The notes under the pieces: generated by a model
What the model saw: only the letters and a program-made list of their open reading frames with translations
Database searches by the model: none
What the model was told of the DNA's origin: nothing
Program-made: the position numbers and the translations under genes
Origin: Variovorax sp.
Lineage (GTDB): Bacteria > Pseudomonadota > Gammaproteobacteria > Burkholderiales > Burkholderiaceae_C
Reading direction: 5' to 3'
Assembly: GCF_035634955.1 (NCBI RefSeq)
Contig: NZ_DASQBZ010000022.1
Location: 100,730-164,729 of the forward strand
DNA length: 64,000 nucleotides
In this document: positions 1 through 64,000 of the stretch, piece by piece
Layout of the letters: each line of letters begins with the position of its first letter
How positions within the stretch are numbered: position 1 is the first letter of the stretch

Positions 1-1071
1 TCCGGCACCACCGACCTCACGGTGGAAGTAGTGGCGGCGCCGCGCTGGGAGTTCGCGGTCGATGCCGACAACCACGGCACCGAGGAGACCGGGCGCTACC
101 GCCTGGGCGGACTGGCGCGCTGGCTCAGCCCGTTCGGCATCGGCGACAACATCGACCTGCGGTTGATCGCCGCCGACAGCAGCGGCATGGTGTTCGGCCG
201 CGCATCGTACGAGGCGCCCATCGGCGCCAGCGGGCTGCGCGCCGGCGTCGGCATCGCGCACGTGCAGTACGAGCTGGGCGGCGACTTCGCCGACCTGGAT
301 GCGCACGGCACCGCCGACATCGTCGACGCCTCGCTCAACTACCCGGTGATCCGCTCGCGCCGGCAGAACCTATTCCTGCGCCTGGGCGCCGACATGCAGG
401 ATCTGTCGGACCACTACGACGCGGTCGACTACAACCCGAGAAAGCGCATCGCCGGGCTCGGCCTGGGCTGGGCCTGGGAGCTGCGCGACGACATCTTCGG
501 CGGCGGCTACTGGGCCAGCTCCGGCACGCTCTACCACGGCAGGCTGGACCTGCGCGACGAGCTCACGCAGACGATCGACCAGGGTCCCAACGGCCTGGGC
601 ACCGAAGGCAGCTTCGACAAGCTCACCTTCCGCGTCTCGCGGCTGCAGGCGATCCTGCCGCGCCACTCGCTGTACCTGAGCCTGGGCGGGCAGATGGCCA
701 GCGGCAACCTCGACCCGTCGCAGAAGCTGTCGCTGGGCGGCGCACGCGCGGTGCGGGCCTATCCCTCGGGCGAGCTGCTGGTCGACGAGGGGCTGCTCGG
801 CACCATCGAATGGCGCTGGTCGCTCAACGACGAGGTCACGCCGTACGTGTTCTACGACGCCGCGCGCGGCAAGGTGTCGCACGACCCGCTGCCGCTCGGG
901 CAGGACAACACCCAGAGCCTGCGCGGCGTCGGCTTCGGGCTGGCCTGGGCGCGGGCCAACAACTTCGCCTTCAACGCCACGCTGGCGTGGCGCGACGGCA
1001 CGCGCGAGGCCATCACCGACGGCGGTGGCCACGATCCGCGGCTGTTCGTGCAGTTCCAGAAATTCTTCTAG
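1..1071 (+). CDS. TpsB (ShlB/FhaC/HecB family) outer-membrane secretion protein, 5'-partial
   Basis: Frame open from base 1. Amphipathic beta-strand pattern, TpsB-type motif 'QKLSLGGARAVRAYPSGE', C-terminal Phe (FVQFQKFF). Directly upstream of a TpsA-like gene. Confidence 0.9.
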   Translation, partial: SGTTDLTVEVVAAPRWEFAVDADNHGTEETGRYRLGGLARWLSPFGIGDNIDLRLIAADSSGMVFGRASYEAPIGASGLRAGVGIAHVQYELGGDFADLDAHGTADIVDASLNYPVIRSRRQNLFLRLGADMQDLSDHYDAVDYNPRKRIAGLGLGWAWELRDDIFGGGYWASSGTLYHGRLDLRDELTQTIDQGPNGLGTEGSFDKLTFRVSRLQAILPRHSLYLSLGGQMASGNLDPSQKLSLGGARAVRAYPSGELLVDEGLLGTIEWRWSLNDEVTPYVFYDAARGKVSHDPLPLGQDNTQSLRGVGFGLAWARANNFAFNATLAWRDGTREAITDGGGHDPRLFVQFQKFF

Positions 1072-1085
1072 GGCCGGTCAACGCC

Positions 1086-4000
1086 ATGCAGCCTCAACAC
1101 GCCCGATCGAACGCCTCGCGGCCGCCGCGCGCGCGCGCCCGCCTGCCCGCGCCGGTCCTGCGGCCGACGCCGCTGGTGCTCAGCCTGATCTGCCTGGGAC
1201 TGACCCCGGCCCTGGCGCAGACGCTGCCGACCGGCCTGACGCCCACGCCGGCCGTCACCGCCGAGACCGCCGGCGCGACGATGACGGTCCGGCAGAGCAC
1301 GCAGCGCGCGATCGCGCAGTGGCAGGCGTTCTCTATCGGCGCCGGCGGCACGGTCAACGTGGTGCAGCCCGGCAGCGCCAGCGTGCTGCTCAATCGCGTG
1401 GTCGGTGGCCAGGCCTCCAACATCGCCGGCAACCTCAACGCCAACGGCCATGTCTACCTGATCAACCCGGCGGGGGTGTTGTTCGGCCCGACCTCCTCGG
1501 TCAACGTCGGCGGCCTGGTGGCGTCCACGCTCGACATCACCGACGACAACGCGTTCCTCAACGGCAGCAGCCGGCTGGTCTTCCAGCGCGCCGCCGGCAA
1601 CAACGCCGCGGTGACCAACCAGGGCGTCATCAACGTGGGCGAGGGCGGCATCGCCGCGCTGATGGGCGCGCAGGTGACCAACAGCGGCACCATCGGCGTG
1701 GCGCGCGGCAGCGCCGGGCTGGTGTCGGCGCGCACGGTCACGCTGGACTTCGAGGGCGACGGCCTGACGCGCTTCACCATCCCCGCCGATTCCCTGGACG
1801 CGCTGGCGGCGGCCACCAACACCGGCGTCGTCACGGCCGACGGCGGCCGCATCGCCATGCAGGCGGCGTCCACCGCCAAGGCGCAGGTGGTCAACCAGGC
1901 AGGCGTCCTGCGAGCGCGCACGCTGGACGCACGCAGCGGCGAGATCGTGCTCGGCGCCGGCATCGGGACCGGCATCGACAACCTCAACAGCATGCGCGTG
2001 GCCGGCACGGTCGACGCCTCGGGGGGAAGCGGCGCCGGCGGACGCATCGACATCGGCGCCGGTGCGCTGACCGTGGCTGGCGCCTCGCTGGACGCCAGCG
2101 GTGCCAGCGGCGGGCAGATCGTGACCTCCGGCCACCGCGTGACGATCGACGACCAGGTCCAGGTGAACGCCGGCGGCACGGCGGGCAACGGCCAATGGAC
2201 GGTCAATTCCGACCAGGACATCCTCGTGACCGCCACGGCGCCGGACGACGCGCCGATCTTCATGGGCGGCATCATCAACGCCGGCGCGCTGGGCCGCGCA
2301 CTCGGCCGCAATACCGACGTGACGCTCAACAGCAACGCCACGCCGACCCCGTTCGACAACAACGGCTACTCCGGCGGCTTCGGCGTGACCTTCCTCGATG
2401 CGCCCATCACCAAGGACGCCGGCGGCGACGTCACGTTCTCGGTCAACTCGAACCGCTACGTGGCGCTGCAGCAGGCGAACCTGAGCTCGACCAGCGGGGC
2501 GCTCAACGTCAACCTGAATGCCGATGCCAAGGGCGCGCTCTCGTCGGCGCCGGCGCCGGTCACATCGGTGAACACGGCCAGCGGCGGCGCCGTGCTGATG
2601 GCGCAGTCGACCATCGAGACCAACGGCGGCAGCATCCGCGCCTACGGCCAGAGCGATCCGGCCAACGGCCGCGCGCGCGGCGTCGTCCTGCCCAACGGCC
2701 AGTACCAGCCGGACGGCGTCCAGGTCGGCGACACGCTGCTGTCCACCTGCGCCGCCGGCCAGGCCGCATGCACCGGCGCGGGCGACATCAGCCTGCGCGG
2801 CGAAGGCGTCACGCTGCAGATCGAGGGCACGGAATCGATCAGCGGCAACGGCGTCGGCGTGCACGGCAGCGTGCTGCGCACCGGCAGCGGCGCCGTCACG
2901 CTGGATGGGCGCGGCGGCATCGGCGCCTCGGGCGTGCGGCTGGACAGCGCCGGGCGCCTGTACCAGGGCCGCATCGAATCGGCCAGCGGCAACGTCTCGC
3001 TGCGCGGGGACACGCGCGGCTGGACCGCGGCCGATCCGGTGGTGATGCCGCAGGTGCAGTTCGACGGCGCCAACAGCGACGGCGATGCCGGCGGCGGCGG
3101 TGGCGTGGTGGTGGCCGATGCGGTCATCGCCACCGGCGGCGACGTGCGCATCGAGGGCCAGGGCGCCGACCTCACGGCGCTGGGCGCGCAGGCGGCCTTC
3201 CGCTCGGCGCTGCTGGCCAACAGCAACTCGGCGACGATGGGCAGCTCGCACGGCGTGGCGCTGTTCGACTCGGACGTGGGTGCCGGCGCCGGGCGTCGCA
3301 TCGACATCATCGGCACGGCCGGCAGCAACGGCTTCACGGCGGTCAGGCAGGCCGGCGTGATCTCGGTCGTGCCCGACACGCGCAGCGCCTACGGGGTCAC
3401 CGTCGATGCCAGCTTCGGCCGCGGCGCCGTCACCGCCAAGGGCGGGAGCATCACACTCGACGCGAACGGCACCGACGTCAACCTGGGCTACACCGACGAC
3501 TCGGAGGGCGGCCCGATCGCCCTGCTGGACGCGTCTTCCGACACCGGCCAGGGCGGCAGCATCTCGGTGACCGGCCGCAACCTGCTGGTGACGAACGACT
3601 ACACCGAGGAGGCGACCCCCGCCTTCATCGATGCGCGCGGTGCCACCGGCGGCGGCACCGTCGCCTTGCGCGCGAGCGGCGACATGGGCATCGACCAGAA
3701 CGCGAGCATCCGGGCCGACGCCACCGGGGCCACCGGCAACGGCGGCCGCATCGAGGCGGTGGCGCAGGGCGACCTGCGCAGCCACGGCGTGTACGGCGCG
3801 CGCGCGGGCACCGGCGGCGGCAACGGCGGCTTCGTCGAGACCTCCGGGCGCAATGTGGACCTGCGCGGCATCCGGGTGGATGCCGGCGCGCCGGCGGGCA
3901 ACGCCGGCCTGTGGCTGGTCGATCCGTTCGACATCACCGTCGCGCACGGCGACGCGGCCGGCACCCTGCCGGCGCAGCCGTTCGTGCCGCTGGCCAGCTC

Positions 4001-6434
4001 GACGGTCCAGGACGGCGACATCAATGCCGCGCTCAACAGCGGCACCAACGTCACGATCACCACCGGGGCGCCGGCGGCGAACTCGTTCACCGGCTCGATC
4101 TATCTCGACCGGGGCGTGGACATCAACCTCGGCACGGCCACCAGCACCGCGCCGCTGACATTGCGGCTGGAGGCCCAGCGCGACATCCAAAGCCTTGCCC
4201 GCGACACGCAGATCCGCAGCACCGGCACGCAGCCGCTGAACGTCGAGTTCGCCGCCGGGCTCGGCCCGGACGGCGGCAGCATCGACTATGGCGGCGGCAT
4301 CCTGACCAACGGCGGCAATGTCGCGATGACGGCGCTGGGCGGCCGCTTCGACCCCTGCACGATCTGCCTGACCGCCACGACCATCGACACGCGCACCGGC
4401 GGCAGCGATGCCAATGCCGGCGGCAGCGTCAGCCTGCAGGGCGTGCAGTCCACCGCCGCCATCGGCGAAGGCGGCATCTCCACCGATGCCGTGGTGGACC
4501 TCTACGACACGAGCATCAGCAGCAGCACCGGCAACGTCGAGGTGTCCGGCCGCGCCGCGATCGGCACCGGCGTTCGCATCCTGGCCCTCGACGCCGCGGC
4601 GCCCACCGGCATCCGCACCACCAGCGGCAGCATCGCCGTCACGGGCATCGGCGCCTACAGCAGCAACAGCAGCGACGGGCCTGGCCACGGCGTCAGCATC
4701 GACGGCGCGGTGCTGCGAACGACGGACGGCAGCATCGACGTGCGCGGCCTGCGCACCGGCGGTCCCGATCCTGCGCCACCGCCGCTCGCCCCGCTGGTCG
4801 TATTGCCCGAGCCGCCGGGGAACGGACGCGGCATCGGCGTGCTCATGGCCAATGGCGCCCTGGCCACCAGCACCGGCAGCGGCCGGATCGCCGTGACCGG
4901 CGAGACGCAGGGCGACGGCGCCGGCCTGCTGCTGACCGGGGCGGCCACCGACGTGTCCGGAGCGCCCGTGCCGGCCTCCCGCATCGACGGCAACAGCCTG
5001 GTGACGCTGCGAGCGGCCAACGACGGCAGCAGCGATGCGCTGGCACTGGACGGCACCGTGCGTGCCGGCCAGGTGCTCAACCTGCGGCCCGGCGGCGTCG
5101 ACCAGGCCAGCGGTGCCGGCGTCGACCGCACCGCCAACCCGATCACCCTGGGCGGTTCGGGCGGCACCGGCTTCGACATCTCGTCCGACGAGCTGGCGCG
5201 CCTGGATGCCGGCGCGCTGGTGGTCGGCAGCAACACCCATGCGGGAAGCATCACCGTGAATGCGGCCGTCAACTCGAGCGTGCCGCTGACGCTGCAAAAC
5301 GGCGGCGGTGGCGGCATCACGCTCGGCGCCCCCGTTACGGCGCCGCAACTGGGCCTGATCAGCGGCGGCAGCATCACGCAGGCGGCGGGCGAGGCCATCA
5401 CGGCGGGCACGCTGCTGGCGCGTTCGATCAATGGCGACGTGATCCTGGCCGACCCGGCCAACAACGTCAGCGCCAGCACCCTGGGCGGCGGCGCGGCGGG
5501 CCGTTTCGAGTACGTCAACGCCGGCAGCCTGCGCGTGGGCGCCGTCTCGGTCGTCGGCTGGGACGCCGCGGGCGAAGCGCCGCTGCCGGTCACCGCCACC
5601 TCGATGGCGGCGGACACGCTTCTCGTGCGCACCCTGTCTGGCGACCTGCTGCTGGACACCGCGGTGAGCAGCGTCGGCGGCGCCGACCTGGTCGCGGCCA
5701 ACACCTTCCAGAACCCCGGCGGCGGCAGCCTGGGCGGCGCGCCATGGCGGGTGTGGGCCGACACCTGGGTCGGCGAGACGCGCGGCGGGCTGGCCGGCTC
5801 GGGCGCCTTCCCCAACTACTACAACTGCGCTTTCCTCGGCGCCTGCGGCGTCACCGTCACGCCGGCCGACAACCATTTCATCTACCGACAGCAGCCGACG
5901 GCGACGGTCACCATCGGCAGTTTCCAGCGCACGGTCGGCACCGCCAATCCGCCGTTCGGCTTCACCGTATCCGGCCTGATCCTGGGCGACACCGGCGCCG
6001 GCATCGGCGGCACGACGAGCAGCCCGGCCGACGCCGCCAGTCCGCCCGGCAGCTACCCGGTCGACGGCAGCTTCACCTCCGCCGAAGGCTATGCGATCAA
6101 CGTCGTGCCCGGCCAGCTGCGGGTGGTGGCGCTGGAAGTGGTGCCACCGCCGCCAGTGCCACCGGCAGCGCCGCCGCCGGCCCCGCGAGAGGCCCCGCGC
6201 GCCGACATCCTGCCGCGCTTCGTCGATGTGCTGCGCGAGGAGCCCACCACCTGGCTGTACGACCGCAACATCGGCATCGCGCCGATCTGCCTGGCCAGCA
6301 GCGCGCCGTTGACCGGCGACCGGGCCGTGCAGGGCAACGACGTGCTGGCGCGCCAGTGGTCGATGGTGCGCACGCGTCCCAACCTCACCAGCTGCCTGGA
6401 CACCGAGCGGACCAACAGCTGCGGCGACTTCTGA
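1086..6434 (+). CDS. TpsA filamentous haemagglutinin-like exoprotein with C-terminal MBG-like and Cys-containing domains
   Basis: ATG at 1086, 14 nt after the tpsB stop. Signal peptide (LVLSLICLGLTPALA-Q). TPS domain 'LNRVVGG..SNIAGNLNANGHVYLINPAGVLFG'. Long G/N/T/A-rich beta-helix-like repeats. Confidence 0.9.
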   Translation: MQPQHARSNASRPPRARARLPAPVLRPTPLVLSLICLGLTPALAQTLPTGLTPTPAVTAETAGATMTVRQSTQRAIAQWQAFSIGAGGTVNVVQPGSASVLLNRVVGGQASNIAGNLNANGHVYLINPAGVLFGPTSSVNVGGLVASTLDITDDNAFLNGSSRLVFQRAAGNNAAVTNQGVINVGEGGIAALMGAQVTNSGTIGVARGSAGLVSARTVTLDFEGDGLTRFTIPADSLDALAAATNTGVVTADGGRIAMQAASTAKAQVVNQAGVLRARTLDARSGEIVLGAGIGTGIDNLNSMRVAGTVDASGGSGAGGRIDIGAGALTVAGASLDASGASGGQIVTSGHRVTIDDQVQVNAGGTAGNGQWTVNSDQDILVTATAPDDAPIFMGGIINAGALGRALGRNTDVTLNSNATPTPFDNNGYSGGFGVTFLDAPITKDAGGDVTFSVNSNRYVALQQANLSSTSGALNVNLNADAKGALSSAPAPVTSVNTASGGAVLMAQSTIETNGGSIRAYGQSDPANGRARGVVLPNGQYQPDGVQVGDTLLSTCAAGQAACTGAGDISLRGEGVTLQIEGTESISGNGVGVHGSVLRTGSGAVTLDGRGGIGASGVRLDSAGRLYQGRIESASGNVSLRGDTRGWTAADPVVMPQVQFDGANSDGDAGGGGGVVVADAVIATGGDVRIEGQGADLTALGAQAAFRSALLANSNSATMGSSHGVALFDSDVGAGAGRRIDIIGTAGSNGFTAVRQAGVISVVPDTRSAYGVTVDASFGRGAVTAKGGSITLDANGTDVNLGYTDDSEGGPIALLDASSDTGQGGSISVTGRNLLVTNDYTEEATPAFIDARGATGGGTVALRASGDMGIDQNASIRADATGATGNGGRIEAVAQGDLRSHGVYGARAGTGGGNGGFVETSGRNVDLRGIRVDAGAPAGNAGLWLVDPFDITVAHGDAAGTLPAQPFVPLASSTVQDGDINAALNSGTNVTITTGAPAANSFTGSIYLDRGVDINLGTATSTAPLTLRLEAQRDIQSLARDTQIRSTGTQPLNVEFAAGLGPDGGSIDYGGGILTNGGNVAMTALGGRFDPCTICLTATTIDTRTGGSDANAGGSVSLQGVQSTAAIGEGGISTDAVVDLYDTSISSSTGNVEVSGRAAIGTGVRILALDAAAPTGIRTTSGSIAVTGIGAYSSNSSDGPGHGVSIDGAVLRTTDGSIDVRGLRTGGPDPAPPPLAPLVVLPEPPGNGRGIGVLMANGALATSTGSGRIAVTGETQGDGAGLLLTGAATDVSGAPVPASRIDGNSLVTLRAANDGSSDALALDGTVRAGQVLNLRPGGVDQASGAGVDRTANPITLGGSGGTGFDISSDELARLDAGALVVGSNTHAGSITVNAAVNSSVPLTLQNGGGGGITLGAPVTAPQLGLISGGSITQAAGEAITAGTLLARSINGDVILADPANNVSASTLGGGAAGRFEYVNAGSLRVGAVSVVGWDAAGEAPLPVTATSMAADTLLVRTLSGDLLLDTAVSSVGGADLVAANTFQNPGGGSLGGAPWRVWADTWVGETRGGLAGSGAFPNYYNCAFLGACGVTVTPADNHFIYRQQPTATVTIGSFQRTVGTANPPFGFTVSGLILGDTGAGIGGTTSSPADAASPPGSYPVDGSFTSAEGYAINVVPGQLRVVALEVVPPPPVPPAAPPPAPREAPRADILPRFVDVLREEPTTWLYDRNIGIAPICLASSAPLTGDRAVQGNDVLARQWSMVRTRPNLTSCLDTERTNSCGDF

Positions 6435-6452
6435 CGGCGCCGCGGCCCGCCT

Positions 6453-7229
6453 TCAGCAGCCCAGCGCGCGGGCGAAGTCCCCGGTGTAGACCTTGTGGCC
6501 CTGGTGGGTCAGGCGCGCCCGGGTGTCGACGTGCACCTTGCCGCCGACAGATTGCCAGCGACGGCAGAAGGCGTAGTCCTCGCTCAGGTAGCGGCCGTTG
6601 CCTGGCTCGGCCATGACGTCGAAGAACCGGTAGTGCGCGGGTTGCCGCGCCGCCGCGCGGCCGCCCAGGTCGGGCGTGTAGCGCAATTCCGGCAGGGCGT
6701 CGGCCATGCGCTCGAAGACGTGGCGCGCGATCAGCATGAAGCCGGTCGGCGCGTCCAGCACTTCCAGAAAGCCGTGCGCATCCACCTCGCCCGGCGCGTG
6801 GCGCAGCAGGTTGGCCGGAAAGCTCGCGTAGCGCGCCTCGAAATCCTCGCGCGTGCTGCCCGCGGGCAGCGGCTGGTCCAGGCCCTGCGCGGGCCAGGCA
6901 TCGTGCTTGTGCGGGTAGACGCCGGCCACCACGTCATGGCCCGACAGCAGCAGCCGCAAGGCCGCCTCGGGCTCGAAGCCGATGTCGGCGTCGATCCAGA
7001 ACAGGTGCGTCCAGCGCGGGTCGGCCATGAACTCCGCCACCATGCGGTTGCGCGCCCGCGTGACCAGGCTGTCGCCGTCGAGAAAGCGCGTGTGCATGGC
7101 AAAGCCGTGCGCATACGCCAGGCCGACCAGGCCCAGCAGGCTGCGCACGTAGCCGGTGGTCAGCGCGCCGCTGTAGCTGGGCGTGGCGATCCAGGGCCGG
7201 ATGCCGGGGAGCGCGCCGGGCTCAAGCAT
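6453..7229 (-). CDS. GT-A-fold glycosyltransferase-like protein
   Basis: 'WIATPSYSG', 'SLVTRARN', 'THLFWIDADIGF' (DxD motif), 'YLSEDYAFC'. Start overlaps the stop of the upstream kinase. Confidence 0.6.
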   Translation of the reverse strand: MLEPGALPGIRPWIATPSYSGALTTGYVRSLLGLVGLAYAHGFAMHTRFLDGDSLVTRARNRMVAEFMADPRWTHLFWIDADIGFEPEAALRLLLSGHDVVAGVYPHKHDAWPAQGLDQPLPAGSTREDFEARYASFPANLLRHAPGEVDAHGFLEVLDAPTGFMLIARHVFERMADALPELRYTPDLGGRAAARQPAHYRFFDVMAEPGNGRYLSEDYAFCRRWQSVGGKVHVDTRARLTHQGHKVYTGDFARALGC

Positions 7230-9333
7230 GGAAGGGCACGGGCACCGGCGTGGCCGACTGGCGGCGGGTGGTGAGCAGGGCGCGCAGCTTGGCCGGCGCC
7301 ACCGGCTTGGTCAGCAGGCTCGCGTCATGCGCGCGCAGGCGCTTGAGCGATTCCGGCCCGGTGGCGCCGGACACCAGTACCGCCAGCGCATCGGGCTGCA
7401 GCTTGCGCGCCGAATCGATCACGGCCAGGCCGTCGTCATGGCCGGCCAGCTGCAGGTCGCACAGCACTACGTCGAACTGCGCGTCCGGCTCGGACATGAG
7501 GGCGATGGCATCGGCCACCGTCCGGGTGCACACCGGCACGCAGGCCCATTGGCGCAGCAGCTCGTGGGTGGCGTGCAGGATGGCGTCGTCGTCGTCCACC
7601 ACCAGGCAGCGCAGGCCCGCCAGCGGCGCGCCGGCGGGCGGGGCCGCCGACGGCCTCGGCGCGGGCGCCTGCCGCGCCTGCGCCAGCGTCAGCGAGAAGG
7701 TGCTGCCTTCGAGCAGTGCCGAGCGCAGCTCGATGCGCGAGCCCATCAGCGCCGCCAGCCGCGCGCAGATGGCCAGGCCCAGGCCGAAGCCCTGGCGCCG
7801 GTCGCGCTCGGTGTTGGCCACCTGGTAGAACTCCTCGAAGATGCGCTGCTGGTGGATCGGCGCGATGCCGATGCCGTTGTCGCGCACCTCGATGCGGGTC
7901 GTGCCCGGCCGCGTCCCGCGCCGTGCCGCCACCAGCACCGTGCCTTCGGGCGGGGCGTGGCGGATGGCGTTGCCGATCAGGTTGCCGACGATGCGCAGCA
8001 GCATCGCCGCGTCGCTGTGCACCAGCCGGCCCTGCGGCTTGAACACCATGCGCACCTGCGACTGCGCCGCCTGCGCGGCGTGCTGGGCGGCCAGCTGCTC
8101 GAACAGCGTATCCAGCGCCACCGGCGCCATCTTCGGCGTGAGCACCTGCGCGTCCAGCCGCGAGATCTCCAGCAGGTCGTCCAGCAGCAGCGTCATGAAC
8201 TGCGTGCCTTCCTGCAGGCGCAGTACGGCCGGGCGTTGCGCATCGCTGGCGCCGGGCAGCAGGCCGTCGATGAACAGGCCCATGGCATGCAGCGGCTGGC
8301 GCAGGTCGTGGCTGGCGGCCGCCAGGAAGCGGGCCCGCGACAGCGCGGCCTGCTCGGCCTCGGCCATGCGCTGCAGTGCGACCGACGTGGCCTCGCGCAC
8401 GCGCTCCTCGCTGACCTGGTGGTTGTGGGCCAGGCGTTCGGCCAGCCGGTTGACATCGTGCGCCAGGCTGGCGAGCTCGTGCGGGCGCGCGGCCTCCGCG
8501 GCGCCGCGCGCGGGCGCGGCCTCCACGTCGCAGCGCGTGTCGAAATGGCCGCCCTCGAGCGCGGCCACTGTCTGCGAGATGCGGCGCAGCGGACGGGTCA
8601 CGCTGCGCGCCATGTGACGCACCGAGGCCCAGGCCACCAGCAGCGCGATCAGCGCGATGCCGACGCCGGCCAGCAGCGAGCGATAGCGCTCGCGGCTGTA
8701 GGCGGTGGTGTCGCGAAACGCCTGCACCAGCCCGATCGGCGCCGCGCCGGGGCCCGGGGGGGCGGCGGCGGTGGCGCCGGGCGCCGGCGGGCCGAACGGG
8801 CTGGCGCCGGGCGATTCGCGCAGCCGCACCGGCGCCGTGTACACGCGCAGCTTCTCCAGGTTGCCGACGGCCGGGCCGGCACTGACGAACAGCCCGGCGT
8901 TGTTGCTGATCTCGACACGCGTCGCCTGGCCGCCGCGCAGCGCCGAGTTGGCCACGGCCTGCACGGCGGCCTGGTCGCCGGCGTACAGGCTCAGGTCGGT
9001 CAGCGCCGCCACCTGTCGCGCGATCGCCTGCCCCTCGGCGTCGAAAGAATGCTCCAGCGCCTCCAGCCGCGCATGCGTGAACCACGCGGTGAGCGCCAGC
9101 GCCGCCGCGGCGCAGGGCATCAGGCCCAGGCGCAGCAGGTCGCGCCGGAGATTGCCGCTCATGACGATCGCGTGCGGGCCCGGGCCGGAGCCCCGTGCGA
9201 AGGCGGCCGGCACGAAGGCCGAGCCGGGCGGGTCGTCGGCCGCCCCCGCCTCGGCCGGCGCCGGCGTGGTGCGACGCCGGTCGGCATCCCGCGGGGGTGG
9301 GGTGGCGGCCATGGCGGGCACGGCCGGGCTCAT
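7222..9333 (-). CDS. Hybrid sensor histidine kinase 1 (2 TM, HAMP, HisKA, HATPase, REC)
   Basis: H-box 'SHDLRQPLHA', N-box 'NLIGNAIRH', G-boxes 'DNGIGI' and 'GFGLGL', receiver 'LVVDDD..VLCDLQL..LTKPV'. Start uncertain: ATG at 9333, 9312 or 9162. Confidence 0.9.
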   Translation of the reverse strand: MSPAVPAMAATPPPRDADRRRTTPAPAEAGAADDPPGSAFVPAAFARGSGPGPHAIVMSGNLRRDLLRLGLMPCAAAALALTAWFTHARLEALEHSFDAEGQAIARQVAALTDLSLYAGDQAAVQAVANSALRGGQATRVEISNNAGLFVSAGPAVGNLEKLRVYTAPVRLRESPGASPFGPPAPGATAAAPPGPGAAPIGLVQAFRDTTAYSRERYRSLLAGVGIALIALLVAWASVRHMARSVTRPLRRISQTVAALEGGHFDTRCDVEAAPARGAAEAARPHELASLAHDVNRLAERLAHNHQVSEERVREATSVALQRMAEAEQAALSRARFLAAASHDLRQPLHAMGLFIDGLLPGASDAQRPAVLRLQEGTQFMTLLLDDLLEISRLDAQVLTPKMAPVALDTLFEQLAAQHAAQAAQSQVRMVFKPQGRLVHSDAAMLLRIVGNLIGNAIRHAPPEGTVLVAARRGTRPGTTRIEVRDNGIGIAPIHQQRIFEEFYQVANTERDRRQGFGLGLAICARLAALMGSRIELRSALLEGSTFSLTLAQARQAPAPRPSAAPPAGAPLAGLRCLVVDDDDAILHATHELLRQWACVPVCTRTVADAIALMSEPDAQFDVVLCDLQLAGHDDGLAVIDSARKLQPDALAVLVSGATGPESLKRLRAHDASLLTKPVAPAKLRALLTTRRQSATPVPVPFHA

Positions 9334-10370
9334 GGGGTGGCCGCCGCGACGCGCCGGGTCAACTCGTCGCTGCTGGGCAGCCGCAGGCCCAGGCTGCGCG
9401 CCACGTTGCCGTTGACGCTGACCGTCGACGGCCGGGCCGCCTCCACCAGCAAGGCCTCGTCCGGGCCGGCCACCAGCCGGCGCCCCAGCGCCTGTGCCTG
9501 CCGCGCCATCTGCGCCGGGCCGCACAGCGCGGACGCCAACGCGCCGGAGCGAACCATCGCGTCGCTGGCGCCGAACACCGGCACGCCGGCGCCGGCGGCC
9601 GCACGCAACACCGCGGCAGTGGCGGCGGCGTCGTCGCCGATGGCGTCGGGCAGCAACAGCAGGGCATCGCTGGCGGGCAGCACGTCACGCAGCGCGGGGC
9701 CGATGGCCTGCACGTCGGCGGCCGTGGCCACGTTCAGTGTCCAGGCGCTGCCCGCGGCCTGCTCCAGCGCCTGCACCAGCGGCTGCGACTGCGCCGCCGC
9801 CAGCACGCCCAGGCGGCGCCCCTGCGGCAGCGCCGCGGCGACCAGCCTCAGTTGCGCCGCCATGGAAGGGTCGCGCAGCAGCACGGCCACGCGCCGGCCG
9901 GCGCGGTGCAGGCCGGGGCTGGACTTGAGTTGCTCGTACTCGAGCTGGCTGAGCATGGCCAGCAGCAGCGGGTCGGCGCCGTCGCGCTCGACCGCCGAGC
10001 GCGCCGCTTCCGCACCGACCGCCACCGTCGTCGCCGCGCCGGCCGGGGCCGTGGCGGGTGCGATCCGGCCGCGGGTCCGCACGCCGGCATTCGCGGCCTC
10101 CTGGCCGGTCTCGTTGTCGGGCGCGAGCACGACCGCGGCTGCGGTGGTGCCGGCGCCGTCCAGCCGTATCACGCGGAAGTCGCCGCCCGGCTCCTCGAGC
10201 GTTCGCAGCTGGCGCACGAACTCGTCGTCGGCCGCGCCGCCGGCGGTCAGCACGGTCACGCGCGCCGATGCCGCCTGCGCCAGGCCAGGCGGCACGCCGG
10301 TCAGGATGAGCAGCACGGCGACGAGTGCCCGCAGGGCACCGGCGACGGTCCGCACGCTTTCGAGAAGCAT
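9330..10370 (-). CDS. Periplasmic ABC-type substrate-binding-like protein
   Basis: Signal peptide. C-terminal half 'DALLLLPDAIG..VPVFGASDAMVRSGALAS..VSVNGNVARSLGLRLP' resembles the ABC_sub_bind family. Stop overlaps the kinase 1 start. Confidence 0.7.
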   Translation of the reverse strand: MLLESVRTVAGALRALVAVLLILTGVPPGLAQAASARVTVLTAGGAADDEFVRQLRTLEEPGGDFRVIRLDGAGTTAAAVVLAPDNETGQEAANAGVRTRGRIAPATAPAGAATTVAVGAEAARSAVERDGADPLLLAMLSQLEYEQLKSSPGLHRAGRRVAVLLRDPSMAAQLRLVAAALPQGRRLGVLAAAQSQPLVQALEQAAGSAWTLNVATAADVQAIGPALRDVLPASDALLLLPDAIGDDAAATAAVLRAAAGAGVPVFGASDAMVRSGALASALCGPAQMARQAQALGRRLVAGPDEALLVEAARPSTVSVNGNVARSLGLRLPSSDELTRRVAAATP

Positions 10371-10467
10371 GAAGGTTCACCGCGGTGAGGATCGCCTGAC
10401 TGTAGGGACGCGGCTGGGTTCGCGCGATAAGGCGGAGGGCTTATGTCGCGTGCGTGGCGGCCCTGCG

Positions 10468-10500
10468 GGCATGCGCGCTATGCCGATCGGCATAGCTCAC
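10468..10500. promoter_or_regulatory. Dyad element GGCAT-N7-ATGCCG overlapping a perfect 20-bp palindrome (10477-10496)
   Basis: GGCATGCGCGCTATGCCG at 10468-10485 and GCTATGCCGATCGGCATAGC at 10477-10496, in the gap upstream of the SBP-kinase 1-GT operon. Near-identical element at 60777-60794. Confidence 0.55.
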
Positions 10501-10538
10501 GGGGATGAGGGGCGCGCCGCACGTCCCCGGAATCCGGT

Positions 10539-12446
10539 TCAGGCCGGTATGCGCAGCGCCGCCAGCTGCGCGCCGATGGCCTGGCGCAGCGCCCTCGGCG
10601 AGACCGGTTTGTAGAGCACCATCACGCCGGCCTGGGCGACTTCGCGCAGGCGGTCCGGCTTGGTCTCGCCGGTGACCAGCAGCCGCGCGGTGCCCGCGCC
10701 GATGCCGCGCGGGTGCTTCTCCAGCGCGGCCAGCACGTCCAGCCCGTTGTCGCCGCCTTGCAGCAGCAGGTCGGAGACCACCGCATCGGGCGGCGCGGCC
10801 CACTGGTCGGCCAGCGCCAGCGCCTCGGCGCGCGACTGCGCGGCCATGACCTCCATGCCCCAGTTCGTCAGCACGACCTGCAGGCCTTCGAGGATGGTGC
10901 GCTCGTCGTCGATCACCAGCACCCGCACGCCGGCCAGGTCGCCGGGCATCGGATCCGCCGGCGCCAGCGCCGCCGGCTCCGACGGTTGCGCATCGGCCAC
11001 CGGTTCGACCGCGCGCACCAGCATCCGCACGCGGGTGCCGCGGCCGGGCACCGAGGCGAGGTCGACGCGCGTGTTGAGCAGCGCCGTCAGCCGCTTGACG
11101 GTCGACAGCCCCAGGCCCATGCCGCGCGGCGAGCCGCTCTTGCGCTGCGGATCGATCTGGAAGAATTCCTCGAACACCCGGGCCTGGTGCTGCGGCGCGA
11201 TGCCCACGCCGGTGTCCCACACCTCGATGCGCACGCCGCGCCCGCGCCGGCGCGCCCCGACCAGGATGCCGCCTTCGTTCGTGTGGCGCAGCGAGTTCGA
11301 CACCAGGTTGTTGAGGATGCGCGAGAGCATCACGTAGTCGCAGCGCACCCAGAGGTCGGTCTTGCGCACCACCAGGCGCAGGCCCTGCTGCTCGGCCACG
11401 TTGCGGAAGTTGCGGCTGATCTCGTCGAACAGCCGGTCCAGCGGGAAGTCGGACCATTGCGGCTGCAGCACCCCGGCGTCGAGCTGCGACAGGTTCAGCA
11501 GTTCGGAGAACAGGCGGTCCAGAGAGTCCACGCATTCGCGGATGTGGCCGATGCGCGCCAGGCGCACCGGGTCGGTCTCGCCGTTGGCCAGGCCGTCGGA
11601 GAACAGGGTGAGCGCATGCAGCGGCTGGCGCAGGTCGTGGCTGGCGGCCGCCAGCAGCCTTGTCTTGGCCTGGCTCGCCACCTCGAGCTGCTGGTTCTTG
11701 CGGGCCAGCTCGGCGGTGGCCTCGCCAATGCGGCTTTGCAGCATCCGCCGGCTTTCTGCCAGCGCCATGGCCGCCTGGTTGAAGCCGTGCTGCAGGCGCC
11801 GGACCTCGGCGGTGCCGGCCACCGCCACCTGGGCATCCTCGCCGGCGCCGAGGCGGTCGACCGCCTCGCCCAGGCGCCGGATCGGTGCGCTGATGCGGCG
11901 CGCCGCCCACCAGCCGGCGAGCCCGACGCCGGCCAGGATGGCGCCGAGCACCAGCAGCACGTTGAGGAAGACGGCCTTGCGCGCAACGGTGACTTCGTCG
12001 AGGCTGATCTCCACCATCACCATGCCGCGGTTGGCGCCGTTGTCGCCGGTGATGGGCGAGTACACGCTCAGGCCCTCGCCGCGCCGCATGTCCGACGTCT
12101 GCGCGTCGGCCAGGATCTCGCCGTCGCTGGTGCGGATCTGCACCTGGTGGATGTGCGGCTGCGAGGCGCCGGCCTGCACCGTGCGCAGCAGGGCGCGCCG
12201 GTCCATCTGCGCCAGCGGCCCCTGCGCCAGGGAGGCGACCTGCAGCGCCACCGCCTGCGCGCTGGTGCGCATCAGTTCGGTCACGTTGGCCAGGTGCTGG
12301 CGCGTCAGGACCACGATGGCGCCGGCGGTGGCCAGCACCGCCGGCAGCACCGCCAGCAGCACCAGCTGCTGCGCCAGCGACAGCCGCGGCAGGCGTTGCA
12401 ACAGGCGCGTTGTGGGCGCGGCCGGCGCATTGGAAGAAGATGCCAT
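10539..12446 (-). CDS. Hybrid sensor histidine kinase 2 (2 TM, HAMP, HisKA, HATPase, REC)
   Basis: 'SHDLRQPLHAL', 'NNLVSNSLRH', 'DTGVGI', 'GMGLGL', receiver 'LVIDDE..VVSDLLL..LYKPV'. Same architecture as kinase 1. Confidence 0.92.
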   Translation of the reverse strand: MASSSNAPAAPTTRLLQRLPRLSLAQQLVLLAVLPAVLATAGAIVVLTRQHLANVTELMRTSAQAVALQVASLAQGPLAQMDRRALLRTVQAGASQPHIHQVQIRTSDGEILADAQTSDMRRGEGLSVYSPITGDNGANRGMVMVEISLDEVTVARKAVFLNVLLVLGAILAGVGLAGWWAARRISAPIRRLGEAVDRLGAGEDAQVAVAGTAEVRRLQHGFNQAAMALAESRRMLQSRIGEATAELARKNQQLEVASQAKTRLLAAASHDLRQPLHALTLFSDGLANGETDPVRLARIGHIRECVDSLDRLFSELLNLSQLDAGVLQPQWSDFPLDRLFDEISRNFRNVAEQQGLRLVVRKTDLWVRCDYVMLSRILNNLVSNSLRHTNEGGILVGARRRGRGVRIEVWDTGVGIAPQHQARVFEEFFQIDPQRKSGSPRGMGLGLSTVKRLTALLNTRVDLASVPGRGTRVRMLVRAVEPVADAQPSEPAALAPADPMPGDLAGVRVLVIDDERTILEGLQVVLTNWGMEVMAAQSRAEALALADQWAAPPDAVVSDLLLQGGDNGLDVLAALEKHPRGIGAGTARLLVTGETKPDRLREVAQAGVMVLYKPVSPRALRQAIGAQLAALRIPA

Positions 12447-12641
12447 TCGTCCGAACTTGGTTAGTGGTATCTAATTGTGTGCCTGCCGACGGTGCTTGAC
12501 CACCGGGCATTGGGCCTGTTCCTTCAGGCCGCCGTATCTGGAACACCGATGACGCTCGTCCGTTTCGCGAACTGCCTGCCGGCGCGACTGCTGCCTTCCC
12601 CCTCCAGCGACCCGTCGCGCGGGCAACGGATTGTCGGCTGG

Positions 12642-13706
12642 ATGCAGCGCCTGCGCCGCATCGCCGCGCTTCTGGTGCTTGCGCTGCCGGGCCTGCCGTC
12701 CATGGTCCATGCCCAGGACGGCGTGATCGAGGTGCCGGCCGTCGGCGGCGTGGTGATGGGCGCGCCGCTGCGCTTCGGCATCCTGCCGCTGGGCGGCGCC
12801 TTCGAGTCGCGCAACGACTGGGGACCGGTGCTGGCCGATTTGAGCCGCGCCATCGGCCGGCCGGTGAGCGTGCTGTCCGTCACCTCGTACGGCGCGCTGG
12901 AGGAGGCGATCCGCCGCAACGAGGTGGACATGGCCTTCCTGTCCGGGCGCATGGCGCTGGACGCGGTCACCCAGCACGGGATGATGGTGGTGGCGCAGGT
13001 CACGCGGCACGACGGCCTGCCCGGCTACCGCGCGCTGCTGCTGGCGCGCAAGGGCGACGCGCCGGCCTCGCTGGATGCGCTGCTCGCCGAGCCCGAGCGG
13101 TGGCGCATCGCGCGCGGCGAGCGGCGCTCGGTGTCGGGCTTCATCGTCCCGCAACTGCAGTTGTTCCTGCCACGCCACATCCAGATGGAGACCCGCTTTC
13201 GCAGCGAACTGGTGGGCACGCACCAGTACACCGCACTGGCGGTGGCCAACGGCGACGCCGACGTGGCCACCAACAACACCGCCGACTTGGAGCGCTTCCG
13301 GCTGCAGTTCCCGTCCGAGGCCGCCCGGCTGCGCGTGCTGTGGCAGTCCGAGCTGATCCCGCACGCGCAGATCGTCATGCGCCGCAGCTATCCGCCGGCG
13401 TTCCAGCAGCAGGTGCGCGACTTCCTGGTCGGCTACGGCCGCGCCCCCGGTCCCACCGGCGATGCCGAGCGCGCCCTGCTCAAGTCGCTGCACGACCTGG
13501 CCGGCTTCGTCGCAGCCGACGACGCCTCGCTGCGGCCGGCCGCCGAACTGGCCTACCAGTTGGCGCGCCAGAGCGCGATGGAAGCGCAATGGGTCGACAC
13601 CGCGTCGCGCGATGCACGGCTGGCGCGGCTGGCGCGCGAGTACGAGGAACAGATGCGCCTGCTCGGAGCGGGCGCCGGCGGCGACGATCGCCCGCCCGGG
13701 AAATAG
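12642..13706 (+). CDS. PhnD-like phosphonate/phosphate/phosphite-binding protein (orphan)
   Basis: Signal peptide MQRLRRIAALLVLALPGLPSMVHA. 'LRFGILP', 'RSVSGFIVP', 'HQYTALAVANGDADVATNNT'. Alternative start at 12549. No phnC/phnE in the window. Confidence 0.8.
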   Translation: MQRLRRIAALLVLALPGLPSMVHAQDGVIEVPAVGGVVMGAPLRFGILPLGGAFESRNDWGPVLADLSRAIGRPVSVLSVTSYGALEEAIRRNEVDMAFLSGRMALDAVTQHGMMVVAQVTRHDGLPGYRALLLARKGDAPASLDALLAEPERWRIARGERRSVSGFIVPQLQLFLPRHIQMETRFRSELVGTHQYTALAVANGDADVATNNTADLERFRLQFPSEAARLRVLWQSELIPHAQIVMRRSYPPAFQQQVRDFLVGYGRAPGPTGDAERALLKSLHDLAGFVAADDASLRPAAELAYQLARQSAMEAQWVDTASRDARLARLAREYEEQMRLLGAGAGGDDRPPGK

Positions 13707-13714
13707 CCCCCGCG

Positions 13715-14044
13715 CTACAGCGCCTTGAGCAGGCTGCCGGACACGTAGATCTTCAGGCCCAGTTCCGGGGGCTCGCAGCTGAGCCTGAAGGCGCTGTCGC
13801 CGATCGGCTTGCCGCGCCAGGTGAGCGTGAACATCGCGTCGCTGCCGAATGCCGACGGCGTCGAGAAATCGTGCCGCGTCACTTCCATGATCACCTGCGC
13901 CTCGTCATCGGACTGGTCGATCTCGCCGCGATAGAAATGCAGCTCGTCCGCGCCGACGAAGGCGCGCCCGCGGATCAGGATCGCGGTGGTGCCCAGCGCA
14001 CCCTTGCTGGTCGTGAACAGGGCTTCGTAGATTCCGTCTTGCAT
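13715..14044 (-). CDS. GrlR-family-like small beta-barrel protein
   Basis: N-terminus MQDGIYEALF..GTTAILIRGRAFVGAD..YRG parallels my recollection of EHEC GrlR (MKDGIYSIIF..GEGILIKNGNMITGGD..YQG). Similar length (109 aa). Confidence 0.55.
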   Translation of the reverse strand: MQDGIYEALFTTSKGALGTTAILIRGRAFVGADELHFYRGEIDQSDDEAQVIMEVTRHDFSTPSAFGSDAMFTLTWRGKPIGDSAFRLSCEPPELGLKIYVSGSLLKAL

Positions 14045-14075
14045 GGCTGTCTTCCTTGCATCCCAAGCACATCAC

Positions 14076-14095
14076 ACACGCGCGGCCGCGCGTGT
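14076..14095. promoter_or_regulatory. Perfect 20-bp palindrome in the grlR-like/tssK divergent promoter region
   Basis: ACACGCGCGGCCGCGCGTGT is its own reverse complement. Confidence 0.4.
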
Positions 14096-14260
14096 AGGAG
14101 TGGCGCCTGAACCCCCATCCGAGGCGTGCGCGCACCGGCGAAGACTAGGACCTTCGCACTAGGGGCGCGCCGTCGGCTAGTCCATAGGACGGATTTGCCC
14201 CGCGCGGCAAGGGTCCGAAACTTCGCGTCTGCGGCACCCCTGCCGACGCATGGAGCGCGG

Positions 14261-15589
14261 ATGAGCTGGCGAACAAAAGTGGTGTGGAGCGAGGGGATGC
14301 TGTTGCAGCCCCAGCACCTTCAGCAAAGCGAGCGCCATGCCGACCATGCCCGCCATTTGCTGCTGCGCAGCACCGTCGCCCACGGTCGCGGCTTCGCCGA
14401 ACTGGAGATCGACAGCGCGGCGCTGGCGCTGGGCAAGCTGGCCCTAGTGCGCGCGGTCGGTGTGTTCGGCGACGGCACGCCGTTCGACATGCCGGCGGTG
14501 GACCCGCTGCCCGAAGCAATCGAGATCGCCGGCGCGGCCAGGAGCGAGGACATCGTGCTGGCGCTGCCGCTGCGCCGGGCCGGCGCGCGCGAGTCCGACG
14601 CCGAAGGCTACGAGGACCTGGTGCGCCACCGCGTGCTCGAAGTGGAAGTGCCCGACGCCAACACCGCCGGCGAGCGCAGCGCCACGTTGCAGCTGGGCGC
14701 GCTGCACACGCGCCTGATGCGCGCCGGCGACGCCACCGATGCCTGGACCACGCTGCGCATCGCGCGCGTGGTCGAGCGCCGCGTGGACAACCAGGTCGCG
14801 CTCGATCGCAACCTCGTGCCTCCGCTGCTCGACGTGGCCGCGCACGCGTTGCCGCGCAGCTGGCTGGACGAACTGCTCGGCCTGCTGCGCCAGCGCGGCG
14901 ACGAGCTGGCCGGCTCGCTCACCGCGGGGGGCACCGGCGGCGTGGCCGAGATCGCCGACTTCCTCATGCTGCAGACCATCAACCGTCACGAGGCGCTGTT
15001 CGCGCACCTGGCGCAGCCGGGGCTGCTTCATCCGCAGCGGCTGTTCGAGCACGCGCTGGCACTGGCCGGCGACCTGGCGACCTTCCGCGACGGACGCCGC
15101 ACCGCGCGCTTCGGCCCCTACGTGCACGACGACCTGGCGCTGTCGTTCCGACCGGTCATGGACGACCTGCGGCGCAGCTTCTCGATGGTGATCGAGCGCG
15201 CGGCCATCCGCATCGACCTGCACGAGCGCAAGAACAACGTGCACGTGGCGCTCATCAAGGACGTGGAGCTGCAACGCAAAGCCACGTTCGTGCTGGCCGT
15301 CAATGCGCAGATGCCGGGCGAGGCGCTGCGCGCACGCTTTCCCACGCAGGTCACCATCGGGCCGGTCGAGCGCATCCGCGACCTGGTCACGCTGGCGCTG
15401 CCCGGCGTCGCACTGGCGGCGATGCCGGTGGCGCCGCGCCAGATCCCGTTCCACACGGGCGCCAGCTACTTCGAGCTGGAGACGCGCAACAGCGACTTGT
15501 GGCGCCAGCTCGAGCAATCGGGCGGCATGGCGATGCATGTGGCCGGCGATTTCCCCGGGCTCGAACTCTCCTTCTGGGCCGTGCGATGA
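14261..15589 (+). CDS. tssK: T6SS baseplate subunit TssK
   Basis: N-terminal 'KVVWSEGMLLQPQHLQQ', C-terminal 'HVAGDFPGLELSFWAVR'. Confidence 0.95.
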   Translation: MSWRTKVVWSEGMLLQPQHLQQSERHADHARHLLLRSTVAHGRGFAELEIDSAALALGKLALVRAVGVFGDGTPFDMPAVDPLPEAIEIAGAARSEDIVLALPLRRAGARESDAEGYEDLVRHRVLEVEVPDANTAGERSATLQLGALHTRLMRAGDATDAWTTLRIARVVERRVDNQVALDRNLVPPLLDVAAHALPRSWLDELLGLLRQRGDELAGSLTAGGTGGVAEIADFLMLQTINRHEALFAHLAQPGLLHPQRLFEHALALAGDLATFRDGRRTARFGPYVHDDLALSFRPVMDDLRRSFSMVIERAAIRIDLHERKNNVHVALIKDVELQRKATFVLAVNAQMPGEALRARFPTQVTIGPVERIRDLVTLALPGVALAAMPVAPRQIPFHTGASYFELETRNSDLWRQLEQSGGMAMHVAGDFPGLELSFWAVR

Positions 15590-16908
15590 CCGCCCCTGAT
15601 CCGTTCTCGGGGGAGGCCGAGCGCACGGTGATCAAGCCGCGGCCGCGCCAGCCTGCGGGGGCGCCGGCGACGGTTGCGGGCGGTGCGGCTGCGGCGCCGG
15701 TGCCGATGGACATGGGTGCGCTGGGGCTGGTCAATCCGCTGGTGTCGGCGGCGGGGCGGTTGCTGGTGCTGATCGGCAAGCTGCGCAACCTGGTGCAGCC
15801 GCGCGACGTGGCCACGCTGCGCGCATCGACCGCCGATGCAGTGAACCAGTTCGACGCCGACGCGCGCCGCGCGGGCATCGGCAACGAGTCGGTGCTGGCG
15901 GCGCGCTACGTGCTGTGCACGGCGCTCGACGAGGCGGCGGCCAACACGCCTTGGGGTTCGCAGGGCGGGTGGAACAAGCACAGCCTGCTGGTGCAGTTCC
16001 ACAACGAGGCGTGGGGCGGCGAGAAGGTGTTCCAGCTGCTGGCCAGGCTGGCGCAGGACGTGCCCCGGCACCGCGACCTGCTCGAACTCGTCTACTGCGT
16101 GCTCGCGCTCGGCTTCGAGGGGCGCTACCGCGTGCTCGACAACGGCCGCGCGCAGCTGGACAACGTGCGCCAGCGGCTGGCCGACCTGATCGCGAAGGAC
16201 AGGCCGGCAACCGAGCCGGCGCTGTCCCCGCATTGGCAAGGCGCCGGGGCGGGCAGCGTGCGGCTGCGCGACACGCTGCCCCTGTGGGTCGTGGGCGCGC
16301 TGTTCCTGCTGGTGCTGGCGCTGGCCTGGTTCGGCATGCGCCTGTGGGTCAACAACCGGTCCGACCAGACCTATGCCGACGTGTCCTCGCTGCGCGTGCC
16401 GCAGCTGCAGATCGCCCCGCCGGCCGCGGTGATCCCGGCGAAGGCGCCGCGGCTGGCGAAGTTCCTCGAAGCCGAGGTCAGGCAGGGCCTGGTGACCGTG
16501 ACCGACGAAGCCGACCGCAGCACCGTGCGCCTGAGCGGCGACAGCTTCTTCGCCTCGGGCAGCGCCGAGCCGCGGGCGGCCGCGCTGCCGGTGCTGGCGC
16601 GCATCGGGGAGGCGCTGGCCGAGGTGCCGGGCGAAGTGCTGATCACCGGCCATTCGGACAACGTGCCGATCCGCTCGATGCGCTACCCATCCAACTGGCA
16701 CTTGTCCGCCGCGCGTGCCGACGCCGTCAAGGGCGCCTTGTCGAGCCGGGTCGAGCCCGCCCGCATGCGGGCCGAGGGCCGCGCCGACGCCGAGCCCGTC
16801 GCGCCCAACGACACGCCGGCCAACCGCGCCCGCAACCGCCGCGTCGAGATCGTGCTGCTGGCCCCGCCCGAGCGGGTGGCCGCGCAGACGCCGGAGCCCA
16901 GGCGATGA
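15586..16908 (+). CDS. tssL: T6SS TssL (DotU domain, TM, OmpA-like peptidoglycan-binding domain)
   Basis: ATGA overlap with tssK. 'SLLVQFHNEAWGGEKVF', 'CVLALGFEGRY', OmpA-like 'TGHSDNVP..SNWHLSAARA..NRRVEI'. Confidence 0.95.
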   Translation: MTAPDPFSGEAERTVIKPRPRQPAGAPATVAGGAAAAPVPMDMGALGLVNPLVSAAGRLLVLIGKLRNLVQPRDVATLRASTADAVNQFDADARRAGIGNESVLAARYVLCTALDEAAANTPWGSQGGWNKHSLLVQFHNEAWGGEKVFQLLARLAQDVPRHRDLLELVYCVLALGFEGRYRVLDNGRAQLDNVRQRLADLIAKDRPATEPALSPHWQGAGAGSVRLRDTLPLWVVGALFLLVLALAWFGMRLWVNNRSDQTYADVSSLRVPQLQIAPPAAVIPAKAPRLAKFLEAEVRQGLVTVTDEADRSTVRLSGDSFFASGSAEPRAAALPVLARIGEALAEVPGEVLITGHSDNVPIRSMRYPSNWHLSAARADAVKGALSSRVEPARMRAEGRADAEPVAPNDTPANRARNRRVEIVLLAPPERVAAQTPEPRR

Positions 16909-19900
16909 CGAAGAAGCTGCTGCGCGCCGTCTTCCATCCGCTGTTGCTCACGCTGCTGGCGTTGCTGGTGCTGGGCTTGCTGGTGTGGTGGGTCGGACCG
17001 CTGATCCGCGTCGGCGAGCATGCGCCGCTGCAGGGCGAACTGGCGCGGGGCGTCACGATCGGCGTCATCGTCGCGCTGGTCGCTCTGCGCGCGCTGTGGC
17101 GCAGGCTGCGCACGCGCCGCGCCAGCCGGCAGCTGGGCGACACGCTGATGCAGCCGGCCCCGGCGCGGCCGGAGCAGCCGCACAGCGCCGAGCAGAAGGT
17201 GCTCGACGAACGCTTCACCCAGGCGGTGGCCACCCTGCGGCAGATGCGCCTGTCGGCGGCCGGCCGCAAGCCGGGCTGGCGCGACTGGCTGTCGCTGTCG
17301 GGCGGCAGCTACCTGTACGACCTGCCTTGGTACGTGTTCATCGGCGCGCCGGGCGCGGGCAAGACCACGGCGCTCATCAACTCGGGCCTGTCGTTCCCGC
17401 TGGCCGAGAAGTTCGGGCCCGGCGCCATTCGCGGCGTCGGTGGCACGCGCAACTGCGACTGGTGGTTCACCGACGACGCGGTGCTGATCGACACCGCCGG
17501 ACGCTACACCACGCAGGACAGCCACCAGGCCGAGGACAAGGGCGCATGGGACGCGTTCCTGGGACTGCTCAAGAAGGTGCGTCCGCGCCGGCCGCTCAAC
17601 GGCGTGTTCCTCAGCATCAGCGCCGGCGACCTGCTGACGCAGGGCCCGGAGCAGCGCGCCGGCCTGGCGGCTGCGCTGCGCGCGCGCCTGCTCGAGCTCG
17701 ACGCGCAGCTCGCGACACGGCTTCCGGTGTATGTGCTGGTCACCAAGACCGACCTGCTGTACGGCTTCACCGACTACTTCGACGACCTGGGCAAGGAGCA
17801 GCGCGCGCAGGTGTTCGGCTTCACGCTGGGCCTGGCCGAGGGCGAGCAGGTCGCGCAGCAGGGACAGGCGCCGCAGCAGTCGATGGGCGCGGCGTTCGGG
17901 CGCGAGTTCGCGTTGCTGCACCGGCGCCTCAACGACGGGCTGATCGCGCGCATGCAGCGCGAGAGCGACGGCGCGCGGCGCGCGGCCATCTTCGGCTTTC
18001 CGGCGCAGTTCGGTGCCATCGGCCCGCTGGTGTCGGACCTGCTCGAGCAGGTGTTCACCGCGTCGCGCTTCGCCCGCACGCCATGGGTGCGCGGCGTCTA
18101 CTTCACCAGCGGCACGCAGGAGGGCAGCCCCATCGATCGCGTCATGGGCGGCATGGCGCGCGGCTTCGGGCTCGAGCGCGCGACGCTGCCGCCGCAGCAC
18201 GACAACGGGCGCAGCTACTTCATCACGGCGCTGCTGCGGCAGGTGGTGTTCCCCGAGCAGAACCTGGCCGGCGCCGACGTGAAGCTCGAGCGCAGGCGCC
18301 ACCTGCTGCGCCTCGGCGCGGTCTCGGCGATGGCGCTGCTCACGCTCGGCCTGCTGGCCGCCTGGGGCTGGAGCGGGTGGCGCAACCTGGACTACCTCGC
18401 CTCGGTGCAGGCGCGCGTGGCGCCGGCGCGCGAGACGCTGGCGGCGCTACCGCGGACCGCGAGCAACCTGGTGCAGGTGGCGCCGCTCCTGGACGGGCTG
18501 CGCGACATCTGGCGCACGCCGGCCAACCGCGACGGCGACCCGCCGCTGGGCATGACGCTGGGCCTGTACCAGGGCGACAAGCTCGAGGCCGCCGCCATGC
18601 TGGCGCACCAGCGGGCCCTGAACGAAGCCTTCCTGCCGCAGATCGCCAAGCGCGTCGAGGACCAGTTGCGGCTGGCGCAGAAGGACAACCTCGAGTTCAC
18701 CTACGAGGCGCTCAAGGCCTACCTGATGCTGCACCAGCCCGAGCATTTCGACGGCGACGCGCTCCGGGCGTGGGTGACGCTGGACTGGTCGCGCAACCTG
18801 GACCGCGCCGTCTCCGAGGACCAGCGCCGCATGCTCGAGGACCAGCTCGACCTGCTGATCGCGCAGGGCCCGCCGCGCGCGCCGCTGCAGACCGACGAGG
18901 CGCTGGTGCGCAACGTGCGCGCGCTGCTGGCCAGCTACCCGCTGGAGCAGCGCGTGTTCAGCCGGCTCAAGCGCCAGCGCCTGGGCCAGGACGTGGCGCC
19001 GTTCACGGTGGCCGGTGCGGCCGGGCCTTCGGCGCCGCTGGTCTTCGAGCGCGTCAGCGGCAAGCCGCTGACCGACGGCGTGCCGGGCCTGTTCACCTTC
19101 GACGGCTATCACAAGCGGTTCCAGCGCGAGGTGCTGGTGGTGACCACGCTGCTGTCGCAGGAAGACCCGTGGGTGCTGGGCCAGCAGGGCGGCACCGCCG
19201 AGCGATTGCGCGAGGCTGGCGGGCTGGACGCGCTGACCGATCGGGTGCGGCGCCTGTACCTGCAGGAGTACGTGAAGGTGTGGGACGCGTTCCTGGCCGA
19301 CGTGCGCCTGATCCGCGCGCCGAGCCTGGACAAGAGCATCGAGGAGGCGCGCATCCTATCGGGCGCGGTCTCGCCGCTGGCCGGCTTCCTGCGCGGTGTC
19401 GTCAAGGAAACCACGCTGGTCCCGCCGGACAACAAGGACGTCGTCAGCAAGGCCACCGAGACGGTGCGCGGCGCGCGCCAGAGCCTGGAGGCGCTGCTCG
19501 GCGCGGCACCCGGCGCCGCCCCGGGCGGCGCGCCGCCCGGCAAGCGCATCGAGAGCATCGTGGACGACCATTTCGAGCCGCTGCGCCGGCTGGTGACGCC
19601 GGCCGCGCCCGGCGCGCCGGCCCCGCTGGACGAGGCGCTCAAGCTGTTCAACGAGGTGTACGTCTACCTGACGGCGGTGGACACCGCGGTCAAGGCGCGC
19701 AGCTCGCCGCCGCCGGGCGACGTGGCGGGCAAGCTCAAGTCGGACGCGGCGCGCCTGCCCGAGCCGGCGCGTTCCATGATCGAGGACCTGAGCCAGGCCG
19801 GCGCGACGCAGGCGAGCGTGGCCGAGCGCGGCAACCTCAACCAGGACCTCAGGCCGGTGACCGAGTTCTGCCAGCGCGCCATCGCCGGGCGCTACCCGTT

Positions 19901-20528
19901 CGTGCTCAAGTCCCGGCGCGACGTGCTGCCCGAGGACTTCGGCCAGTTCTTCGGTCCCGGTGGGCTCATGGACGAGTTCTTCCAGAAGCGCCTGGCACCG
20001 CTGGTGGACACCAGCACCCGGCCGTGGCGCTACAAGCCGGTGGCCGAACGCGCCGGCGTCACCACGCAGGCGCTGGCGCAGTTCGAACGCGCCGCGCGCA
20101 TCAAGGACATCTTCTTCCGCGGCGGCGGGCGCGGCCCGTCCATGCGGCTGGACTTCCGCCCGATGGAGATGGACGCCGGCATCTCGCAGTTCGTGCTGGA
20201 CGTGGACGGCCAGTTGGTGAAGTACGCGCACGGCCCGGTGGTGCCGATGGCGGTGCAGTGGCCGGGGCCCAAGGGCAGCAACCAGGTGCGGCTCGAACTG
20301 AGCCCGCCGTCCTCGTCCGGGCCTTCGGGTGCCACCACGGACGGGCCATGGGCGCTGTTCCGCCTGCTCGACGACGGCCAGCTCGAAGCAGGCGACGCGC
20401 CCGAGAAGTTCTTCATCACCTTCCAGGTCGGCGCGCGGCGCGCCCGCTTCGAGGTGACCACCAACAGCGTGCAGCACCCGATACGCCTGAAGGAGCTGCG
20501 CGAATTCACCTGTCCCGAGGGGCTATGA
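16905..20528 (+). CDS. tssM: T6SS membrane complex TssM (IcmF)
   Basis: ATGA overlap with tssL. N-terminal TMs, Walker A 'GAPGAGKTT', 'CDWWFTDDAVLIDTAGRY', 'RGVYFTSGTQEG'. 1207 aa. Confidence 0.96.
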   Translation: MTKKLLRAVFHPLLLTLLALLVLGLLVWWVGPLIRVGEHAPLQGELARGVTIGVIVALVALRALWRRLRTRRASRQLGDTLMQPAPARPEQPHSAEQKVLDERFTQAVATLRQMRLSAAGRKPGWRDWLSLSGGSYLYDLPWYVFIGAPGAGKTTALINSGLSFPLAEKFGPGAIRGVGGTRNCDWWFTDDAVLIDTAGRYTTQDSHQAEDKGAWDAFLGLLKKVRPRRPLNGVFLSISAGDLLTQGPEQRAGLAAALRARLLELDAQLATRLPVYVLVTKTDLLYGFTDYFDDLGKEQRAQVFGFTLGLAEGEQVAQQGQAPQQSMGAAFGREFALLHRRLNDGLIARMQRESDGARRAAIFGFPAQFGAIGPLVSDLLEQVFTASRFARTPWVRGVYFTSGTQEGSPIDRVMGGMARGFGLERATLPPQHDNGRSYFITALLRQVVFPEQNLAGADVKLERRRHLLRLGAVSAMALLTLGLLAAWGWSGWRNLDYLASVQARVAPARETLAALPRTASNLVQVAPLLDGLRDIWRTPANRDGDPPLGMTLGLYQGDKLEAAAMLAHQRALNEAFLPQIAKRVEDQLRLAQKDNLEFTYEALKAYLMLHQPEHFDGDALRAWVTLDWSRNLDRAVSEDQRRMLEDQLDLLIAQGPPRAPLQTDEALVRNVRALLASYPLEQRVFSRLKRQRLGQDVAPFTVAGAAGPSAPLVFERVSGKPLTDGVPGLFTFDGYHKRFQREVLVVTTLLSQEDPWVLGQQGGTAERLREAGGLDALTDRVRRLYLQEYVKVWDAFLADVRLIRAPSLDKSIEEARILSGAVSPLAGFLRGVVKETTLVPPDNKDVVSKATETVRGARQSLEALLGAAPGAAPGGAPPGKRIESIVDDHFEPLRRLVTPAAPGAPAPLDEALKLFNEVYVYLTAVDTAVKARSSPPPGDVAGKLKSDAARLPEPARSMIEDLSQAGATQASVAERGNLNQDLRPVTEFCQRAIAGRYPFVLKSRRDVLPEDFGQFFGPGGLMDEFFQKRLAPLVDTSTRPWRYKPVAERAGVTTQALAQFERAARIKDIFFRGGGRGPSMRLDFRPMEMDAGISQFVLDVDGQLVKYAHGPVVPMAVQWPGPKGSNQVRLELSPPSSSGPSGATTDGPWALFRLLDDGQLEAGDAPEKFFITFQVGARRARFEVTTNSVQHPIRLKELREFTCPEGL

Positions 20529-20564
20529 CGCAACCCCGGCCCCGCCGCACCGCAGGACCTCGAC

Positions 20565-21281
20565 ATGAAGCGTGAACAATCGCCCGCGCGCGTCGAGGCG
20601 CATCCGTTGCCCGGCTGGTGGGGCAAGCTGCCGGGCATGGGCGACTTCGCCCACCGGCGGCTGCCGGACGAGTTTCGCCACGCCTGGGACCATTGGCTGC
20701 AGGCCGGGCTGCTGCAACTGCGCGCGCGCCACGCCGACTGGACCGGGCGCTACCTGTCGGCGCCGCTGTGGTGCTTCATGCTGGGCGACGGCGTGATCGG
20801 CGCCGGCGCCTGGATGGGCGTGCTGATGCCCTCGGTGGACGCCGTCGGCCGCTACTTCCCGTTCACGGTGGCCGACGCCATGGGGCCGGGCCCGGCCAGG
20901 CTGCATGGGCCAATGCTGGCGCACGCCCGCCACTGGCTGGAGCGGGCCGCGCAATGCGCCATCGACGGACTGGAGCAGGACCTGGACGCGCTGCGTTTCG
21001 ACGCGCTGGTGCTGCAGCGCTTCGGCGACGGTGCGGGCACAGGCGCGGCCCCGGGCGAACCGCCATTGCCGGGCGACGCGGCCGATGGCGAGGGCGGCGA
21101 CGATGGCGCGCAGGACGCGGGCGAGCCGATCGGGCTGGCCCTGCCCGAGTTCGGCCAGTCGCTGTGGTTCACCGATCCGGCGGCGCGCGGCGGCCAGGGC
21201 ATGAGCACCCTGGGACTGCCGCAGGACGAGCAATTCGACGCGCTGTTCGGCTTTCCGGCCGGCGACGTGGCGGACCAATAG
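20565..21281 (+). CDS. tagF: T6SS-associated TagF
   Basis: 'GWWGKLPGMGDF', 'PSVDAVGRYFP'. Confidence 0.9.
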   Translation: MKREQSPARVEAHPLPGWWGKLPGMGDFAHRRLPDEFRHAWDHWLQAGLLQLRARHADWTGRYLSAPLWCFMLGDGVIGAGAWMGVLMPSVDAVGRYFPFTVADAMGPGPARLHGPMLAHARHWLERAAQCAIDGLEQDLDALRFDALVLQRFGDGAGTGAAPGEPPLPGDAADGEGGDDGAQDAGEPIGLALPEFGQSLWFTDPAARGGQGMSTLGLPQDEQFDALFGFPAGDVADQ

Positions 21282-21292
21282 CGGAACCGGTC

Positions 21293-23176
21293 ATGCACGA
21301 CGGCCCATTCCCGCACGACGAAACGGACGCGACGCGCATCGCCGGCGCGCCGGCCCCGGCGCAGGACGGTGCCGGCCTGCTGCCCGTCGGCAGCCGCCTG
21401 GCCGAATTCGAGCTGACCCGCGTGGTCGGGCAGGGCGGCTTCGGCGTGGTCTACGAGGCGTGGGACACCGACCTCGAGCGCGTGGTCGCGATCAAGGAGT
21501 ACCTGCCGGTGTCGCTGTCCACCCGCCAGGGCGACGGCACGGTGATGCCGCTGTCCGAGCGCACGCGCGAGACGTTCGACCTGGGCATGCGCAGCTTCAT
21601 CAACGAGGCGCGGCTGCTGGCGCAGTTCGACCACCCCTCGCTGCTGAAGGTGCTGCGCTTCTGGCAGGAAAGGGGCACCGCCTACATGGCGATGCCGTTC
21701 TACCGCGGCCAGACCCTGCGCCAGGCGCTGGGCGGGCAGCGCGACGGCGGCGCGGGTGAAGCCTGGCTCATGGACATCCTGGACGGTGTGACGCAGGCGC
21801 TGGCCGTCATGCACGCGGCCAACTGCTATCACCGCGACATCGCGCCGGACAACATCATCCTGCTGGAAGATTCGGGCCGTCCTGTGCTGCTCGACTTCGG
21901 CGCGGCGCGTCGCGTCATCAGCGACAAGACGCAGGCCATCACGGTCATCCTCAAGCCGGGCTACGCGCCGGTCGAGCAATACGCCGAGATGCCCGACATG
22001 GCGCAGGGCGCCTGGACCGACGTCTATGCGCTGGCGGCGGTGATGCACGTGGCCGTGACCGGCCGGCCGCCGCCGCCTTCGGTGGCGCGCATGCTCAACG
22101 ACAGCTACCTGCCGCTGGCCGCCGACGAAGGACTGCGCACGCGCTACAGCGCGCGCCTGCTGTCGGCGATCGATGCGGGACTGGGCGTGCGTCCGCAGGC
22201 GCGCCCGCAGTCCATGGCCGAGCTGCGCGGCCTGCTGGGGCTGGAACCCGGCGACGTGCCGCGCCGCGTGCCGGCGGGCGACGGCGACGACGACCGGACG
22301 GTGATCCTGCCCCGCGCAACGCCGGGCGGCGGCCCCGCGGCTGCCCGCGCGCCGGCGGGGCGCGGGCGCACCGCGGCCGCGCTGGCCGTGCTCGCGCTGC
22401 TGGGCATCGGCGGCGCGTGGTGGTGGATGCAGCAACGCGGCGACGGCGTGCCGACGGCGAACGGCCCGGCGCCTGTCGCGGCAACGCCCGGCGTCGGCGC
22501 GCCAGCGCCGTCGATGCCGGACGCCGCGCCTGCCGGGCCTTCGCCAACCCCTGCGCCAAGCGCGGCGCTGGCGCCGGTGCCCGCGCCGCCCCCGGTCGCG
22601 CAAGCCGCGCCGCCCGCCGCACCGGCGCCGGAAGCAGCGCCGCCGCCGCCGGTCGCGCCGCGCGCGGTGACGCCGCTCGAATCGCTGCAGTCGCTCGCGC
22701 GCGGTGCCACTGCCGGCTTCGACGTGACGGCGCGGCCGGCCAAGGCGGAGGTGAACATCGGCAAGGACGCGCTGGGGTTCGACCTGCGCAGCAACCGGGC
22801 GGGCTTCGTCTACGTGTTCCTGCTGTCCTCGGGCAACGAGTTGTTCCTGCTGTTCCCGAACCTGCTGGACAAGTACAACAGGATCACGCCGAACACCACG
22901 CTCACGCTGCCGCGCGCATCCTGGCCCATGAATTCGGGCGGGCCGCCCGGCAGCAACGAGTTCGCCGTGCTGGTGAGCGAGCACGAGCGCGATTTCTCCG
23001 GCACCGGCGTCATCACCGACGGTGTCTTTCCGCAGTTTCCGTTGCCCGCCCTGGCGGCGCTGGAGGCCGTGCGCGGCACCGGCCCCGCGCCGCTGCTCGG
23101 GCGGGCGGTGTGCGCGCCCGGCACCCCCTGCCGGGATGCCTATGGCGTTGGTCGATTCAAGATCGTCGAGAAGTAA
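21293..23176 (+). CDS. ppkA: Membrane Ser/Thr kinase (PpkA-like) with Pro/Ala linker and C-terminal DUF4384-like domain
   Basis: 'GQGGFGVVY', 'VAIKEY', 'HRDIAPDNI', 'DFG', 'GYAPVEQY'. TM 'AAALAVLALLGIGGAWWW'. C-terminal 'GFVYVFLLSSGNELFLLFPN..N'. Confidence 0.85.
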   Translation: MHDGPFPHDETDATRIAGAPAPAQDGAGLLPVGSRLAEFELTRVVGQGGFGVVYEAWDTDLERVVAIKEYLPVSLSTRQGDGTVMPLSERTRETFDLGMRSFINEARLLAQFDHPSLLKVLRFWQERGTAYMAMPFYRGQTLRQALGGQRDGGAGEAWLMDILDGVTQALAVMHAANCYHRDIAPDNIILLEDSGRPVLLDFGAARRVISDKTQAITVILKPGYAPVEQYAEMPDMAQGAWTDVYALAAVMHVAVTGRPPPPSVARMLNDSYLPLAADEGLRTRYSARLLSAIDAGLGVRPQARPQSMAELRGLLGLEPGDVPRRVPAGDGDDDRTVILPRATPGGGPAAARAPAGRGRTAAALAVLALLGIGGAWWWMQQRGDGVPTANGPAPVAATPGVGAPAPSMPDAAPAGPSPTPAPSAALAPVPAPPPVAQAAPPAAPAPEAAPPPPVAPRAVTPLESLQSLARGATAGFDVTARPAKAEVNIGKDALGFDLRSNRAGFVYVFLLSSGNELFLLFPNLLDKYNRITPNTTLTLPRASWPMNSGGPPGSNEFAVLVSEHERDFSGTGVITDGVFPQFPLPALAALEAVRGTGPAPLLGRAVCAPGTPCRDAYGVGRFKIVEK

Positions 23177-23239
23177 TCGTCTGCGCCAGGTGAAGGCCGG
23201 CCATGCGGACGACCTTCGGATTCGACAAGGAGGTCTCGC

Positions 23240-24898
23240 ATGAACAGCCTTTCGCCACCGCCGCCGGCCGCCGCTTCCGCCGTCCGGAAGGCGGCGCTGG
23301 CCGTGCTGCTCGCCGGCCTGGCCGGGTGCGCCGGCATGCCGCCATCCGGCGCGCCAGCCGCCCCGGACGCCGCCGCCACGCCCGCCGCGGCGCCGGCCCC
23401 GGCGACCCCACCGCCGCCGGCCCCGATCAGCCTCGACGACCGCGCGCCCGCGCGCCCGGCTGCGGGCGCCTCGGCCGGCCCGGGCGCCAGCGTGGCCGGA
23501 CAGTCGCGCACCTTCTCGACCAGCGTGGCCACCTACACCTCGGTCGGCTACGACAAGCTGCCCGGCTGGGTGCAGGACGATTTCTCCCAGACCTGGCCGG
23601 CCTTCCTGACCAGCTGCCAGGTGCTCGACCGGCGCGGCGAGGCGTGGCGCAGCATCTGCGGGCGCGCACGCGCGGTCGACAGCCGCAACGACGCGGCCAT
23701 CCGCAACTTCTTCGAATCCGAGTTCTCCGCCTACCAGATCCGCGACGACGACCGCCGCACCGACGGCGTGGTCACCGGCTACTTCGAACCCGAACTCGCG
23801 GGCAGCCGCAACTACGCGCCGCCGTTCATCTACCCGGTGTACGGCCAGCCGCAGGACATGCTGTTCCTGGACGCGCGCAAGATTCCCGCCGGCGCCAGCA
23901 GCGTGCCGGCCCGGCTGCAGGGCAACCAGGTGATCCCGCAGGCCGGCCTGTCGACGCGCGACCTGGGCGCCCCCGGCATCTACGTGCTGGAGCTGTCGGA
24001 CGTGACCCGCGACACGCTCGATCGCAAGGTCCGGCTGCGCGCCGAGGGCCGGCGCCTGCTGCCCTACTACACGCGCCAGGAGATCGAGGCGCGCGGCGCG
24101 CCCAACGCCAGGGTGCTGGCCTTCGTGGACAACGCGATGGCGCTGTACGAGATGCAGATCCAGGGCTCGGGCCGCATCCGCCTCAAGGACGGCGAGGTGA
24201 TCCGCGTCTCGTACGCCGAGCAGAACGGGCAGCCCTTCCGGCCCACGCTGGCGAAGAACGCCAAGGGCAAGAGCAAGACCGCGGTGCGCACCCGCGGCGG
24301 TGCGGTCGAGCTGGTGCTGGACGACGATGACGACGATCTCCAGGCCGGCGACACCGACACCGGCAGCGTGCGCGTGCGCGGCTTCACGCTGGCCCGCCCG
24401 GCCGTGATGGGCGCGGTGGCGGTGCCGGGCCAGCGCACCACGGCCGCGGCCACCGGCAGCGGCATCCAGGACCCGAGCTACGTCTTCTTCAAGGAAGGCC
24501 AGTCCGGAGCCGGCGGTCCGGTCGGGGCGTTCGGCGTGCCGCTGGAGCCGGGGCGCTCGATCGCGGTGGACCCGCGCGCCACGCCGCTGGGCTACCCGGT
24601 GTACATCTCCACCCGCGAGCCGGTGGGCAACAAGCCCATGCAGCGCCTGACGGTGGCGCAGGACACCGGCGGCGCCATCCGCGGCGCGGTGCGGGCCGAC
24701 TATTTCTTCGGCAACGGCACCGAGGCCGCCGCGCAGGCGCGGCGCATGAAGGAGCGCGGCCAGTTGTGGATCCTGCTGCCGCGCGGACTGCCGGTGGCGG
24801 CGGCCGCGTCCGGCGGCATCCGCACCCGGGGCGGCGCGGCCGGCGCAAGCCTGCCGCAATGCCTGGTCGAGGAGGAGGACCTGTGCGTCGACGACTGA
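23240..24898 (+). CDS. mltA: MltA-family lytic transglycosylase lipoprotein with insertions
   Basis: Lipobox 'LAGLAGC', 'VTGYFEP', 'IQGSGRI', 'DPSYVFF', 'SIAVDP..PLG', catalytic 'AQDTGGAIRG..RADYFFG'. Confidence 0.9.
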   Translation: MNSLSPPPPAAASAVRKAALAVLLAGLAGCAGMPPSGAPAAPDAAATPAAAPAPATPPPPAPISLDDRAPARPAAGASAGPGASVAGQSRTFSTSVATYTSVGYDKLPGWVQDDFSQTWPAFLTSCQVLDRRGEAWRSICGRARAVDSRNDAAIRNFFESEFSAYQIRDDDRRTDGVVTGYFEPELAGSRNYAPPFIYPVYGQPQDMLFLDARKIPAGASSVPARLQGNQVIPQAGLSTRDLGAPGIYVLELSDVTRDTLDRKVRLRAEGRRLLPYYTRQEIEARGAPNARVLAFVDNAMALYEMQIQGSGRIRLKDGEVIRVSYAEQNGQPFRPTLAKNAKGKSKTAVRTRGGAVELVLDDDDDDLQAGDTDTGSVRVRGFTLARPAVMGAVAVPGQRTTAAATGSGIQDPSYVFFKEGQSGAGGPVGAFGVPLEPGRSIAVDPRATPLGYPVYISTREPVGNKPMQRLTVAQDTGGAIRGAVRADYFFGNGTEAAAQARRMKERGQLWILLPRGLPVAAAASGGIRTRGGAAGASLPQCLVEEEDLCVDD

Positions 24899-24923
24899 AC
24901 ACGGCGCCGCGCCGCTGATTCCC

Positions 24924-25712
24924 ATGCAAGACACCCTGTCCCTCGACGAGAGCGGCGAACTGGTCCGCCTCTGGCGGCGCCGGCAGCAGCTGTCGCCCCA
25001 AGAGATGGGGCGCATGTACCGCATCGTGGGCGAGGCGCTACGCACCTGCAACCCGCCCGAGCTCAAGGTGCTGGGCGAGGGGCGGCAGGAGCTGGTGGCC
25101 CAGTTCATCTACGTGAAGGTGCTGCGGCTGGACGCCGATGCCCAGGACGTGGGCGCCGAGCCGGGCGAGGCCGACGGCGACGGCGGGGCCGGCGAGGGCG
25201 CGGGCAGCGCGCCATCCAGTGCCTACGCCCTGTGCGCCTACTTCCGCCGCTACCTGATCGACTGCACCCGCGCCAGCAGCTTCCGGCGGCGGCTGTCGAT
25301 CGGCGACCAGGTCAGCGAGGCGCAGCTCGAGACGCAGCTGGGCAGCCAGCCTGGCCCGGCGGACGACAGTCTGGCCGAACACGGCCTGTCGGACGAGGCG
25401 GTGCAGCAGGCGGCGCGCCGATTCATCGCCGGCCTGGGCGAGCCCGAGCGGCTGCTGCTGTGCGAAGGCTTCGGCCGGGAGATGCCCGGCGGGCTGTCGG
25501 GCGTGGCGGCGCGCCATGCGATCGCGTCCTACCACTACCGCGCCGGACGGCTGGGCCTGGTGCACCGGCGCGAGGCGCTGCCGGCCGACTATGCCCGCAC
25601 CGAACTCGGGGGCTGGATCCAGGGCACGCTGGGCATCGCCATCGAGCCGGACAACATGCCCGCGATCCTGCGGGTCTTCAAAATCCTGGGGGCTGAGGCG
25701 TCTTGCGTGTAG
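24924..25712 (+). CDS. Divergent ECF-like sigma factor
   Basis: Region-2-like 'ELVAQFIYVKVL' and 'AYFRRYLIDCTR'. Region-4-like 'FIAGLGEPERLLL...LSGVAARHAIASYHYRAGRLG'. Followed by a single-TM partner gene. Confidence 0.5.
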   Translation: MQDTLSLDESGELVRLWRRRQQLSPQEMGRMYRIVGEALRTCNPPELKVLGEGRQELVAQFIYVKVLRLDADAQDVGAEPGEADGDGGAGEGAGSAPSSAYALCAYFRRYLIDCTRASSFRRRLSIGDQVSEAQLETQLGSQPGPADDSLAEHGLSDEAVQQAARRFIAGLGEPERLLLCEGFGREMPGGLSGVAARHAIASYHYRAGRLGLVHRREALPADYARTELGGWIQGTLGIAIEPDNMPAILRVFKILGAEASCV

Positions 25713-25736
25713 CGCCGCATCACCACAGGACCGAGT

Positions 25737-26921
25737 ATGCCCATCGAACTATGGCCTCCGCTTCACCTCATCCGCAGTCAGCTGGAACCGGCCTCGCCGG
25801 TGCCGGGCGGCGAGCCGGTGCGGATGGCCGGCGTCGATGCGGACGGCGCGGCGGCGCGCGCGGCCATGCCGGCCGACCTGCTGCTGCCGCTGACCGAGCT
25901 GGCGCGCCGGCGCGAGGCGCTGGCCGCGCGGGCGTTCGGCGCGCGCTGGACGCCGGGGCGCCTTGTCGGCGTGCTGCTGGATGGCCGCCTGCTGGGCGTG
26001 CTGCTCGACCGCCAGGCGCCCGGCGGCGCGTGGCACGGCTTCATGGCCGCCGGCGAGGCCGACTGGGCCGGTCCGCACGACGTGCTGCTCGAGCCTGCCG
26101 ATGAACCCTTCGAGCCGCTGTTCGGAATGATCCAGGCCTGGAACCCGGTCACCCTGATGCCCGCGCCGCAATGGCTGGCGCGGGTGCAGGGCGAGGTTTC
26201 GGCCACGCGGCTGGCCGCCGTCCGCGCGGTGCACGACGAGCATGCGGCCGGCCACGTGCCGGACATCGCGTGCGAGCCCGGGCGCATCGCCCTGCGCACG
26301 ACCGGCGGGGGCGCGTTCAGCGTGCTCAGCGGCACCCCGCTCGCCCCGGACGACGAGCGCGGCGCCTACCAGCGGCTCTACCGCGACGCGGCCGCGCGCC
26401 TGGTCGCCGCCAGCCGCCGCCTGGCCGGTGCGGACGGCACCGGCGCCGCGCCGGCCCGACATGCCGGCCCGGCCGGTGGCGCGGCGGCCGGGGCCGTCGA
26501 CCGGACGGCGGATGCGGCGCCGGCCGCGGCGCCACCGCGCGCGGCGGACGACGGGCCCTGGCAACGCCTGCGGCGCTGGCTGGGCGCCGACGGCTGGGTC
26601 CGGCCCGCGTTCGCGCTGCTGGCGCTGGTGGTGGTCGTGCAGAACCTCGTGCTGCCCGGCGGCGCAGGCGACGCGGACGACGCGCTGCGCTTTCGCGGCC
26701 TGCCCGGAGCGGCGACCGACGCGCCCACCGCCGACCTGGCGCTCAGCTTCCGACCGGACGTGCGCATGGCCGACGCGCAGCGCCTGCTGCAATCGGTGCA
26801 GGCCGAGGTGGTGGCCGGGCCGGATGCGCGCGGGACCTGGTACCTGCGCGTGCCCGACGTGACCGCCAGCCGCGCCGCGCTGGCCGCCTCGCCGCTGGTC
26901 GGCGCGGTCGGGCCGCCCTGA
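25737..26921 (+). CDS. Single-pass membrane protein, putative anti-sigma factor
   Basis: RBS AGGA upstream. Cytoplasmic N-domain, A/P/G linker, TM 'PAFALLALVVVVQNLVL', 'LRFRG', and a C-terminal module 'LSFRPD..AQRLLQSVQAEVVAGPDARGTWYLRV' like that of protease-associated anti-sigma proteins. Confidence 0.55.
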   Translation: MPIELWPPLHLIRSQLEPASPVPGGEPVRMAGVDADGAAARAAMPADLLLPLTELARRREALAARAFGARWTPGRLVGVLLDGRLLGVLLDRQAPGGAWHGFMAAGEADWAGPHDVLLEPADEPFEPLFGMIQAWNPVTLMPAPQWLARVQGEVSATRLAAVRAVHDEHAAGHVPDIACEPGRIALRTTGGGAFSVLSGTPLAPDDERGAYQRLYRDAAARLVAASRRLAGADGTGAAPARHAGPAGGAAAGAVDRTADAAPAAAPPRAADDGPWQRLRRWLGADGWVRPAFALLALVVVVQNLVLPGGAGDADDALRFRGLPGAATDAPTADLALSFRPDVRMADAQRLLQSVQAEVVAGPDARGTWYLRVPDVTASRAALAASPLVGAVGPP

Positions 26922-26942
26922 CGCGCCGGAAGGGATTCGCCC

Positions 26943-28979
26943 ATGCACGCGCTGCTGCCACCGCCCCGCTGGATGCAGGCCCTGCTGCTGGGTGCGGCAC
27001 TGTTGCTGGCCGGCGGCCAGATACAGGCGGCACATGCGGCGCGGCGCGCGCTGCTGGTGGGCGTGTCGGAACTGGCCCACCAGAGCCCTTCGCTGTGGCT
27101 GCAGGCGCCGCGCAACGACGTGCTCCTGATGCGCGACGCGCTGCAGCGCCAGGGATTCGCGCCGGGCGAGATCGCCGTGCTGGCCGACGGCATCGACGGC
27201 GCCGCGCTGCCGGATTCGCGCGGCATCCACGACGCCCTGGCCGACCTGCTCGCCCGCTCGGGCAGCGGCGACTTCGTGCTGCTGTACTTCTCCGGCCACG
27301 GCACGCGCGTGCGCGACCGCGCCAAGGCGTACGCCGAGCCCGACGGCCTGGCCGAGAACTTCCTGGCGCGTGACGCGCTGCTGCCTCCCGGCGGGGGCGA
27401 CATGCCGCTGGCCGGCGGCCTGCGCGACGTCGACGTCGACGGCTGGATCCGCGCCTTCCTGGCGCGCGGCGTGTTCGTCTGGTCGGTGTTCGACACCTGC
27501 GCGGCCACCTCCATGACGCGCGGCGTGCGCGCCCTGCCGTCCGGCCCGGCAGACGCCGACATCGACGACGTCGACGACCCGGTGCGGTTTCGCGGCATCC
27601 GCCTCGACCAGCTGGCGCAGGCGCCGGCCGGCACGCCGCTGCCGGCCGACCTGGCGCCGCCGCCCTGGCCGCCGGTGCCGCGGGCGCGCTACGTCGCCTT
27701 CTTCGCGTCGGAAAGCCACCAGGTGACGCCCGAACTGCGCCTGCCGCGCGGCGATCGCAGCGCGCGACCGCAGGGACTGCTGACCTGGGCCGTCGCGCAG
27801 GCGATGGCGCGGCGGCCGGCCACCTTCCGCGAACTCTTCAACCAGGTGGTCTCGCTGCAGGCCCCGGTGATCGGCGAGCTGGCGCCGCGCTTTCCCACGC
27901 GCGAACTGCCGTCGCCGGTGGCCGAGGGCAACCTGGACCTGCCGCTGTACGGCGCCGCGCCGGCGCCGCTGACCACGCGGCCGGCCTGGCCGGCGCGGCG
28001 CGCGGGCGGCCAGCTGCTGCTGGCGGCGGGGTTGCTCGATGGCCTGGAGCCCGGCCAGCCGGTGCGGGTGCTGGCCACGCTGGAAGGCGGCGCGCAGCGC
28101 AGCGCCACGCTTGCGTTGACGGAGGTCGACCTCGGCACCGCGCAACTGCCGGTGCCGACCGCGCTGGCCGCGCTCGGCGACGACGCGCTGTGGAGCGTGG
28201 TGCCGTCGGCCGATTCGCCGTCCGCCCAGTTGCGGGTGGGTGGCGGCGTGGCGCTGCCGGCAGCGATCAGCCTGGCCTGGCCGGCCGCGCTCCGCGCCGC
28301 GAGCGCCGGCGAAGCGGCCGACGTGACGCTCGTGCGCACGGCCGACGGCGTGCAGGCCCGCATCGTCTCGCCCGACCTGGCCGCGCTGATCAACGAGCAG
28401 GCCGTGCCGCTGGCGGACCAGGACGCGTTGCGCACCTACCTGCAGGCGCTGGCAGAACTCAAGTGGCTCGGCCGCCTGCAGCGGCTCGCGCGGGGCCGGC
28501 AGCTCGACGGCTTCGATGCCACCGTCGAGGTCTGGTCCGGCAGCCGGCTGCTGCGCAGCGAGCCGGCCGAGGCCGGCAGCGGCGCGCCACTCGAAGCCGG
28601 CGAACGGCTGAGCCTGTCGGTGCGCAACGCCAGCGGCCAGTCGCTGGATCTGGTGGTGGTCGGCATCGATGCCGATGGCGCCATCCGGCAGGTGTATCCG
28701 CCGGCCATGAGCGAGACGAATCGCTTCGAGCGCGGCAGCCGCGAGCGGCCGGCCATGCAGCGCTTCGAGCTGCCGTGGCTGGACCCGGCGCGCGGCGGCC
28801 GCCTGCTGGTGGTGGCCGCGCCGGCCGCGCCTTTTTCCGCGCCGCGCCTGTTCGGCGCGGCCGCGCCGGATGCGACGCCGCCCGCCGGCATGCGGCTGCG
28901 CGGCACACGGCCGGCGGCGCCCGACGCGCGGCGCCAGCTGTACGGCGCGCTGGCCGCATGGCCCGCGGGCGCGCGATGA
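26943..28979 (+). CDS. Exported caspase-like peptidase (family C14, ortho/metacaspase type) with C-terminal DUF4384-like domain
   Basis: Signal peptide. 'ALLVGV..RNDV', catalytic His in 'YFSGHG' (27297-27299), catalytic Cys in 'FDTC' (27498-27500). C-terminal 'AGERLSLSVRN..DLVVVGIDADGAIRQVYP'. Confidence 0.88.
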   Translation: MHALLPPPRWMQALLLGAALLLAGGQIQAAHAARRALLVGVSELAHQSPSLWLQAPRNDVLLMRDALQRQGFAPGEIAVLADGIDGAALPDSRGIHDALADLLARSGSGDFVLLYFSGHGTRVRDRAKAYAEPDGLAENFLARDALLPPGGGDMPLAGGLRDVDVDGWIRAFLARGVFVWSVFDTCAATSMTRGVRALPSGPADADIDDVDDPVRFRGIRLDQLAQAPAGTPLPADLAPPPWPPVPRARYVAFFASESHQVTPELRLPRGDRSARPQGLLTWAVAQAMARRPATFRELFNQVVSLQAPVIGELAPRFPTRELPSPVAEGNLDLPLYGAAPAPLTTRPAWPARRAGGQLLLAAGLLDGLEPGQPVRVLATLEGGAQRSATLALTEVDLGTAQLPVPTALAALGDDALWSVVPSADSPSAQLRVGGGVALPAAISLAWPAALRAASAGEAADVTLVRTADGVQARIVSPDLAALINEQAVPLADQDALRTYLQALAELKWLGRLQRLARGRQLDGFDATVEVWSGSRLLRSEPAEAGSGAPLEAGERLSLSVRNASGQSLDLVVVGIDADGAIRQVYPPAMSETNRFERGSRERPAMQRFELPWLDPARGGRLLVVAAPAAPFSAPRLFGAAAPDATPPAGMRLRGTRPAAPDARRQLYGALAAWPAGAR

Positions 28980-29004
28980 ACGATCCCCACGCACGGAGCA
29001 CGCC

Positions 29005-29562
29005 ATGAACCTGAACGCGGATGCACAACTGGATGCGGGCGAGGTGCAACGCCTGCTCGACCACATGTCGCAGGAGACCGGCAACGACTACCTGATGCTG
29101 ATCGAGAGCAAGGGCAGCGCGGTCGAAGGCGAATCCAGCCGCGCCTTCGAGGACGGCAAGCGGCGCATGCAGATCGGCGGCTACAGCTACGTGGCCGCGG
29201 TGCAGACCCCGCCGGGCACCGCCAAGGGCCAGGTGCGCATGAGCGCCGTCATGGTCGTGCGCGAATGCGATGCGGCCACGGCCACCATCGCCAGTCTGCT
29301 GAAGAACCAGGAGAGCGACCTGAAGGTGCAGATCTCCGTGTTCAAGGCCAGCGGCGACAGCTCCAGCGACCAGCAGCCGATGCTGGAGTTCGTGCTGGAG
29401 AACGCGCGCATCACCACGCAGGCGATTCTCACCGGCGGCAATCCGCGCCGGCCTTGCGAGATCATCTGCCTGACGCCGCGCAAGCTGGAGATCCGCTCGG
29501 CGCCGCAGCAGCAGACGGGCCTGCGCGGTGCGGTGCGCACCTGCACGTTGACCCAGCCCTAG
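29005..29562 (+). CDS. Divergent Hcp-like protein with N-terminal extension
   Basis: 'YLMLIESKGSAVEGES', 'VMVVRECDAATATI', 'VFKASG..QPMLEFVLENARIT', 'EIICLTPRKLEIRSAPQ' follow the Hcp pattern. RBS GGAG upstream. Confidence 0.7.
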   Translation: MNLNADAQLDAGEVQRLLDHMSQETGNDYLMLIESKGSAVEGESSRAFEDGKRRMQIGGYSYVAAVQTPPGTAKGQVRMSAVMVVRECDAATATIASLLKNQESDLKVQISVFKASGDSSSDQQPMLEFVLENARITTQAILTGGNPRRPCEIICLTPRKLEIRSAPQQQTGLRGAVRTCTLTQP

Positions 29563-29729
29563 CAGGCCGCACGGGCGCCGCGCGGACATTGCGCGCGGGG
29601 CGTCCCTCCCCTGACATACGCCGCCCGGCAGATGCGCCGCGCCGCGGTCGTGCCTAAGCTTTTGCTCAACAGATCCGCGCTGGCGCGCCGTGCGTTGCGT
29701 GCCCATCAACGCCATCGCAAGGACCCGCC

Positions 29730-30560
29730 ATGACCCGCTCCGCAGAGATGCTCCAGGCGGCCGACCCGGCCGGTGCGCTCCAGGCCCTGACCGACGAGAT
29801 CCGCGCCAGGCCGGCCGACGCGAAGCTGCGCGTGTTCATGGCGCAACTGCTGTGCGTACTCGGCCAGTGGGAGCGCGCAATCAACCAGCTGACCGTGGCC
29901 GCCGAGATGGACGCGCTGGCGGTGCCGATGAAGCAGGTCTACGGCGACGCGATCCGCTGCGAGAGCCTGCGCGCCGATGTCTTTGCCGGCCGGCGCACGC
30001 CGATGATCTTCGGCGAGCCGGACCCGTGGCTCGCCCTGCTCATCGAATCGCTGCTGCGCCTCGGCGCGGGCGAGCCCGACATGGCCGAGGACCTGCGCGT
30101 GCGTGCCTTCGATGCCGCGCCGGCGAGTCCCGGCACCATCGACGGCGAGGCTTTCCAATGGCTGGCCGATGCCGACATGCGCCTGGGCCCGGTGCTGGAG
30201 GCGTTCGTCAACGGACGCTACTACTGGGTGCCGTTCGCGCGCCTGGCGCAGGTGCGGCTGGAGCCGCCGGAGGATCTGCGCGACATGGTGTGGCTGCCGG
30301 CGCACCTGGTCTTCGAGAACGGCGGCGAGACGCTGGCGCTGATCCCGTCGCGCTACGAAGGCAGCGAGCATGCCGCCGACGGCGCGGTGCAGCTGGCGCG
30401 CAAGACCGAGTGGCGCGCGCTGCGCCCCGATGTCTGGGCCGGCCTGGGCCAGCGCATGTGGAGCAGCGACATCGGCGACGAAGGCAGCGAGCACCCGATG
30501 CTGCAGGTGCGCGCGATCGACTTCGCGCCGCAGGCCGGGGCGGGGCAGGCGGATGCCTGA
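29730..30560 (+). CDS. tagJ: T6SS accessory TagJ (ImpE)
   Basis: 'QLLCVLGQWERAINQL', 'WLADADMRLGPVLE', 'YYWVPF', 'LIPSRY', 'GLGQR'. Confidence 0.93.
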   Translation: MTRSAEMLQAADPAGALQALTDEIRARPADAKLRVFMAQLLCVLGQWERAINQLTVAAEMDALAVPMKQVYGDAIRCESLRADVFAGRRTPMIFGEPDPWLALLIESLLRLGAGEPDMAEDLRVRAFDAAPASPGTIDGEAFQWLADADMRLGPVLEAFVNGRYYWVPFARLAQVRLEPPEDLRDMVWLPAHLVFENGGETLALIPSRYEGSEHAADGAVQLARKTEWRALRPDVWAGLGQRMWSSDIGDEGSEHPMLQVRAIDFAPQAGAGQADA

Positions 30561-31059
30561 GCTGACCGCGCAGGAGCGGCTGCAGCCGTCGCTGCTCGAT
30601 CGTCTGGTGGACCATGCGCCGGGCGAGACGCGCGAAGGCGACGAGCAGCGCGTGCTGACCCGCCAGGCGCTGCGCGAGGCGGTGCTGCGCGACCTCAGCT
30701 GGTTGTTCAACGCCACCGAGATGGGACCGCGCGTCATCGACGAGCGGCGACATCCGCACGCGGCGCGCTCGGTGCTGAACTACGGATTGCCTATGCTGTC
30801 CGGCCAGTTCACCTCGTCGGTGCAGCGTGCCAGCATGGAACAGGCACTCAGGAACGCGATCACGCAGTTCGAGCCGCGCATCCTGCCCCGCACCCTCGAA
30901 GTGGAACTTCTCATGGAAGGCTCGGCCCTCGAATCGCACAACCGCATCGGGCTGGTCATCCGCGGCATGCTGTGGGCGCAGCCGGTGCCGCTGGAGTTCC
31001 TCATGCGCAGCCGCATCGACCTCGAGGAAGGGCGCATCGAGATCGAGGACGGCCGCTGA
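30553..31059 (+). CDS. tssE: T6SS baseplate TssE
   Basis: 'ERLQPSLLDRL', 'VLRDLSWLFN', 'SVLNYGLP', 'FEPRI'. Confidence 0.95.
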   Translation: MPELTAQERLQPSLLDRLVDHAPGETREGDEQRVLTRQALREAVLRDLSWLFNATEMGPRVIDERRHPHAARSVLNYGLPMLSGQFTSSVQRASMEQALRNAITQFEPRILPRTLEVELLMEGSALESHNRIGLVIRGMLWAQPVPLEFLMRSRIDLEEGRIEIEDGR

Positions 31060-31087
31060 CCGGTTCGCCGGCGCCGCAGGAACGACC

Positions 31088-32986
31088 ATGGATCCCAGGC
31101 TGCTGAACCTCTACGAACAGGAGCTTCGCTACTTCCGCGAAAGCGGCGCGGAGTTCGCGCAGGCGTTCCCGAAGATCGCGCATCGACTCGGCATGGAAGG
31201 CCAGGAGGTCGCCGACCCGTACGTGGAGCGGCTGATCGAGGCGACCGCATTCCTCTCGGCCCGGGTCGGCCTGAAGCTGGACGCCGAATACCCGCGCTTC
31301 ACCGGGCACCTGCTGGACATCGTCTATCCGAACTTCCTGGCGCCCACGCCCGCCATGATGGTCGCCGGCCTGGAGCCCGACACCGAGGACGCCAGCCTGG
31401 CCACCGGCCCGACCGTGCCACGCGGCAGCGGCCTGCGCGCGCGCCATGCGGCCGGGCTGCACACCTACTGCGAGTTCCGCACCAGCCATGCGGTGCGGCT
31501 GTGGCCGGTGCAGGTGCGCCGGGCCCAGTACTTCAGCTACGCGCCCGACCTGCCGCTGGCCCAGCACCCCGCGGGCCGGGACATCCGCGGCGGCCTGCGC
31601 ATCGCGTTGCATGCCGGTGGCGGGCTGCAGTTCCGGCAGCTGCCGATCGACGAGCTGGTGTTCCATCTCGCGGGCGCCGACGACGTGGCCTGGCAACTGC
31701 ACGCCTGCCTGCTGGGCAAGCCGCTCGGCGTGATGGTTCAGCCGCTGTCGGCCGCCGGGCAGGCGACCGGGCAGGCCGGCGCGATCCGCCACCTGCCGGC
31801 GCAATGCGTGGCGCCGGTGGGCTTCGAGGACGACGAGGCACTCCTGCCGGTGACGGCCACGGGCTTCTCGGGGCATCGCCTGGTGCAGGAGTACTTCGCC
31901 TTCGCCCAGCGCTTCCAGTTCGTGCGCATCACCGGCCTGGCCGAGGCGCTGGCGCAGGTGGCCGGCAGCGACGTGGAACTGGTCGTGCTCTTCTCGCGCG
32001 GCGATGCCGCGCTGGAAAAGCTGGTGAGCGCGGACAACCTGCGCCTGCACTGCGTGCCGGCGATCAACTTGTTCTCCAGGCGGCTGGACCGCGTGGTGGT
32101 CAACGAAGGGGCCAGCCAGTTCCACCTGCTGGCCGATCGCACCCGTCCGCAGGACTTCGAGGTGCACAGCGTGCAGTCGGTGGTGGGCCACGGCAGCCCC
32201 GGCAATGGCGACGTGGCCGAGACCACCTTCCTGCCCTTCTATGCCGCCTTCCACGGCGCGCGGCCGGGGCATCCGGCCTACTTCACCACCACGCGCGAGC
32301 CGCGCGTGCATTCGCAGCGCCAGCGCAGCGAGGGCCACCGCAGCAGCCACATCGGCTCCGAGCTGTACATGCAGATCGTGGACGCGCAGCAGGCGCCGTA
32401 CGCCGCCTCGCTGCGCCAGCTGGCGGTGACCGCGCTGGTCACCAACCGCGATCTGCCGCTGCTGATGCCGCTGGGTCAGGGCAACGACTTCGAATGCATG
32501 GACTCGCAGCCGGTGCAGCGCGTGCGCGTGCTGCGCGGCCCGTCGCGCCCGGTGTCGCCGGTGGTCAGCCAGGGACTGGGCTGGCGCGTGCTCGACCACC
32601 TGGCGCTGAACTACCTTTCGCTGGCCGACAGCACCGCGCAGGAAGGCGCGGCCGCGCTGCGAGAGATGCTGATGCTCTACGCGGCGCACGGCGACGAGGC
32701 GCGCCAGTCGCAGGTGCGCGGCCTGTTGTCGGTCAAGTCGCGCCCGGTGGTGCGGCGCCTGCCGCTGCCGGGTCCGATCGCCTTCGGCCGAGGGCTCGAG
32801 GTGGCGCTGGAAGTGGACGCGGCCGCCTTTCGCGGCCACAGCGCGTTCCTGTTCGGGGCGGTGCTGGCGCGCTTCCTGGCGCGGCATGTCGAGGTGAACC
32901 ATTTCGTCGAGACCGCGCTGGTGCTGGCCGGCCGCGGCGAGGTCATGCGCTGGAGGCCGCTGTGCGGAACCCGACCGATCCTGTAG
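31088..32986 (+). CDS. tssF: T6SS baseplate TssF
   Basis: 'MDPRLLNLYEQELRYFRE..EFA..FPKIA', 'DPYVERLIEATAFL', 'LHCVPAINLF'. Confidence 0.96.
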   Translation: MDPRLLNLYEQELRYFRESGAEFAQAFPKIAHRLGMEGQEVADPYVERLIEATAFLSARVGLKLDAEYPRFTGHLLDIVYPNFLAPTPAMMVAGLEPDTEDASLATGPTVPRGSGLRARHAAGLHTYCEFRTSHAVRLWPVQVRRAQYFSYAPDLPLAQHPAGRDIRGGLRIALHAGGGLQFRQLPIDELVFHLAGADDVAWQLHACLLGKPLGVMVQPLSAAGQATGQAGAIRHLPAQCVAPVGFEDDEALLPVTATGFSGHRLVQEYFAFAQRFQFVRITGLAEALAQVAGSDVELVVLFSRGDAALEKLVSADNLRLHCVPAINLFSRRLDRVVVNEGASQFHLLADRTRPQDFEVHSVQSVVGHGSPGNGDVAETTFLPFYAAFHGARPGHPAYFTTTREPRVHSQRQRSEGHRSSHIGSELYMQIVDAQQAPYAASLRQLAVTALVTNRDLPLLMPLGQGNDFECMDSQPVQRVRVLRGPSRPVSPVVSQGLGWRVLDHLALNYLSLADSTAQEGAAALREMLMLYAAHGDEARQSQVRGLLSVKSRPVVRRLPLPGPIAFGRGLEVALEVDAAAFRGHSAFLFGAVLARFLARHVEVNHFVETALVLAGRGEVMRWRPLCGTRPIL

Positions 32987-34110
32987 CGCCAGCGGCCGTG
33001 CACGACGGCGGCGCGCCGGCGCCGGGCACGCCGCGCGAGCGGGTCGCAGCCTGGCTGCAGGCGCGATGCGCAGCGCCTTGGGCGTACGACTACTTCGCCG
33101 TCATGCGCCGCCTCGAGGCGGTGGCCGCGCCGGCGCCGCGCTGGGGCCACGCGCTGCTGCCCGGTGCCGAGCCGGTGCGCGTCGGGCAGGAGGCCTCGCT
33201 GTCGTTCGCGCCGTCCAGCCTGAGCGGCTTCGAGCCCGGCGCCACGCCTGCGCCGCGCCTGCGCCAGGCCTTCTTCGGCTACATGGGCCCGAACGGGCCG
33301 CTGCCGCTGCACCTGAGCGACTTCATCCGCGAGCGCACCCGCAACCACGGCGACCCCACCTGGCTCGCCTTCCTGGACGGATTCGCGCACCGGTTCTCGC
33401 TGTACTTCTACCGGGCCTGGGCCCAGGCCCGGCCGGCGGTGGGCATGGACCGGCCGCAGGAGGACGGCTTCCGGCGCCGGCTGGGCGCGCTGGTGGGCGT
33501 GGGCACCGCGGCGCGCTGCGGGCGCGACGAAGTGCCCGACGACGCGCGCCTGTACTTCTCCGGCTGGCTCGGACGCCAGGTGCACAGCACCGAGGCGGTG
33601 GAGCGCGTGCTGACCCGCTACTTCGACGTGCCGGTGCGGCTCGAACCCTGGGTCGGCCACTGGATGGCACTGCCGGCGTCCGACCTGACGCGGCTCGGCC
33701 GCGGCGGCGCCGCCGGTGCGCTCGGCGCCGGCGCCATGCTCGGAAGCCGGGCCTGGGACCGGCAGCATCGCGTGCGGTTGCACGTGGGGCCGCTGTCGCT
33801 GGCCGAGTACCGGCGCTTCCTGCCCACCGGTGCCGCCCGGCCGCAGCTGCAGCGCTGGATGCAGCAGCTGCTGGCCGACGAGCTGTTCTGGGACGCGCAA
33901 CTGGTGCTGCACAAGGCGCAGGTGCCCGACACCCGCCTGGGGCGGCACCGCGGCAATGCGCCGCGCCTGGGCTGGGTGTCCTGGCTCGGCGCGGGGCCGC
34001 GCCGGCGCGACGCGGCCGACGTGCGCATCGACGGGGACGCGCGCTACGCGGCGGCAGCCGCCTGCGCGCCGCCAGTTTCCGCCGCGCCCGACACAGGAGA
34101 CACGCCATGA
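32962..34110 (+). CDS. tssG: T6SS baseplate TssG
   Basis: GTG start at 32962 after GGAGG. 'FFGYMGPNGPLPLHL', 'FLDGFAHR', 'LGWVSWLG'. Confidence 0.93.
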   Translation: MRNPTDPVAPAAVHDGGAPAPGTPRERVAAWLQARCAAPWAYDYFAVMRRLEAVAAPAPRWGHALLPGAEPVRVGQEASLSFAPSSLSGFEPGATPAPRLRQAFFGYMGPNGPLPLHLSDFIRERTRNHGDPTWLAFLDGFAHRFSLYFYRAWAQARPAVGMDRPQEDGFRRRLGALVGVGTAARCGRDEVPDDARLYFSGWLGRQVHSTEAVERVLTRYFDVPVRLEPWVGHWMALPASDLTRLGRGGAAGALGAGAMLGSRAWDRQHRVRLHVGPLSLAEYRRFLPTGAARPQLQRWMQQLLADELFWDAQLVLHKAQVPDTRLGRHRGNAPRLGWVSWLGAGPRRRDAADVRIDGDARYAAAAACAPPVSAAPDTGDTP

Positions 34111-36848
34111 GCGAGATCAGCCGCACGGCCCTTTTCGGCAAGCTCAATCCACTGGCCTACAAGGCCATCGAGGGCGCAACCGTGTTCTGCAAGATGCGCG
34201 GCAATCCGTACGTCGAGCTGGAGCACTGGTTCGCGCAACTGCTGCAGCTTCCCGATTCCGACCTGAACCGCGTCATCGCGCACTACGGGCTCGACGTGTC
34301 GGTGCTGGCGCGCGACCTGACCGCCGCGCTGGACAGGCTGCCGCGCGGGGCCACCGCCATCAGCGACTTCTCGCCGCACATCGAGAACGCCGTCGAGCGC
34401 GGCTGGACCTATGCCACCTTGCAGTTCGGCGAAGCGCAGGTGCGCACCGGCTACCTGCTGGTGGGCATGCTCAGGACGCCCAGCCTGCGCAACCCGCTGC
34501 TGGCCATCTCCAGGCAGTTCGAGAAGGTCAAGGCCGAGGACCTGGCCGACCACTTCGCCAAGATCTGCGATGCCTCGCCCGAGTCGAGGATGCGGGCGCA
34601 GGACGGCACCGGCATGGGCTCGGGCGCGCCTGGAGAAGACGCCGGCGCGATGGCCCCGGCCGCCATGGGCAAGGGCGATGCGCTTAGAAAATTTGCTGTC
34701 GACCTCACGGAGAAGGCGAGGAAGGGAGAGATGGATCCGGTGACCGGGCGGGACGAGGAAATCCGCCAGATCGTCGACATCCTGATGCGGCGCCGCCAGA
34801 ACAACCCGCTGCTGACGGGCGAGGCGGGCGTCGGCAAGACGGCGGTGGTGGAAGGCTTCGCGCAGCGGCTCGCCCGCGGCGATGTGCCGCCGCAGCTCAA
34901 GGGCGTGAAGCTGCTCACGCTCGACATCGGCCTGCTGCAGGCCGGCGCCAGCATGAAGGGGGAGTTCGAGCAGCGGCTGCGCCAGGTCATCGACGAGGTA
35001 CAGGCCTCGGCGCAGCCCATCATTCTTTTCATCGACGAGATCCACACGCTGGTGGGCGCGGGCGGCGCCGCCGGCACCGGCGACGCGGCCAACCTGCTCA
35101 AGCCCGCACTGGCGCGCGGCAACCTGCGCACCGTCGGCGCCACCACCTGGGCCGAATACAAGAAGTACATCGAGAAGGACCCTGCGCTGACGCGTCGGTT
35201 CCAGGTGGTGCAGGTGCCCGAGCCGGACGAGCGCAAGGCCATCGGCATGTTGCGCGGCGTCGCCGGCATGCTCGAGAAGCACCACCGCGTGCAGCTGCTG
35301 GACGAGGCGATCGAGGCGGCGGTGAAGCTGAGCCATCGCTACATTCCGGCGCGGCAACTGCCGGACAAGGCGGTGAGCCTGCTCGACACCGCCTGCGCCC
35401 GGGTGGCCGTGAGCCAGCATGCCATGCCGCCGGAGGTGGAAGACTGCCAGCGCCGCATCGAGGCGCTGACGGTCGAGCGCGAGATCATCGGGCGCGAAGG
35501 CGCCATCGGCATCGACGTGGCCGCGCGTTCCGGCGAGGTCGAGGCGGCGCTGGCCCAGGCGCGCGCCGAGCTGGAAAGGCTCGACGCGCGGTGGAAGGAA
35601 GAAAAGGAACTGGTCGACCGCCTGCTGGCCCTGCGCGCCAGGCTGCGCGACGGCAACAAGCCGGTGGACGCGCCGCAGCCCGAGCCCGCCGCTTCCGCCG
35701 AGGGCGGCGCCGCCGCGCCGGGCGATGCCGCGTCCGTGGCCGACGCGCCGGAGCCGGACCGTGCCGCGCTGCTGGACGAGCTGCACGCGCTGCAGCAGCG
35801 CATCGGTGCGGTGCAGGGCGAGTCGCCGCTGATCCTGCCGTCGGTCGACGCGCAGGCCGTGTCCTCGGTGGTAGCCGACTGGACCGGCATTCCGGTCGGG
35901 CGCATGCAGCGCAACGAGATCGACACCGTGCTGAACCTGCCGCGGCTGCTGGCGCAGCGCGTGATCGGCCAGGACCACGCGATGGAGATGATCGCCAGGC
36001 GCATCCAGACCTCGCGCGCCGGCCTGGACAACCCGGGCAAGCCGATCGGCGTGTTCATGCTCGCCGGCACTTCCGGCGTGGGCAAGACCGAGACCGCGAT
36101 CGCGCTGGCCGAGGCGCTGTACGGCGGCGAGCAGAACATGATCGTCATCAACATGAGCGAGTACCAGGAGGCGCACACGGTCTCCTCGCTCAAGGGTGCG
36201 CCGCCGGGCTACGTCGGCTACGGCGAAGGCGGCGTGCTGACCGAGGCGGTGCGCCGCCGTCCGTACAGCGTGGTGCTGCTCGACGAGGTGGAGAAGGCCC
36301 ATCCGGACGTGCACGAGCTGTTCTTCCAGGTGTTCGACAAGGGCTTCATGGAAGACGGCGAGGGCCGCAGCATCGACTTCAAGAACACGCTGATCCTGCT
36401 GACCACCAATGCCGGCACCGACCTGATCGCCAGCATGTGCAGGGACCCGGAGCTGATGCCCGAGCCCGAGGGCATGGCCAAGGCGCTGCGCGAGCCGCTG
36501 TTGAAGATATTTCCGCCAGCGCTGCTGGGCCGGCTGGTGACCATTCCCTACTACCCGCTGTCGGACGACATGCTCGGCCGGATCGTGGTGCTGCAGCTCG
36601 AGCGCATCAGGAAGCGCGTGCAGGCGCGCTACCAGATCCCCCTCGACTACGGGGACGACGTCGTCAAGCTGGTGGTCAGCCGCTGCACCGAGAGCGAATC
36701 GGGCGGCCGCATGATCGACGCGATCCTGACCAACACGATGCTGCCGGACATCAGCCGCGAGTTCCTGGGCCGGATGATGGCCGGCACACCGATCGGCGGC
36801 GTGCGGGTGTCGGCCGAGAACGGCGCCTTCGCCTACCACTTCGCCTGA
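34107..36848 (+). CDS. tssH: T6SS AAA+ ATPase ClpV (TssH)
   Basis: 'MSEISRTALFGKLN', Walker A 'GEAGVGKT' and 'GTSGVGKT', Walker B 'FIDEIH' and 'LLDEVEKAH'. Confidence 0.97.
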   Translation: MSEISRTALFGKLNPLAYKAIEGATVFCKMRGNPYVELEHWFAQLLQLPDSDLNRVIAHYGLDVSVLARDLTAALDRLPRGATAISDFSPHIENAVERGWTYATLQFGEAQVRTGYLLVGMLRTPSLRNPLLAISRQFEKVKAEDLADHFAKICDASPESRMRAQDGTGMGSGAPGEDAGAMAPAAMGKGDALRKFAVDLTEKARKGEMDPVTGRDEEIRQIVDILMRRRQNNPLLTGEAGVGKTAVVEGFAQRLARGDVPPQLKGVKLLTLDIGLLQAGASMKGEFEQRLRQVIDEVQASAQPIILFIDEIHTLVGAGGAAGTGDAANLLKPALARGNLRTVGATTWAEYKKYIEKDPALTRRFQVVQVPEPDERKAIGMLRGVAGMLEKHHRVQLLDEAIEAAVKLSHRYIPARQLPDKAVSLLDTACARVAVSQHAMPPEVEDCQRRIEALTVEREIIGREGAIGIDVAARSGEVEAALAQARAELERLDARWKEEKELVDRLLALRARLRDGNKPVDAPQPEPAASAEGGAAAPGDAASVADAPEPDRAALLDELHALQQRIGAVQGESPLILPSVDAQAVSSVVADWTGIPVGRMQRNEIDTVLNLPRLLAQRVIGQDHAMEMIARRIQTSRAGLDNPGKPIGVFMLAGTSGVGKTETAIALAEALYGGEQNMIVINMSEYQEAHTVSSLKGAPPGYVGYGEGGVLTEAVRRRPYSVVLLDEVEKAHPDVHELFFQVFDKGFMEDGEGRSIDFKNTLILLTTNAGTDLIASMCRDPELMPEPEGMAKALREPLLKIFPPALLGRLVTIPYYPLSDDMLGRIVVLQLERIRKRVQARYQIPLDYGDDVVKLVVSRCTESESGGRMIDAILTNTMLPDISREFLGRMMAGTPIGGVRVSAENGAFAYHFA

Positions 36849-36866
36849 CCGCGCAGGAGCGTCGCC

Positions 36867-38246
36867 ATGGCTGCCGGATCCGAGTTCCACCCGCCCAACC
36901 TCGAGCCGTCTCCCGCGGCGCCGGTGCGCCTCGGGCTGCCCGAGGCCATGGGCCTGGCGCTCGGCCTGCACCAGGCCGGCCGGCTCGACGATGCGCAGGT
37001 CCTGTACCAGCGCGTGCTGGCGGCCGAGCCCGAGCATGCGGACGCGCTGCACTTCATGGGCGTGCTGACGCACCAGCGCGGCCGCAGCGACGAGGCGGCC
37101 ACGCTGATCCGCCGCTCCATCGCCCACCAGCCCGGCATCGCCGACTGGCACAACAACCTGGGCAACGTGCTGCTGGAGTCCGGCCGCGTCGACGAGGCGG
37201 GCGCGGCCTATGAAGAGGCGGCCCGCCTGGCGCCCGAACGCGCCGACGTGCACAACAACCTGGGCGTCCTGCGGCGCGAGCAGAAGCGCCCGGAGGAATC
37301 CGAGGCGGCCTACCGCCGCGCGATCGCGCTGGACCCGTCGTTCGTCGACGCCCACACCAACCTGGGCAACCTGCTGCACAGCCTGCACCGCAACGAGGCG
37401 GCGCTGATCAGCTATTGCGAGGCGCTGGCCCTGCGGCCGCAGAACGTGCGCGCGCGGCAGGCGCTGGGCATGGCGTACTACACGCTGGGCCGCTTCGAGG
37501 AAGCCACCCGCGTCTACGCCGACTGGCTGCGCGACGAGCCCGAAAGCCCGCAGGCGCGGCATCACCTGGCGGCATGCTCCGGCCGCGACGTGCCTGCGCG
37601 GGCCGCCGACGACTACGTGGCCGAAGTGTTCGACGGCTTTGCCGGCAGCTTCGACGCCAAGCTGGCGCACCTGCACTACCGCGCGCCGCAACTGCTGGAG
37701 CAGGAGGTGCGCCGGCGCCTGGGCCCGCCGCGCGCGGCCCTGGCGGTGCTCGACGCCGGCTGCGGCACCGGGTTGTGCGGCCCGCTCCTGCGGCCGTGGG
37801 CGCGCCGGCTGCAAGGGGTCGACCTGTCGGCCGGGATGCTTGCCAGGGCCGAGCCGCGCGGCGTGTACGACGGCCTGGAAAAGGCCGAGCTGACCGCCTG
37901 GATCGCCGCCGCCACCGCCGGCAGCTACGACCTGATCGTCTCGGCCGACACGCTGTGCTACTTCGGCGACCTGGCCGAGGTCTGCCGCGCCTGCGCCTCG
38001 GCCCTGACGCCCGGCGGCTGGCTGATGTTCACCGTCGAGGCGCTCGACGACGATGCCGCCGAGCCGGTGCGGCTCAATCCGCACGGGCGCTACGGCCACC
38101 GTGCCGACTACCTGCGCCAGGTGCTGGCGGGCGCCGGCCTGGGCGCAACCGAAGTGCAGGCGGCGCACCTGCGCACCGAGGGCGGACGGCCGGTGGCCGG
38201 CTGGCTGGTGTCGGCCTGCAAAGCCGGCGAGGCTGGATCGTCTTGA
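36867..38246 (+). CDS. TPR-repeat protein with C-terminal class I SAM-dependent methyltransferase
   Basis: TPRs ('WHNNLGNVL', 'HNNLGVL', 'HTNLGNLL'), 'YVAEVFDGFAGSFD', SAM motif 'VLDAGCGTGLCG'. Confidence 0.88.
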   Translation: MAAGSEFHPPNLEPSPAAPVRLGLPEAMGLALGLHQAGRLDDAQVLYQRVLAAEPEHADALHFMGVLTHQRGRSDEAATLIRRSIAHQPGIADWHNNLGNVLLESGRVDEAGAAYEEAARLAPERADVHNNLGVLRREQKRPEESEAAYRRAIALDPSFVDAHTNLGNLLHSLHRNEAALISYCEALALRPQNVRARQALGMAYYTLGRFEEATRVYADWLRDEPESPQARHHLAACSGRDVPARAADDYVAEVFDGFAGSFDAKLAHLHYRAPQLLEQEVRRRLGPPRAALAVLDAGCGTGLCGPLLRPWARRLQGVDLSAGMLARAEPRGVYDGLEKAELTAWIAAATAGSYDLIVSADTLCYFGDLAEVCRACASALTPGGWLMFTVEALDDDAAEPVRLNPHGRYGHRADYLRQVLAGAGLGATEVQAAHLRTEGGRPVAGWLVSACKAGEAGSS

Positions 38247-38291
38247 GCATGGATTCCAACTGACGCCGACGGGCAGGAGCAAGGCAGACGC

Positions 38292-40694
38292 ATGGCCGAC
38301 AAGCACTTCAGCATCCAGGGCGATTCGCCGGTCGTTGGCGACCTGATGTTCTGGTGCATCGTCGGCCAGGAGTCGTTGTCGCGGCCGGCGCACTACGAGC
38401 TGACCGTGCTGTCCGAGCGCGACGACATCGAGGCCAGGGACGTACTGGGCCACGCCTTCGACGTGGTGATCGGCTTCGCGGATGCCGACGACGCCCGGCA
38501 CGAGCGCCATTGCCAGGGCCACGCCGTGCGTTTCATGCGGCGCGGGCCCGCGGGGCGCTACTTCGAGTACCGCCTGACCCTGCGCAGCTGGTTCTGGCTG
38601 CTCGACAAGCGCATCAACTCGCGCATCCTGCAGGACAAGGCGGCAATGGACATCCTCGACGCGGTGGTGGACGGCAGCCCGGTCAAGCGCTTCAAGAAGG
38701 TCAAGGCCAGCCTGATCGGCAAGCATGAGCCGCGCCGCTACAGCGTTCAGCACCAGGAGAGCGACTACCGCTACCTGTCGCGCCTGCTGGAGGACGAGGG
38801 CATCTACTACTGGTTCGACGCGCACGACGCGCCGGGCACCATGAAGGTGGCCGACGACAGCGCGGTGGCGCACGAGAAGCTGCCCGTCGCCGACACGCTG
38901 GACTACATCCCGTTCGGCAGCACGGAGGCGCGCTTCGCCGAGATCTCGCGCTGGGTGGACTCGCACCGGCTGCATTCGGGCAGGTTCGCCTCGCGCGACA
39001 GCGACTTCAAGGCCATCAGGAAGACGCTCGACGGCGACAAGGACGACCCCGATTCGCACGAGCTGGCCGACCTGGAGGTGTTCGAATATCCCGGCGGCTA
39101 CTTTCGCAACGACGACACGGCGGACGCGGCGAAGGTCCGCATGGAGGAGCTGGCCGCGCGCCGCCACCTGAGCTGGGCCCTGACGCCCTGGCCGGACGTG
39201 GCGGTGGGCGGCACCTTCACCTTCCACGGCCACCCCATGGGCGACAAGGACGCCGACTTCCTGGTCGCCGGCTGCAGCTTCGTGCTGGTGCACGAGGGCT
39301 ACGAGGGCATGGGCGAGCACGACACGAACGTGCAGCGCCAGGGCCGGGTGCTGCTGGAGATGATGAAGGAAGACCCGCTCAACGCGGACTGGCAGGGGCA
39401 GCTGCGCGACATCGTCTACGGCACGCCCGACCTGGTCGCGCCGATGCGCGGCGTCGGCACCTTCCTGGTCACCGTGCTGCCGGCGCAGGCGCCCTTCCGG
39501 CCGCCGCGGGTGACGCCGCGCACAACCATGCCGGGGCCGCAGAGCGCGATCGTGGTCGGGCCGGCCGGCGAGGAGATCCATGCCGACGACTTCGGCCGCG
39601 TCAAGGTGCACTTCCACTGGGACCGCTACGACGAGCGCAACGAGAAGTCCACCTGCTGGGTGCGCGTGTCGCAGCCCTGGGCCGGCAAGGGCTGGGGCGG
39701 CTACTTCATCCCGCGCATCGGGCAGGAGGTGATCGTCGACTTTCTCAACGGCGACCCGGACCGGCCGGTCATCGTCGGGCGCGTCTACAACGACGACCAG
39801 CCCAAGCCGTTCGACAGCCACACGCAAAGCGGCTTTCGCACCCGCTCGACGCCCGGCGGCAGCGCGGCCAACTGCAACGAGTTGCGCTTCGACGACAAGA
39901 AGGGCAGCGAGCAGGTCTACCTGCACGCCGAGAAGAACCAGGACATCTCGGTGGAGAACGACGAGACGCACACAGTGGGGCACGACCGCGCCAAGACCAT
40001 CGACAACGACGAGACCACGCTCGTCAAGCACGACCGCACCGAGACGGTGGGCAACAACGAGACCATCACCGTGGGCGTGGACCGCACCGAAAGCGTGGGC
40101 AGCAACGAGACCATCTCCATCGGCGCGAACCGCACCGAGAGCGTGGGCAGCAACGAGACCATTTCCATCGGCGCCAACCGCAGCGAGAACGTGGCGGCCA
40201 ACGAGACCATCGGCATCGGCGCCAACCGCAGCATCACCGTGGGCGCCAGCGAGACGGCGACGGTGGCGCTGCAGCGCACCCACACGGTGGGCGTGAACGA
40301 GACCATCACGGTGGGCGCGGCGCAGGAGGTGACGGTGGGCGCCATGCAGGCCATCACCGTCGGCGCGAACCAGACCACCAGCGTGGGGATCAACCGCTCC
40401 GTGTCGGTCGGCTCGAACCTGTCGACCGACGTGGGCAGCGACGAGTCGCGCAGCGTCGGCGGCGGGCGCACCACGAGTGTCGGCAAGGACGACGAACTCA
40501 CGGTGGCGAAGAACCTGAAGATCAGCGCCGGCGACTCGATCTCCATCGTCACCGGCAGCGCCAGCATCACGATGAAGAAGGACGGGACCATCGTGATCAA
40601 GGGCAAGGACATCACGATCGACGGCTCCGGGAAGATCAACGCGAAGGCCGGCGGCGACATCGTGATGAAGGGATCGAAGATCCTGCAGAACTGA
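38292..40694 (+). CDS. vgrG: T6SS spike VgrG with long gp5-like C-terminal repeats
   Basis: 'QHQESDYRYLSRLLEDEGIYYWF', 'GPQSAIVVG..GRVKVHFHWDR', 'PRIGQEVIVDFLNGDPDRP', 'NELRFDDKKGSEQ', and 8/16-residue repeats. Confidence 0.96.
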   Translation: MADKHFSIQGDSPVVGDLMFWCIVGQESLSRPAHYELTVLSERDDIEARDVLGHAFDVVIGFADADDARHERHCQGHAVRFMRRGPAGRYFEYRLTLRSWFWLLDKRINSRILQDKAAMDILDAVVDGSPVKRFKKVKASLIGKHEPRRYSVQHQESDYRYLSRLLEDEGIYYWFDAHDAPGTMKVADDSAVAHEKLPVADTLDYIPFGSTEARFAEISRWVDSHRLHSGRFASRDSDFKAIRKTLDGDKDDPDSHELADLEVFEYPGGYFRNDDTADAAKVRMEELAARRHLSWALTPWPDVAVGGTFTFHGHPMGDKDADFLVAGCSFVLVHEGYEGMGEHDTNVQRQGRVLLEMMKEDPLNADWQGQLRDIVYGTPDLVAPMRGVGTFLVTVLPAQAPFRPPRVTPRTTMPGPQSAIVVGPAGEEIHADDFGRVKVHFHWDRYDERNEKSTCWVRVSQPWAGKGWGGYFIPRIGQEVIVDFLNGDPDRPVIVGRVYNDDQPKPFDSHTQSGFRTRSTPGGSAANCNELRFDDKKGSEQVYLHAEKNQDISVENDETHTVGHDRAKTIDNDETTLVKHDRTETVGNNETITVGVDRTESVGSNETISIGANRTESVGSNETISIGANRSENVAANETIGIGANRSITVGASETATVALQRTHTVGVNETITVGAAQEVTVGAMQAITVGANQTTSVGINRSVSVGSNLSTDVGSDESRSVGGGRTTSVGKDDELTVAKNLKISAGDSISIVTGSASITMKKDGTIVIKGKDITIDGSGKINAKAGGDIVMKGSKILQN
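40081..40176 (+). repeat. 48-bp tandem duplication inside the vgrG needle repeats
   Basis: 40081-40128 and 40129-40176 match at 45 of 48 bases; the differences are synonymous. Confidence 0.9.
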
Positions 40695-40710
40695 AGCGAA
40701 AGGGCGAGCG

Positions 40711-41193
40711 ATGAGTGGCAGAGACGCGTGTTTCGAACAGGGACTTGCGCACACGCCGGCGCCGATGCCGGCCCCGATGTGCATCGGCCGCCTGCTGGCG
40801 ATCGGCGACGAGGGGCGCACGCCGCTCGTGGTCTTCGAGGGACAGGCCGGCAGCGCCGCGCTGCCGGCGCGCAGCACCGTCGACCTGCGCGCCGAGCACG
40901 TCGGCGCGCAGGTGCTGCTGGCCTTCGCCGGCGAAGGCCGGTGCCCGGTGGTGACCGGCGTGCTGCGCGACAGCTTGCCGGCCTGGCCGGCGGCCGAGTT
41001 GCCGCCGGCGGTGAGCGTGGATGCGGACGGCCAGCGCCTGCTGGTCAGCGCCGGCGAGCAGCTGGTGCTGCGCTGCGGCAAGGCCAGCATCACGCTCACC
41101 CGCGCCGGCAAGGTGCTGATACAGGGCAGCTACGTGCTCAGCCGCTCGAGCGGGACGCACCGCATCAAGGGCGGCTCGGTCCAGATCAACTGA
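40711..41193 (+). CDS. DUF6484-like protein
   Basis: C-terminal 'LVLRCGKASITLTRAGKVLIQGSYVLSRSSGTHRIKGGSVQIN'. Position immediately after vgrG. Confidence 0.75.
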   Translation: MSGRDACFEQGLAHTPAPMPAPMCIGRLLAIGDEGRTPLVVFEGQAGSAALPARSTVDLRAEHVGAQVLLAFAGEGRCPVVTGVLRDSLPAWPAAELPPAVSVDADGQRLLVSAGEQLVLRCGKASITLTRAGKVLIQGSYVLSRSSGTHRIKGGSVQIN

Positions 41194-41223
41194 GCAGGCC
41201 GCCGGCGCAGGACCCGCATCGAC

Positions 41224-42360
41224 ATGGAAATCGTCAACGCAAGCGGCCACACCGTGGGCTACACGCAGGGCGTGGAGCCCAGCGGGCGCGAGTGGCTGGT
41301 GGTCGTGGCCAAGGGCACTTTCAGCCTGCCGGCGCCGGACGATCCGGCGGGTGCGCTCGCGCCGCGCCATCCGATGCAGGTGCCGCTGGTGACCGCCGAT
41401 ACCTTCACCGGCGAGCCCGGCTTCTCGGCGCCCCGGCTGGAGGTCGACTTCGCGCTGCGCAAGCCGCGCTGCGACATCCTGCTCAACGGCAGCGCCCATG
41501 CGCCCGATGGCGAGCCGGTCGAGCGGGTGCTGGTCGGCGCGCGCGTGACGGCCGGGGCGCAGTCTTGGCAGAAGTCCATGGCGGTCGTCGGGCCGCGGCA
41601 CTGGTCCAGCGGCCTGGGCGGCATACGCGCGAGTCCGCCGCAGTCCTTCGTGCGTCAGCCGATCTCCTACGACGTGGCCTTCGGCGGCCTGGACCAGCGC
41701 CATGAAGACCCGGCCGAGCATGCCGCGTACCGGCGCAATCCCGTCGGGCGCGGCTGGCACCGGCACCTGCAGGGGCGCTACGTGGACGGCGCGCCGCTGC
41801 CCCTGACCGAGCAGGTGGACGCGCCGGTGAGCGCGCCGGACGGCGACCACGTGCCGATGGCCTATGGCCCCGTCGGGCGCGGATGGTCGTCGCGCCTGCC
41901 CTACGCGGGCACGTACGACCAGGACTGGATCGACAACACGTTCCCTTTCCTGCCGGCCGACTTCCAGGACGCCTACTACCAGGCGGCGCCGATGGACCAG
42001 CAGATCGCGCACCCCATCGACGCGGCATCGCTCGAGGTCACGCTGGTACACCTGACCGGGCAGCCGCACGTGCGCTTCCGGCTGCCGTGCCAGGGGCTGC
42101 CGGTGTCGTTCTTCCGCCGCCGCGGCGGTCACGAGCAGGTGACGGCGGTGATGGACACGCTGGTCATCGATACCGATGCGCACTGGGCCACCGTCACCTG
42201 GCGTGCCGCGCTGCCCCTGCGCAAGAGCATGCTGGAGATCAGCAACGTGCTGGTGGGCACCATGTCCCAGGGCTGGTGGCGCGCCCGCGCGCTGGGCAAG
42301 ACCTGGCATCCGTCGCTGGGCGCGCTGGTGCGCAATCGCGGCGCGGAGGATGCGGCATGA
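41224..42360 (+). CDS. DUF2169 T6SS adaptor/chaperone
   Basis: 'WLVVVAKGTF', 'DFALRKPRCDILLNGSAHAP', 'YAGTYDQDW..PFLPADF..YYQAAP', 'MDTLVID'. Confidence 0.9.
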   Translation: MEIVNASGHTVGYTQGVEPSGREWLVVVAKGTFSLPAPDDPAGALAPRHPMQVPLVTADTFTGEPGFSAPRLEVDFALRKPRCDILLNGSAHAPDGEPVERVLVGARVTAGAQSWQKSMAVVGPRHWSSGLGGIRASPPQSFVRQPISYDVAFGGLDQRHEDPAEHAAYRRNPVGRGWHRHLQGRYVDGAPLPLTEQVDAPVSAPDGDHVPMAYGPVGRGWSSRLPYAGTYDQDWIDNTFPFLPADFQDAYYQAAPMDQQIAHPIDAASLEVTLVHLTGQPHVRFRLPCQGLPVSFFRRRGGHEQVTAVMDTLVIDTDAHWATVTWRAALPLRKSMLEISNVLVGTMSQGWWRARALGKTWHPSLGALVRNRGAEDAA

Positions 42361-43412
42361 ATGCGCTGGCCGTGCAGCGTGTCGGCCTGGTCACGGGCGT
42401 GGGCCTCGACGCCGCGTCCACCTGCGCAGCCATTCGCGGGGCGATCGACAATTTCCAGGAGACGCGCTTTCGCGACCACGGCGGCGAATGGCTCATGGGC
42501 TGCGAGGTGCCGTGGCCGGGCAAGCCGCTGCGTGGCGAGCAGCGACTGCTGGCCATGGCCGCACGCGCGGCGCGCGAATGCCTGGACGGCTGGCAATGCG
42601 CCGATTGCGCCGCCGTGCCGCTCCTGCTGTGCCTGGCCGAAGGCGGGCGCCCGGGGCGCGCGGTGCGCGACGACGGCGCCTTCCTGCTGGCGCTCGAGCA
42701 GGCGCTCGGGTGCCGCTTTCATCCCAGCTCGTCGATCATCGCCGGCGGGCGGGTGTCGGCCGCCGTGGCGCTGCTGCACGCGCGCCGCTGGCTGGCCGAA
42801 GGCGTGGCCGAGCGGGTGCTGGTGGTGGCGGTGGATTCGCTGCTGGCGGCCGCCACGCTGGCCGACGCCGAGGCGCGCGACCGGCTCCTGTCGAGCGAGA
42901 ACTCCGACGGGTTCATCGCCGGCGAGGCGGCCGCGGCGCTGCTGCTGGCGCCGCTCGACGCCGACGCCGACGCCGACGCCGGCCAGCTGGCCTGCCACGG
43001 GCTGGGCTTCGCGGTCGAGCCGGCGCACATCGACTCGGGCCAGCCGCTGCGGGCCGACGGCCTGACCCGCGCCATCAAGGACGCGCTGCAAGACGCGGGC
43101 TGGGGCGAAAGCGTGTTGCAGTTCAAGATCGTCGATGCCTCGGGTGGGCAGTACCCCTTCAAGGAGTCGGCGCTGGCGTTCTCGCGCATCGACCGGACCA
43201 AGCGCACCGAGTTCGACATCTGGCATCCGGCCGACTGCATCGGCGAGGTGGGCGCGCCGATCGGGCTGGTGATGCTGGCCGTGCTCAAGGCCGCATGCGA
43301 GAAGGCCTATTCGCGCGGCCAGCGGATGCTGGCCCACCTGGGCAACGACGACGGTCGGCGCGCCGCGATGGTGCTGGCCTGGCACCCGGCGCGCGCCGGG
43401 CAGGGCGGTTGA
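42357..43412 (+). CDS. Thiolase/ketoacyl-synthase-like T6SS accessory protein (PRK06147-like)
   Basis: ATGA overlap with DUF2169. 'GLVTGVGLDAASTCAAIR', 'GFIAGEAAAALL', 'HPADCIGEVGA'. Typical DUF2169-thiolase-DUF4150 context. Confidence 0.8.
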   Translation: MNALAVQRVGLVTGVGLDAASTCAAIRGAIDNFQETRFRDHGGEWLMGCEVPWPGKPLRGEQRLLAMAARAARECLDGWQCADCAAVPLLLCLAEGGRPGRAVRDDGAFLLALEQALGCRFHPSSSIIAGGRVSAAVALLHARRWLAEGVAERVLVVAVDSLLAAATLADAEARDRLLSSENSDGFIAGEAAAALLLAPLDADADADAGQLACHGLGFAVEPAHIDSGQPLRADGLTRAIKDALQDAGWGESVLQFKIVDASGGQYPFKESALAFSRIDRTKRTEFDIWHPADCIGEVGAPIGLVMLAVLKAACEKAYSRGQRMLAHLGNDDGRRAAMVLAWHPARAGQGG

Positions 43413-43413
43413 G

Positions 43414-44547
43414 ATGGCCAACCAGGTGTTCGCCAACGGCCGCGAACTCGCCTGCAAGGCCGGCGCGGGAAAGACCATCTGCGCCCTGCCCGACGTGTGC
43501 ATGACGCCGCCCGAGAACCCCGCCACCCCGCCCGGCGTGCCGGTGCCCTATCCCAACACCGGCCTGGCCTCGGACACTACCGACGGCAGCCGCTCGGTGC
43601 AGATCTCGGGCAAGGAGGTCATGCTCAAGAACAAGTCGTACTTCAAGACGTCGAGCGGGGACGAGGCCGGCTGCGCGGCCAAGAAGGGCGTCGTCTCGAG
43701 CAAGAACAAGGGCAAGGTCTATTTCATCGACTGGTCGATGGACGTGAAGCTCGAGGGCGAGAACGCGGTGCGCCATCTCGACAAGACCACCAACAACCAC
43801 GGCAGCCCCACGGCCAACGAGGCGGTGCCCTGGCCATTCGTCGACTCGATGGACGACGCCGAGATCAAGGCGTTGTGCGACAAGGACAAGGCGCAGGAGA
43901 AGGCCGCGTGCGCGGACTACAAGCCGCACAAGGCGGATGGCAAGGACGTGTGCGCCCAGACCGGCCTGGATGGCGACTTCGCCTCCATCAAGGGCGACCT
44001 GCCCGGCGCAGCCAAGAAGGCCAGCGAGAACCCTTGCCTGGCGGCGCGGCGCTGCCGGCTGGTGCCCTACAAGGCGTCGCCCGAGGTGGCCGACGGAATC
44101 GGCGGCTGCTGCCCCGCGCAGACGGGCGACCACATCGTGCCCAAGAGTTCGTTCTTCAAGGACAAGTTCGGCGGCACGCCCATCGGCGGCTGGACCTACA
44201 GCATGAACAAGGCCCCGTGCATGTGTACCGAGGGCGGCAGCTGCTCGGGCACGCACGGCCTGCGGCACACGCACCACAAGACCACGTCGGCGGTGGCCCA
44301 CGGCAAGCCGGTGCCGTTCGAGACCGAGGTCAAGCATTGCGCCAAGGGTGCCAAGGCGGTGGCGCCCCAATGCAACGAGGAGTGCCTGGCGGCGCAGCTG
44401 CGCGAGGGGCACAAGGACATGGGCGATCCGGCCACGGACATCAAGCACTCGTCCACCGGCAAGCCCGACATCACGCACTACGACTCGCTCAAGCAGACGA
44501 TCGACCAGACCGCCGGCAAGCTGGGCCACCCACTTCCATTTCCCTGA
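43414..44547 (+). CDS. T6SS effector: DUF4150 PAAR-like domain fused to a Tox-GHH2-like HNH/EndoVII nuclease
   Basis: N-terminal 'VFANG..PDVCMTPP..GVPVPYPNT..MDVKLEGENAVR..TTNN'. C-terminal 'CLAARRCRLVPY..GCCPAQTGDHIVP..APCMCTEG..HG..H'. Confidence 0.8.
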   Translation: MANQVFANGRELACKAGAGKTICALPDVCMTPPENPATPPGVPVPYPNTGLASDTTDGSRSVQISGKEVMLKNKSYFKTSSGDEAGCAAKKGVVSSKNKGKVYFIDWSMDVKLEGENAVRHLDKTTNNHGSPTANEAVPWPFVDSMDDAEIKALCDKDKAQEKAACADYKPHKADGKDVCAQTGLDGDFASIKGDLPGAAKKASENPCLAARRCRLVPYKASPEVADGIGGCCPAQTGDHIVPKSSFFKDKFGGTPIGGWTYSMNKAPCMCTEGGSCSGTHGLRHTHHKTTSAVAHGKPVPFETEVKHCAKGAKAVAPQCNEECLAAQLREGHKDMGDPATDIKHSSTGKPDITHYDSLKQTIDQTAGKLGHPLPFP

Positions 44548-44564
44548 GCAGGAGGATCCATGTC

Positions 44565-45449
44565 ATGAGCAAGCGTGTGGCGGACGAGCGCGAATTCGTG
44601 CGGGGCGCGGCGTACATGGGCGAGCTGGTCTACGTGATCACCAAGGTCAAGTCGCTGCGCGAGCAGGACATTGCCCACACCAGCCTGGTCGGCGTGTACA
44701 AGGGCGCGTGGGGCGACGCGTTCAACACCACCTGGGACTCCACCGCCCTGGCCTTCGCCAGGCGCGCGCCCGAAAAGGCGGTGCTGATCGGCGAGGACGG
44801 CGAAGTGGCCACCTACGGCAAGGGCCAGCGCACGGACGAGTCGATCCGGCCCGCGCCGGTGATGATCCGCAATGCCCGCACCATCGAGGGCGACGTCTAC
44901 GCCTGCGGCGCCAAGCGGCAGGTGTATCGCCGCACCGGCGAGCACCAGTGGTTGGACATCAGCGCGCCGCGCGCCGCGCAGACCGAGGCGCTGGGTTTCG
45001 AGGCGATCGACGGGTATGGCCACGACGACATCTACGCCGCCGGATGGGCCGGCGAGATATGGCACTACGACGGCCAGGCCTGGCGCTCGTGCGACAGCCC
45101 CACCAACGTGATCCTCACGGCCGTGTGCTGCGCCGGCGACGGCGTCGTGTACGCGGCCGGCCAGGGCGGCGTGATGGTGCGCGGCCGGGGCGACGCCTGG
45201 GAGACCATCGCCTGGGAGGACGAGGTGACGATCGACATGTGGGACCTGTGCTGGTTCCAGGACACGCTCTACGTCGCCGGCAGCACCGCGCTGTTCACGC
45301 TCGCGCAGGACCGCCTGGTGCCGGTGGACATGGGCGGCATCGGGCCGGTGAGCTGCTTCAGCCTGTCGACCGCGCAGGGCGTGCTGTGGTCGGTGGGCAA
45401 GGCCAACGTGGTGGCCTTCGACGGCGCGACCTGGCAGCGCTTCGACTGA
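44565..45449 (+). CDS. Beta-propeller-like protein, putative cognate immunity protein
   Basis: GGAGG RBS. Directly follows the effector. Repeated blades ('DIYAAGWAGEIWHYDGQAW', 'VVYAAGQGGVMVRGRGDAW'). No signal peptide. Confidence 0.6.
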   Translation: MSKRVADEREFVRGAAYMGELVYVITKVKSLREQDIAHTSLVGVYKGAWGDAFNTTWDSTALAFARRAPEKAVLIGEDGEVATYGKGQRTDESIRPAPVMIRNARTIEGDVYACGAKRQVYRRTGEHQWLDISAPRAAQTEALGFEAIDGYGHDDIYAAGWAGEIWHYDGQAWRSCDSPTNVILTAVCCAGDGVVYAAGQGGVMVRGRGDAWETIAWEDEVTIDMWDLCWFQDTLYVAGSTALFTLAQDRLVPVDMGGIGPVSCFSLSTAQGVLWSVGKANVVAFDGATWQRFD

Positions 45450-45460
45450 GACGGCGCGCA

Positions 45461-46765
45461 ATGAACACGCCGGACCCGATCACCGCCGACCCGCCGCATG
45501 CCTTGCCGCTGGTGGTGGGGCGCCACGTGGAGGAAGCGGCGTTGCTGTGCGTGCAGCGGCTGTTCCTGGTGCGCGCCGCACACGTGCGGCTGCACCAGCT
45601 GCGGCGCCTGGACGACCGGCTGGCAGCGCACCTCGACGGCCTGTCGGTGGCCGGGCCGGCCGGTGCCGCGCTGGCGCAGCGCGCACTCGCGGACGCCGGG
45701 CGCGGCGAGATGTTCGCGGCGGTCGCGCTGTCGCTCGAGCGCCGCGACGGCCGGGCGCTGGACGGCCTGCTGGCCGTCGCCGAGGCGCTGCCGCAGACGC
45801 AGGAGGCGGTGGTGTGGGCGCTGGGCTGGGCGTCTGCCGCCTCGCTGCGCGGCGTCACGCGCGACCTGCTCGCATCCGCGTCGGCGTTCCATCGCCGCCT
45901 CGGCCTGGCGGCTTGCGCCATGCACCGGGTGGACCCGGGCGCCTTCCTGCCGCCGGCGCTGGAGGACGACGACGAGGCGCTGTGCATGCAGGCGCTGCGC
46001 AGCGCCGGCGAGGGCGGGCGCACCGACCTGCTGCCGGCCTGCCTGGCGCGGATGCGCCAGGGCGGTGTGCCCACGCGGTATGCGGCAGCCCGCGCCGCGC
46101 TGCTGCTCGGCGAGCACGGGCCGGCCGCGCAGGTGCTCGGCGAGCTGGTCGCCGGGCCGGCGCTGCTCGGCCAGCCGGAGCGCTCGGCCGCCCTGCAACT
46201 GGCCTTGCGCGTCCTGCCGGCGCGACAGGCCGCGCCGGTGCTGCAGGCCGTGCGCGACAGCCCGGGCGGGCTGGCCGAGGCGGTGCGCGCCGTGGGACAC
46301 CTGGGCGATCCGCACTTCGCGCCCTGGCTGATCGAGCGGATGGACGACCCCGCGCTGGCCCGTGCGGCGGGCGAGGGCTTCTCGCTGCTCACCGGCGCGG
46401 ATCTGGCGGCGCTGGACCTGGAAGGCCCGCAGCCGCAGGGCTTCGAGGGCGGGCCGGACGACGACCCCGAAGACGACGCGATCGATTCCGATGCAGACGA
46501 CGGCCTGCCCTGGCCCGCGCCCGCTCGCGTGCATGCCTGGTGGCAGGCGCATGCGGCGGGCTTCGTGCCGGGCGGGCGCTATTTCATGGGCGCGCAGCCG
46601 TCGGCCGGGCATGCCGCGCGGGTGCTGCGCGAGGCCGCCCAGCGCCAGCGCATCGCCGCTGCCGAATGGCTGTGCCTGCTGCGGCCCGGCACGCCCTTGT
46701 TCAACACGGCAGCTCCCGCGTGGCGCCAGCAGCGCTGGCTGGACGCGATGGACGGCCCCGCCTGA
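45461..46765 (+). CDS. TIGR02270 family protein
   Basis: 'HVEEAALLC..QLRRLDDRLAAHLDGL', 'DDGLPWPAP..VHAWW', 'QRQRIAAA'. Found with DUF2169/DUF4150 loci. Confidence 0.8.
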   Translation: MNTPDPITADPPHALPLVVGRHVEEAALLCVQRLFLVRAAHVRLHQLRRLDDRLAAHLDGLSVAGPAGAALAQRALADAGRGEMFAAVALSLERRDGRALDGLLAVAEALPQTQEAVVWALGWASAASLRGVTRDLLASASAFHRRLGLAACAMHRVDPGAFLPPALEDDDEALCMQALRSAGEGGRTDLLPACLARMRQGGVPTRYAAARAALLLGEHGPAAQVLGELVAGPALLGQPERSAALQLALRVLPARQAAPVLQAVRDSPGGLAEAVRAVGHLGDPHFAPWLIERMDDPALARAAGEGFSLLTGADLAALDLEGPQPQGFEGGPDDDPEDDAIDSDADDGLPWPAPARVHAWWQAHAAGFVPGGRYFMGAQPSAGHAARVLREAAQRQRIAAAEWLCLLRPGTPLFNTAAPAWRQQRWLDAMDGPA

Positions 46766-46774
46766 GCGCGACGC

Positions 46775-46954
46775 ATGCAGGCCCGCCACATCCTGACCAT
46801 CGTCGCTGCCGCATTCCTTGCCGCGGCGCTGGTGCGGCTGGTGCGCGACGGCGGGCGCCTCGGCCCGGCCAGCCGAACCTGGCTGCTGGTGGCGCTGGTC
46901 TTCGGCGGCATCTCGGCATGGCTGTGGCGGACCCACGGAGGAACCTTGCAATGA
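46775..46954 (+). CDS. Small 59-aa two-TM membrane protein (absent from the ORF track)
   Basis: MQARHILTIVAAAFLAAALVRLVRDGGRLGPASRTWLLVALVFGGISAWLWRTHGGTLQ. Fills the gap exactly. Stop overlaps the tagH start (ATGA). Confidence 0.7.
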   Translation: MQARHILTIVAAAFLAAALVRLVRDGGRLGPASRTWLLVALVFGGISAWLWRTHGGTLQ

Positions 46955-48549
46955 TCCGCATCTCAGTGCGATCCCACCAGGGCGCGCCGGTGGCGCGGCC
47001 CCCCGCCGCGCAGTTCGGGCCGCAGGGCGGCACCATCGGCCGGGCTGCGCACAACACGCTGGTGCTCGACGATCCGGACCGCACCGTCTCGCGCGTGCAT
47101 GCGCAGGTGCAGTACCGCGATGGCCGGCACTTCATCGTCGATCGCGGCAGCAATGCGCTGTCGTGCGACGGCCGGCCGCTGGGTGCCGGCAACGAGGCCG
47201 AGCTGCAGCCGGGCATGCAGCTGCTGATCGGCGGCTTCGAGCTTGGCGTGGAGTCGCTGGCCACGGTCACCGGCGTGGACGACCCGGCCGCAGCCCCGGC
47301 CCGGCCGCGCGACGACGATCCCTTCGCCGACCTGCTGGCGGGGCTGGATGGCGGCAGCGCGGCGCCGACGCCCACGCCCACGCCGGCGACAGCGAAGCCG
47401 GCCGACGATGGCCTGTTCCCCGACCCGATGGCCACGCCATCCGGAGGCGGCCGTGCCCAGCGCGCCGCGGCAGCCCCGTCCAGTGCCGATGATCCGTTCG
47501 CCGACCTGCTGGGCAGCGACACCGCGGCGCCGCAGCCGGGCGCCATCGAAGACTTCTCCGACCTCGGCCTGCGGGCGCCGGACGCGGCCGCCGGCATCGA
47601 CCACCTGTTCGGCGGCGCGCCCAGGCCGGGGGAAGACCCGCTCGCGCTCTCGCCGCTGGCCGATCCGCTGCGGCGGCCCAACACCGCCGGCAACAAGGAT
47701 CCGCTGGCGGCCTTGGCCGGCGGCCCGGCCCGCGCCGCGCCGGCGCCGAAGGCGGACCACCTGCCGGTCGAGCGCTTCGGGTTCGACGTGCCCAGGGCGG
47801 TCGTGCCCGCGGCGCCGTCGGCCGATGCGCCGTTCGCCGATCTGCTGCCGGCGGCGCCGGTGTCCGCGCCAGCCGTCGCTCCTGTCGCCGCGCCGGCGGC
47901 GCCGGTCGCGGCACGCGAGGCGGTGCCTGCGCCGGCCGCCGGCGGCGCGGTGGACGACGCCGCGCTGCTCGCCGCCCTCGTGCGCGGGCTGGCCAGCACG
48001 CACCAGATGCCGCAACGGCTCACGCCCGAACTGATGGAGCGCATCGGCGTGCTGCTGCGCACCGCCACCGAGGGCACGCTGCAGATGCTGCTGGCCCGCC
48101 AGGAAGTGAAGAAGGGCGTGCATGCCGAAGTGACCATGATCGCCGCGCAGGCCAACAACCCGCTCAAGTTCTCGCCGACCGCCGAGGTGGCGCTGGGCCA
48201 TCTGCTGGGGCCCGGCATGCGCGGCTTCATGGGCGCGGAAGAGGCCATGCGCGATGCCTATGACGATCTGCGCGCGCACGAGTTCGGCGTGATGGTGGGC
48301 ATGCGCGCCGCCCTCGCGCACGTGCTGGCGCGCTTCACCCCGGAGGAGCTGGAGAAGAAGATCGCCGCCAGGAGCGCGCTGGATTCGCTTTTCACCGCCA
48401 ATCGCAAGGCCAGGCTGTGGGACCAGTTCGTCGCGCTCTACGGCGCCATCGCGTCGGAGGCGGAGGACGACTTCCACAGCCTGTTCGGCAAGGCCTTCGT
48501 ACAGGCCTACGAGGAACAGATGAAGCGACTGAAGTCGGGCGGCGGCTGA
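46951..48549 (+). CDS. tagH: T6SS FHA-domain protein TagH/Fha
   Basis: FHA 'IGRAAHNTLVLDDPDRTVSRVHA', Pro/Asp-rich middle, C-terminal 'NNPLKFSP..YDDLRAHE..FGKAFVQAYEEQ'. Confidence 0.92.
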   Translation: MIRISVRSHQGAPVARPPAAQFGPQGGTIGRAAHNTLVLDDPDRTVSRVHAQVQYRDGRHFIVDRGSNALSCDGRPLGAGNEAELQPGMQLLIGGFELGVESLATVTGVDDPAAAPARPRDDDPFADLLAGLDGGSAAPTPTPTPATAKPADDGLFPDPMATPSGGGRAQRAAAAPSSADDPFADLLGSDTAAPQPGAIEDFSDLGLRAPDAAAGIDHLFGGAPRPGEDPLALSPLADPLRRPNTAGNKDPLAALAGGPARAAPAPKADHLPVERFGFDVPRAVVPAAPSADAPFADLLPAAPVSAPAVAPVAAPAAPVAAREAVPAPAAGGAVDDAALLAALVRGLASTHQMPQRLTPELMERIGVLLRTATEGTLQMLLARQEVKKGVHAEVTMIAAQANNPLKFSPTAEVALGHLLGPGMRGFMGAEEAMRDAYDDLRAHEFGVMVGMRAALAHVLARFTPEELEKKIAARSALDSLFTANRKARLWDQFVALYGAIASEAEDDFHSLFGKAFVQAYEEQMKRLKSGGG

Positions 48550-48579
48550 TCCGCCCGCGCAAGGCCAGAGGAGAGCGCA

Positions 48580-49350
48580 GTGGACTTCGACATCGAGATC
48601 GTGACGCTCTCCAGGACGGGGGGACGCAGCTACAACGAGGACGCGTTCGGCCACTGGAACGACGGGCAGCACGTGGTCTGCGTGGTGGCCGATGGCGCCG
48701 GCGGCCATGGCGGCGGCGACGTGGCCTCGCAGGTGGTGCGGGCCAGCGTGCTGGGCGGGTTCGCCGAGCGACCCGGGGTGGATGCGCAGCTGCTGCGCGA
48801 GTTGGTCGAACGGGCCAACCTCGACGTCGTGGCGCGCCAGTCGGAGGGCGGCAGGCTGGCCGGCATGCGCTCGACCGTGGTGCTGGCGGCGATCGACCTG
48901 CCCACGCAGCGTGTCGCCTTTGCCCACTGCGGCGACAGCCGGGCGTACCTGTTCCGCGGCGGCCGGCTGCTGCTGCGGACCGTGGACCACAGCCTGGTGC
49001 AGCAGATGGTGACTGGCGGCATGCTCGACGAGGAGGGCGCCCGCAGCCATCCGCAGCGCAACATGCTGCTGTCGGCGCTCGGGTCGGTCGAGGTGGCGCC
49101 GGACATCACCGTGTCGCCGCCGCTTCCCTTGCAGGTGGGCGACGTGCTGCTGCTGTGCACCGACGGACTGTGGGAGCCGCTGGACGACGACTGCCTGACG
49201 GAGCTGCTGGCCGCCTCGCGCGACGCTGGCGGCTGGGTGGCGCAGCTCGATGCGCAGGTGCGCGCGCGGGCGAAGCCGGGCCACGACAACTACACGGCGC
49301 TGGTGCTGTGGGCGCGCGAGGACGACGAGACCACGCGCCTGCTGCCCTAG
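48580..49350 (+). CDS. pppA: PP2C-family Ser/Thr phosphatase (PppA-like)
   Basis: GTG start. 'NEDA', 'VADGAGGHGGGDVAS', 'HCGDSRAY', 'LLCTDGLW', 'HDNYT'. Confidence 0.88.
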   Translation: MDFDIEIVTLSRTGGRSYNEDAFGHWNDGQHVVCVVADGAGGHGGGDVASQVVRASVLGGFAERPGVDAQLLRELVERANLDVVARQSEGGRLAGMRSTVVLAAIDLPTQRVAFAHCGDSRAYLFRGGRLLLRTVDHSLVQQMVTGGMLDEEGARSHPQRNMLLSALGSVEVAPDITVSPPLPLQVGDVLLLCTDGLWEPLDDDCLTELLAASRDAGGWVAQLDAQVRARAKPGHDNYTALVLWAREDDETTRLLP

Positions 49351-50573
49351 CCTGGCGCTTCGGACCGGCGCGGATGCACGCGCCGGTTCAGCAGCACCGA
49401 GGCCGCCAGGCCCGCCGCACCGATGACCAGCGCCGCCAGCGCGGCCGCGTCATGCCCGGCGCGCGCGATGATGAAGGCGAAGATCATCGGCGAGGCGGCC
49501 GCCAGCCACAGGGCGGGCCTGAGCACCTTGCCGACCGTGCGGCCATAGGTGCCGGCGTCGAAGATCACAAGCGGGATGGCGCCGCGCGTGATGGTGGCCA
49601 GGCCGTTGCCGGCGCCGTAGAGAAAAGCGAAGGCGCCCGCGCCCCACAGCGTGCGACCCGCCACGAGGTAGAGCAGGAAGGACAGGCACAGCCAGGCGCA
49701 AGGCAGCAGGTTCAGGCGCACGGCATCGACGCGGCGCGCCCAGGTCGCCACGCTGAAGCGGCCGGCGAACTGGCCGAAGCCCAGCAGGGTGGACAGCAGC
49801 ACCGCCGTCGCCGCATCCCAGCCGCGGCCGCGCAGCAGCTCCAGGAACTGGGCCGCCATGGCCGTCTGAAGGAACAGCACGCTGATGGCGATGACCGCGA
49901 ACAGCCGATACGCACCGCGCACCGGCACCACGGTGGCCGGCCCGGCCGCCGTGCCGGACGCGTGTGCCGCCGCGCGCCGGCCGGCGCTGGCGGGCAGCGC
50001 CAGATGCAGCAGCGACGCGGCCGCAAGCAGCCCGGCGTAGACCACCAGCGCCGTGCGCCAGCCCAAGCCGTCGATGAGGGCCTGGCCCAGCGGCCAGAAG
50101 ACGGTGGAGGCAAAGCCGCCGAACAGCGTGATGAAAGCGATGTGGCGCCGGGCACCGGCACCGGCCACGTGCGCCATCGAGGCGAAGGCGGCGTCGTAGA
50201 GCGACAGGCGCATCGCCAGCCCGATGAAGACCCAGGCGACGACGAACTGCGCCTTGGCGTGCGTCGTCGCCAGCAACAGGCAGCCGGCGGCGCCGAGCCA
50301 GCAGCCGGCCATCATGGCGGCGCGGCCGCCGTGCCGGTCGATCCAGGCGCCGACGCGGTACGAGGCCAGGCCCATGGTCACCAGTGCCAGCGAGAAGCCG
50401 CCCTGCACGAAGGTCGGGCTCCATTGCATGGTGGCGCCGATCGGGGCGGCGAACAGCCCGATCAGGTAGTGCAGCGTGCCCCAGCCGACGACCTGCGACA
50501 GGCCCAGGCAGACGAGCAGGGGAAAGCCGAGGGAACGGCCGGCGGCGGGCAGGGTCGATGCGGGCGTGGTCAG
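49347..50573 (-). CDS. MFS transporter (start probably non-canonical)
   Basis: About 12 TM segments. TM1 'LGLSQVVGWGTLHY' lies upstream of the first in-frame ATG (50429). The CTG at 50573 follows a GGA. Confidence 0.8.
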   Translation of the reverse strand: MTTPASTLPAAGRSLGFPLLVCLGLSQVVGWGTLHYLIGLFAAPIGATMQWSPTFVQGGFSLALVTMGLASYRVGAWIDRHGGRAAMMAGCWLGAAGCLLLATTHAKAQFVVAWVFIGLAMRLSLYDAAFASMAHVAGAGARRHIAFITLFGGFASTVFWPLGQALIDGLGWRTALVVYAGLLAAASLLHLALPASAGRRAAAHASGTAAGPATVVPVRGAYRLFAVIAISVLFLQTAMAAQFLELLRGRGWDAATAVLLSTLLGFGQFAGRFSVATWARRVDAVRLNLLPCAWLCLSFLLYLVAGRTLWGAGAFAFLYGAGNGLATITRGAIPLVIFDAGTYGRTVGKVLRPALWLAAASPMIFAFIIARAGHDAAALAALVIGAAGLAASVLLNRRVHPRRSEAPG

Positions 50574-50609
50574 GGCGTGGTCCGTGATCGGGGCGGGTGG
50601 ATGCCGACT

Positions 50610-51554
50610 CTAGCCGGTGGCCGCTGCCGGCTGCTCCCGCACGGCCGCCGGCGCGCGCCATTGCCGCACCTGCGCGGCCTCGGCGCGGATCCAGTCCGCC
50701 ACCTGGCGCACCTGCTCGCGCGGCTGCTCGTCGGCCAGCAGCAGCCAGATCGCGTACGGGCTCTTCATCGGCTTGCAGGCCATCTCGACGATCGACAACT
50801 GGCCGCTGTCGATCAGCGGCTGCAGCAGTTCGATGCGCCCGATCGCCAGGCCCTGGCCGGCGAGGGCCGCCTGGACCACCTGGTCGTACTGGTTGAAGCG
50901 CATCATCTGTCGCCGCGGGGGCGGGCTGGACGCATCGGCCAGCCAGGTGCGCCAGTGCAGCCAGGTGCGCGTGTCGTCGTATTCGAGCAGCGGGCAAGGC
51001 TCGCCGCGTGCCAGCGCCTGCGCCACGCGCGGATGCGCCACCGGCGCCAGCGTCTCGTCGAACAGGCGCAGCGCCGCCGACGGGACGGCACCTTCGCGCG
51101 CATAGCGCAGGGCGATGTCGATGCCGTCGGCGCGCAGGTCGCTCACGCGATTGTTGGTGGACAGGCGAACGTCCAGGCCCGGGTGCCGGCCCTGCAGGCG
51201 CGACAGGCGCGGCAGCAGCCACACGGCCATGACGCCGACGCTGGCCGTGAGCGTGACCGCGTGTGCCGCACTGCCGCCGCCGGCGAGTTCGGCGGCGGCT
51301 TCCTGCAACTGCTGCACGGCCGGGTCGGCGCTGCGGAACAGGCGCTCGCCCGCCGGCGTGAACGCCACGCCGCGCTGCAGGCGGACGAACAGGCGCGTGC
51401 CGACCTGGGCTTCCAGCGCATGAACCTGCCGGCTCACGGCGGACTGGGTCAGGCACAGGTCGTCGGCGGCCTGCGTGATGCTCAGCCGCCGCCCGGTGGC
51501 GACGAAGGCCTTGAGCAGGTCGAGCGAGAAGAGACGGGCCAGGGGTACGGACAT
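50610..51554 (-). CDS. LysR-family regulator (GcvA-like)
   Basis: HTH 'LLKAFVATGRRLSITQAADDLCLTQSAVSRQVHALE..LFVR', 'WLLPRL', 'AALAGQGLAI'. Confidence 0.93.
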   Translation of the reverse strand: MSVPLARLFSLDLLKAFVATGRRLSITQAADDLCLTQSAVSRQVHALEAQVGTRLFVRLQRGVAFTPAGERLFRSADPAVQQLQEAAAELAGGGSAAHAVTLTASVGVMAVWLLPRLSRLQGRHPGLDVRLSTNNRVSDLRADGIDIALRYAREGAVPSAALRLFDETLAPVAHPRVAQALARGEPCPLLEYDDTRTWLHWRTWLADASSPPPRRQMMRFNQYDQVVQAALAGQGLAIGRIELLQPLIDSGQLSIVEMACKPMKSPYAIWLLLADEQPREQVRQVADWIRAEAAQVRQWRAPAAVREQPAAATG

Positions 51555-51612
51555 GCAGCGGCGACGCGAACGGATCGTCATTGCATCACATGCCGGCGCA
51601 TGGCGCAGCGCG

Positions 51613-51936
51613 TCAGCCGCAGCCAGCCAGCGCGGCGGCGCCGGGCGGCAGGCGCAGCACCAGCCAGGCGTCGGCGCGCGGCACCCGGACGGCGGCGGGC
51701 GACGGCGCTTCGAGGAGCAGCACCTGGCCGCGCGCCCAGGCGTCGATCAGGCGGACGTCGGTGGCATGGAGCACGCGCGCCATGGCCGGCCCGGGCGCGC
51801 CGCGCGTGAACACCCACATGTGCACCGCCGCCGACGAGCGCGCGGCCAGGGCCTGCTGCGCGGCCAGGCCGGCCAGCGCCAGCGCGCCGAGGATGAGGCA
51901 TGCCGCCAGATGCTGGCGCAGGGCATGGCGCTCCAT
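51613..51936 (-). CDS. Small hypothetical protein with N-terminal hydrophobic segment
   Basis: Fills the gap between the MFS and LysR genes on the same strand. Signal/TM-like 'LAACLILGALALAGLAA'. Confidence 0.5.
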   Translation of the reverse strand: MERHALRQHLAACLILGALALAGLAAQQALAARSSAAVHMWVFTRGAPGPAMARVLHATDVRLIDAWARGQVLLLEAPSPAAVRVPRADAWLVLRLPPGAAALAGCG

Positions 51937-51945
51937 CGCGTGCCT

Positions 51946-53178
51946 TCAGCCCTGGAGCGCCATGAAGCGCTGCGACGGCCGCTCGCGGATCGGCAGGTTG
52001 ACGGCCGCGGCGGCCATCGAGAGGACGATGCACAGCCACCAAACGGTGTCGTAGCTGCCGGTGCGTGCGTAGAGATGCCCGCCCAGGTAGACGCCGAGGA
52101 ACGAGCCGACCTGGTGGCTCAGGAAGACGAACCCGAACAGCATGGCCATGTAGCGCGTGCCGAAGAACGACGCCACCAGGCCGGACGTGGGCGGCACGGT
52201 GGACAGCCACATCAGCCCCATTGCCGCGCTGAACACCAGCACCGTGGCAGGGCTGAGCGGCGCCAGGATGAACAGCCCGATCGCGACGGCGCGGCCGACG
52301 TAGAGGCCGGCCAGGAGCCTGCCCTTGCCAAGGCGCGCGCTCCAGGCGCCGGCCAGGTAGGCGCCGGCGACGTTGAACAAGCCGATCAGCGCGATCGCCC
52401 ACGACGCCAGCGCCGGATGGATGCCGCGGTCGGCCAGGTACGCCGGGAAGTGCGTGGCAATGAAGGCCAGCTGGAAGCCGCAGACGAAGAAGCCGAGCAC
52501 CAGCAGTGCGTAGTCCCGGTCACGCAATGCGGTGCGCAGCAGGCGCAACGGCGAGGGGCCGGCGCCGCCGACGGCCAAGCCGCCGGCCGGCCTGTCGCGC
52601 ACCAGCAGCGCCGCGGGAATGGCGAGCGCCATGGCCGCCGCCATGAGCCACGCGCCCGCTCGCCATCCGTCCACCCCGATCGCCGCCTGCGTCAGCGGGA
52701 CCACGACGAACTGCCCCAGCGAACTGGCGGCCGTGCCCAGTCCCAGTGCCCAGCCGCGGTGCGTCTGCGGCATGACGCGGCCGAGCGCGGCGAGTGCGGT
52801 CGTGAACGAAGCGCCGCCCATGCCGAGGCCGACCAGCACGCCGCCGCACAGCACGATCTGCAACGCCGAGGTGGAAATGGCCAGTCCCGCGACGCCCAGG
52901 GCGTAGAGCACGGCGCCGGCCAGCATGACCCAGCGGGCCCCGAAGCGATCGGCCAGGTAGCCGGCCACCGGCTGCGTCAGGCCCCAGGCCAGGTTCTGGA
53001 TGGCGATGGCAACGGCGTACGCCTCGCGCGAGACACCCAGCTCGCGCGTGAGCGGATCGGTGAACAGGCCGAAGGCGGCGCGCACGCCGAATGAAAGGCA
53101 GGCCACGGCGCAGGCCGCGACCAGCGTGACCCAGAGGGCGGCGCCCAGCGGGGCGGTGGAACGGGAGGTTGGAGTCAT
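51946..53178 (-). CDS. MFS transporter
   Basis: 'FGVRAAFGLF', 'WGLTQPVAGYLADRFG', 'GFFVCGFQLAFIATHFPAYL', 'SHQVGSFLG'. Confidence 0.92.
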   Translation of the reverse strand: MTPTSRSTAPLGAALWVTLVAACAVACLSFGVRAAFGLFTDPLTRELGVSREAYAVAIAIQNLAWGLTQPVAGYLADRFGARWVMLAGAVLYALGVAGLAISTSALQIVLCGGVLVGLGMGGASFTTALAALGRVMPQTHRGWALGLGTAASSLGQFVVVPLTQAAIGVDGWRAGAWLMAAAMALAIPAALLVRDRPAGGLAVGGAGPSPLRLLRTALRDRDYALLVLGFFVCGFQLAFIATHFPAYLADRGIHPALASWAIALIGLFNVAGAYLAGAWSARLGKGRLLAGLYVGRAVAIGLFILAPLSPATVLVFSAAMGLMWLSTVPPTSGLVASFFGTRYMAMLFGFVFLSHQVGSFLGVYLGGHLYARTGSYDTVWWLCIVLSMAAAAVNLPIRERPSQRFMALQG

Positions 53179-53327
53179 GGCGCCGATGGTGATGCCGGCG
53201 CGCCGGCGCCGGCATGCATCCTCGCGTGCGCGGACATGCGAATCCGGAATGCCCGGGGCATCGTCCGACACCGACTGGCGCCGCTTTCCCTTGCCCGGCG
53301 CTGGGAGGGCGCGCAAAGTCCCGCGCC

Positions 53328-53744
53328 ATGGACGACAGCAAGAGCTCGTGGTATTCGCGCTTTGCCAAGGTGGCGGCGCGCTTCTGTGGCCGGCCGCATG
53401 TGTTCACCATCGCGGCCGCGTTGATCGTCGTGTGGATCGTCAGCGGGCCGCTGTTCGGCTTCAGCGACACCTGGCAGCTGGTGATCAACACCGGCACCAC
53501 CATCGTCACCTTCCTGATGGTGTTCCTGATCCAGAACACGCAGAACCGCGACACCGAGGCGATGCAGGTCAAGCTCGATGAACTGATCCGCGCGACGAAG
53601 GGCGCCCACAACGCCCTGCTGGACCTGGAGGAACTCGAGGAGGACAAGCTCGAAGCGTTTCGCCGGCGCTACCAGGCACTGGCCAAGCAGGCGCGCGGCG
53701 AGATCGACCTCGGCGCGGTGGATACGGACTGTCCCGAGGCTTGA
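53328..53744 (+). CDS. Low-affinity iron permease family protein
   Basis: 'GPLFGFSDTWQLVINTGTTIVTFLMVFLIQNTQNRDTEAMQVKLDELI'. Confidence 0.88.
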   Translation: MDDSKSSWYSRFAKVAARFCGRPHVFTIAAALIVVWIVSGPLFGFSDTWQLVINTGTTIVTFLMVFLIQNTQNRDTEAMQVKLDELIRATKGAHNALLDLEELEEDKLEAFRRRYQALAKQARGEIDLGAVDTDCPEA

Positions 53745-53750
53745 GCGCTT

Positions 53751-53767
53751 CCGGGCCTCCTGCCCGG
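53751..53767. terminator. Short hairpin between convergent iron permease and hcp genes
   Basis: CCGGGC-ctcct-GCCCGG, with no U-tract. Confidence 0.3.
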
Positions 53768-53768
53768 C

Positions 53769-54251
53769 TCACACCTTCTTGTTCGCGGCAATATCCCAGC
53801 CGATGGTCTTGGCCGCGCCGCCGGCGCCCTTGGCATCCTGAGGCACGTATTCGTACTTGAACTTGCCGAAGTTCAGCGTGACGTTCTCGGTCAGGCGGTC
53901 CTCGCCGCCGCTGCCGCCGGTGCTCACCGACGAGACGATCAGGTCGTTGAGCGTGATCTTGATGTATTCCAGCGGAGTCTCGCCCGCCTTGCGCACCACC
54001 AGCGTCGCCTCCTCGATGTGCTTGCCGTTGCAGCAGGCCAGCAGCAGCGCATGGGAGGCCGAATCGATGTACTTGGTGAGCGACAGGTCCTGCACGTTCA
54101 CCTTGCCGGAGCCGGCGCCGCCGCCCATGTGCGCGGTGCCCGACTGCGACACGCCCCAGTTCCAGGCCAGGACGTCGATCTCCTTCTTGTGCTTGTCGTC
54201 GGCCGACTCGCCCTCGATGTCCTTGATCTTGATAAACATGTCTACGGCCAT
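53769..54251 (-). CDS. hcp: T6SS tube protein Hcp (TssD)
   Basis: 'MAVDMFIKIKDIEGESADDKHKKEIDVLAWNWG', 'QDLSLTKYIDSAS', 'ENVTLNFGK', 'GWDIAANK'. Confidence 0.97.
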   Translation of the reverse strand: MAVDMFIKIKDIEGESADDKHKKEIDVLAWNWGVSQSGTAHMGGGAGSGKVNVQDLSLTKYIDSASHALLLACCNGKHIEEATLVVRKAGETPLEYIKITLNDLIVSSVSTGGSGGEDRLTENVTLNFGKFKYEYVPQDAKGAGGAAKTIGWDIAANKKV

Positions 54252-54400
54252 GATGCTCACCTTTCGGATGTGTGGGTGGAACGACGGTGCTGTCCGGATC
54301 GCTGCCGAGGCGGTGGGCTGATCCGGGAGCTATCTGGAAGACGAACCAGCCGGCCCGGTTGAAAGACGCGTCCGGCCGGCCGGCGAAAACCTCCTTCGCG

Positions 54401-55900
54401 TCAGCCGGCGCCCTTGGCCGAGGGAAGCTTGGAGACGAGCCGCAGCGACACGGTCAGGCCTTCGAGCTGGTAGTGCGGGCGCAGGAAGAACTTGGAGGCG
54501 TAGTAGCCGGGGTTGCCTTCCACCTCCTCCACGACCACCTCGGCGGCGGCGAGCGGGCGTCGCGCCTTGGTCTCTTCCGACGAGTTGGCCGGGTCGCCGT
54601 CCACGTAGTTCATGATCCACTTGTTGAGCCAGCGCTCCATGTCCGCGCGCTCCTTGAAGCTGCCCACCTTGTCGCGCACGATGCACTTGAGGTAGTGCGC
54701 GAAGCGGTTGCAGGCGAACAGGTACGGCAGGCGCGCGGCCAGGTTGGCGTTGGCGGTAGCGTCCGGATCGTCGTACTCGGCCGGCTTGTGCAGCGACTGG
54801 GCACCGATGAAGGCGGCGAAGTCGGAGTTCTTGCGATGGATGAGCGACAGCAGGCCGGCCTTGGACAGCTCCGCCTCGCGCCGGTCGCTGATGGCGATCT
54901 CGGTCGGGCACTTCTGGTCGACACCGCCGTCGTCACTCGGGAAGGTGTGCAGCGGCAGGTTCTCCACCGCGCCGCCGGACTCGATGCCGCGAATGCGCGA
55001 GCCCCAGCCGTACAGCTTGTACGAACGGTTGATGTTGGTGGCCATCGCATAGGCGGCGTTGGCCCAGGCGTACTTGCCGTGGTCGGCGCCGTCGGTGTCC
55101 TCCTCGAAGTCGAACTCTTCCACCGGGTTGGTCTTGGCGCCGTAGGGCGTGCGCGCCAGGAAACGCGGCATGCACAGGCCGATGTACTTGGAGTCGTCCG
55201 ATTCGCGCAGCGAGCGCCAGGCGGCGTATTCGGGCGTGGAGAAGATCTTGGTCAGGTCGCGCGGGTTGGCCAGCTCCTGCCACGATTCCATCTGCATCAG
55301 GTTGGGGCTTGCGCCGGTGATGAACGGCGCGTGCGCCGACGCCGCGATCTTGGCCATCTCGCCGAGCAGTTCCACGTCCGGCGGGCTCTGGTCGAAGTGA
55401 TAGTCGCCCAGGATGGCGCCGAACGGCTCGCCGCCGAACTGCCCGTACTCCTGCTCGTAGATCTTCTTGAACAACGGGCTCTGGTCCCAGGCCGTTCCCT
55501 TGAATTTCCTGAGCTGCTTGTGCAGTTCCTTCTTCGAGATGTCCATCACCCGGATCTTCAGGTTCTCGTCCGTCTCGGTGTTGTTGACCATGTAGTGCAG
55601 CCCGCGCCACGCGCTCTCGAGCTTCTGGTAGTCCTCGTGGTGGATGATCCGGTTGACCTGCTCGGTGAGCTTGGCGTCGATGGCCGCGATCATGGCCTGG
55701 ATCGACTGCGTCACATCCTTGCCGATGATCGTGGTGTTGGCCAGCGCCTGCTGCGCCAGCGTCTGCACGGCGGCCTCGACGGCGCTGCGGGCCTCGTCGC
55801 TGCGCGGCTTGAACTCCTTGCTCAGCAGCGACGAGAAGTCGCTGCCGGCGTATTCCACTTCCTTGAGTGCGCTTTGCTGCTGTTCGGCGGCGTCGGCCAT
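54401..55900 (-). CDS. tssC: T6SS sheath large subunit TssC
   Basis: 'QKLESAWRGL', 'EYGQFGGEPFG', 'HAPFI', 'CPTEIAISDRRE', 'LRPHYQLEGL'. Confidence 0.97.
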   Translation of the reverse strand: MADAAEQQQSALKEVEYAGSDFSSLLSKEFKPRSDEARSAVEAAVQTLAQQALANTTIIGKDVTQSIQAMIAAIDAKLTEQVNRIIHHEDYQKLESAWRGLHYMVNNTETDENLKIRVMDISKKELHKQLRKFKGTAWDQSPLFKKIYEQEYGQFGGEPFGAILGDYHFDQSPPDVELLGEMAKIAASAHAPFITGASPNLMQMESWQELANPRDLTKIFSTPEYAAWRSLRESDDSKYIGLCMPRFLARTPYGAKTNPVEEFDFEEDTDGADHGKYAWANAAYAMATNINRSYKLYGWGSRIRGIESGGAVENLPLHTFPSDDGGVDQKCPTEIAISDRREAELSKAGLLSLIHRKNSDFAAFIGAQSLHKPAEYDDPDATANANLAARLPYLFACNRFAHYLKCIVRDKVGSFKERADMERWLNKWIMNYVDGDPANSSEETKARRPLAAAEVVVEEVEGNPGYYASKFFLRPHYQLEGLTVSLRLVSKLPSAKGAG

Positions 55901-55934
55901 GGTGTTCTCCTGGTGGATCGGTGGGGCCGCGTGC

Positions 55935-56456
55935 TCAGGCAGCGGCCGGCGGCTCGGCGGCGGGCTTGGCGGTGGCGGCCAGGGACTTGAGCAGTTCCGG
56001 GTCGTCCAGCACCTTGGCCAGCAGGTTCTCGGCGCCGCCCTTGCCGTCCATGTAGGTGACCAGGTTGGCCAGCTGGGCACGTGCCTGCAGCAGCTTGTCG
56101 AGCGCGTCCACCTTGCGTGCCACGGCGGCCGGCGAGAAGTCGTCCATGCTCTCGAAGTTCAATTCGACCTTGAGATTGCCCTCGCCGGTGAGCGTGTTGG
56201 GCACCTCGAACGCGGCGCGCGGCTTCATGGCCTTCATGCGCGAATCGAAGTTGTCCACGTCGATCTCGAGGAACTTGCGCTCCCCCGGGGGCGTGACCTT
56301 GTCCGGCTCGGCCGGCTTGCCCGACAGGTCGGCCAGCACGCCCATGACGAAAGGCAGCTGGATCTTCTTCTCGGCGCCGTACAGCTCGACGTCGTACTCG
56401 ATCTGCACGCGCGGCGCCCGGTTGCGGGCGATGAACTTCTGACTGCTCTGGGCCAT
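55935..56456 (-). CDS. tssB: T6SS sheath small subunit TssB
   Basis: 'SSQKFIARNRAPRVQIEYDVE..LPFVMGVLADLSG', 'FESMDDFSP'. Confidence 0.97.
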   Translation of the reverse strand: MAQSSQKFIARNRAPRVQIEYDVELYGAEKKIQLPFVMGVLADLSGKPAEPDKVTPPGERKFLEIDVDNFDSRMKAMKPRAAFEVPNTLTGEGNLKVELNFESMDDFSPAAVARKVDALDKLLQARAQLANLVTYMDGKGGAENLLAKVLDDPELLKSLAATAKPAAEPPAAA

Positions 56457-56511
56457 GGTCTTCTCCTTGCGGGGGAACTGGGTCGTGACGGGCGGTATGC
56501 GCTACGGCGTG

Positions 56512-57558
56512 CTACTGCGCCTGGGCCGACTGCCTGCCCGTGACGGTCTCGATGGTGTCGATCGCGCCCGGTGCCAGGTCGGCCATGATCTCCATGAAGC
56601 TCACGCCGATGAGCTTCTTGGCGCGCATGATCAGCAGCGGCGCCGGATTTCCCGGCTCGGTCTGCTGCAGGTAGTGGATGACGCGGTCGAGCACCTGCAG
56701 CGCCTCCTGGCGGCTGCGGATCTCGGTGCGTTCGCCGGAAGCGCCGTCGACGCGGTCGCCGCCGTCGTCGATGGCGCCACTCGCCGAGGCGTGGCCACCT
56801 GCCGGCGAGGTGCCTGCACCCGCCTCGAGCGGGGCGCAGGCCTTGGCGAGCATGTTGCAGATGCCGCGCAGCGGCGCCAGGTCGATCGCGTCGCCTCGAC
56901 CGGTGTGCCGCGACAGCAGCGCCTGCAGTCCGTCGACCTGCGCCGCGAGTGCGGCCAGCGTGCGGATGCGCTCGGGCGCCTGCGCATGGATGCTGGCGAG
57001 CGCGCCGTCGATCTGCGCCGGCGATGGCGCGGCCTCGCCAGCCGGCGCGGCGAGCTGGCCGTGCGCAATGGCCACATCGCGCACGCGCAGCGCACCGGTG
57101 CCACGCGCCACGCCGATCTGCGCGTCGTACAGGTCGCGCAGCACCGTGCGTTCGTCGGCGAGCGGTGCCAGCGCGTTCAGCCGCATGGTGGGGTCGTTGC
57201 CGTCGTCCGCATCGAGTTGCGGATGCAGCGTGTCCCAGTAGCGTTCGAGCAGCCCGCCGAGCAGTGACAGGCACTGCGAGAAGCCTTCGATGCCTTGCAG
57301 GCGCGTGCTGGCGCGCAGCAGCAGCATGGCCACGCGCGCATCCTTGCTGCGTGCCAGCAGTGACTGCGCCTGCTCCTGCACGAGTCGCCAGTCGGGCTCG
57401 ACCGCGGCAATGACGGTGTCGCCGAACTGCTGCTCCGGCTTGCCCTGGGACGCCGAATCCAGCGCGATGTAGGCGCTGTCGTATTCGAGGTTGTCGCCCG
57501 TCGGCGAGTCCTCGCTGATGGGCGCCTGCAGTTCAGCTACACGTTCGGGTGTCAGCAT
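56512..57558 (-). CDS. tssA: T6SS TssA (ImpA-N domain)
   Basis: 'PISEDSPTGDNLEYD', 'PDWRLV..LLARSKDARV', 'RYWDTLHPQLD', C-terminal 'IRSRQEAL..EPGNPAPLLI'. Confidence 0.93.
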   Translation of the reverse strand: MLTPERVAELQAPISEDSPTGDNLEYDSAYIALDSASQGKPEQQFGDTVIAAVEPDWRLVQEQAQSLLARSKDARVAMLLLRASTRLQGIEGFSQCLSLLGGLLERYWDTLHPQLDADDGNDPTMRLNALAPLADERTVLRDLYDAQIGVARGTGALRVRDVAIAHGQLAAPAGEAAPSPAQIDGALASIHAQAPERIRTLAALAAQVDGLQALLSRHTGRGDAIDLAPLRGICNMLAKACAPLEAGAGTSPAGGHASASGAIDDGGDRVDGASGERTEIRSRQEALQVLDRVIHYLQQTEPGNPAPLLIMRAKKLIGVSFMEIMADLAPGAIDTIETVTGRQSAQAQ

Positions 57559-57560
57559 GG

Positions 57561-57588
57561 TTGTCGCCTGGCGTTGACTGGGGATAAT
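57561..57588 (+). promoter_or_regulatory. Possible sigma70-type promoter for tssJ
   Basis: TTGTCG-N16-GATAAT in the short divergent tssA/tssJ gap. Confidence 0.3.
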
Positions 57589-57630
57589 CAAAGATGCACC
57601 CAGCACGGTCAATGCAACGAAGGCAATAGC

Positions 57631-58179
57631 ATGCACGCCAACCGAACCGGCCTTTTGCCCTATGCGCATCGCGCGCGACTCGCTGCGCAGGCGCCCGGGG
57701 GCCGCATCGCGACGCTGTCGCGCCGGCCGCTTCTCGTGGCCGGCGCACTGGCGGTGCTGGCGGTGCTGGCGGGCTGCGCTTCTGCGCCCAAGCCGGTGGT
57801 GACCGCGGTCACGCTCGACATCACGGCCGCGGCCGACCTCAACCCCGACGCGCGCGGCCGTGCCTCTCCGCTGACGGTGCGCGTGTACGCGCTCAAGACG
57901 CCGGGCGTGTTCCAGTCGGCCGACTTCTTCTCGCTCTACGACAAGGACAGCGCCACGCTCGGCGCCGAACTGGTCAAGCGCGAGGAATTCCAGCTCGCGC
58001 CGGGCGAGAAGAAGACGCTGCAAATGACGCTGGAGCCCGATGCCAGGAGCCTGGGCGTGATGGCGGCCTACCGCGACCTGGAGCGCGCCCGCTGGCGCGA
58101 CCTGCAGCCGTTGCAGGTCGGCCAGGGGAACAGCTTCAAGTTGAACCTCGGCGCGCGGCAGGCAAGCCTGTCCAGATAG
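57631..58179 (+). CDS. tssJ: T6SS lipoprotein TssJ
   Basis: Lipobox 'VLAGC', 'DLNPDARGRASPLTVRVYAL', 'FQSADFFSL', 'GVMAAYRDL..WR'. True start may lie further downstream. Confidence 0.92.
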   Translation: MHANRTGLLPYAHRARLAAQAPGGRIATLSRRPLLVAGALAVLAVLAGCASAPKPVVTAVTLDITAAADLNPDARGRASPLTVRVYALKTPGVFQSADFFSLYDKDSATLGAELVKREEFQLAPGEKKTLQMTLEPDARSLGVMAAYRDLERARWRDLQPLQVGQGNSFKLNLGARQASLSR

Positions 58180-58203
58180 CCGCCGGGCTGGCGCGGCGCG
58201 CGC

Positions 58204-59304
58204 TCAGCGGCGAAGGCGCGCGAAGGCGCGTTCGGCCGGCAGGAATCGCCCGAACAGGTCGTCGACGAAGGCGGCGCGCGGTGCCTGCGCGTCGTTGCCC
58301 GGCGCCGCCACGAAGTAGAGCCCGCGTCCGCGCAGCCGATAGGGCGCGCCGCCCGGGGCGAACAGGCGCTTGAGCAGCAGGCTCAGGCCGGCCTGCAGCG
58401 CCAGCCACTGGTCGAAGAAGCGGTGCACGGCCAGTTGATGGCCGGCATCGGCGTGGTCGCGCACGAGCCCCATGCGCAGCGCGCGCAGCCGATTGCCCAG
58501 ATCGTCCAGCGCGTCGTCGATCACCAGCAGCGCGCCCGGCGGCACGCGGATTCCCACGGCTTGCGCCGGCATCGGCTCGGGAAGCAGTTCGCGTACCGGC
58601 GCGTAGCCGGGCAGGCGGTCCAGCCCGGTGACCAGCACCTGTGTGGGCAGGCGCAGGCGCAGATGCTGCGAGGCCTCGTCGGCGCGCCGGCGCAGGCGCG
58701 CCGCCAGGTCGGCCGCGGCATCCGGCGTGCGCAGTATCTGCTGCGCATCGACGCACAGCACGATGCCGTCCAGCGGCAGCGCGCTGCGCCGCTGCGCCAG
58801 CAGCAGCAAGGCCGCGTACCAGCGCGCCAGCGCCGACCGCGCCTGCGCCGAGTCTTCCTGCGCGCTTGGCAGTTCGACGAGCAGGGGATCGAGCTCGATG
58901 GCCACGAGCTGCGGCAGCAGGTGCCAGCGCCAGAAGGTGCGTGGCAGCCTGCCGTGCGAGGGGGCGGCCGGCGCGGCGGCATGCATCAGGTCGCCGACGC
59001 GGCTGTCGGACTCTCCGAGGAACAGCACCCACGGCCGGTGATAGAGCGCCATGCGGCCCGCACCCGGCTGCGCCGCCTGCAGCGCGGCGCATGCCTGGTC
59101 GAACGTGTCGCGCAGCGCCTGCGTCGCAGGCGCGTCTGCGGCGGCATCCTGCACCCGCGCCAGTGCCCCGCGCAGCGAGCGCAGCCGGCGCCACCGCCGG
59201 GCGCCGCGCACGGACCACCACAGCAGCGCCAGGCCGGCGCAGCAGGCCAGCGCCAGCTTCCACAGCCAGGCGGTCTCGAGGGCGGCCTGCAGCGCCGGGT
59301 TCAT
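58204..59304 (-). CDS. Stand-alone truncated TssM-like protein (TM plus cytoplasmic IcmF N-domain only)
   Basis: 'LYHRPWVLFLG', 'FWRWHLLPQLVAIE', 'RSALPLDGIVLCV', 'LRLPTQVLVTGLDRLPGY', 'RGRGLYF' parallel TssM motifs. Ends at 366 aa. Confidence 0.7.
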   Translation of the reverse strand: MNPALQAALETAWLWKLALACCAGLALLWWSVRGARRWRRLRSLRGALARVQDAAADAPATQALRDTFDQACAALQAAQPGAGRMALYHRPWVLFLGESDSRVGDLMHAAAPAAPSHGRLPRTFWRWHLLPQLVAIELDPLLVELPSAQEDSAQARSALARWYAALLLLAQRRSALPLDGIVLCVDAQQILRTPDAAADLAARLRRRADEASQHLRLRLPTQVLVTGLDRLPGYAPVRELLPEPMPAQAVGIRVPPGALLVIDDALDDLGNRLRALRMGLVRDHADAGHQLAVHRFFDQWLALQAGLSLLLKRLFAPGGAPYRLRGRGLYFVAAPGNDAQAPRAAFVDDLFGRFLPAERAFARLRR

Positions 59305-59323
59305 GGCGGGGCCCCGGCGGCAG

Positions 59324-60646
59324 TCACTGGCGCTCCACGGTGTCGAGCTCGATGATGTCGGCTGCCAGCCGGTCGTCACCGCGCTGGGCGGCCAGCATCT
59401 CGCGCAGGCGCTGGAGGTAGGCCGAGGCCAGCTCGAACGGCGGCCGGTCCTCCGTCCCCGCGATGGGCGAGGGCGAAGCCAGTACCGTGACCATCACCGT
59501 GCCGAACGGCGGACTGACGAGCCAGCTGGCCGGGATGTCCTGCCCCAGGTCGAGCTGCTGCCCGGCGGCGAGGGCCTGGCGCGGCCGGCCGGCCAGCAGG
59601 TGGAGCACCGAACCGTCGGCGGTGTAGTAGTCCACCCAGAAGTTGCCGTCGAACGCAGCCTGGCGCACGCGCAGGACGACCGGATCGCCCTCGCGCAGCC
59701 GGCCATCGCGGGCGGAAGGGGCGCTGATGCGCAAGCCGTAGCCCTTGGCCTGGTTGCGGGCCTGGTAGGGCTTGAGGATGGCGTGCACTTCGCAATGCGG
59801 CCACGGACGCAGGCCCAGGTCGAAGCGCGCCGCGCTGACGCCGGGCACGTCCTGTACTTCGCGCCGCACGGCCTGCATGTCCTGCGGGCGGGAGACGAAG
59901 CCGCCGACCCGCACGAGGCCGCCTTCGGCCTGCACGTTCAGGTCGGCGCACGGCAGGTGCTGCAGTTGCGCGTCGACGCGCTGGGCCAGCGAGGGGCGCG
60001 CCTCGCCGTGGCCGGCCAGCAGCAGCCAGCCCAGCGCCAGCACGGGCATGAGCAACGCGAGCAGTGCGCCGCTGGTGAGCACGCGGCGTTCACGCAGCAG
60101 CGCCTGGCCCGGGCGCGCCGGATCGGGCACCTCGTAAGGTTGCGGCGTCAGGCGCGCGTCGTCGTGCGGCGCCAGCGGGGGCGTGCGCAACTGGCGCCCG
60201 TGCAGCGCCTTGAGCTTGCCCAGCTCCCCCCGGTCGCCGTCCTCGAAGTAGTACTGGCCGGCAAAGCCCAGCGCCAGGGCGGTCCAGTAGACCTCGCGCA
60301 GCTCGTCGTCCTGCGGCTGCAGGCCCGACAGGTGATGGAAGAACTCGGTGCGCGCGTTGCCGGAGTTGAACAGGCGCTGCTGCACGGGCGTGTCGGCGCC
60401 CGGAACGTCGTGCCCGGCCGCGCGCGACAGGATCTCGTCGACCCAGGCCGCCATCGCGAAGCTGGCCGACTCGATCGCCGGGCCGGGATAGCCGGCGGCG
60501 GCCGCTGCCGCCCGCGCCTGATCGAGCAGGACGAAGGCGCGCTCGCGCTGCGCCGCATTCGCTGGCGGGTCGGCGCGCGCCGGCTGGCCCGCGAGCATGA
60601 GGCCATGCTCGATCAATGGAGAAAAGAAGTCGAGCAGGCGAGTCAT
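59324..60646 (-). CDS. Second TssL/DotU-family protein with BON-like and DUF4384-like C-terminal domains
   Basis: DotU motifs 'FAMAAWVDEIL', 'QQRLFNSGNARTEFF', 'REVYWTALALGFAGQY'. TM, then 'VRVGGFV', 'RPWPHCEV', 'LREGDPVVLRV..VDYYTADGSVLHL..VSPPFGTVMVTVLAS'. Confidence 0.8.
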   Translation of the reverse strand: MTRLLDFFSPLIEHGLMLAGQPARADPPANAAQRERAFVLLDQARAAAAAAGYPGPAIESASFAMAAWVDEILSRAAGHDVPGADTPVQQRLFNSGNARTEFFHHLSGLQPQDDELREVYWTALALGFAGQYYFEDGDRGELGKLKALHGRQLRTPPLAPHDDARLTPQPYEVPDPARPGQALLRERRVLTSGALLALLMPVLALGWLLLAGHGEARPSLAQRVDAQLQHLPCADLNVQAEGGLVRVGGFVSRPQDMQAVRREVQDVPGVSAARFDLGLRPWPHCEVHAILKPYQARNQAKGYGLRISAPSARDGRLREGDPVVLRVRQAAFDGNFWVDYYTADGSVLHLLAGRPRQALAAGQQLDLGQDIPASWLVSPPFGTVMVTVLASPSPIAGTEDRPPFELASAYLQRLREMLAAQRGDDRLAADIIELDTVERQ

Positions 60647-60774
60647 GGCGTCTCGCCGCCTTTTCGGGCCGCGGTGGCTGTGGCCGTGCGCCGGCAACTC
60701 TGGCAGACGCTCATCGTCCCACCGCGTTTTGTGAAGTGAAGCGAATTCTTCCCAGCGCTCCCGCGCCGCACCAT

Positions 60775-60795
60775 ACGGCATGTGAGCTATGCCGT
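60775..60795. promoter_or_regulatory. Dyad ACGGCAT-N7-ATGCCGT between divergent tssL2 and response regulator genes
   Basis: Perfect 7-bp arms. The core 60777-60794 matches 10468-10485 at 16 of 18 bases. Confidence 0.55.
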
Positions 60796-60884
60796 TAGAA
60801 AGGCGCGACGCCTTGCTGAGTAATGCTTTCGACGCTATCGTCGGCGTCTTAGAAACATAACGGCCACATTCCCTGGGAAATGTC

Positions 60885-61592
60885 ATGAAGATCCTGATCG
60901 CCGACGACCATCGGCTCGTCACCGAGGCGGTCAAGTCCAAGCTGTCCGAGATCGAGGACGGCATCGAGTTCCTGATCGCGCTGAGCGTGGACGAACTGCT
61001 GGGCATGGCCTCCGACGACGTCGACCTCGCCGTGGTCGACCTCAACATGCCGGGGGCGGACGGTTATTCCCACATCGACGAATTGCGCCGGCGACACCCC
61101 AGCGTGCCGGTGATCGTGCTCTCGGGCCACGAGGACCCGCAACTTATGCGAGCGGCGCTCGAGCGCGGCGCGCTGGGCTTCATTCCCAAGGCCTACTCGC
61201 CCGAGGTGATGCTCTCGGCGGTGCGGCTGGTGCTTGCCGGCGGCGTCTACGTGCCGCCGATGATGCTGTCGGCAGTGCCGAGCGGCGTGATCGCCGCCAG
61301 CGGCGCGGAAGCGGCGCCCGGCATGGCCGGCGGCCTGGCGCCACGGCCGGCGGGCAGCGGCGCCGCCACGCTCGACAGCCTGCGCAAGGTGCTCACCGAG
61401 CGCCAGGTCGAGGTGCTGCAGCTGTTGTCCCAGGGCAAGCCCAACAAGCTGATCGGCCGCAGCCTGGGCATCAGCGAGGGGACGGTCAAGATCCACCTGG
61501 CGGCGATCTTCCGGGCGCTGAACGTGCGCAACCGCACCGAGGCGGTGGTCGCGGCGCAGAGCCTCAACGAAGCCTCCACGTCGTCCAGCTGA
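60885..61592 (+). CDS. NarL/LuxR-family response regulator
   Basis: REC 'ILIADDHRLV..VVDLNMP..FIPK' and HTH 'LTERQVEVLQLLSQGKPNKLIGRSLGISEGTVKIHL'. Confidence 0.95.
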   Translation: MKILIADDHRLVTEAVKSKLSEIEDGIEFLIALSVDELLGMASDDVDLAVVDLNMPGADGYSHIDELRRRHPSVPVIVLSGHEDPQLMRAALERGALGFIPKAYSPEVMLSAVRLVLAGGVYVPPMMLSAVPSGVIAASGAEAAPGMAGGLAPRPAGSGAATLDSLRKVLTERQVEVLQLLSQGKPNKLIGRSLGISEGTVKIHLAAIFRALNVRNRTEAVVAAQSLNEASTSSS

Positions 61593-61608
61593 TCGCGGGC
61601 GCGGCGAA

Positions 61609-61630
61609 CCGGCCCCGTGGGCGGGGCCGG
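61609..61630. terminator. GC-rich hairpin between convergent genes
   Basis: CCGGCCCCG-tggg-CGGGGCCGG, a 9-bp stem with no clear U-tract. Confidence 0.4.
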
Positions 61631-61655
61631 ACGCATCCGGCCCCGGGCCTGCCGG

Positions 61656-62288
61656 TTACTGAGCCTTCTTGGCCTTCGCGGCCGGCTTGACCTGCACGGC
61701 CAGCGATTCGGTCACGCGCGCGGCGACCTGGTCGCCCACCTTGACGTCCTTGATGGCCTGTGCGTCGCGCACGACCACGTCGACCAGGTTGCCCTGCGGC
61801 CCCTTGAGCGTGACGATGTTCTTCTTCTTGTCGACCGCCTCGACATTCGCCACGACGGTGGTCACGGCCACCGCTGCGGCGCCGGGCTTCTCGCCGGGCG
61901 CAGCGACGGCACCGCCTTCGGTTTCGACGCGCTGGCGGATCTCGTCGCCGCCCTTGAGCAGGGCGAGCGCGACGCCGACCCGGTAGGTCAGCTGGACGCG
62001 GTCGCCCACCTTGACCTGCGCCAGGTTCTTGACGGCAGGATCGACGCGAAGGTCGGCGATGTTGCCTCTCGGTCCCTTGATCGAGACGACGCGCTGCGCC
62101 ACGTCGACCTGGGTGATCTCGCCCACGACCGTCACCGTCTGCACGCCGCCCTTGGCGTCGGCGAGTTCGACCGTCTTGTGCGCGGGCGGCGAGGCCGCCT
62201 GGGCCTGCGTGGCGATGGCGCCCAGGCTGAGCGTGAGGGCGCTTGCCGCGGCAACCAGCGCGCCGTGACGAGTGGAAAGCTTTCGCAT
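61656..62288 (-). CDS. Exported protein with two tandem OB-fold-like repeats
   Basis: Signal peptide. Repeats 'EITQVD..VVSIKGPRGN..QVKVGDRV' and 'NVEAVD..IVTLKGPQGN..DVKVGDQV'. Confidence 0.7.
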   Translation of the reverse strand: MRKLSTRHGALVAAASALTLSLGAIATQAQAASPPAHKTVELADAKGGVQTVTVVGEITQVDVAQRVVSIKGPRGNIADLRVDPAVKNLAQVKVGDRVQLTYRVGVALALLKGGDEIRQRVETEGGAVAAPGEKPGAAAVAVTTVVANVEAVDKKKNIVTLKGPQGNLVDVVVRDAQAIKDVKVGDQVAARVTESLAVQVKPAAKAKKAQ

Positions 62289-62353
62289 GAAGATTCTCCT
62301 GAACGGGGCCGGTGTTGACGGCGGCCGGCCCGTGTCCGCCGGGTAATGACCCC

Positions 62354-64000
62354 TCAACGCCGGAAACCTCCGCCGCGCATGCCGCCGCCGAAACCGCCGC
62401 CGTGGAAGCCGCCGCCGAACCGGCCACCGCCGCCGGAAAAGCCGCCGCCCTGGTAGTGGCCGCCGCCGAAGCTGCGGTTGAGGTTGGCGGTCGATTGCTG
62501 GTGCTGGCCGCTGCGCAACTGGCCTTCGGACCGCGCCTGTCGCGCCTGGTCGAGCTGCTGTTGCACCTCGGGACGGGCAGCGGCCGTCCCGCCGTTCGCC
62601 GGCTCCCAGCCGCCGTCCGTGTGCTTCTGCCAGCCGTCGCCGGTATTGCGGTAGATGTTGCCGTCATGCCCGGCGTAGACGTCGTCCCCGATGCGCGCGG
62701 CGCCGCCTTGCTGGCCGTGGACGCCGGACACCGCGGTGCGCTCGCCGGTCGCCGGGTTGTAGACGAAGCCGCGACCGCCGCTGACCCGGTCGCCGCTGTA
62801 GATGTTGCCGGCGGTGCCGTGGGCGCCGCCCGCCACCACGCCGCCAGGGCCGCGCACCACGCCACGGGAGCCGGCGGCGAAGTTGCCGGTGTAGATGTTG
62901 TTCACCACGCCGCGCTGGCCGGCCGCCATGGCGCCGGTGCGCGAGTTGTAGGCGATGCCGGTGCGCCCGGCCCAGCGGTTGCCGCTCCAGGCATTGAAGC
63001 CGCCCGAGGCGCGCGACACGCCGGCAACGTCGCCCCAGCGGTGATAGATCGGCCCGGAGAAACCGGCCCAGCCGCCCGGGCCCCAGGCCAGCGCGCCGCC
63101 GGCCGGGCCGTAGGCCACGCCGCCCCACCAGCCGCCCCAGCCGTAGCCCCACGGGCCCCAGTACGGATAGGGCCCCCAGCCCCAGCCCCAGGCGGAGGTG
63201 GCCGCACCCCAGGCCCAGCCGAAGCAGAAGCCGAAGCCCCAGCCCATCCACGGGGTGTAGGCCACGGCGGCGCCGTAGCCGTACGTCAGCGGGGCCCCGA
63301 CCCAGACCGTGCCGACCCACGGGTCGTACACGTAGCCGGTGCCGTACACCACCACGCCGCTTGCCGGGTCCACGTACTCGCCCTGGTAGCCGCCGGAATA
63401 GCCCACGTACACATACTCGTCGTTGGCGCCGAACACGCGCACGTAGGTCACGTAGTGCAGTGGCGAACTGGGCGGAATGGCATAGATGGCCGGCGGCACC
63501 GCGGTGGCGACCACCCACGGTCCGTCGGCGCCCGGGGCGGTGAACCACACGCCGTTTTCCAGCGCGTAGTAGCTGTGCTCGTCGACCCGCAGTAGCGGCG
63601 TCGGCGTGTTGGGCGCGTAGCTCAGCGACGTGCCGCCGATGGCGCGCCACTGCGGGGCGCCGCCGTCGAAACGCAAGGGGGTCAGCCGTGCGTCGGCGCG
63701 TTTGACGGCCGCGGTCTGCGGCACCGAGGTGGCGATCGCCGCCTCGCGCGCCTGGCTCGTGCCGGCCACCGAGGCCTTGACGTTTTCCTTCTCGCTGTCG
63801 TCCGGGATGCCGGCGAATGCCGGTGGCAGCGAATTGGCCGCCACGAAGGTCCATGGGCCAGCCTCGGTCGGCGCGCGGAACCAGCGGCCGGACACCAGCA
63901 GGTAGACCTGCTGGTCGTCGTTGTCGCGCAGCACGTTGCCGGTGGTGTTCTTCACGTAGAGCAGCGGCGTGCCGGCCAGCGGCGTCCATTGCCATGGACC
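62354..64000 (-). CDS. Large hypothetical protein, 5'-partial, with Y/W-rich repeats and a G/W/R-rich low-complexity tail
   Basis: Frame open from the window edge. Repeated 'GRWF.AP..AGPW' and 'GVWFTAP..DGPW' units, 'VVVYGTGY', and a tail ending in 'GGGFRR'. Confidence 0.75.
   Translation of the reverse strand, partial: GPWQWTPLAGTPLLYVKNTTGNVLRDNDDQQVYLLVSGRWFRAPTEAGPWTFVAANSLPPAFAGIPDDSEKENVKASVAGTSQAREAAIATSVPQTAAVKRADARLTPLRFDGGAPQWRAIGGTSLSYAPNTPTPLLRVDEHSYYALENGVWFTAPGADGPWVVATAVPPAIYAIPPSSPLHYVTYVRVFGANDEYVYVGYSGGYQGEYVDPASGVVVYGTGYVYDPWVGTVWVGAPLTYGYGAAVAYTPWMGWGFGFCFGWAWGAATSAWGWGWGPYPYWGPWGYGWGGWWGGVAYGPAGGALAWGPGGWAGFSGPIYHRWGDVAGVSRASGGFNAWSGNRWAGRTGIAYNSRTGAMAAGQRGVVNNIYTGNFAAGSRGVVRGPGGVVAGGAHGTAGNIYSGDRVSGGRGFVYNPATGERTAVSGVHGQQGGAARIGDDVYAGHDGNIYRNTGDGWQKHTDGGWEPANGGTAAARPEVQQQLDQARQARSEGQLRSGQHQQSTANLNRSFGGGHYQGGGFSGGGGRFGGGFHGGGFGGGMRGGGFRR

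Follow-up and report, generated by a model that had tools for sequence, protein, structure and literature searches.

The locus analyzed here raises the question of whether two similar intergenic sequences, lying 50 kb apart and upstream of an operon encoding a hybrid sensor kinase and of an orphan response regulator, respectively, mark promoters under common control, and which protein might bind them. The stretch of DNA examined, 64,000 nucleotides from a Variovorax sp. with a G+C content of 72%, is referred to throughout as the window.

Two similar sites on either side of a T6SS gene cluster

The first site, at positions 10468–10485, reads GGCATGCGCGCTATGCCG, and the second, at 60777–60794, reads GGCATGTGAGCTATGCCG. 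The two are identical at 16 of 18 positions and both contain the dyad GGCAT-N7-ATGCC, and the reverse complement of 10488–10500, GTGAGCTATGCCG, is identical to 60782–60794 at all 13 positions. These three sequence statements, on which the original prediction of a single regulon was built, are all correct, as is its placement of both copies between genes. Site 1 lies between the stop codon of the hybrid kinase gene HK1 (10539) and the ATG of a substrate-binding protein gene, SBP (10370), both on the minus strand, and site 2 separates the regulator gene (ATG at 60885, plus strand) from the divergent DotU-DUF4384/IcmF_N operon, whose DotU-DUF4384 gene has its ATG at 60646 (minus strand).

Downstream of site 1, the SBP/HK2 operon (6453–10370, minus strand) comprises the gene for an ABC-type SBP (9330–10370) and that for a second hybrid kinase, HK2 (7222–9525 as called, with a true start probably near 9330), both assigned by Pfam, followed by a last, conserved gene (6453–7229) for a 258-aa protein that has no Pfam or NCBIfam family. 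The glycosyltransferase hints for this protein are faint (E = 0.13 to 0.39), and the label 'GT' that rests on them is unverified. HK1 (10539–12446, minus strand; HAMP-HisKA-HATPase-REC by Pfam) ends just upstream of site 1, and beside it a phosphonate-type SBP gene (Pfam) runs divergently on the plus strand. A full T6SS cluster spans 14 kb to 58 kb of the window and encodes TssK, TssL/M, TagF, PpkA, TagJ, TssF, ClpV, VgrG, a PAAR-like protein with a GHH2 nuclease toxin domain, Fha, PppA, Hcp, TssC, TssB, TssA, and TssJ. At 58204–60646 on the minus strand, the DotU-DUF4384 gene (59324–60646) and a gene for a protein having only the IcmF N-terminal domain (58204–59379) form a two-gene operon (Pfam) that is convergent at its end with the TssJ/SciN lipoprotein gene tssJ (57574–58179, plus strand) and divergent from the gene for the NarL/FixJ-type response regulator (60885–61592, plus strand; Response_reg and GerE by Pfam).

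Within the cluster, tssJ overlaps the longest TssA reading frame (56512–58023, minus strand), and the true start of tssA must therefore lie near 57560. Between pppA and hcp the cluster is interrupted at 49347–53744 by two MFS transporter genes, a LysR-type regulator gene (50610–51581), a small unknown gene, and an iron permease gene, none of which is next to the regulator in two compact loci, L009 and L027. The PAAR-like protein with the GHH2 domain is encoded at 43414–44547, and the ∼1 kb after it (44548–45546), which holds no clear high-GC3 gene, is the likely place for a small immunity gene. Matches of at least 99% identity to the regulator locus come from 2018 soil and mosquito metagenome runs (L167–L169; runs X1–X13, each of ∼70–170 million letters), and the runs holding the window sequence are DNA metagenomes only, with no RNA runs for the organism.

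In the window the dyad GGCAT-N7-ATGCC occurs at these two sites only, with 0.19 expected and two or more found in 1 of 100 shuffles, and the 13-mer has exactly two perfect copies, at sites 1 and 2. No enrichment in the window was seen for looser forms of the motif, be it the 13-mer with up to three mismatches or TATGYCG (7 observed, 5.7 expected overall), and the window alone therefore gives no more than modest support. Its statistics taken by themselves are modestly significant, and the real support for the shared match comes from orthologs. Upstream of the regulator the dyad is present in 0 of 80 orthologous loci, and in the closest relative of site 1 (L081) the dyad is already broken and reads TGCAT...ATGTC. 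The exact dyad, which had been put forward as the conserved unit, was accordingly dropped as a functional unit. It is an accident specific to the window, arising because the middle of the window's regulator-upstream copy has drifted and has CGGCATGTGA instead of CCGCTTGGGG.

Conserved elements and the build of the predicted promoters

The real feature underlying 10468–10500 is Block A, a 16-bp inverted repeat of the form 6-4-6, TATGCC-GATC-GGCATA, at 10479–10494 (minus strand), which represents the distal of two putative operators of the SBP/HK2 operon. In the window, Block A is a perfect palindrome containing two copies of the core (G)CTATGCC, and it lies within a perfect 20-bp palindrome, GCTATGCCGATCGGCATAGC, at 10477–10496 that the original prediction did not mention. 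The consensus over 65 orthologous promoters is TASKCC-RTCS-GRCATA-GRCC.

A palindrome situated directly 3′ of the HK1 stop codon, and able in the window to form an 8-bp stem with a 4-nt loop, might instead act as an RNA hairpin that terminates, attenuates, or processes the HK1 transcript, in which case its likeness to site 2 would be incidental. However, there is no T-run, no terminator-like site was found on either strand between 10300 and 10600, and the fold has a z of −0.7, with 44 of 200 shuffles folding equally well. The arms pair poorly in most orthologs (e.g., TAGTCC/GACATA, at 3 of 6 positions), and the outer TA and the inner C/G are invariant, a pattern expected of recognition by a protein rather than of a stem. 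Moreover, the core recurs upstream of the predicted promoter at site 2, where there is no hairpin. The terminator or hairpin reading, which was rejected on the grounds of the missing T-run, the z value, and the unpaired arms, is thus regarded as very improbable.

A second related element, also missing from the original prediction, lies 51 bp nearer the SBP gene than site 1. This proximal putative operator, Block B, occupies with its flank positions 10423–10448 (minus strand; 16-bp frame at 10428–10443) and reads CGACA-TAAGCC-CTCC-GCCTTA-TCGCG on the coding strand and TAAGCC-CTCY-GCCTTA, with flanks, in orthologs. Exact matches to its 21-nt pattern, TAAGCCCTCYGCCTTATCGCG, were found in 11 loci and 78 metagenome stretches. 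Within the window, TAWGSC-N4-GSCWTA is matched at 12 of 12 positions by Blocks A and B alone. Eight loci (L081–L088) were fetched via SBP orthologs, and because L081 and L082 are the same in sequence, seven are distinct; all seven share the order phosphonate-type SBP, HK1, SBP, HK2, 258-aa protein. Both blocks are kept in these loci and in 74 unique promoters, and the distance between them is fixed, at 51 bp in the window's clade or 77 bp in most Variovorax.

Three further observations concern similar or neighboring sequences. The only other near match to the 6-4-6 pattern in the window (10/12), TATGCCCATCGAACTA at 25736–25751, overlaps the beginning of an unknown gene (394 aa) that belongs to the T6SS cluster, and about two such chance matches are expected. 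Most Variovorax SBP promoters have a CRP/FNR-like box, TGTGA-N6-TCACA, between Blocks A and B, e.g., GTGTGATCTTCCTCACAC (L090–L166; L105, L140, L163), so that several inputs converge on them; the box is absent at 10445–10478 of the window, whose clade has the operators 26 bp closer. Upstream of HK1, the block CACAATTAGATACCA (12465–12479, minus strand), 19–33 nt before the HK1 start, is identical or differs by one base in 8 of 8 loci fetched via SBP orthologs, and this AT-rich island in DNA of 72% G+C may represent either the promoter of HK1 or a binding site in its own right.

Between the regulator and DotU-DUF4384 genes, an ortholog logo and an alignment delimit a putative operator, CACCATACGGCATGTGAGCTATGCCGTTAG, at 60769–60798 (plus strand), with a TA-N12-TA frame at 60774–60789 and the core GAGCTATGCC at 60784–60793. 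The regulator-upstream consensus of 28 bp is gCCATAyCGCtTGGGg.CTATGyCGTTsG (ungapped logo of 63 sequences; alignment of 22 loci), and the element is kept in Pigmentiphaga, in which the regulator is 67% identical. This regulator-proximal element is asymmetric and does not fit the 6-4-6 palindrome of Blocks A and B. The conserved unit is best described not as a dyad but as an asymmetric operator family of ∼20–24 bp, having the invariant core GGnCTATGyC within 16-bp TA-N12-TA frames and represented in the window by three copies, namely Block A, Block B, and the one between the regulator and DotU-DUF4384. A further conserved block in the same intergenic region, at 60704–60722, reads GGCACATGCCCATGTCCC in orthologs and GGCAGACGCTCATCGTCCC in the window. 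This TGGCAC-like block resembles a sigma-54 −24 element; the −12 spacing is off by one and the strand is wrong for the DotU gene, and the sigma-54 reading was rejected by eye.

The full 30-nt matrix derived from the regulator-upstream sites scores 29.9 at 60769–60798 and at most 1.5 anywhere else in the window, where its second-best plus-strand match falls at the position of Block B. Because it gave no strong second sites in the window, shorter, independently trained matrices were needed. These were trained on regulator-upstream sites only (60 orthologs) and tested on 74 SBP promoters at the 1e-4 background quantile. The half-site matrix (GGnCTATGyC) matches 70 of the 74 SBP promoters, compared with 2.1 expected, at fixed positions at the distal end of Block B and in the right arm of Block A, and a 23-nt matrix matches 67 of 74, compared with 1.9 expected, with the match over Block B in constant position and orientation in 64. 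A motif derived from one type of promoter thus predicts the other, and the shared element is kept at both promoters in dozens of Variovorax-group genomes, as the original prediction would have it. What survives of the proposed regulon is therefore a shared, conserved cis-element at the SBP/kinase and regulator/DotU-IcmF_N promoters, and what does not is the dyad named as its unit.

The likeness between the loci might also be due to chance, or to a dispersed REP- or MITE-like repeat without a regulatory role, and the weak within-window statistics given above for TATGYCG and for the mismatched 13-mer are consistent with such an origin. However, the 12-nt core CTATG[CT]C[GT][TA]T[CG]G has 75 matches in the 1.62 Mb of window and loci, of which only 2 lie outside the two intergenic types, both in coding sequence and with ∼1 expected. 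In addition, position and orientation relative to the genes are fixed in dozens of species, and each metagenome contig stretch has a single copy of Block B. The specificity and both matrix tests exclude chance or a repeat within these 1.62 Mb, and an origin of this kind is considered extremely unlikely. Conservation within one bacterial family could partly reflect shared promoter ancestry rather than selection, although the fixing of positions across orthologs that are 64–87% identical argues against ancestry alone.

A half-site scan of the window gave 10 matches, compared with ∼13 expected, and none beyond the three known elements lies at a convincing T6SS promoter. The absence of further sites at the core T6SS operons means that only the DotU-DUF4384/IcmF_N operon, and not the whole T6SS, is tied to the element. 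The inclusion of T6SS membrane genes in the regulon, as originally proposed, thus holds for the DotU-DUF4384/IcmF_N pair and does not extend to the T6SS as a whole.

The elements also stand at fixed distances from predicted promoters. For the SBP/HK2 operon, the spacing in orthologs points to the −10-like hexamer TACAGT at 10399–10404 (minus strand). Block B is followed at a distance of exactly 23 nt by TACATT or TACAGT in 63 of the 64 unique promoters compared and would then occupy about −51 to −36. On the DotU side, the predicted promoter of the DotU-DUF4384/IcmF_N operon has the −10-like hexamer AAGAAT at 60745–60750 (minus strand), 23 nt from the frame; of 59 unique loci, 50 have an ATTCTT-like hexamer (48 exact and 2 with one mismatch) at a distance of 22–24 nt, and the alignment of regulator loci likewise shows it to be conserved. 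At both the SBP and the DotU-side promoter of the window, 38 bp separate the start of the TATG core from the hexamer's far end. Because the matrix matches fall at fixed positions, the SBP and DotU-side promoters are seen to share one build, consisting of the frame with its TATGYCG end distal, 23 nt, and a −10-like hexamer. This shared build would center the site near −43.5, in a class II position. A 16-bp inverted repeat centered near −43.5 is in the classic class II position of LuxR/NarL-type activators.

A promoter of the regulator gene itself is predicted at 60813–60841 (plus strand), with the −35 element TTGCTG (60813–60818), a 17-nt spacer, and the −10 element TATCGT (60836–60841). CTTGCyG and TATCtT/TATCGT are conserved in regulator orthologs and match the consensus weakly, and the operator would lie at about −79 to −50 relative to this predicted promoter. 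Transcription from the three predicted promoters would start near 10392 and 60738 (both minus strand) and near 60848 (plus strand). A strict sigma-70 scan calls neither the TACAGT hexamer of SBP/HK2 nor the −35 and −10 elements of the regulator.

The candidate binding protein and its genomic neighbors

With scores of 77.2 bits for Response_reg and 70.0 bits for GerE, each exceeding its cut-off, the regulator is placed in the NarL/FixJ family. Its best match among solved structures is NarL, and from its sequence the receiver carries the phospho-acceptor motif DLNMPG, as does that of NarL. Its best NCBIfam match is ErdR (NF041830), at 128.6 bits compared with a cut-off of 390 bits, and its match to UvrY/GacA is weaker (59 bits), so that it would be classed as a relative of ErdR/CrbR and not as an equivalog. 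Orthologs that are 64–87% identical occur in Variovorax, Xenophilus, and Pigmentiphaga, and the organism itself is placed in the Variovorax/Xenophilus group. The regulator is the only GerE-type HTH protein among the window ORFs scanned, and it is conserved next to the element in every locus.

Both HK1 and HK2 match the NahK/ErcS-family C-terminal region in NCBIfam, and TorS and LuxQ are among their NCBIfam matches. No Hpt domain or protein was found among the ∼45 window ORFs scanned, and the link from kinase to regulator is therefore not closed; for NahK, the Hpt is the separately encoded HptB. The kinase module and the regulator are found ∼40–55 kb apart on one contig of a metagenome-assembled genome (JAFEEG01), and in L009 and L027 both are found together with the DotU-like gene inside 10 kb, where a scan of intervening genes revealed no T6SS core genes (sheath, tube, or baseplate). 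Linkage of these three components is thus maintained across Variovorax even where no T6SS core separates them. L009 (1–10700) and L027 (1–10700) also hold extra phosphonate-type SBPs, TagF, a PP2C phosphatase, and IcmF_N. A literature search returned nothing relevant on a Variovorax T6SS regulator, on DotU-DUF4384, or on this system, and ShkRS of V. paradoxus EPS (PMC3283707), considered as a possible counterpart, was rejected because it is a different system, an adjacent regulator/kinase pair at another locus.

These observations make the NarL-type regulator a candidate for the protein that binds the elements. Alternatively, the elements may be real operators that are bound by one or more regulators encoded elsewhere, the NarL-type regulator being merely a target. 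The regulator-proximal element is asymmetric, unlike the clean palindromes of Blocks A and B, and two proteins could for that reason be involved. Another binding protein would also be compatible with the CRP-like box in most Variovorax SBP promoters, with a relay that is not closed by any Hpt in the window ORFs scanned, and with the presence in the cluster of the LysR-type gene at 50610–51581. However, the LysR gene and its MFS neighbors are missing among the genes scanned in L009 and L027, yet the regulator-upstream element persists there, complete in L009 and as its core CCATA-N12-TATGYCG in L027. Furthermore, a TA-N12-TA frame near −43.5 is typical of GerE-type HTH dimers, of which the regulator is the sole conserved neighbor, and the control of its own gene by the regulator would be unexceptional, since two-component systems commonly autoregulate. 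Binding by some other regulator is therefore considered unlikely, and the NarL-type regulator is most likely the binding protein.

Several known systems resemble this one in part. In the CrbS/CrbR (MxtR/ErdR) systems of Pseudomonas and Vibrio, as proposed here, a NarL/LuxR-type response regulator is partnered by a hybrid histidine kinase. The imperfect inverted repeat from which CrbR activates transcription spans −52 to −36 (PMC5715377), which is the position that Block B and the DotU-side frame would occupy, and its ACTU motif, like the elements described here, is an imperfect inverted repeat of ∼16–17 bp with TA-rich ends just before a sigma-70 promoter (PMC5715377). In contrast to CrbS, the kinases encoded in the window have no SLC5/STAC transporter domain and are paired with periplasmic SBPs. 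The ACTU core is GAC-N4-GTC, compared with TAWGSC-N4-GSCWTA or GGnCTATGyC here, and the targets of CrbR are acetate-utilization genes, whereas the system proposed here would act on its own signaling genes and on membrane genes related to the T6SS. The motif was accordingly judged not to be ACTU, with which it agrees in position and architecture but not in sequence.

The 7-2-7 heptamer sites of Escherichia coli NarL have the consensus TACYYMT-NN-AKRRGTA. Like the elements in the window they are 16-bp inverted repeats that start with TA(C/T) and end with (G/A)TA, but they differ at the inner half-site positions (Y at position 4 in NarL, G here), and the sensors here are not NarX/NarQ-like and show no tie to nitrate respiration genes. 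The arrangement in which a gene for a periplasmic binding protein adjoins that for a hybrid HAMP-HisKA-HATPase-REC kinase is shared with TorT-TorS and LuxP-LuxQ. TorS, however, contains an Hpt domain itself, and the regulator to which it signals is of the OmpR type and recognizes direct repeats, whereas no Hpt is encoded in the window ORFs scanned and the candidate regulator is NarL-type. In GacS/GacA, too, T6SS loci are linked to a FixJ/NarL-type regulator that acts together with a hybrid or unorthodox kinase. The GacA box is TGTAAG-N6-CTTACA, which Block B (ATAAG-N8-CTTAT) resembles superficially, but the spacing is N8 rather than N6, and the sites described here precede protein-coding genes and not genes for small RNAs.

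A proposed autoregulatory circuit

The position of the frame, the kinship with CrbR/ErdR, the status of the regulator as the only GerE protein, and the genomic linkage lead us to propose the regulator as the output of the kinases and as the protein that would bind the operators. In the proposed circuit, the two SBP-coupled hybrid kinases would pass phosphate to the regulator via an Hpt encoded elsewhere, and a dimer of the regulator would bind at about −43.5 and activate, rather than repress, the SBP/HK2 and DotU-like promoters. The same site between the regulator and DotU genes, at about −66 from the regulator's own predicted promoter, would control the regulator gene, closing an autoregulatory loop around a signaling module that flanks the T6SS cluster. 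It appears reasonably probable that the sites first noticed represent one arm of an operator family to which the NarL-type regulator binds, thereby regulating its own synthesis and feeding back on the sensor operon.

Such a circuit is of an ordinary kind, an autoregulated two-component system with a NarL-type operator, previously undescribed in Variovorax-like soil bacteria. A bolder and rather doubtful extension is that the SBP-coupled kinases, the regulator, and the truncated TssL/TssM paralogs constitute one self-regulated envelope-sensing module derived from T6SS membrane parts, in which the DotU/IcmF_N pair would form an operator-controlled signaling or scaffold complex and not a piece of the secretion machine. 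If this were true, an envelope-sensing module would persist in Variovorax without an adjacent T6SS core. The finding that a truncated TssL/TssM-like pair has the shared operator and that the core T6SS operons of the window do not narrows the probable targets, and the shared element connects the orphan regulator with probable sensors encoded at a distance of 50 kb. The wiring proposed here names the co-controlled promoters together with the sequence and position of their elements, so that the exact bases to mutate are identified, and it thus provides a testable scheme for an uncharacterized two-component system that brackets a T6SS cluster in widespread soil and rhizosphere bacteria.

Follow-up and report, generated by a model that had tools for sequence, protein, structure and literature searches.

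The window analysed here, a 64,000-nucleotide stretch of Variovorax sp. DNA, encodes a complete T6SS in which 13 of 13 core genes are accompanied by TagF, TagJ, Fha and a PP2C phosphatase. GC3 frame analysis and the ORF listing place six intact plus-strand genes at 21293-29562, separated by gaps of 11-63 bp, and Pfam matches identify TagF and TagJ/ImpE as the bounds of the block (Table 1). [quoted passage not shown] TagF is a T6SS repressor that acts post-translationally. In a run search, the sequence was present only in DNA metagenome runs.

Table 1. Genes and features of the six-gene block and its T6SS context.
Feature	Position (nt)	Strand	Basis
TagF (left boundary, context)	20565-21281	+	PF09867 TagF_N, 1.3e-39
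Hanks-type Ser/Thr kinase, one TM (aa 361-379), C-terminal periplasmic DUF4384	21293-23176	+	Pkinase 1.6e-25; DUF4384 1.2e-12 (48 bits)
MltA-family lytic transglycosylase, lipoprotein; lipobox LAGC, MltA and 3D domains, acidic insertion	23240-24898	+	PF03562 2.5e-30; PF06725 5.2e-22
U262, cytoplasmic, all-helical (AlphaFold), undescribed family, obligate partner of U394	24924-25712	+	no family match
U394, conserved N-domain in the cytoplasm (aa ~1-230, core 88-216), single TM, ~90-aa periplasmic C-domain	25737-26921	+	homologues follow U262; TM prediction
U394 transmembrane helix, aa 288-306, VRPAFALLALVVVVQNLVL	26598-26654	+	Kyte-Doolittle 2.07 over 19 aa; retained in clade orthologs
U394 juxtamembrane R-F-R, periplasmic, aa 318-320	26688-26696	+	conservation in orthologs
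Exported Peptidase_C14 protease (orthocaspase-like): signal peptide (aa 1-32), middle domain, C-terminal domain	26943-28979	+	C14 36.8 bits vs cut-off 21.4
Caspase His119	27297-27299	+	invariant dyad residue
Caspase Cys186	27498-27500	+	invariant dyad residue
HcpL, divergent Hcp paralog	29005-29562	+	PF05638 29.6 bits vs cut-off 23.5
TagJ/ImpE (right boundary, context)	29730-30560	+	PF07024, 1.5e-42
Fha	46966-48549	+	PF20232 5.4e-59 and FHA
PP2C phosphatase, PppA-like	48580-49350	+	PP2C_2 4.1e-13
Canonical Hcp (TssD), same T6SS	53769-54239	-	PF05638 4.4e-43

The close-packed block that the first-pass annotation had drawn between tagF and tagJ is real, and its arrangement is not chance: 80 of 80 related genome loci show the genes in the order TssL-TssM-TagF-kinase-MltA-U262-U394-caspase-HcpL-TagJ-TssE-TssF, scored as far as each contig extends. 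These loci represent four genera (Variovorax, Xenophilus, Pseudacidovorax and Xylophilus). If the genes were merely neighbours by chance, unrelated or decaying and without a shared function, this would accommodate the rapid evolution of TagF and HcpL across the 80 loci and the lack of known domains in U262 and U394. This explanation is disfavoured and extremely improbable: all ORFs are intact with a strong GC3 coding signal, the order has survived across the four genera, catalytic residues are conserved, and the layout of a U262-U394 pair plus a protease recurs at 25-45% identity in distant bacteria.

The kinase, the MltA lipoprotein and HcpL may be standard accessories in a T6SS of H1/i3 type. 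The kinase is intact, as first described, with VAIK, HRD and DFG motifs in its translation and 56-84% identity over the 80 loci. It sits in the position of PpkA and probably serves the threonine phosphorylation pathway of the T6SS as its kinase, although its periplasmic domain is DUF4384 and that of P. aeruginosa PpkA is vWA. We read it as PpkA-type because Fha, a PP2C phosphatase and TagF, which are components of that pathway (PMC6653060), are all encoded in the cluster. The likeness to the PpkA-PppA-Fha-TagF pathway extends to a kinase with a periplasmic sensor domain; periplasmic inputs to PpkA differ among known T6SSs, and no homologues of the inputs TagQRST or RtkS were noted here (PMC6653060, PMC13584744). 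The kinase had instead been likened to EcfK/PknS of the Xanthomonas citri T6SS, whose i3-type cluster also carries regulator genes in its variable region, a membrane Hanks kinase among them (PMC13147305, PMC6653060). EcfK, however, is a true ECF sigma factor activated by phosphorylation, with neither protease nor anti-sigma, whereas the kinase here adjoins TagF and, with Fha and PppA in the cluster, PpkA is the simpler reading (PMC6653060).

The MltA-family protein is likewise intact, with both domains, a lipobox and a DTGGAI motif (its NF008366 match falls under the cut-off), and it probably opens peptidoglycan for T6SS passage through the cell wall. Cell-wall enzymes required for T6SS assembly include MltE in EAEC and TagX in Acinetobacter, in which peptidoglycan cleavage is associated with membrane-complex insertion, as it probably is for this protein (PMC13584744). 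The enzyme here differs in being of the MltA family and encoded within the cluster: MltE is the product of a housekeeping gene located outside, and TagX has L,D-endopeptidase activity. HcpL, recognized from the outset as a variant Hcp, is an extra copy, because the canonical Hcp of the same T6SS, to which it is 21% identical, is encoded further along the window. Its TIGR03344 score is under the cut-off, its identity within the clade ranges from 33 to 77%, and its position is that of hcp1 ahead of tagJ in H1-type clusters.

The three remaining genes lie mid-operon between tagF/ppkA and tagJ/tssE in the Variovorax clade and are closely packed in most relatives. The protease is, as annotated, an exported C14 enzyme with an intact His/Cys dyad, whose residues do not vary among 12 aligned sequences, two of them distant C14 proteins; its caspase_w_EACC1 match is under the cut-off. 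The C-terminal domain scores 17.4 bits against DUF4384, under the cut-off of 27. Sharing of this domain by kinase and caspase is not significant, and the two C-domains are without demonstrable homology.

The single-pass protein that follows U262 was also correctly recognized. The positive-inside rule places the N terminus of U394 inside, and beyond the transmembrane helix, some 11 residues outside the membrane, lies a conserved R-[F/Y/L]-R motif. The motif appears as [F/Y/W]R in 68 of 74 clade orthologs, as R-L-R in the Pseudacidovorax and Xenophilus orthologs sampled, and as [Y/F]R in distant TM-type homologues also. An orthocaspase with Arg/Lys specificity could plausibly cut there. The proposal that U394 is a classical anti-sigma factor found no support: its translation has a single Cys, no HxxxCxxC motif and no anti-sigma domain match. 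Neither U394 nor U262 matched anything in Pfam, NCBIfam, PADLOC or the PDB.

U262 belongs to a family of 275 clusters at 50% identity and is 70-81% identical within the clade, on par with core genes over the 80 loci. It had been called sigma-like, and as a sigma factor it is not established. Sigma70 models match 0 of 67 diverse family members, and Foldseek searches of the PDB with either AlphaFold model (pLDDT 69 and 77) returned no sigma factor among the matches. The sole point in favour comes from hhalign, which aligns U262 weakly but co-linearly with region 2 of ECF sigma factors (probability 25%, P 7.5e-4); the score is 30.8, and 40 column shuffles gave at most 19. The gap directly 5’ of U262 leaves no room for a promoter, and the intergenic stretches yielded no conserved motif.

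In distant metagenome loci, wherever the contig permits, U262 and U394 homologues are adjacent (L088 excepted), and in one protein, P0368, found on three contigs, the two are fused. These distant pairs are again beside caspase-fold proteases: C14-Sel1 proteins adjoin them in L090-95, L096, L097 and L101, and CHAT proteins in L100, L102 and L104. Neighbours in L081-83 and L109 show ‘AHG...AC’ motifs only, and no protease is visible near the pair in L084-86, L105 and L098. All C14 neighbours have a signal peptide and are paired with a TM-type U394; no CHAT neighbour has one, and all are paired with a soluble U394. This match of compartments, between the protease and the C-terminal part of U394, spans few independent lineages, roughly three exported and two to three cytoplasmic. 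From recurrence and compartment alike, U262, U394 and the caspase look like a single functional unit, which supports the first-pass proposal in part; the sigma and anti-sigma identities are not established.

Elsewhere, the other three genes do not travel with this unit. No T6SS genes, kinase, Fha or Hcp-like genes occur in the distant trio loci, and MltA appears as one fragment only, on the opposite strand in L087. Co-occurrence elsewhere therefore separates the caspase, U262 and U394, which are found together, from the kinase, MltA and Hcp, which do not accompany them. The six genes are probably not one six-part system. The circuit originally envisaged, in which the kinase phosphorylates a sigma factor and the caspase both cleaves an anti-sigma factor and processes MltA, gains something from the co-linearity and joint conservation of the six genes in the clade and from the real precedent of EcfK/PknS in X. 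citri (PMC13147305, PMC6653060). We nonetheless regard it as very unlikely, since U262 is not recognizable as an ECF sigma factor, the kinase is accounted for by Fha, PppA and TagF, and nothing was found to connect the caspase with MltA.

Because the trio recurs in loci lacking a T6SS, kinase or Fha, its core function cannot be T6SS-specific. The same observation weighs against post-translational T6SS control, in which the exported caspase would either act upstream of the PpkA-type kinase, as TagQRST does in P. aeruginosa and RtkS in Serratia, or process a membrane-complex or cell-wall component of the T6SS, leaving U262 and U394 to aid assembly or anchoring instead of switching transcription. 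We consider this unlikely, although Fha, PP2C and TagF are present with the kinase, all the genes share an operon with structural genes, and the periplasmic inputs of PpkA are varied (PMC6653060, PMC13584744). Kinase and caspase also both face the periplasm and both match the DUF4384 model, but the caspase does so only below threshold and homology of the C-domains is not demonstrable. Distant copies of the trio sit near conflict-type genes, among them CHAT-STAND/NB-ARC-WD40, an AAA_21 ATPase, HNH and Uma2 nucleases, PemK-like, Cas1/Cas2 and HamA. It is conceivable, if doubtful, that the trio serves conflict or defence as a self-contained stress or immunity device that the T6SS locus happens to carry; its protease would sense damage and release U262 as an effector or as the regulator of its own regulon, with T6SS expression and firing outside the control of the trio. 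However, the trio is mid-operon and 80 of 80 loci retain it without change, whereas hitch-hiking islands usually behave otherwise, and neither U262 nor U394 has a PADLOC model.

The reading we favour, tentatively and at somewhat less than even confidence, is that the block combines T6SS accessories with a separate three-gene module, a protease-gated release switch recruited to the T6SS. The cytoplasmic N-domain of U394 would keep U262 inactive at the membrane. A periplasmic cue, such as an incoming attack or damage to the envelope or cell wall, would activate the C14 protease, which may then cut the periplasmic part of U394, R-F-R being the candidate site. Once U394 is degraded further, U262 would be free to act in the cytoplasm, where it would most likely switch on T6SS or associated genes, either as a transcription factor or as a divergent sigma-like protein. 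Operon membership is what would tie the module’s output to the T6SS. The presence of the trio in unrelated bacteria suggests an undescribed protease-triggered signalling switch that has here been borrowed by a bacterial weapon.

Precedent exists for caspase-fold proteases that gate the release of sigma factors or other regulators: DdvA/DdvS (PMC11506125), an EACC2-caspase with an ECF sigma (PMC8195603), and Craspase/Csx30/CASP-sigma and CalpL/T/S, as summarised in 10.1101/2023.06.23.546230. In Myxococcus xanthus, DdvA is a transmembrane anti-sigma with a periplasmic TPR-CHAT, and DdvS is its ECF sigma (PMC11506125). The proposed switch would share with this pair a periplasmic caspase-fold protease that works on a protein spanning the membrane once; the N-domain of that protein would retain a partner in the cytoplasm until a proposed site-1 cut near the membrane leads to release. 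In DdvA, however, the protease is fused to the anti-sigma, whereas here it is a separate exported protein; U394 and U262 match neither the Zn-binding anti-sigma domain of DdvA nor the bona fide ECF sigma family of DdvS, and the genes controlled there are CBASS and CRISPR, not T6SS. The first-pass annotation had invoked the Haliangium set (SAVED-CHAT/PCaspase/PCc-sigma/PCi/PCk). As that source summarises it, this set, together with Craspase (type III-E Cas7-11 and TPR-CHAT Csx29, with Csx30/Csx31/CASP-sigma) and CalpL/CalpT/CalpS, relies on cytoplasmic proteases triggered by CRISPR or cyclic nucleotides and on recognizable Sigma-70 proteins; the Haliangium set also includes a CI-2-like inhibitor (10.1101/2023.06.23.546230). 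The locus here lacks a SAVED domain, a Cas effector and a CI-2-like inhibitor, and its likeness to these systems is one of logic, a protease cutting a tether to free a sigma-like regulator, rather than of demonstrated sequence homology to Csx30, Csx31 or PCi. The soluble U394 variants beside cytoplasmic CHAT proteins resemble this class.

[quoted passage not shown] The observation of the genes themselves holds, except for the label 'sigma-like' given to the third. What the sequences point to is not a six-gene circuit but a three-gene protease-centred module, consisting of the helical protein U262, the single-TM protein U394 and a C14 caspase, that is surrounded by ordinary accessory genes of the T6SS. 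As a finding it is genuine, and of more interest than usual T6SS variation.

The G+C content of the window is 72%, and by its proteins it belongs to the Variovorax lineage of Comamonadaceae. Third-position GC analysis traces a single long run of plus-strand genes from ~14.1 kb to 49.4 kb. Pfam matches identify a complete T6SS, with TssK, TssL (carrying an OmpA domain), TssM, TagF, TagJ, TssE, TssF, TssG, ClpV, VgrG, Fha and a PP2C phosphatase on the plus strand, and Hcp, TssC, TssB and TssA on the minus strand. The joint presence of TagJ, TagF, kinase, phosphatase and Fha assigns the cluster to the H1/group-3 type described for Xanthomonadales (PMC6653060). The sequencing runs containing the sequence are DNA metagenomes only. 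Species-representative genomes scanned for U262 relatives yielded 198 loci, and our conservation analysis covers the best 80 of these 198 (Variovorax, Xenophilus, Pseudacidovorax, Xylophilus and unnamed MAGs). The order TssL-TssM-TagF-kinase-MltA-U262-U394-caspase-HcpL-TagJ-TssE-TssF, where HcpL is the divergent Hcp-like gene, is kept in all 80, within contig reach, with the core T6SS proteins 70-92% identical to those of the window. HcpL abuts TagJ in most relatives, which places the six genes inside the structural operon. The gap between the two is 167 bp in the window and almost none in most relatives, which in those leaves no space for a promoter; no promoter, terminator or intergenic footprint signal was found around HcpL-TagJ. 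Four related loci (L001, L002, L003 and L072) have 1.3-4.6 kb of additional DNA between the Hcp-like gene and tagJ.

Features of the window, with the identity of the six genes' products to their counterparts in the best 80 of 198 loci
Feature	Position	Strand	Identity to window
Two-partner secretion pair: ShlB/FhaC-type transporter (cut by window edge) and 1782-aa TPS-domain exoprotein	31-6434	+	
Flanking genes, left	7222-12401	-	
Kinase	21293-23176	+	56-84%
MltA-family lytic transglycosylase	23240-24898	+	64-84%
U262	24924-25712	+	70-81%
U394	25737-26921	+	44-68%
Peptidase_C14 protein (caspase)	26943-28979	+	51-72%
HcpL (Hcp-like gene)	29005-29562	+	33-77%
TPR-repeat/methyltransferase fusion	36867-38246	+	
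Effector region	40711-46765	+	
PRK06147-like ketoacyl-synthase-like protein	42615-43412	+	
PAAR-like/GHH2 HNH nuclease toxin	43426-44547	+	
290-aa protein without matches	44577-45449	+	
TIGR02270 family protein	45461-46765	+	
Canonical Hcp	53769-54239	-	
TssJ	57799-58179		
Second, partial TssL/TssM-like pair	58204-60598	-	
391-aa protein, IcmF-related N-terminal domain only	58204-59379	-	
DotU-domain protein, sub-threshold DUF4384 C-terminal domain	59324-60598	-	
Flanking genes, right	60885-61592	+	

Metagenome contigs supplied the gene neighborhoods of distant U262 relatives (25-45% identity). A U394 homolog directly follows U262 wherever the contig has room, locus L088 being the sole exception, and a natural U262-U394 fusion of 609 aa (P0368) occurs on three contigs. 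Many of these loci encode a caspase-fold protease no more than two genes away: a C14-Sel1 protein upstream in L090-95, L096 and L097 and downstream in L101, CHAT-nSTAND1 in L100, CHAT in L102, and CHAT-NB-ARC-WD40 in L104. The neighbor in L081-83 and L109 is a ~670-aa protein with 'hhhh-A-H-G' and 'hhhh-A-C' motifs typical of CHAT/caspase active sites; neither Pfam nor thin-profile hhalign matched it to CHAT, and the hhalign test had no power, since CHAT versus C14 failed too. U262-U394 pairs with no visible protease are those of L084-86, L105 and L098. T6SS, kinase and Hcp genes were found at none of the distant loci, and MltA appears there as one fragment only, in L087. Of the proposed circuit, the frequent association of U262 and U394 with a caspase-fold protease thus stands, and the inclusion of the kinase, MltA and Hcp does not.

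U394 comes in two forms. The window clade, L090-97, L099, L101, L105 and the fusion protein have a TM-type, with a ~90-aa domain after the TM helix; L081-83, L100, L102, L104 and L109 have a soluble type whose C-terminal region differs. All C14 neighbors have an N-terminal signal peptide and are paired with TM-type U394, and all CHAT or CHAT-like neighbors are without a signal peptide and paired with soluble U394. Such a match of compartments, drawn from few independent lineages (~3 exported and 2-3 cytoplasmic), is what would be expected of a protease that targets the C-terminal portion of U394.

The caspase of the window has a signal peptide and belongs to Peptidase C14 by its p20-type domain (PF00656, 36.8 bits against a cut-off of 21.4, the alignment covering just the N-terminal portion of the model, at aa 34-133) and by a His-Cys dyad. 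The dyad residues, His119 (FSGHG) and Cys186 (FDTC), are invariant among homologs and correspond in the alignment to YAGHG and LDAC in the distant C14 proteins of L091 and L096. U394 has a single TM helix at aa 288-306 with its N terminus inside, Arg-rich before the helix and acidic after it. In this single-pass, N-in topology and in a cytoplasmic domain encoded beside a partner gene, it resembles membrane anti-sigma factors. Pfam, NCBIfam, PADLOC and PDB gave no match to U394 and no recognisable anti-sigma domain (ASD/ZAS, RskA, FecR and similar), and the protein has one Cys, without HxxxCxxC. Its conserved portion is the cytoplasmic N-domain, with window residues 88-216 being 45% identical to the L081 protein. 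About 11 residues past the membrane, TM-type U394 proteins carry an R-[F/Y/L]-R or [Y/F]-R motif, present in 68 of 74 clade orthologs, as R-L-R in the sampled Pseudacidovorax and Xenophilus orthologs, and also in distant homologs. Orthocaspases and metacaspases cut after Arg or Lys (PMC6426788), which leads us to propose the juxtamembrane R-[F/Y/L]-R as a candidate cut site.

It is possible that the C14 protease cuts the C-terminal portion of U394 at the R-[F/Y/L]-R motif beyond the membrane, and that U394 is a tether whose protease-gated cleavage would release a regulator, with a T6SS-related output. The support for its mechanism comes from comparative genomics, and we hold this model tentatively, with somewhat less than even confidence. 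A broader proposal, which we regard as more doubtful, is that U262, U394 and a caspase-fold protease make up an undescribed, widespread protease-gated module of two new families, existing in a periplasm-sensing form (exported C14 with membrane-anchored U394) and a cytoplasmic form (CHAT/STAND with soluble U394), and that the periplasmic form has been wired into the T6SS operon of the Variovorax clade as a trigger. If true, this T6SS would be the first known to be under caspase control. The cues for T6SS production or firing are known in few species only, and periplasmic caspase signalling across the membrane would give T6SS regulation a new type of input. The substrates of bacterial orthocaspases are almost all unknown, and U394 would be a concrete candidate substrate with a candidate cut site. 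The U262-U394 pair is also of interest independently of the T6SS as two uncharacterised families, both of which, it seems, regularly serve caspase-fold proteases as clients in loci of the conflict type.

Some distant loci carry further genes of note. In L081 (4744-5145), L082 (1527-1928), L083 (97-498) and L109 (632-1039), a conserved gene of 133-135 aa precedes U262; it has an 'RPVLxV...ALPLTTK' motif and a weak PemK/MazF-like match, below the cut-off (E 0.0026). With soluble U394 and the CHAT-like protein of ~670 aa also present, these loci may each hold a conflict cassette of four genes. Distant pairs also lie near Cas2/Cas1, HamA, and Uma2 and HNH nucleases (L081 2713-3991, the P0263 contig, L100 6568-7104 and L105 12111-13117), hinting at a defence-island setting.

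Precedent exists for a caspase-fold protease that cuts a tether and frees a regulator, in Craspase-Csx30-Csx31-CASP-sigma, in CalpL-CalpT-CalpS and in the SAVED-CHAT-PCaspase-PCc-sigma-PCi-PCk set of Haliangium (10.1101/2023.06.23.546230). EACC2-caspase loci with ECF sigmas (PMC8195603) follow the same logic, as does DdvA/DdvS, in which one protein joins a periplasmic TPR-CHAT to a TM anti-sigma; its site-1 role is proposed and the RseP step is proven (PMC11506125). The trio differs from these systems in that both partners belong to unassigned families, that its protease is a separate exported C14 enzyme, that it comes without a CRISPR or cyclic-nucleotide sensor, and that it lies within a T6SS operon. 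The Haliangium module has a SAVED-CHAT activator that senses cyclic nucleotides, a recognisable Sigma-70 protein and a cytoplasmic C14 protease; in contrast, the window C14 is exported, U262 is not a Sigma70 member, and no SAVED or CHAT domain matched among the window genes scanned. The trio would extend the theme of a protease that frees a regulator, known from Craspase, CalpL and DdvA, to non-CRISPR settings. The literature searched on caspase, DUF4384 or Variovorax with T6SS gave no description of such a system, and a 2026 review of T6SS accessory genes includes no caspase and no MltA-type accessory gene.

Neither Pfam, NCBIfam, PADLOC nor PDB sequences gave a match to U262. An exhaustive profile search (E<=0.001) defines a family of 275 clusters at 50% identity, mostly of ~250 aa; a homology search with a profile of distant members alone gave 4 hits, limited by its word pre-filter. 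None of 67 diverse members matches a Sigma70 Pfam model at E<=1, the window protein likewise has no Sigma-2 or Sigma-4 HTH domain match in Pfam, and the family profile found no sigma among PDB sequences. By eye, the motifs 'F-R-N-Y-L-I-D-x-L-R' and 'I-A-S-Y-H-Y-K-A-x-K-L-G-I' resemble sigma regions 2.2 and 4.2, and 'IASYHYRAxxLG' looks like an HTH. Against a small, hand-entered ECF alignment, hhalign gave weak matches, co-linear across both domains with four sigmas (probability 9%, P 0.0035) and limited to sigma-2, regions 2.1-2.3, with seven (probability 25%, P 7.5e-4). The score of the latter, 30.8, compares with a mean of 12.7 and a maximum of 19 for 40 column shuffles, and 18.7 for the reversed template. 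Both AlphaFold2 models of U262 are all helical, and adding four distant homologs in the second run raised the pLDDT from 68.9 to 76.6. Foldseek of both models against PDB returned no sigma factor at E<=10 and no meaningful match, a weak negative because small helical domains are difficult for this method. UniRef names a Variovorax humicola ortholog (P0087) 'Sigma-70 family RNA polymerase sigma factor', a naming whose basis our U262 searches did not reproduce; every other source lists the protein as hypothetical. Most of the evidence is negative, and a sigma factor is a possible but unproven identity for U262, so that the 'sigma-like' label is not sustained.

The remaining three genes are readily placed among T6SS accessory functions. 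The kinase is of the Hanks type: its VAIK, HRD and DFG motifs can be read, and it has a single TM segment and a DUF4384 domain in the periplasm. It is the sole kinase of a cluster that holds Fha, PP2C and TagF; this is the composition of PpkA-type kinases. The established threonine phosphorylation pathway of the T6SS (PMC6653060, PMC5995506) would account for this putative PpkA-type kinase with no need of a sigma kinase. DUF4384 was considered as a feature common to the kinase, the caspase and the DotU-like protein, and was dropped as evidence when BLASTP and hhalign gave nothing significant.

MltA scores above the cut-offs for PF03562 and PF06725 (3D), with a visible lipobox and the catalytic Asp motif DTGGAI. 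Its score against the NCBIfam equivalog, 77, is below the cut-off of 242, which sets it apart from orthologs of the E. coli MltA. Local cell-wall cleavage is needed for T6SS assembly, by MltE in EAEC and TagX in Acinetobacter (PMC13584744), and by analogy an MltA lipoprotein encoded in the cluster would fit such a role. Nothing links MltA to the caspase that was suggested to process it. A substitution of MltA for a missing TssJ was discarded, TssJ being present.

HcpL matches PF05638 (29.6 bits against a cut-off of 23.5), scores 14.7 against a cut-off of 58.9 for TIGR03344, and is a divergent paralog, 21% identical to the canonical Hcp of the cluster; finding the latter removed HcpL as a candidate for the main tube protein. 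HcpL occupies what we take to be the slot of hcp1 before tagJ in H1-type clusters, as in the P. aeruginosa H1 layout, and tssA-tssB-tssC-hcp lies on the opposite strand. Most simply, then, HcpL is a kept, fast-evolving Hcp paralog.

Elsewhere in the window, a second, partial TssL/TssM-like pair adjoins TssJ and TssA. Between ClpV and VgrG lies an unusual accessory gene for a T6SS operon, whose product combines TPR repeats with a class I methyltransferase domain. The effector region downstream of VgrG includes DUF6484 and DUF2169, and its 290-aa protein may be the immunity protein of the PAAR-like/GHH2 HNH toxin. A two-partner secretion pair occupies the left edge of the window. Flanking the T6SS cluster are two hybrid histidine kinases with HAMP domains, an ABC-type substrate-binding protein and a LuxR/GerE-type response regulator, which together are possible conventional regulators of the T6SS.

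Follow-up and report, generated by a model that had tools for sequence, protein, structure and literature searches.

Conserved Arg-x-Arg loop motifs as candidate cleavage sites of a periplasmic metacaspase-like protease in a T6SS-linked gene module of Comamonadaceae

Introduction

The prokaryotic C14 proteases include the cyanobacterial orthocaspases such as MaOC1, which cut after basic residues by means of a His-Cys pair and autoprocess after an Arg located downstream of the catalytic Cys. To our knowledge, no substrate genes are known beside those of orthocaspases. At the bacterial envelope, the RseA/DegS/RseP cascade is an established system of regulated intramembrane proteolysis. T6SSs have dedicated peptidoglycan enzymes, as for MltE, which TssM recruits in E. 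coli, and TagX in Acinetobacter, and a control pathway formed by PpkA, PppA, and TagF.

In the plant metacaspase AtMC4, a linker residue, Lys225, sits in the S1 pocket and constitutes the first self-cleavage site, several Arg/Lys sites being cut afterwards (PMC7206013). AtMC4 binds its substrates chiefly by contacts to the main chain and has little sequence specificity (PMC7206013), and a strict P4-P1 motif is thus not a given for this class of enzymes. In the DdvA/DdvS system of Myxococcus xanthus, the anti-sigma factor spans the membrane and bears a caspase-like CHAT domain on its periplasmic side (PMC11506125). In Craspase, the type III-E CRISPR system with Cas7-11, Csx29 cuts Csx30 (PMC10028731, and work cited in PMC11506125).

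A conserved gene module within a T6SS cluster

The window analyzed here is a stretch of 64,000 nucleotides from Variovorax sp. (assembly GCF_035634955.1, contig NZ_DASQBZ010000022.1, positions 100,730 to 164,729). It carries a conserved five-gene module in the order kinase, MltA, p262, p394, and protease, followed by an Hcp gene (Table 1). The kinase gene is the first of the module (synteny in 67/85 loci), and a T6SS structural operon always comes after the protease gene (78-81/85 loci), the Hcp-like gene being followed by TagJ, TssE, and TssF (ImpE, gp25, and TssF matches). The T6SS cluster also encodes a PP2C phosphatase and TagF. Literature searches turned up neither a cell-wall enzyme gated by a protease nor a T6SS cluster containing a caspase-family gene.

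Table 1. Features of the window, with positions counted from its first nucleotide; the arrow follows the putative P1 Arg of each candidate site.
Feature	Position (nt)	Strand	Basis and remarks
Ser/Thr protein kinase, helix aa 362-380, periplasmic DUF4384 domain	21290..23176	+	Pfam Pkinase 1.6e-25, DUF4384 1.3e-12; hydropathy
MltA-type lytic transglycosylase lipoprotein, 552 aa	23240..24898	+	Pfam MltA 2.5e-30, 3D 5.2e-22
MltA lineage-specific insertion, aa ~336-409	24245..24466	+	HMMER alignments to 7esj/2g5d skip the stretch; orthologue alignment
Candidate site M1, VRTR↓G, P1 = R352, consensus V-[RK]-[TV]-R↓G	24284..24298	+	VRTRGG spans 24284-24301; P1 Arg in 65/65 orthologues
Candidate site M2, VRVR↓GF, P1 = R380, consensus [IV]-R-[TV]-R↓G-F	24368..24382	+	VRVRGF spans 24368-24385
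MltA C-terminal extension, aa 520-552	24797..24895	+	Solved MltAs stop at the equivalent of ~aa 519; orthologue alignment
Candidate site M3, IRTR↓G, P1 = R530, consensus [IV]-R-T-R↓G	24818..24832	+	IRTRGG spans 24818-24835
p262, unknown family, highly conserved, all-helical, cytoplasmic	24924..25712	+	Always directly upstream of p394; synteny 76/85 loci
p394, single-pass membrane protein, 394 aa	25737..26921	+	Hydropathy; synteny 81/85 loci
Candidate site A, LRFR↓G, P1 = R320, consensus D-[DE]-[ED]-V-R-F-R↓[S/A/G/N]	26685..26699	+	R320 invariant; ~13 residues outside the membrane
Periplasmic caspase-family (C14, metacaspase-like) protease, 678 aa	26943..28979	+	Pfam Peptidase_C14 4.3e-09; signal peptide
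SMTRG, aa 190-194	27510..27524	+	Directly after the catalytic Cys; S190, T192, R193 invariant
Candidate site C1, VRFR↓G, P1 = R217, consensus D-D-E-V-R-[FW]-R↓G	27582..27596	+	Disordered p20-p10 linker aa 187-234 (nt 27501-27644), pLDDT ~22-30
Candidate site C2, MRLR↓G, P1 = R653, consensus [ED]-[LV]-R-V-R↓G	28890..28904	+	Disordered loop aa 631-662 ahead of the last beta strand
Hcp-like gene	29002..29562	+	Pfam T6SS_HCP

The MltA of the window is matched by the solved MltAs 7esj and 2g5d at ~1e-57, and its lipobox LAGC and catalytic-region motif AQDTGGAI are kept in 65/65 orthologues. Its lineage-specific insertion of 75 aa takes the place of a shorter segment in solved MltAs (~38 aa in 7esj) and holds an acidic run, D361-D366 (nt 24320-24337), bracketed by sites M1 and M2, whereas the C-terminal extension holds site M3 together with a conserved Cys-x7-Cys acidic tail.

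In p394, a cytoplasmic N-terminal domain of ~285 aa precedes the membrane helix (about aa 289-307, nt 26601-26657), and the C-terminal domain of ~75 aa is periplasmic, with positive charges ahead of the helix and acidic ones beyond it. No family match was obtained for p394 in Pfam and in further homology searches. For p262, the AF2 model is all-alpha (pLDDT 67); Pfam, NCBIfam, and the PDB gave no match, nor did Foldseek, and hhalign comparisons with RpoE and with a set of ECF sigma factors were not significant. The label "anti-sigma-like" given to p394 in an earlier sequence-only reading reflects only architecture and analogy, all searches with p262 and p394 having failed to match a sigma or anti-sigma family.

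The caspase-family protease

The protease is assigned to the C14 family by a Pfam match that covers only the first half of its p20 part, and its profile matches are AtMC4, AtMC9, and TbMCA2. Metacaspases are also the top Foldseek matches (E 6e-6), AtMC4, AtMC9, TbMCA2, and Yca1 being the best sequence and fold matches and the plant metacaspases 4 and 9 the closest. The C-terminal part is beta-rich, with a weak match to DUF4384 at aa 551-616.

The catalytic and pocket residues His119 (27297-27299), Cys186 (27498-27500), Asp59, Ser117, and Asp184 are invariant in 40 orthologues. The equally invariant motifs S117-G-H119 and D184-x-C186 align with Ser84/His86 and Asp137/Cys139 of AtMC4. From this alignment, the Ser117/Asp184 pocket is of the type expected for cutting after Arg or Lys. 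Indeed, the specificity Asp residues noticed earlier are borne out, R57-N58-D59 and D184-T185-C186 being invariant and D184/S117 corresponding to Asp137/Ser84 of the AtMC4 S1 pocket.

Enrichment and location of the motifs

The sequence-only reading had listed six occurrences of a hydrophobic-R-x-R-G motif or a related form in MltA, p394, and the protease, and translation of all six coordinates returned the peptides as given. A seventh site had been overlooked, VRFRG at 27582-27596 (aa 214-218 of the protease), directly preceded by DIDDVDDP. For the pattern [VILM]R[TVFL]RG, MltA, p394, and the protease (1,624 aa together) give 6 matches and the 38 other window proteins (17,749 aa) a single one, with a P-value inflated by the post hoc formulation of this pattern, once the matches were known. 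With the looser [VILM]RxRG, 6 matches were counted in each of the two sets, the motif proteins being enriched 11-fold (Poisson 2e-5). When the three sequences were shuffled 20,000 times with their composition preserved, the count never reached 6 (mean 0.30), and R and G contents are equal in the motif proteins and the 38 others (9% and 10%). The motif thus stands 11- to 66-fold above a background counted in window proteins of the same composition, far enough to uphold the earlier expectation of an excess. The scan covered the window and regions flanking related loci, so that the genome-wide background could be higher and other carriers are possible.

The motif sites fall in segments predicted to be disordered or lineage-specific, on the periplasmic side. 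In the protease, aa 187-234 and 631-662 have pLDDT values below 50. The earlier description of the linkers as low-complexity and periplasmic agrees with these values, with the absence of the MltA insertion and tail from solved MltAs, with the topology of p394, and with the conserved lipobox and signal peptides.

Conservation among orthologues

The orthologues were taken from ~80 loci of five Comamonadaceae genera. At all six loop sites (M1, M2, M3, A, C1, and C2), the second Arg, the putative P1 residue, is kept in 95-100% of ~65-81 orthologues, the few exceptions being truncated or misaligned sequences. Conservation scores are 0.82-0.93 for the motif columns versus 0.46-0.78 for the flanks, and the linker residues flanking the motifs vary among orthologues. 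Codons for the motif Arg residues vary synonymously (CGC/CGG/CGT/CGA/AGA), which indicates selection at the protein level. The shared motif proposed by the sequence-only reading therefore stands for its P1 Arg, whereas the Gly that follows is variable in p394 orthologues (S, A, G, N, D, or T). The consensus D-D-E-V-R-F-R is nearly identical in the protease linker site and in the p394 site, although the two proteins are unrelated. In Ottowia, the P3 Arg is lost jointly at M1, M2, and C2, a hint of co-variation.

Conserved [RK]xR[GSA] sites number 6 in MltA and the protease versus 1 in the 2,389 aa of seven control proteins from the same loci, and the same scan across orthologues found no conserved loop motif in the periplasmic part of the kinase. 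Conservation of RxR alone is no proof of a cleavage site because some conserved RxR sites of the same proteins are clearly structural, namely KVRLRAEG and MKERG in the folded MltA domains and GHGTRVRD and SMTRG in the protease core. The last had been proposed as an autoprocessing site, its R193 (27519-27521) lying seven residues past Cys186. However, the motif is invariant beside the catalytic Cys across the whole superfamily (CHSGTMTRG in distant members) and is probably part of an active-site loop. Site C1 (R217) appears as the best candidate for autoprocessing.

Distant relatives of the protease

Relatives sharing ~30% identity with the protease have different gene neighbours and still keep Arg-Gly loop motifs, which lends independent support, at the family level, to a role of the motifs as protease sites. 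The Arg equivalent to that of SMTRG is invariant in this distant clade (R189 in the member A5). C-terminal xxTRG motifs are found in 33/35 relatives, and an xRxRxVxPxxLG block homologous to C1 keeps its Arg in the equivalent linker. This block runs into a conserved V-x-P-x-x-L-G-I-P and could serve in structure or regulation instead of being a loop that is cut. In six distant loci, a true ECF sigma gene and a gene for a single-pass protein lie upstream of the protease relative; the sole invariant periplasmic residues of that single-pass protein are an Arg-Gly pair ~10 residues past the membrane helix. No homology between p394 and the anti-sigma-like proteins of distant loci was detectable with hhalign (probability 1.6%). 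Trypsin-like/PDZ proteases adjoin some of the distant relatives.

Proposed processing and alternative explanations

As the motifs are enriched, conserved, and located in disordered or lineage-specific periplasmic segments, and as the His-Cys pair is intact and the gene order kept, we lean, on balance, towards reading them as substrate sites (hydrophobic-[R/K]-x-R followed by a small residue) of the neighbouring Arg-specific metacaspase-like protease, within a T6SS-linked module of Comamonadaceae. Like plant metacaspase 4, the protease would keep itself inactive through its p20-p10 linker until a trigger that may be, by analogy, calcium or envelope damage. It would then cut itself after R217, and after R653 in the C-terminal loop. 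Cleavage of p394 after R320 would remove the small periplasmic domain, like a site-1 cleavage, and the stub could then be exposed to intramembrane proteolysis, freeing the cytoplasmic domain and its partner p262; this signalling step via p394 and p262 is suggested by analogy only. In MltA, cuts after R352 and R380 would excise an acidic loop of ~28 residues, and a cut after R530 would remove the Cys-loop tail, which would alter the activity or the partners of an enzyme that the secretion machine requires in order to cross the peptidoglycan.

Islands of conservation within disordered loops are as typical of binding motifs as of cleavage sites, and the motifs could be docking or pseudo-substrate motifs, uncut in trans, that bind a common partner so as to assemble or inhibit a periplasmic complex. 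The partner could be the active-site cleft of the protease or the DUF4384 domains of kinase and protease, a domain present in two proteins of the module. In AtMC4, the linker Lys occupies the pocket intact and inhibits the enzyme as long as calcium is absent (PMC7206013), and the C1 block of the distant clade belongs to a longer conserved stretch. We nevertheless regard docking as unlikely. The sole invariant position of each site is the would-be P1 Arg, with a small residue next to it, which fits the expected specificity; the MltA pair around an acidic loop and the p394 site just outside the helix resemble excision and shedding layouts, and the invariant His-Cys pair indicates that the enzyme is selected to be active.

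Coincidence, where each RxR-Gly would be kept for a separate structural reason (salt bridge to acidic runs, turn) in Arg/Gly-rich proteins of a 72% G+C genome, is a rather more doubtful explanation. R and G do make up 9-10% of residues each, acidic runs beside several motifs could pair with the arginines, and the other conserved RxR sites of these proteins lie in folded domains. The loop sites are, on the contrary, in low-confidence or inserted segments outside the folded cores, and neither the shuffles nor the single conserved site of the control proteins fits with coincidence, any more than does the 11- to 66-fold enrichment; chance would hardly give two unrelated proteins the shared consensus D-D-E-V-R-F-R. 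It is more improbable still that the sites are genuine and the cutter is another periplasmic protease, housekeeping or encoded elsewhere, the caspase-like protein having different substrates. Enzymes outside C14 also cut specifically after Arg, and the trypsin-like/PDZ genes beside distant relatives indicate that proteolytic partners exist in such loci. But the caspase itself bears two sites, one nearly identical to that of p394, strict synteny links the genes that bear the motifs with the protease gene in a conserved module without any further protease gene, and protease relatives with different neighbours retain loop motifs.

The earlier interpretation of the motifs as sites cut by the neighbouring protease is partly supported, the sites being strong candidates on a comparative basis. 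The stronger earlier statement that sequence by itself suffices to predict the substrates overreaches for a scan of the window and regions flanking related loci.

Comparison with known systems

The protease of the window resembles AtMC4 and AtMC9 in its SGHGTR and D-x-C active-site motifs, in the Ser and Asp of a pocket suited to a basic P1, in the acidic loop past the catalytic His, and in the long linker past the catalytic Cys with conserved basic residues. Multi-site self-cleavage followed by the cutting of a signalling substrate after Arg (PMC7206013) is predicted for the window protein as well. It differs from both in being bacterial and periplasmic, with a signal peptide and ~350 additional beta-rich C-terminal residues (DUF4384-like), and from AtMC4 in the defined P4/P3 (hydrophobic, Arg) of its motif. 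With orthocaspases, for which the comparison draws partly on PMC6426788, it shares the status of a prokaryotic C14 enzyme and the His-Cys pair, as well as, by prediction, cutting at basic residues and Arg autoprocessing, whereas orthocaspases carry other C-terminal domains and are not known to have ties with secretion systems, cell-wall enzymes, or regulators in the membrane.

In DdvA, a periplasmic caspase-fold protease is proposed to clip a flexible linker by the helix, as a site-1 step before RseP that frees a cytoplasmic regulator (PMC11506125). This cleavage is only proposed there, and the domain is a CHAT rather than C14 domain, fused to the anti-sigma factor of a true ECF sigma partner in phage defence, whereas the window encodes a separate C14 protein with partners devoid of detectable sigma or anti-sigma homology. 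In Craspase, a caspase-like protease gene similarly adjoins its substrate gene and a regulator holding a transcription factor is cut, but the CHAT protease is cytoplasmic, RNA-activated, cuts after Met or Leu, and has no relation to secretion or cell-wall enzymes.

Like RseA, p394 crosses the membrane once, N-in/C-out, and its periplasmic domain is small; the candidate cut lies some twelve residues beyond the membrane and would leave only a short stub. The window module differs from RseA/DegS/RseP by having no DegS-type serine protease and no detected sigma-70 or anti-sigma domain, and its site-2 step is purely inferred. As in known T6SSs with their own cell-wall enzymes and control pathway, a lytic transglycosylase, a Ser/Thr kinase, a PP2C phosphatase, and TagF are all found inside the T6SS cluster of the window, in which the MltA is distinguished by a motif-bearing insertion and tail absent from solved MltAs.

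Arg-Gly motifs in three neighbouring proteins

Hydrophobic-R-x-R-G motifs are shared by an MltA-type lytic transglycosylase lipoprotein (sites M1, M2 and M3), a membrane protein called p394 after its length (site A) and a caspase-family protease (sites C1 and C2), the second Arg of each motif being P1. A sequence-only reading of this DNA had proposed these motifs as putative cleavage sites of the neighbouring protease. Each of its coordinates translates exactly as given and all of its motifs are real, but its list had overlooked VRFRG in the protease, which becomes the seventh site (C1).

The proposal implied a motif frequency above background, and this is the case: [VILM]R[TVFL]RG has six occurrences in the three proteins (1,624 residues) against one in the 38 other proteins of the window (17,749 residues). 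This strict pattern being drawn from the hits themselves, the looser [VILM]RxRG was therefore counted as well. It occurs six times in the three proteins and six times in the 38 others, an 11-fold enrichment (Poisson 2e-5); both the enrichment and the substrate set refer to the proteins of the window and to control proteins of related loci, so the genome-wide background may differ from the 38-protein figure. When the three proteins were shuffled 20,000 times with their composition preserved, six was never attained; the Arg and Gly content of the three equals that of the 38 others. Conserved [RK]xR[GSA] sites number six in MltA and the caspase, versus one in seven control proteins from the same loci (2,389 residues). 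The kinase and the other T6SS proteins were set aside as carriers of the motif, since no conserved loop motif was found in the periplasmic part of the kinase and the seven controls share one site.

Conservation in orthologues, also implied by the proposal, is high, the P1 Arg being kept at each site in 95-100% of 65-81 aligned orthologues, with truncated or misaligned sequences as the exceptions. The linkers around the motifs vary in sequence and length. As the Arg codons vary synonymously, the constraint acts on the protein, and a DNA-level repeat is ruled out as the source of conservation. The consensus D-D-E-V-R-F-R is common to C1, in the protease linker, and to site A of p394, although the two proteins are otherwise unrelated. 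In an Ottowia MAG (L082), the P3 Arg is lost at M1, M2 and C2 together (GVAVR/G, GTLTR/GF and DVLLR/A, the slash following P1) and kept at C1 and the p394 site. This joint loss, seen in one lineage, may reflect co-evolution of the enzyme and its sites.

Features of the gene row and its surroundings (positions in the window; residues in the respective protein)
Feature	Position	Strand	Residues	Description
Ser/Thr kinase	21290-23176	+		one membrane helix, periplasmic DUF4384 domain
Kinase DUF4384-type domain	22760-22984		491-565	
MltA	23240-24898	+	552 in all	MltA-type lytic transglycosylase lipoprotein
Site M1			R352	consensus V-[RK]-[TV]-R then G
Site M2			R380	consensus [IV]-R-[TV]-R then G-F
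Site M3			R530	consensus [IV]-R-T-R then G
MltA tail	24836-24895		533-552	
p262	24924-25712	+	262 in all	262-residue protein
p394	25737-26921	+	394 in all	single-pass membrane protein
Site A			R320	consensus D-[DE]-[ED]-V-R-F-R then S/A/G/N
Caspase	26943-28979	+	678 in all	caspase-family protein with signal peptide
Caspase stretch after catalytic His	27300-27416		120-158	
Site C1 (VRFRG)	27582-27596	+	214-218 (R217)	after acidic run; consensus D-D-E-V-R-[FW]-R then G
Caspase DUF4384-type domain	28593-28790		551-616	
Site C2			R653	consensus [ED]-[LV]-R-V-R then G
Hcp-like gene	29002-29562	+		
TPR-methyltransferase fusion	36867-38246			
DUF2169 gene	41224-42360			
PAAR-like toxin	43414-44547			
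Second Hcp, probable TssC and TssB	53769-56456	-		

Location of the sites

C1 and C2 are carried by two loops of the caspase, residues 187-234 and 631-662, to which the AlphaFold model (pTM 0.73) gives a pLDDT <50. The MltA segments were compared with solved MltAs (7esj, 2g5d and others), which served as the control and whose alignments skip residues ~336-409 and end near residue 519. Thus, M1 and M2 lie in a lineage-specific insertion, where they flank an Asp run, and M3 belongs to a C-terminal extension. The one hydrophobic helix of p394 (~289-307) is preceded by positive and followed by acidic residues; R320 stands ~13 residues into the periplasm, ahead of a ~75-residue domain. The MltA lipobox and the caspase signal peptides are conserved among orthologues. 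From these loops, the insertion and tail, the topology and the export signals, all six sites are predicted to be exposed in the compartment of the protease.

Protease class and active site

The protease matches PF00656 (Peptidase_C14) with 36.8 bits against a cut-off of 21.4, over residues 34-133 only. A profile of 40 orthologues retrieved AtMC4 and AtMC9 as best PDB matches (AtMC4 2.3e-12), followed by TbMCA2, GSU0716 and Yca1. The Foldseek ranking agrees in placing metacaspases first, the top 22 matches of the AF2 model being metacaspases, GSU0716 and MALT1 (E from 6e-6, probability 1.00). H119 (FSGHG) and C186 (FDTC) are invariant in the 40 orthologues, and a distant clade at ~30% identity keeps these catalytic motifs as GHGSQ and FDxCHS. 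The enzyme thus displays the catalytic His/Cys, the profile match above threshold and the caspase-hemoglobinase fold of family C14. No match to a CHAT domain (PF12770) or to TPR was found in it.

The putative Arg/Lys specificity residues read from the sequence alone, Asp184 and D59 (within N58-D59-V60), are invariant, as is Ser117, and S117 and D184 align with Ser84 and Asp137 of AtMC4. The acidic pocket residue on the p10 side, assigned by eye, is probably E257 in the invariant A-S-E-S-H-Q. In AtMC4, Ser84, Asp137, Ser350 and Asp352 form a pocket that accommodates the basic side chain of the linker residue Lys225, and calcium triggers a first cut at Lys225, then linker cuts after Arg/Lys and then cleavage of Propep1 after Arg (PMC7206013). 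These AtMC4 equivalents are good grounds for predicting that the window protease would cleave after Arg/Lys and self-process in the linker following its catalytic Cys. Autoprocessing had previously been placed at SMTRG. This motif does lie seven residues after Cys186, but its Arg is invariant throughout the superfamily, even at 30% identity (CHSGTMTRG), and adjoins the catalytic Cys, so that it probably belongs to the active-site loop. SMTRG was rejected as the main autoprocessing site, and VRFRG (C1) is the better candidate.

Residues 120-158, right after the catalytic His, combine a model pLDDT <40 with many invariant residues (T121, R122, R124, K128, Y130, E132-P-D-G-L136, E138 and F140-L-A-R-D144), and EPDGLxExFLxRD is also retained in the distant clade. 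The acidic residues of this motif may constitute a calcium site comparable to the L5 loop in AtMC4. Besides, a DUF4384-type beta domain is matched strongly in the periplasmic part of the kinase and weakly in that of the caspase. Foldseek also gives a low-scoring likeness between 86 residues of the protease model and FlgT, a flagellar ring protein.

Gene row and type VI secretion setting

From the kinase to the Hcp-like gene (21290-29562), the genes are tightly packed on the plus strand of a window with ~72% G+C. TssM (IcmF domains) and TagF lie upstream, while TagJ/ImpE, TssE (gp25), TssF, a PP2C phosphatase, DUF2169 and a PAAR-like toxin follow downstream, and the row is thus embedded in a type VI secretion (T6SS) cluster. 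In a protein search, close relatives were confined to Comamonadaceae. Two genome scans yielded 85 loci from Variovorax, Pseudacidovorax, Xenophilus, Polaromonas, Ottowia and others, among which the order kinase, MltA, p262, p394, caspase, Hcp, TagJ, TssE, TssF is retained, with the same T6SS flanks in 78-81 of 85. On two Polaromonas MAG contigs (L068, positions 1-5000, and L072), p262, p394 and the caspase directly precede Hcp, TagJ and TssE, housekeeping genes (radical SAM, BamD/YfiO, RluD) standing upstream in place of the kinase and MltA. This layout indicates that the p262/p394/caspase trio can stand without kinase and MltA at that position, and the trio appears to be the core of the module.

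The Hcp-like protein has a weak Hcp profile match (9.4e-07, residues 41-157) and an N-terminal extension of ~40 residues; its orthologues are 35-76% identical, much below the neighbouring TagJ, TssE and TssF. A gene of the T6SS cluster situated between the ClpV region and VgrG encodes a TPR-repeat protein fused to a class I methyltransferase domain. The PAAR-like toxin, encoded downstream of the DUF2169 gene, ends with a GHH2 HNH/Endo VII nuclease domain and is probably a T6SS effector. A second Hcp (MAVDMFIKIKDIEGES...) with probable TssC and TssB was judged by eye from the ORF list.

MltA, p262 and p394

MltA matches PF03562 (2.5e-30) and PF06725 (3D, 5.2e-22), and its catalytic Asp motif AQDTGGAI is invariant in 65 orthologues. 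It scores 77 bits against the cut-off of 242 for the NCBIfam MltA equivalog and so represents a divergent subfamily. Just after M3, its tail carries a conserved Cys-x7-Cys followed by acidic residues (LPQCLVPxEGxCVDD), probably a disulfide loop.

p262 has no Pfam, NCBIfam or PDB-profile match, and its AF2 model, all-helical with moderate confidence, has no match in Foldseek. In hhalign, the probability is 0.5% against E. coli RpoE and 0.3% against nine ECF sigmas from distant loci; in this 0.3% alignment, YFRRYLIDCTR is paired with region 2.4 and ERLLLCEGFG with region 4.1, collinearly. One orthologue is named 'Sigma-70 family' in UniRef, a name counted as no evidence. With no significant match in any of these searches, p262 was rejected as a sigma factor.

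p394 likewise has no Pfam, NCBIfam or PDB match, and no anti-sigma domain was found in its cytoplasmic part. Its hhalign probability against the anti-sigma-like proteins of distant loci is 1.6%; homology to them was discarded, and the likeness is one of layout only. p394 is a single-pass N-in/C-out protein with a small periplasmic domain, and its gene is adjacent to p262 in 76-81 of 85 loci. The term 'anti-sigma-like', applied to p394 by the sequence-only reading, therefore stands for architecture and analogy (topology, adjacent gene) but not for family membership, since the profile comparisons are not significant.

A distant caspase clade

An exhaustive profile search gave 533 cluster representatives of the same overall architecture at E up to 1e-30, including a large distant clade of ~700 residues represented in alpha-, beta-, gamma- and zetaproteobacteria. 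Across 80 loci of this clade, the kinase, MltA, p262, p394 and T6SS genes are all missing beside the caspase, and a T6SS/MltA/kinase neighbourhood was thus dismissed for this clade. Its proteins keep an Arg in the C1-equivalent block x-R-x-R-x-V-x-P-x-x-L-G, frequently show [KRH]-T-R-G further along the linker, and, in 33 of the 35 sequences, have xxTRG motifs within the C-terminal loop. At six loci, the caspase gene comes directly after the genes for a true ECF sigma factor (Sigma70_r2 and r4 by Pfam) and a small single-pass protein. The only invariant periplasmic residues of this small protein are an Arg-Gly ~10 residues past the helix and a later Pro and Gly; the Arg-Gly is often preceded by acidic residues (e.g., EDDQARFRGGE) and is followed by a domain of ~80 residues, a layout which is also that of p394. 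As far as sequences can tell, the distant clade lends independent support to Arg-Gly loop motifs.

The distant caspases (L086-L165) recurrently have as neighbours a giant TPR-CHAT protein, which is a second caspase-like protease and was found only beside these distant relatives, a trypsin-PDZ protease of DegP type, a patatin-like phospholipase and a response regulator. In several loci, two or three caspase paralogues stand in tandem. These neighbours suggest multi-protease periplasmic systems.

Proposed mechanism and alternative explanations

The reality, enrichment, conservation and location of the motifs, the enzyme class and the synteny are directly supported. On the strength of the sequences, it is somewhat probable that the motifs are substrate sites of the neighbouring periplasmic protease, including cleavage of itself, of p394 and of MltA. 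That each motif is conserved for a structural reason of its own, in Arg/Gly-rich proteins, is unlikely: clearly structural RxR sites do occur in the same proteins (KVRLRAEG, MKERG, GHGTRVRD), but this explanation loses weight in view of the enrichment, the counts in control proteins, the position of the sites in disordered segments and the seven-residue consensus that two of the sites share. Docking or pseudo-substrate motifs that remain uncut would account for the same conserved loops and are a little less unlikely, whereas processing of the sites by a different protease is the least likely of the three.

With the neighbouring protease as the cutting enzyme, we infer cleavage, the direction of its effect, its trigger and all steps past p394. 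The protease would be held inactive by its own linker until self-cleavage after R217 and R653. A cut in p394 after R320 would take off its periplasmic domain; the short stub left behind would be of the kind that intramembrane proteases accept in the RseA/DegS/RseP paradigm. Such a site-1 role would fit the conserved Arg, ~13 residues beyond the helix, and its counterpart in the distant ECF-sigma loci, the invariant Arg-Gly. Cuts at three places in MltA would excise a ~28-residue acidic loop and the Cys-loop tail, and might alter the activity or partners of a cell-wall enzyme that the T6SS needs to traverse peptidoglycan. A broader scheme, built on analogy and rather doubtful as a whole, would make the metacaspase-type protease a T6SS master switch: calcium entering the cell, envelope damage or another danger signal would trigger self-cleavage, as for plant metacaspase 4, an autoinhibited MltA would be unlocked by acidic-loop excision, opening peptidoglycan at the place of machine assembly, and shedding of the p394 periplasmic domain would lead to intramembrane proteolysis of p394/p262, a hitherto unrecognised regulator pair of non-sigma-70 type.

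Significance and comparison with known systems

To our knowledge, hardly any substrates have been identified for bacterial caspase homologues; in this case, comparative sequence data allow candidate substrates and exact candidate scissile bonds to be named. If true, substrate cleavage would add a proteolytic layer to T6SS control and would provide the first case of a lytic transglycosylase gated by a protease for a secretion machine. The master switch, if real, would represent the bacterial equivalent of caspase-like damage signalling and a third route of T6SS control beside kinase/phosphatase and TagF. Since the layout of a protease with an Arg-Gly single-pass protein recurs with true ECF sigmas in distant proteobacteria, the principle may be widespread.

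No literature report was found that ties a caspase-family protease (caspase, orthocaspase, C14) to a T6SS or a lytic transglycosylase. What would be new is a periplasmic C14 protease that is free-standing and for which candidate substrates are named, its T6SS context and, possibly, a protease-gated MltA. By analogy, the window protease resembles type II metacaspases/orthocaspases in its mode of action. The proposed shedding of p394 recalls the cutting of Csx30 by craspase, which happens in the cytoplasm, and DdvA, for which self-cleavage by the CHAT domain of an anti-sigma factor is itself only proposed (PMC11506125). In DdvA, the CHAT domain is fused to the anti-sigma factor, whereas the window protease is a free-standing C14 enzyme that would, if the mechanism holds, act as the site-1 enzyme for a membrane regulator, an idea so far put forward only for the fused DdvA CHAT.
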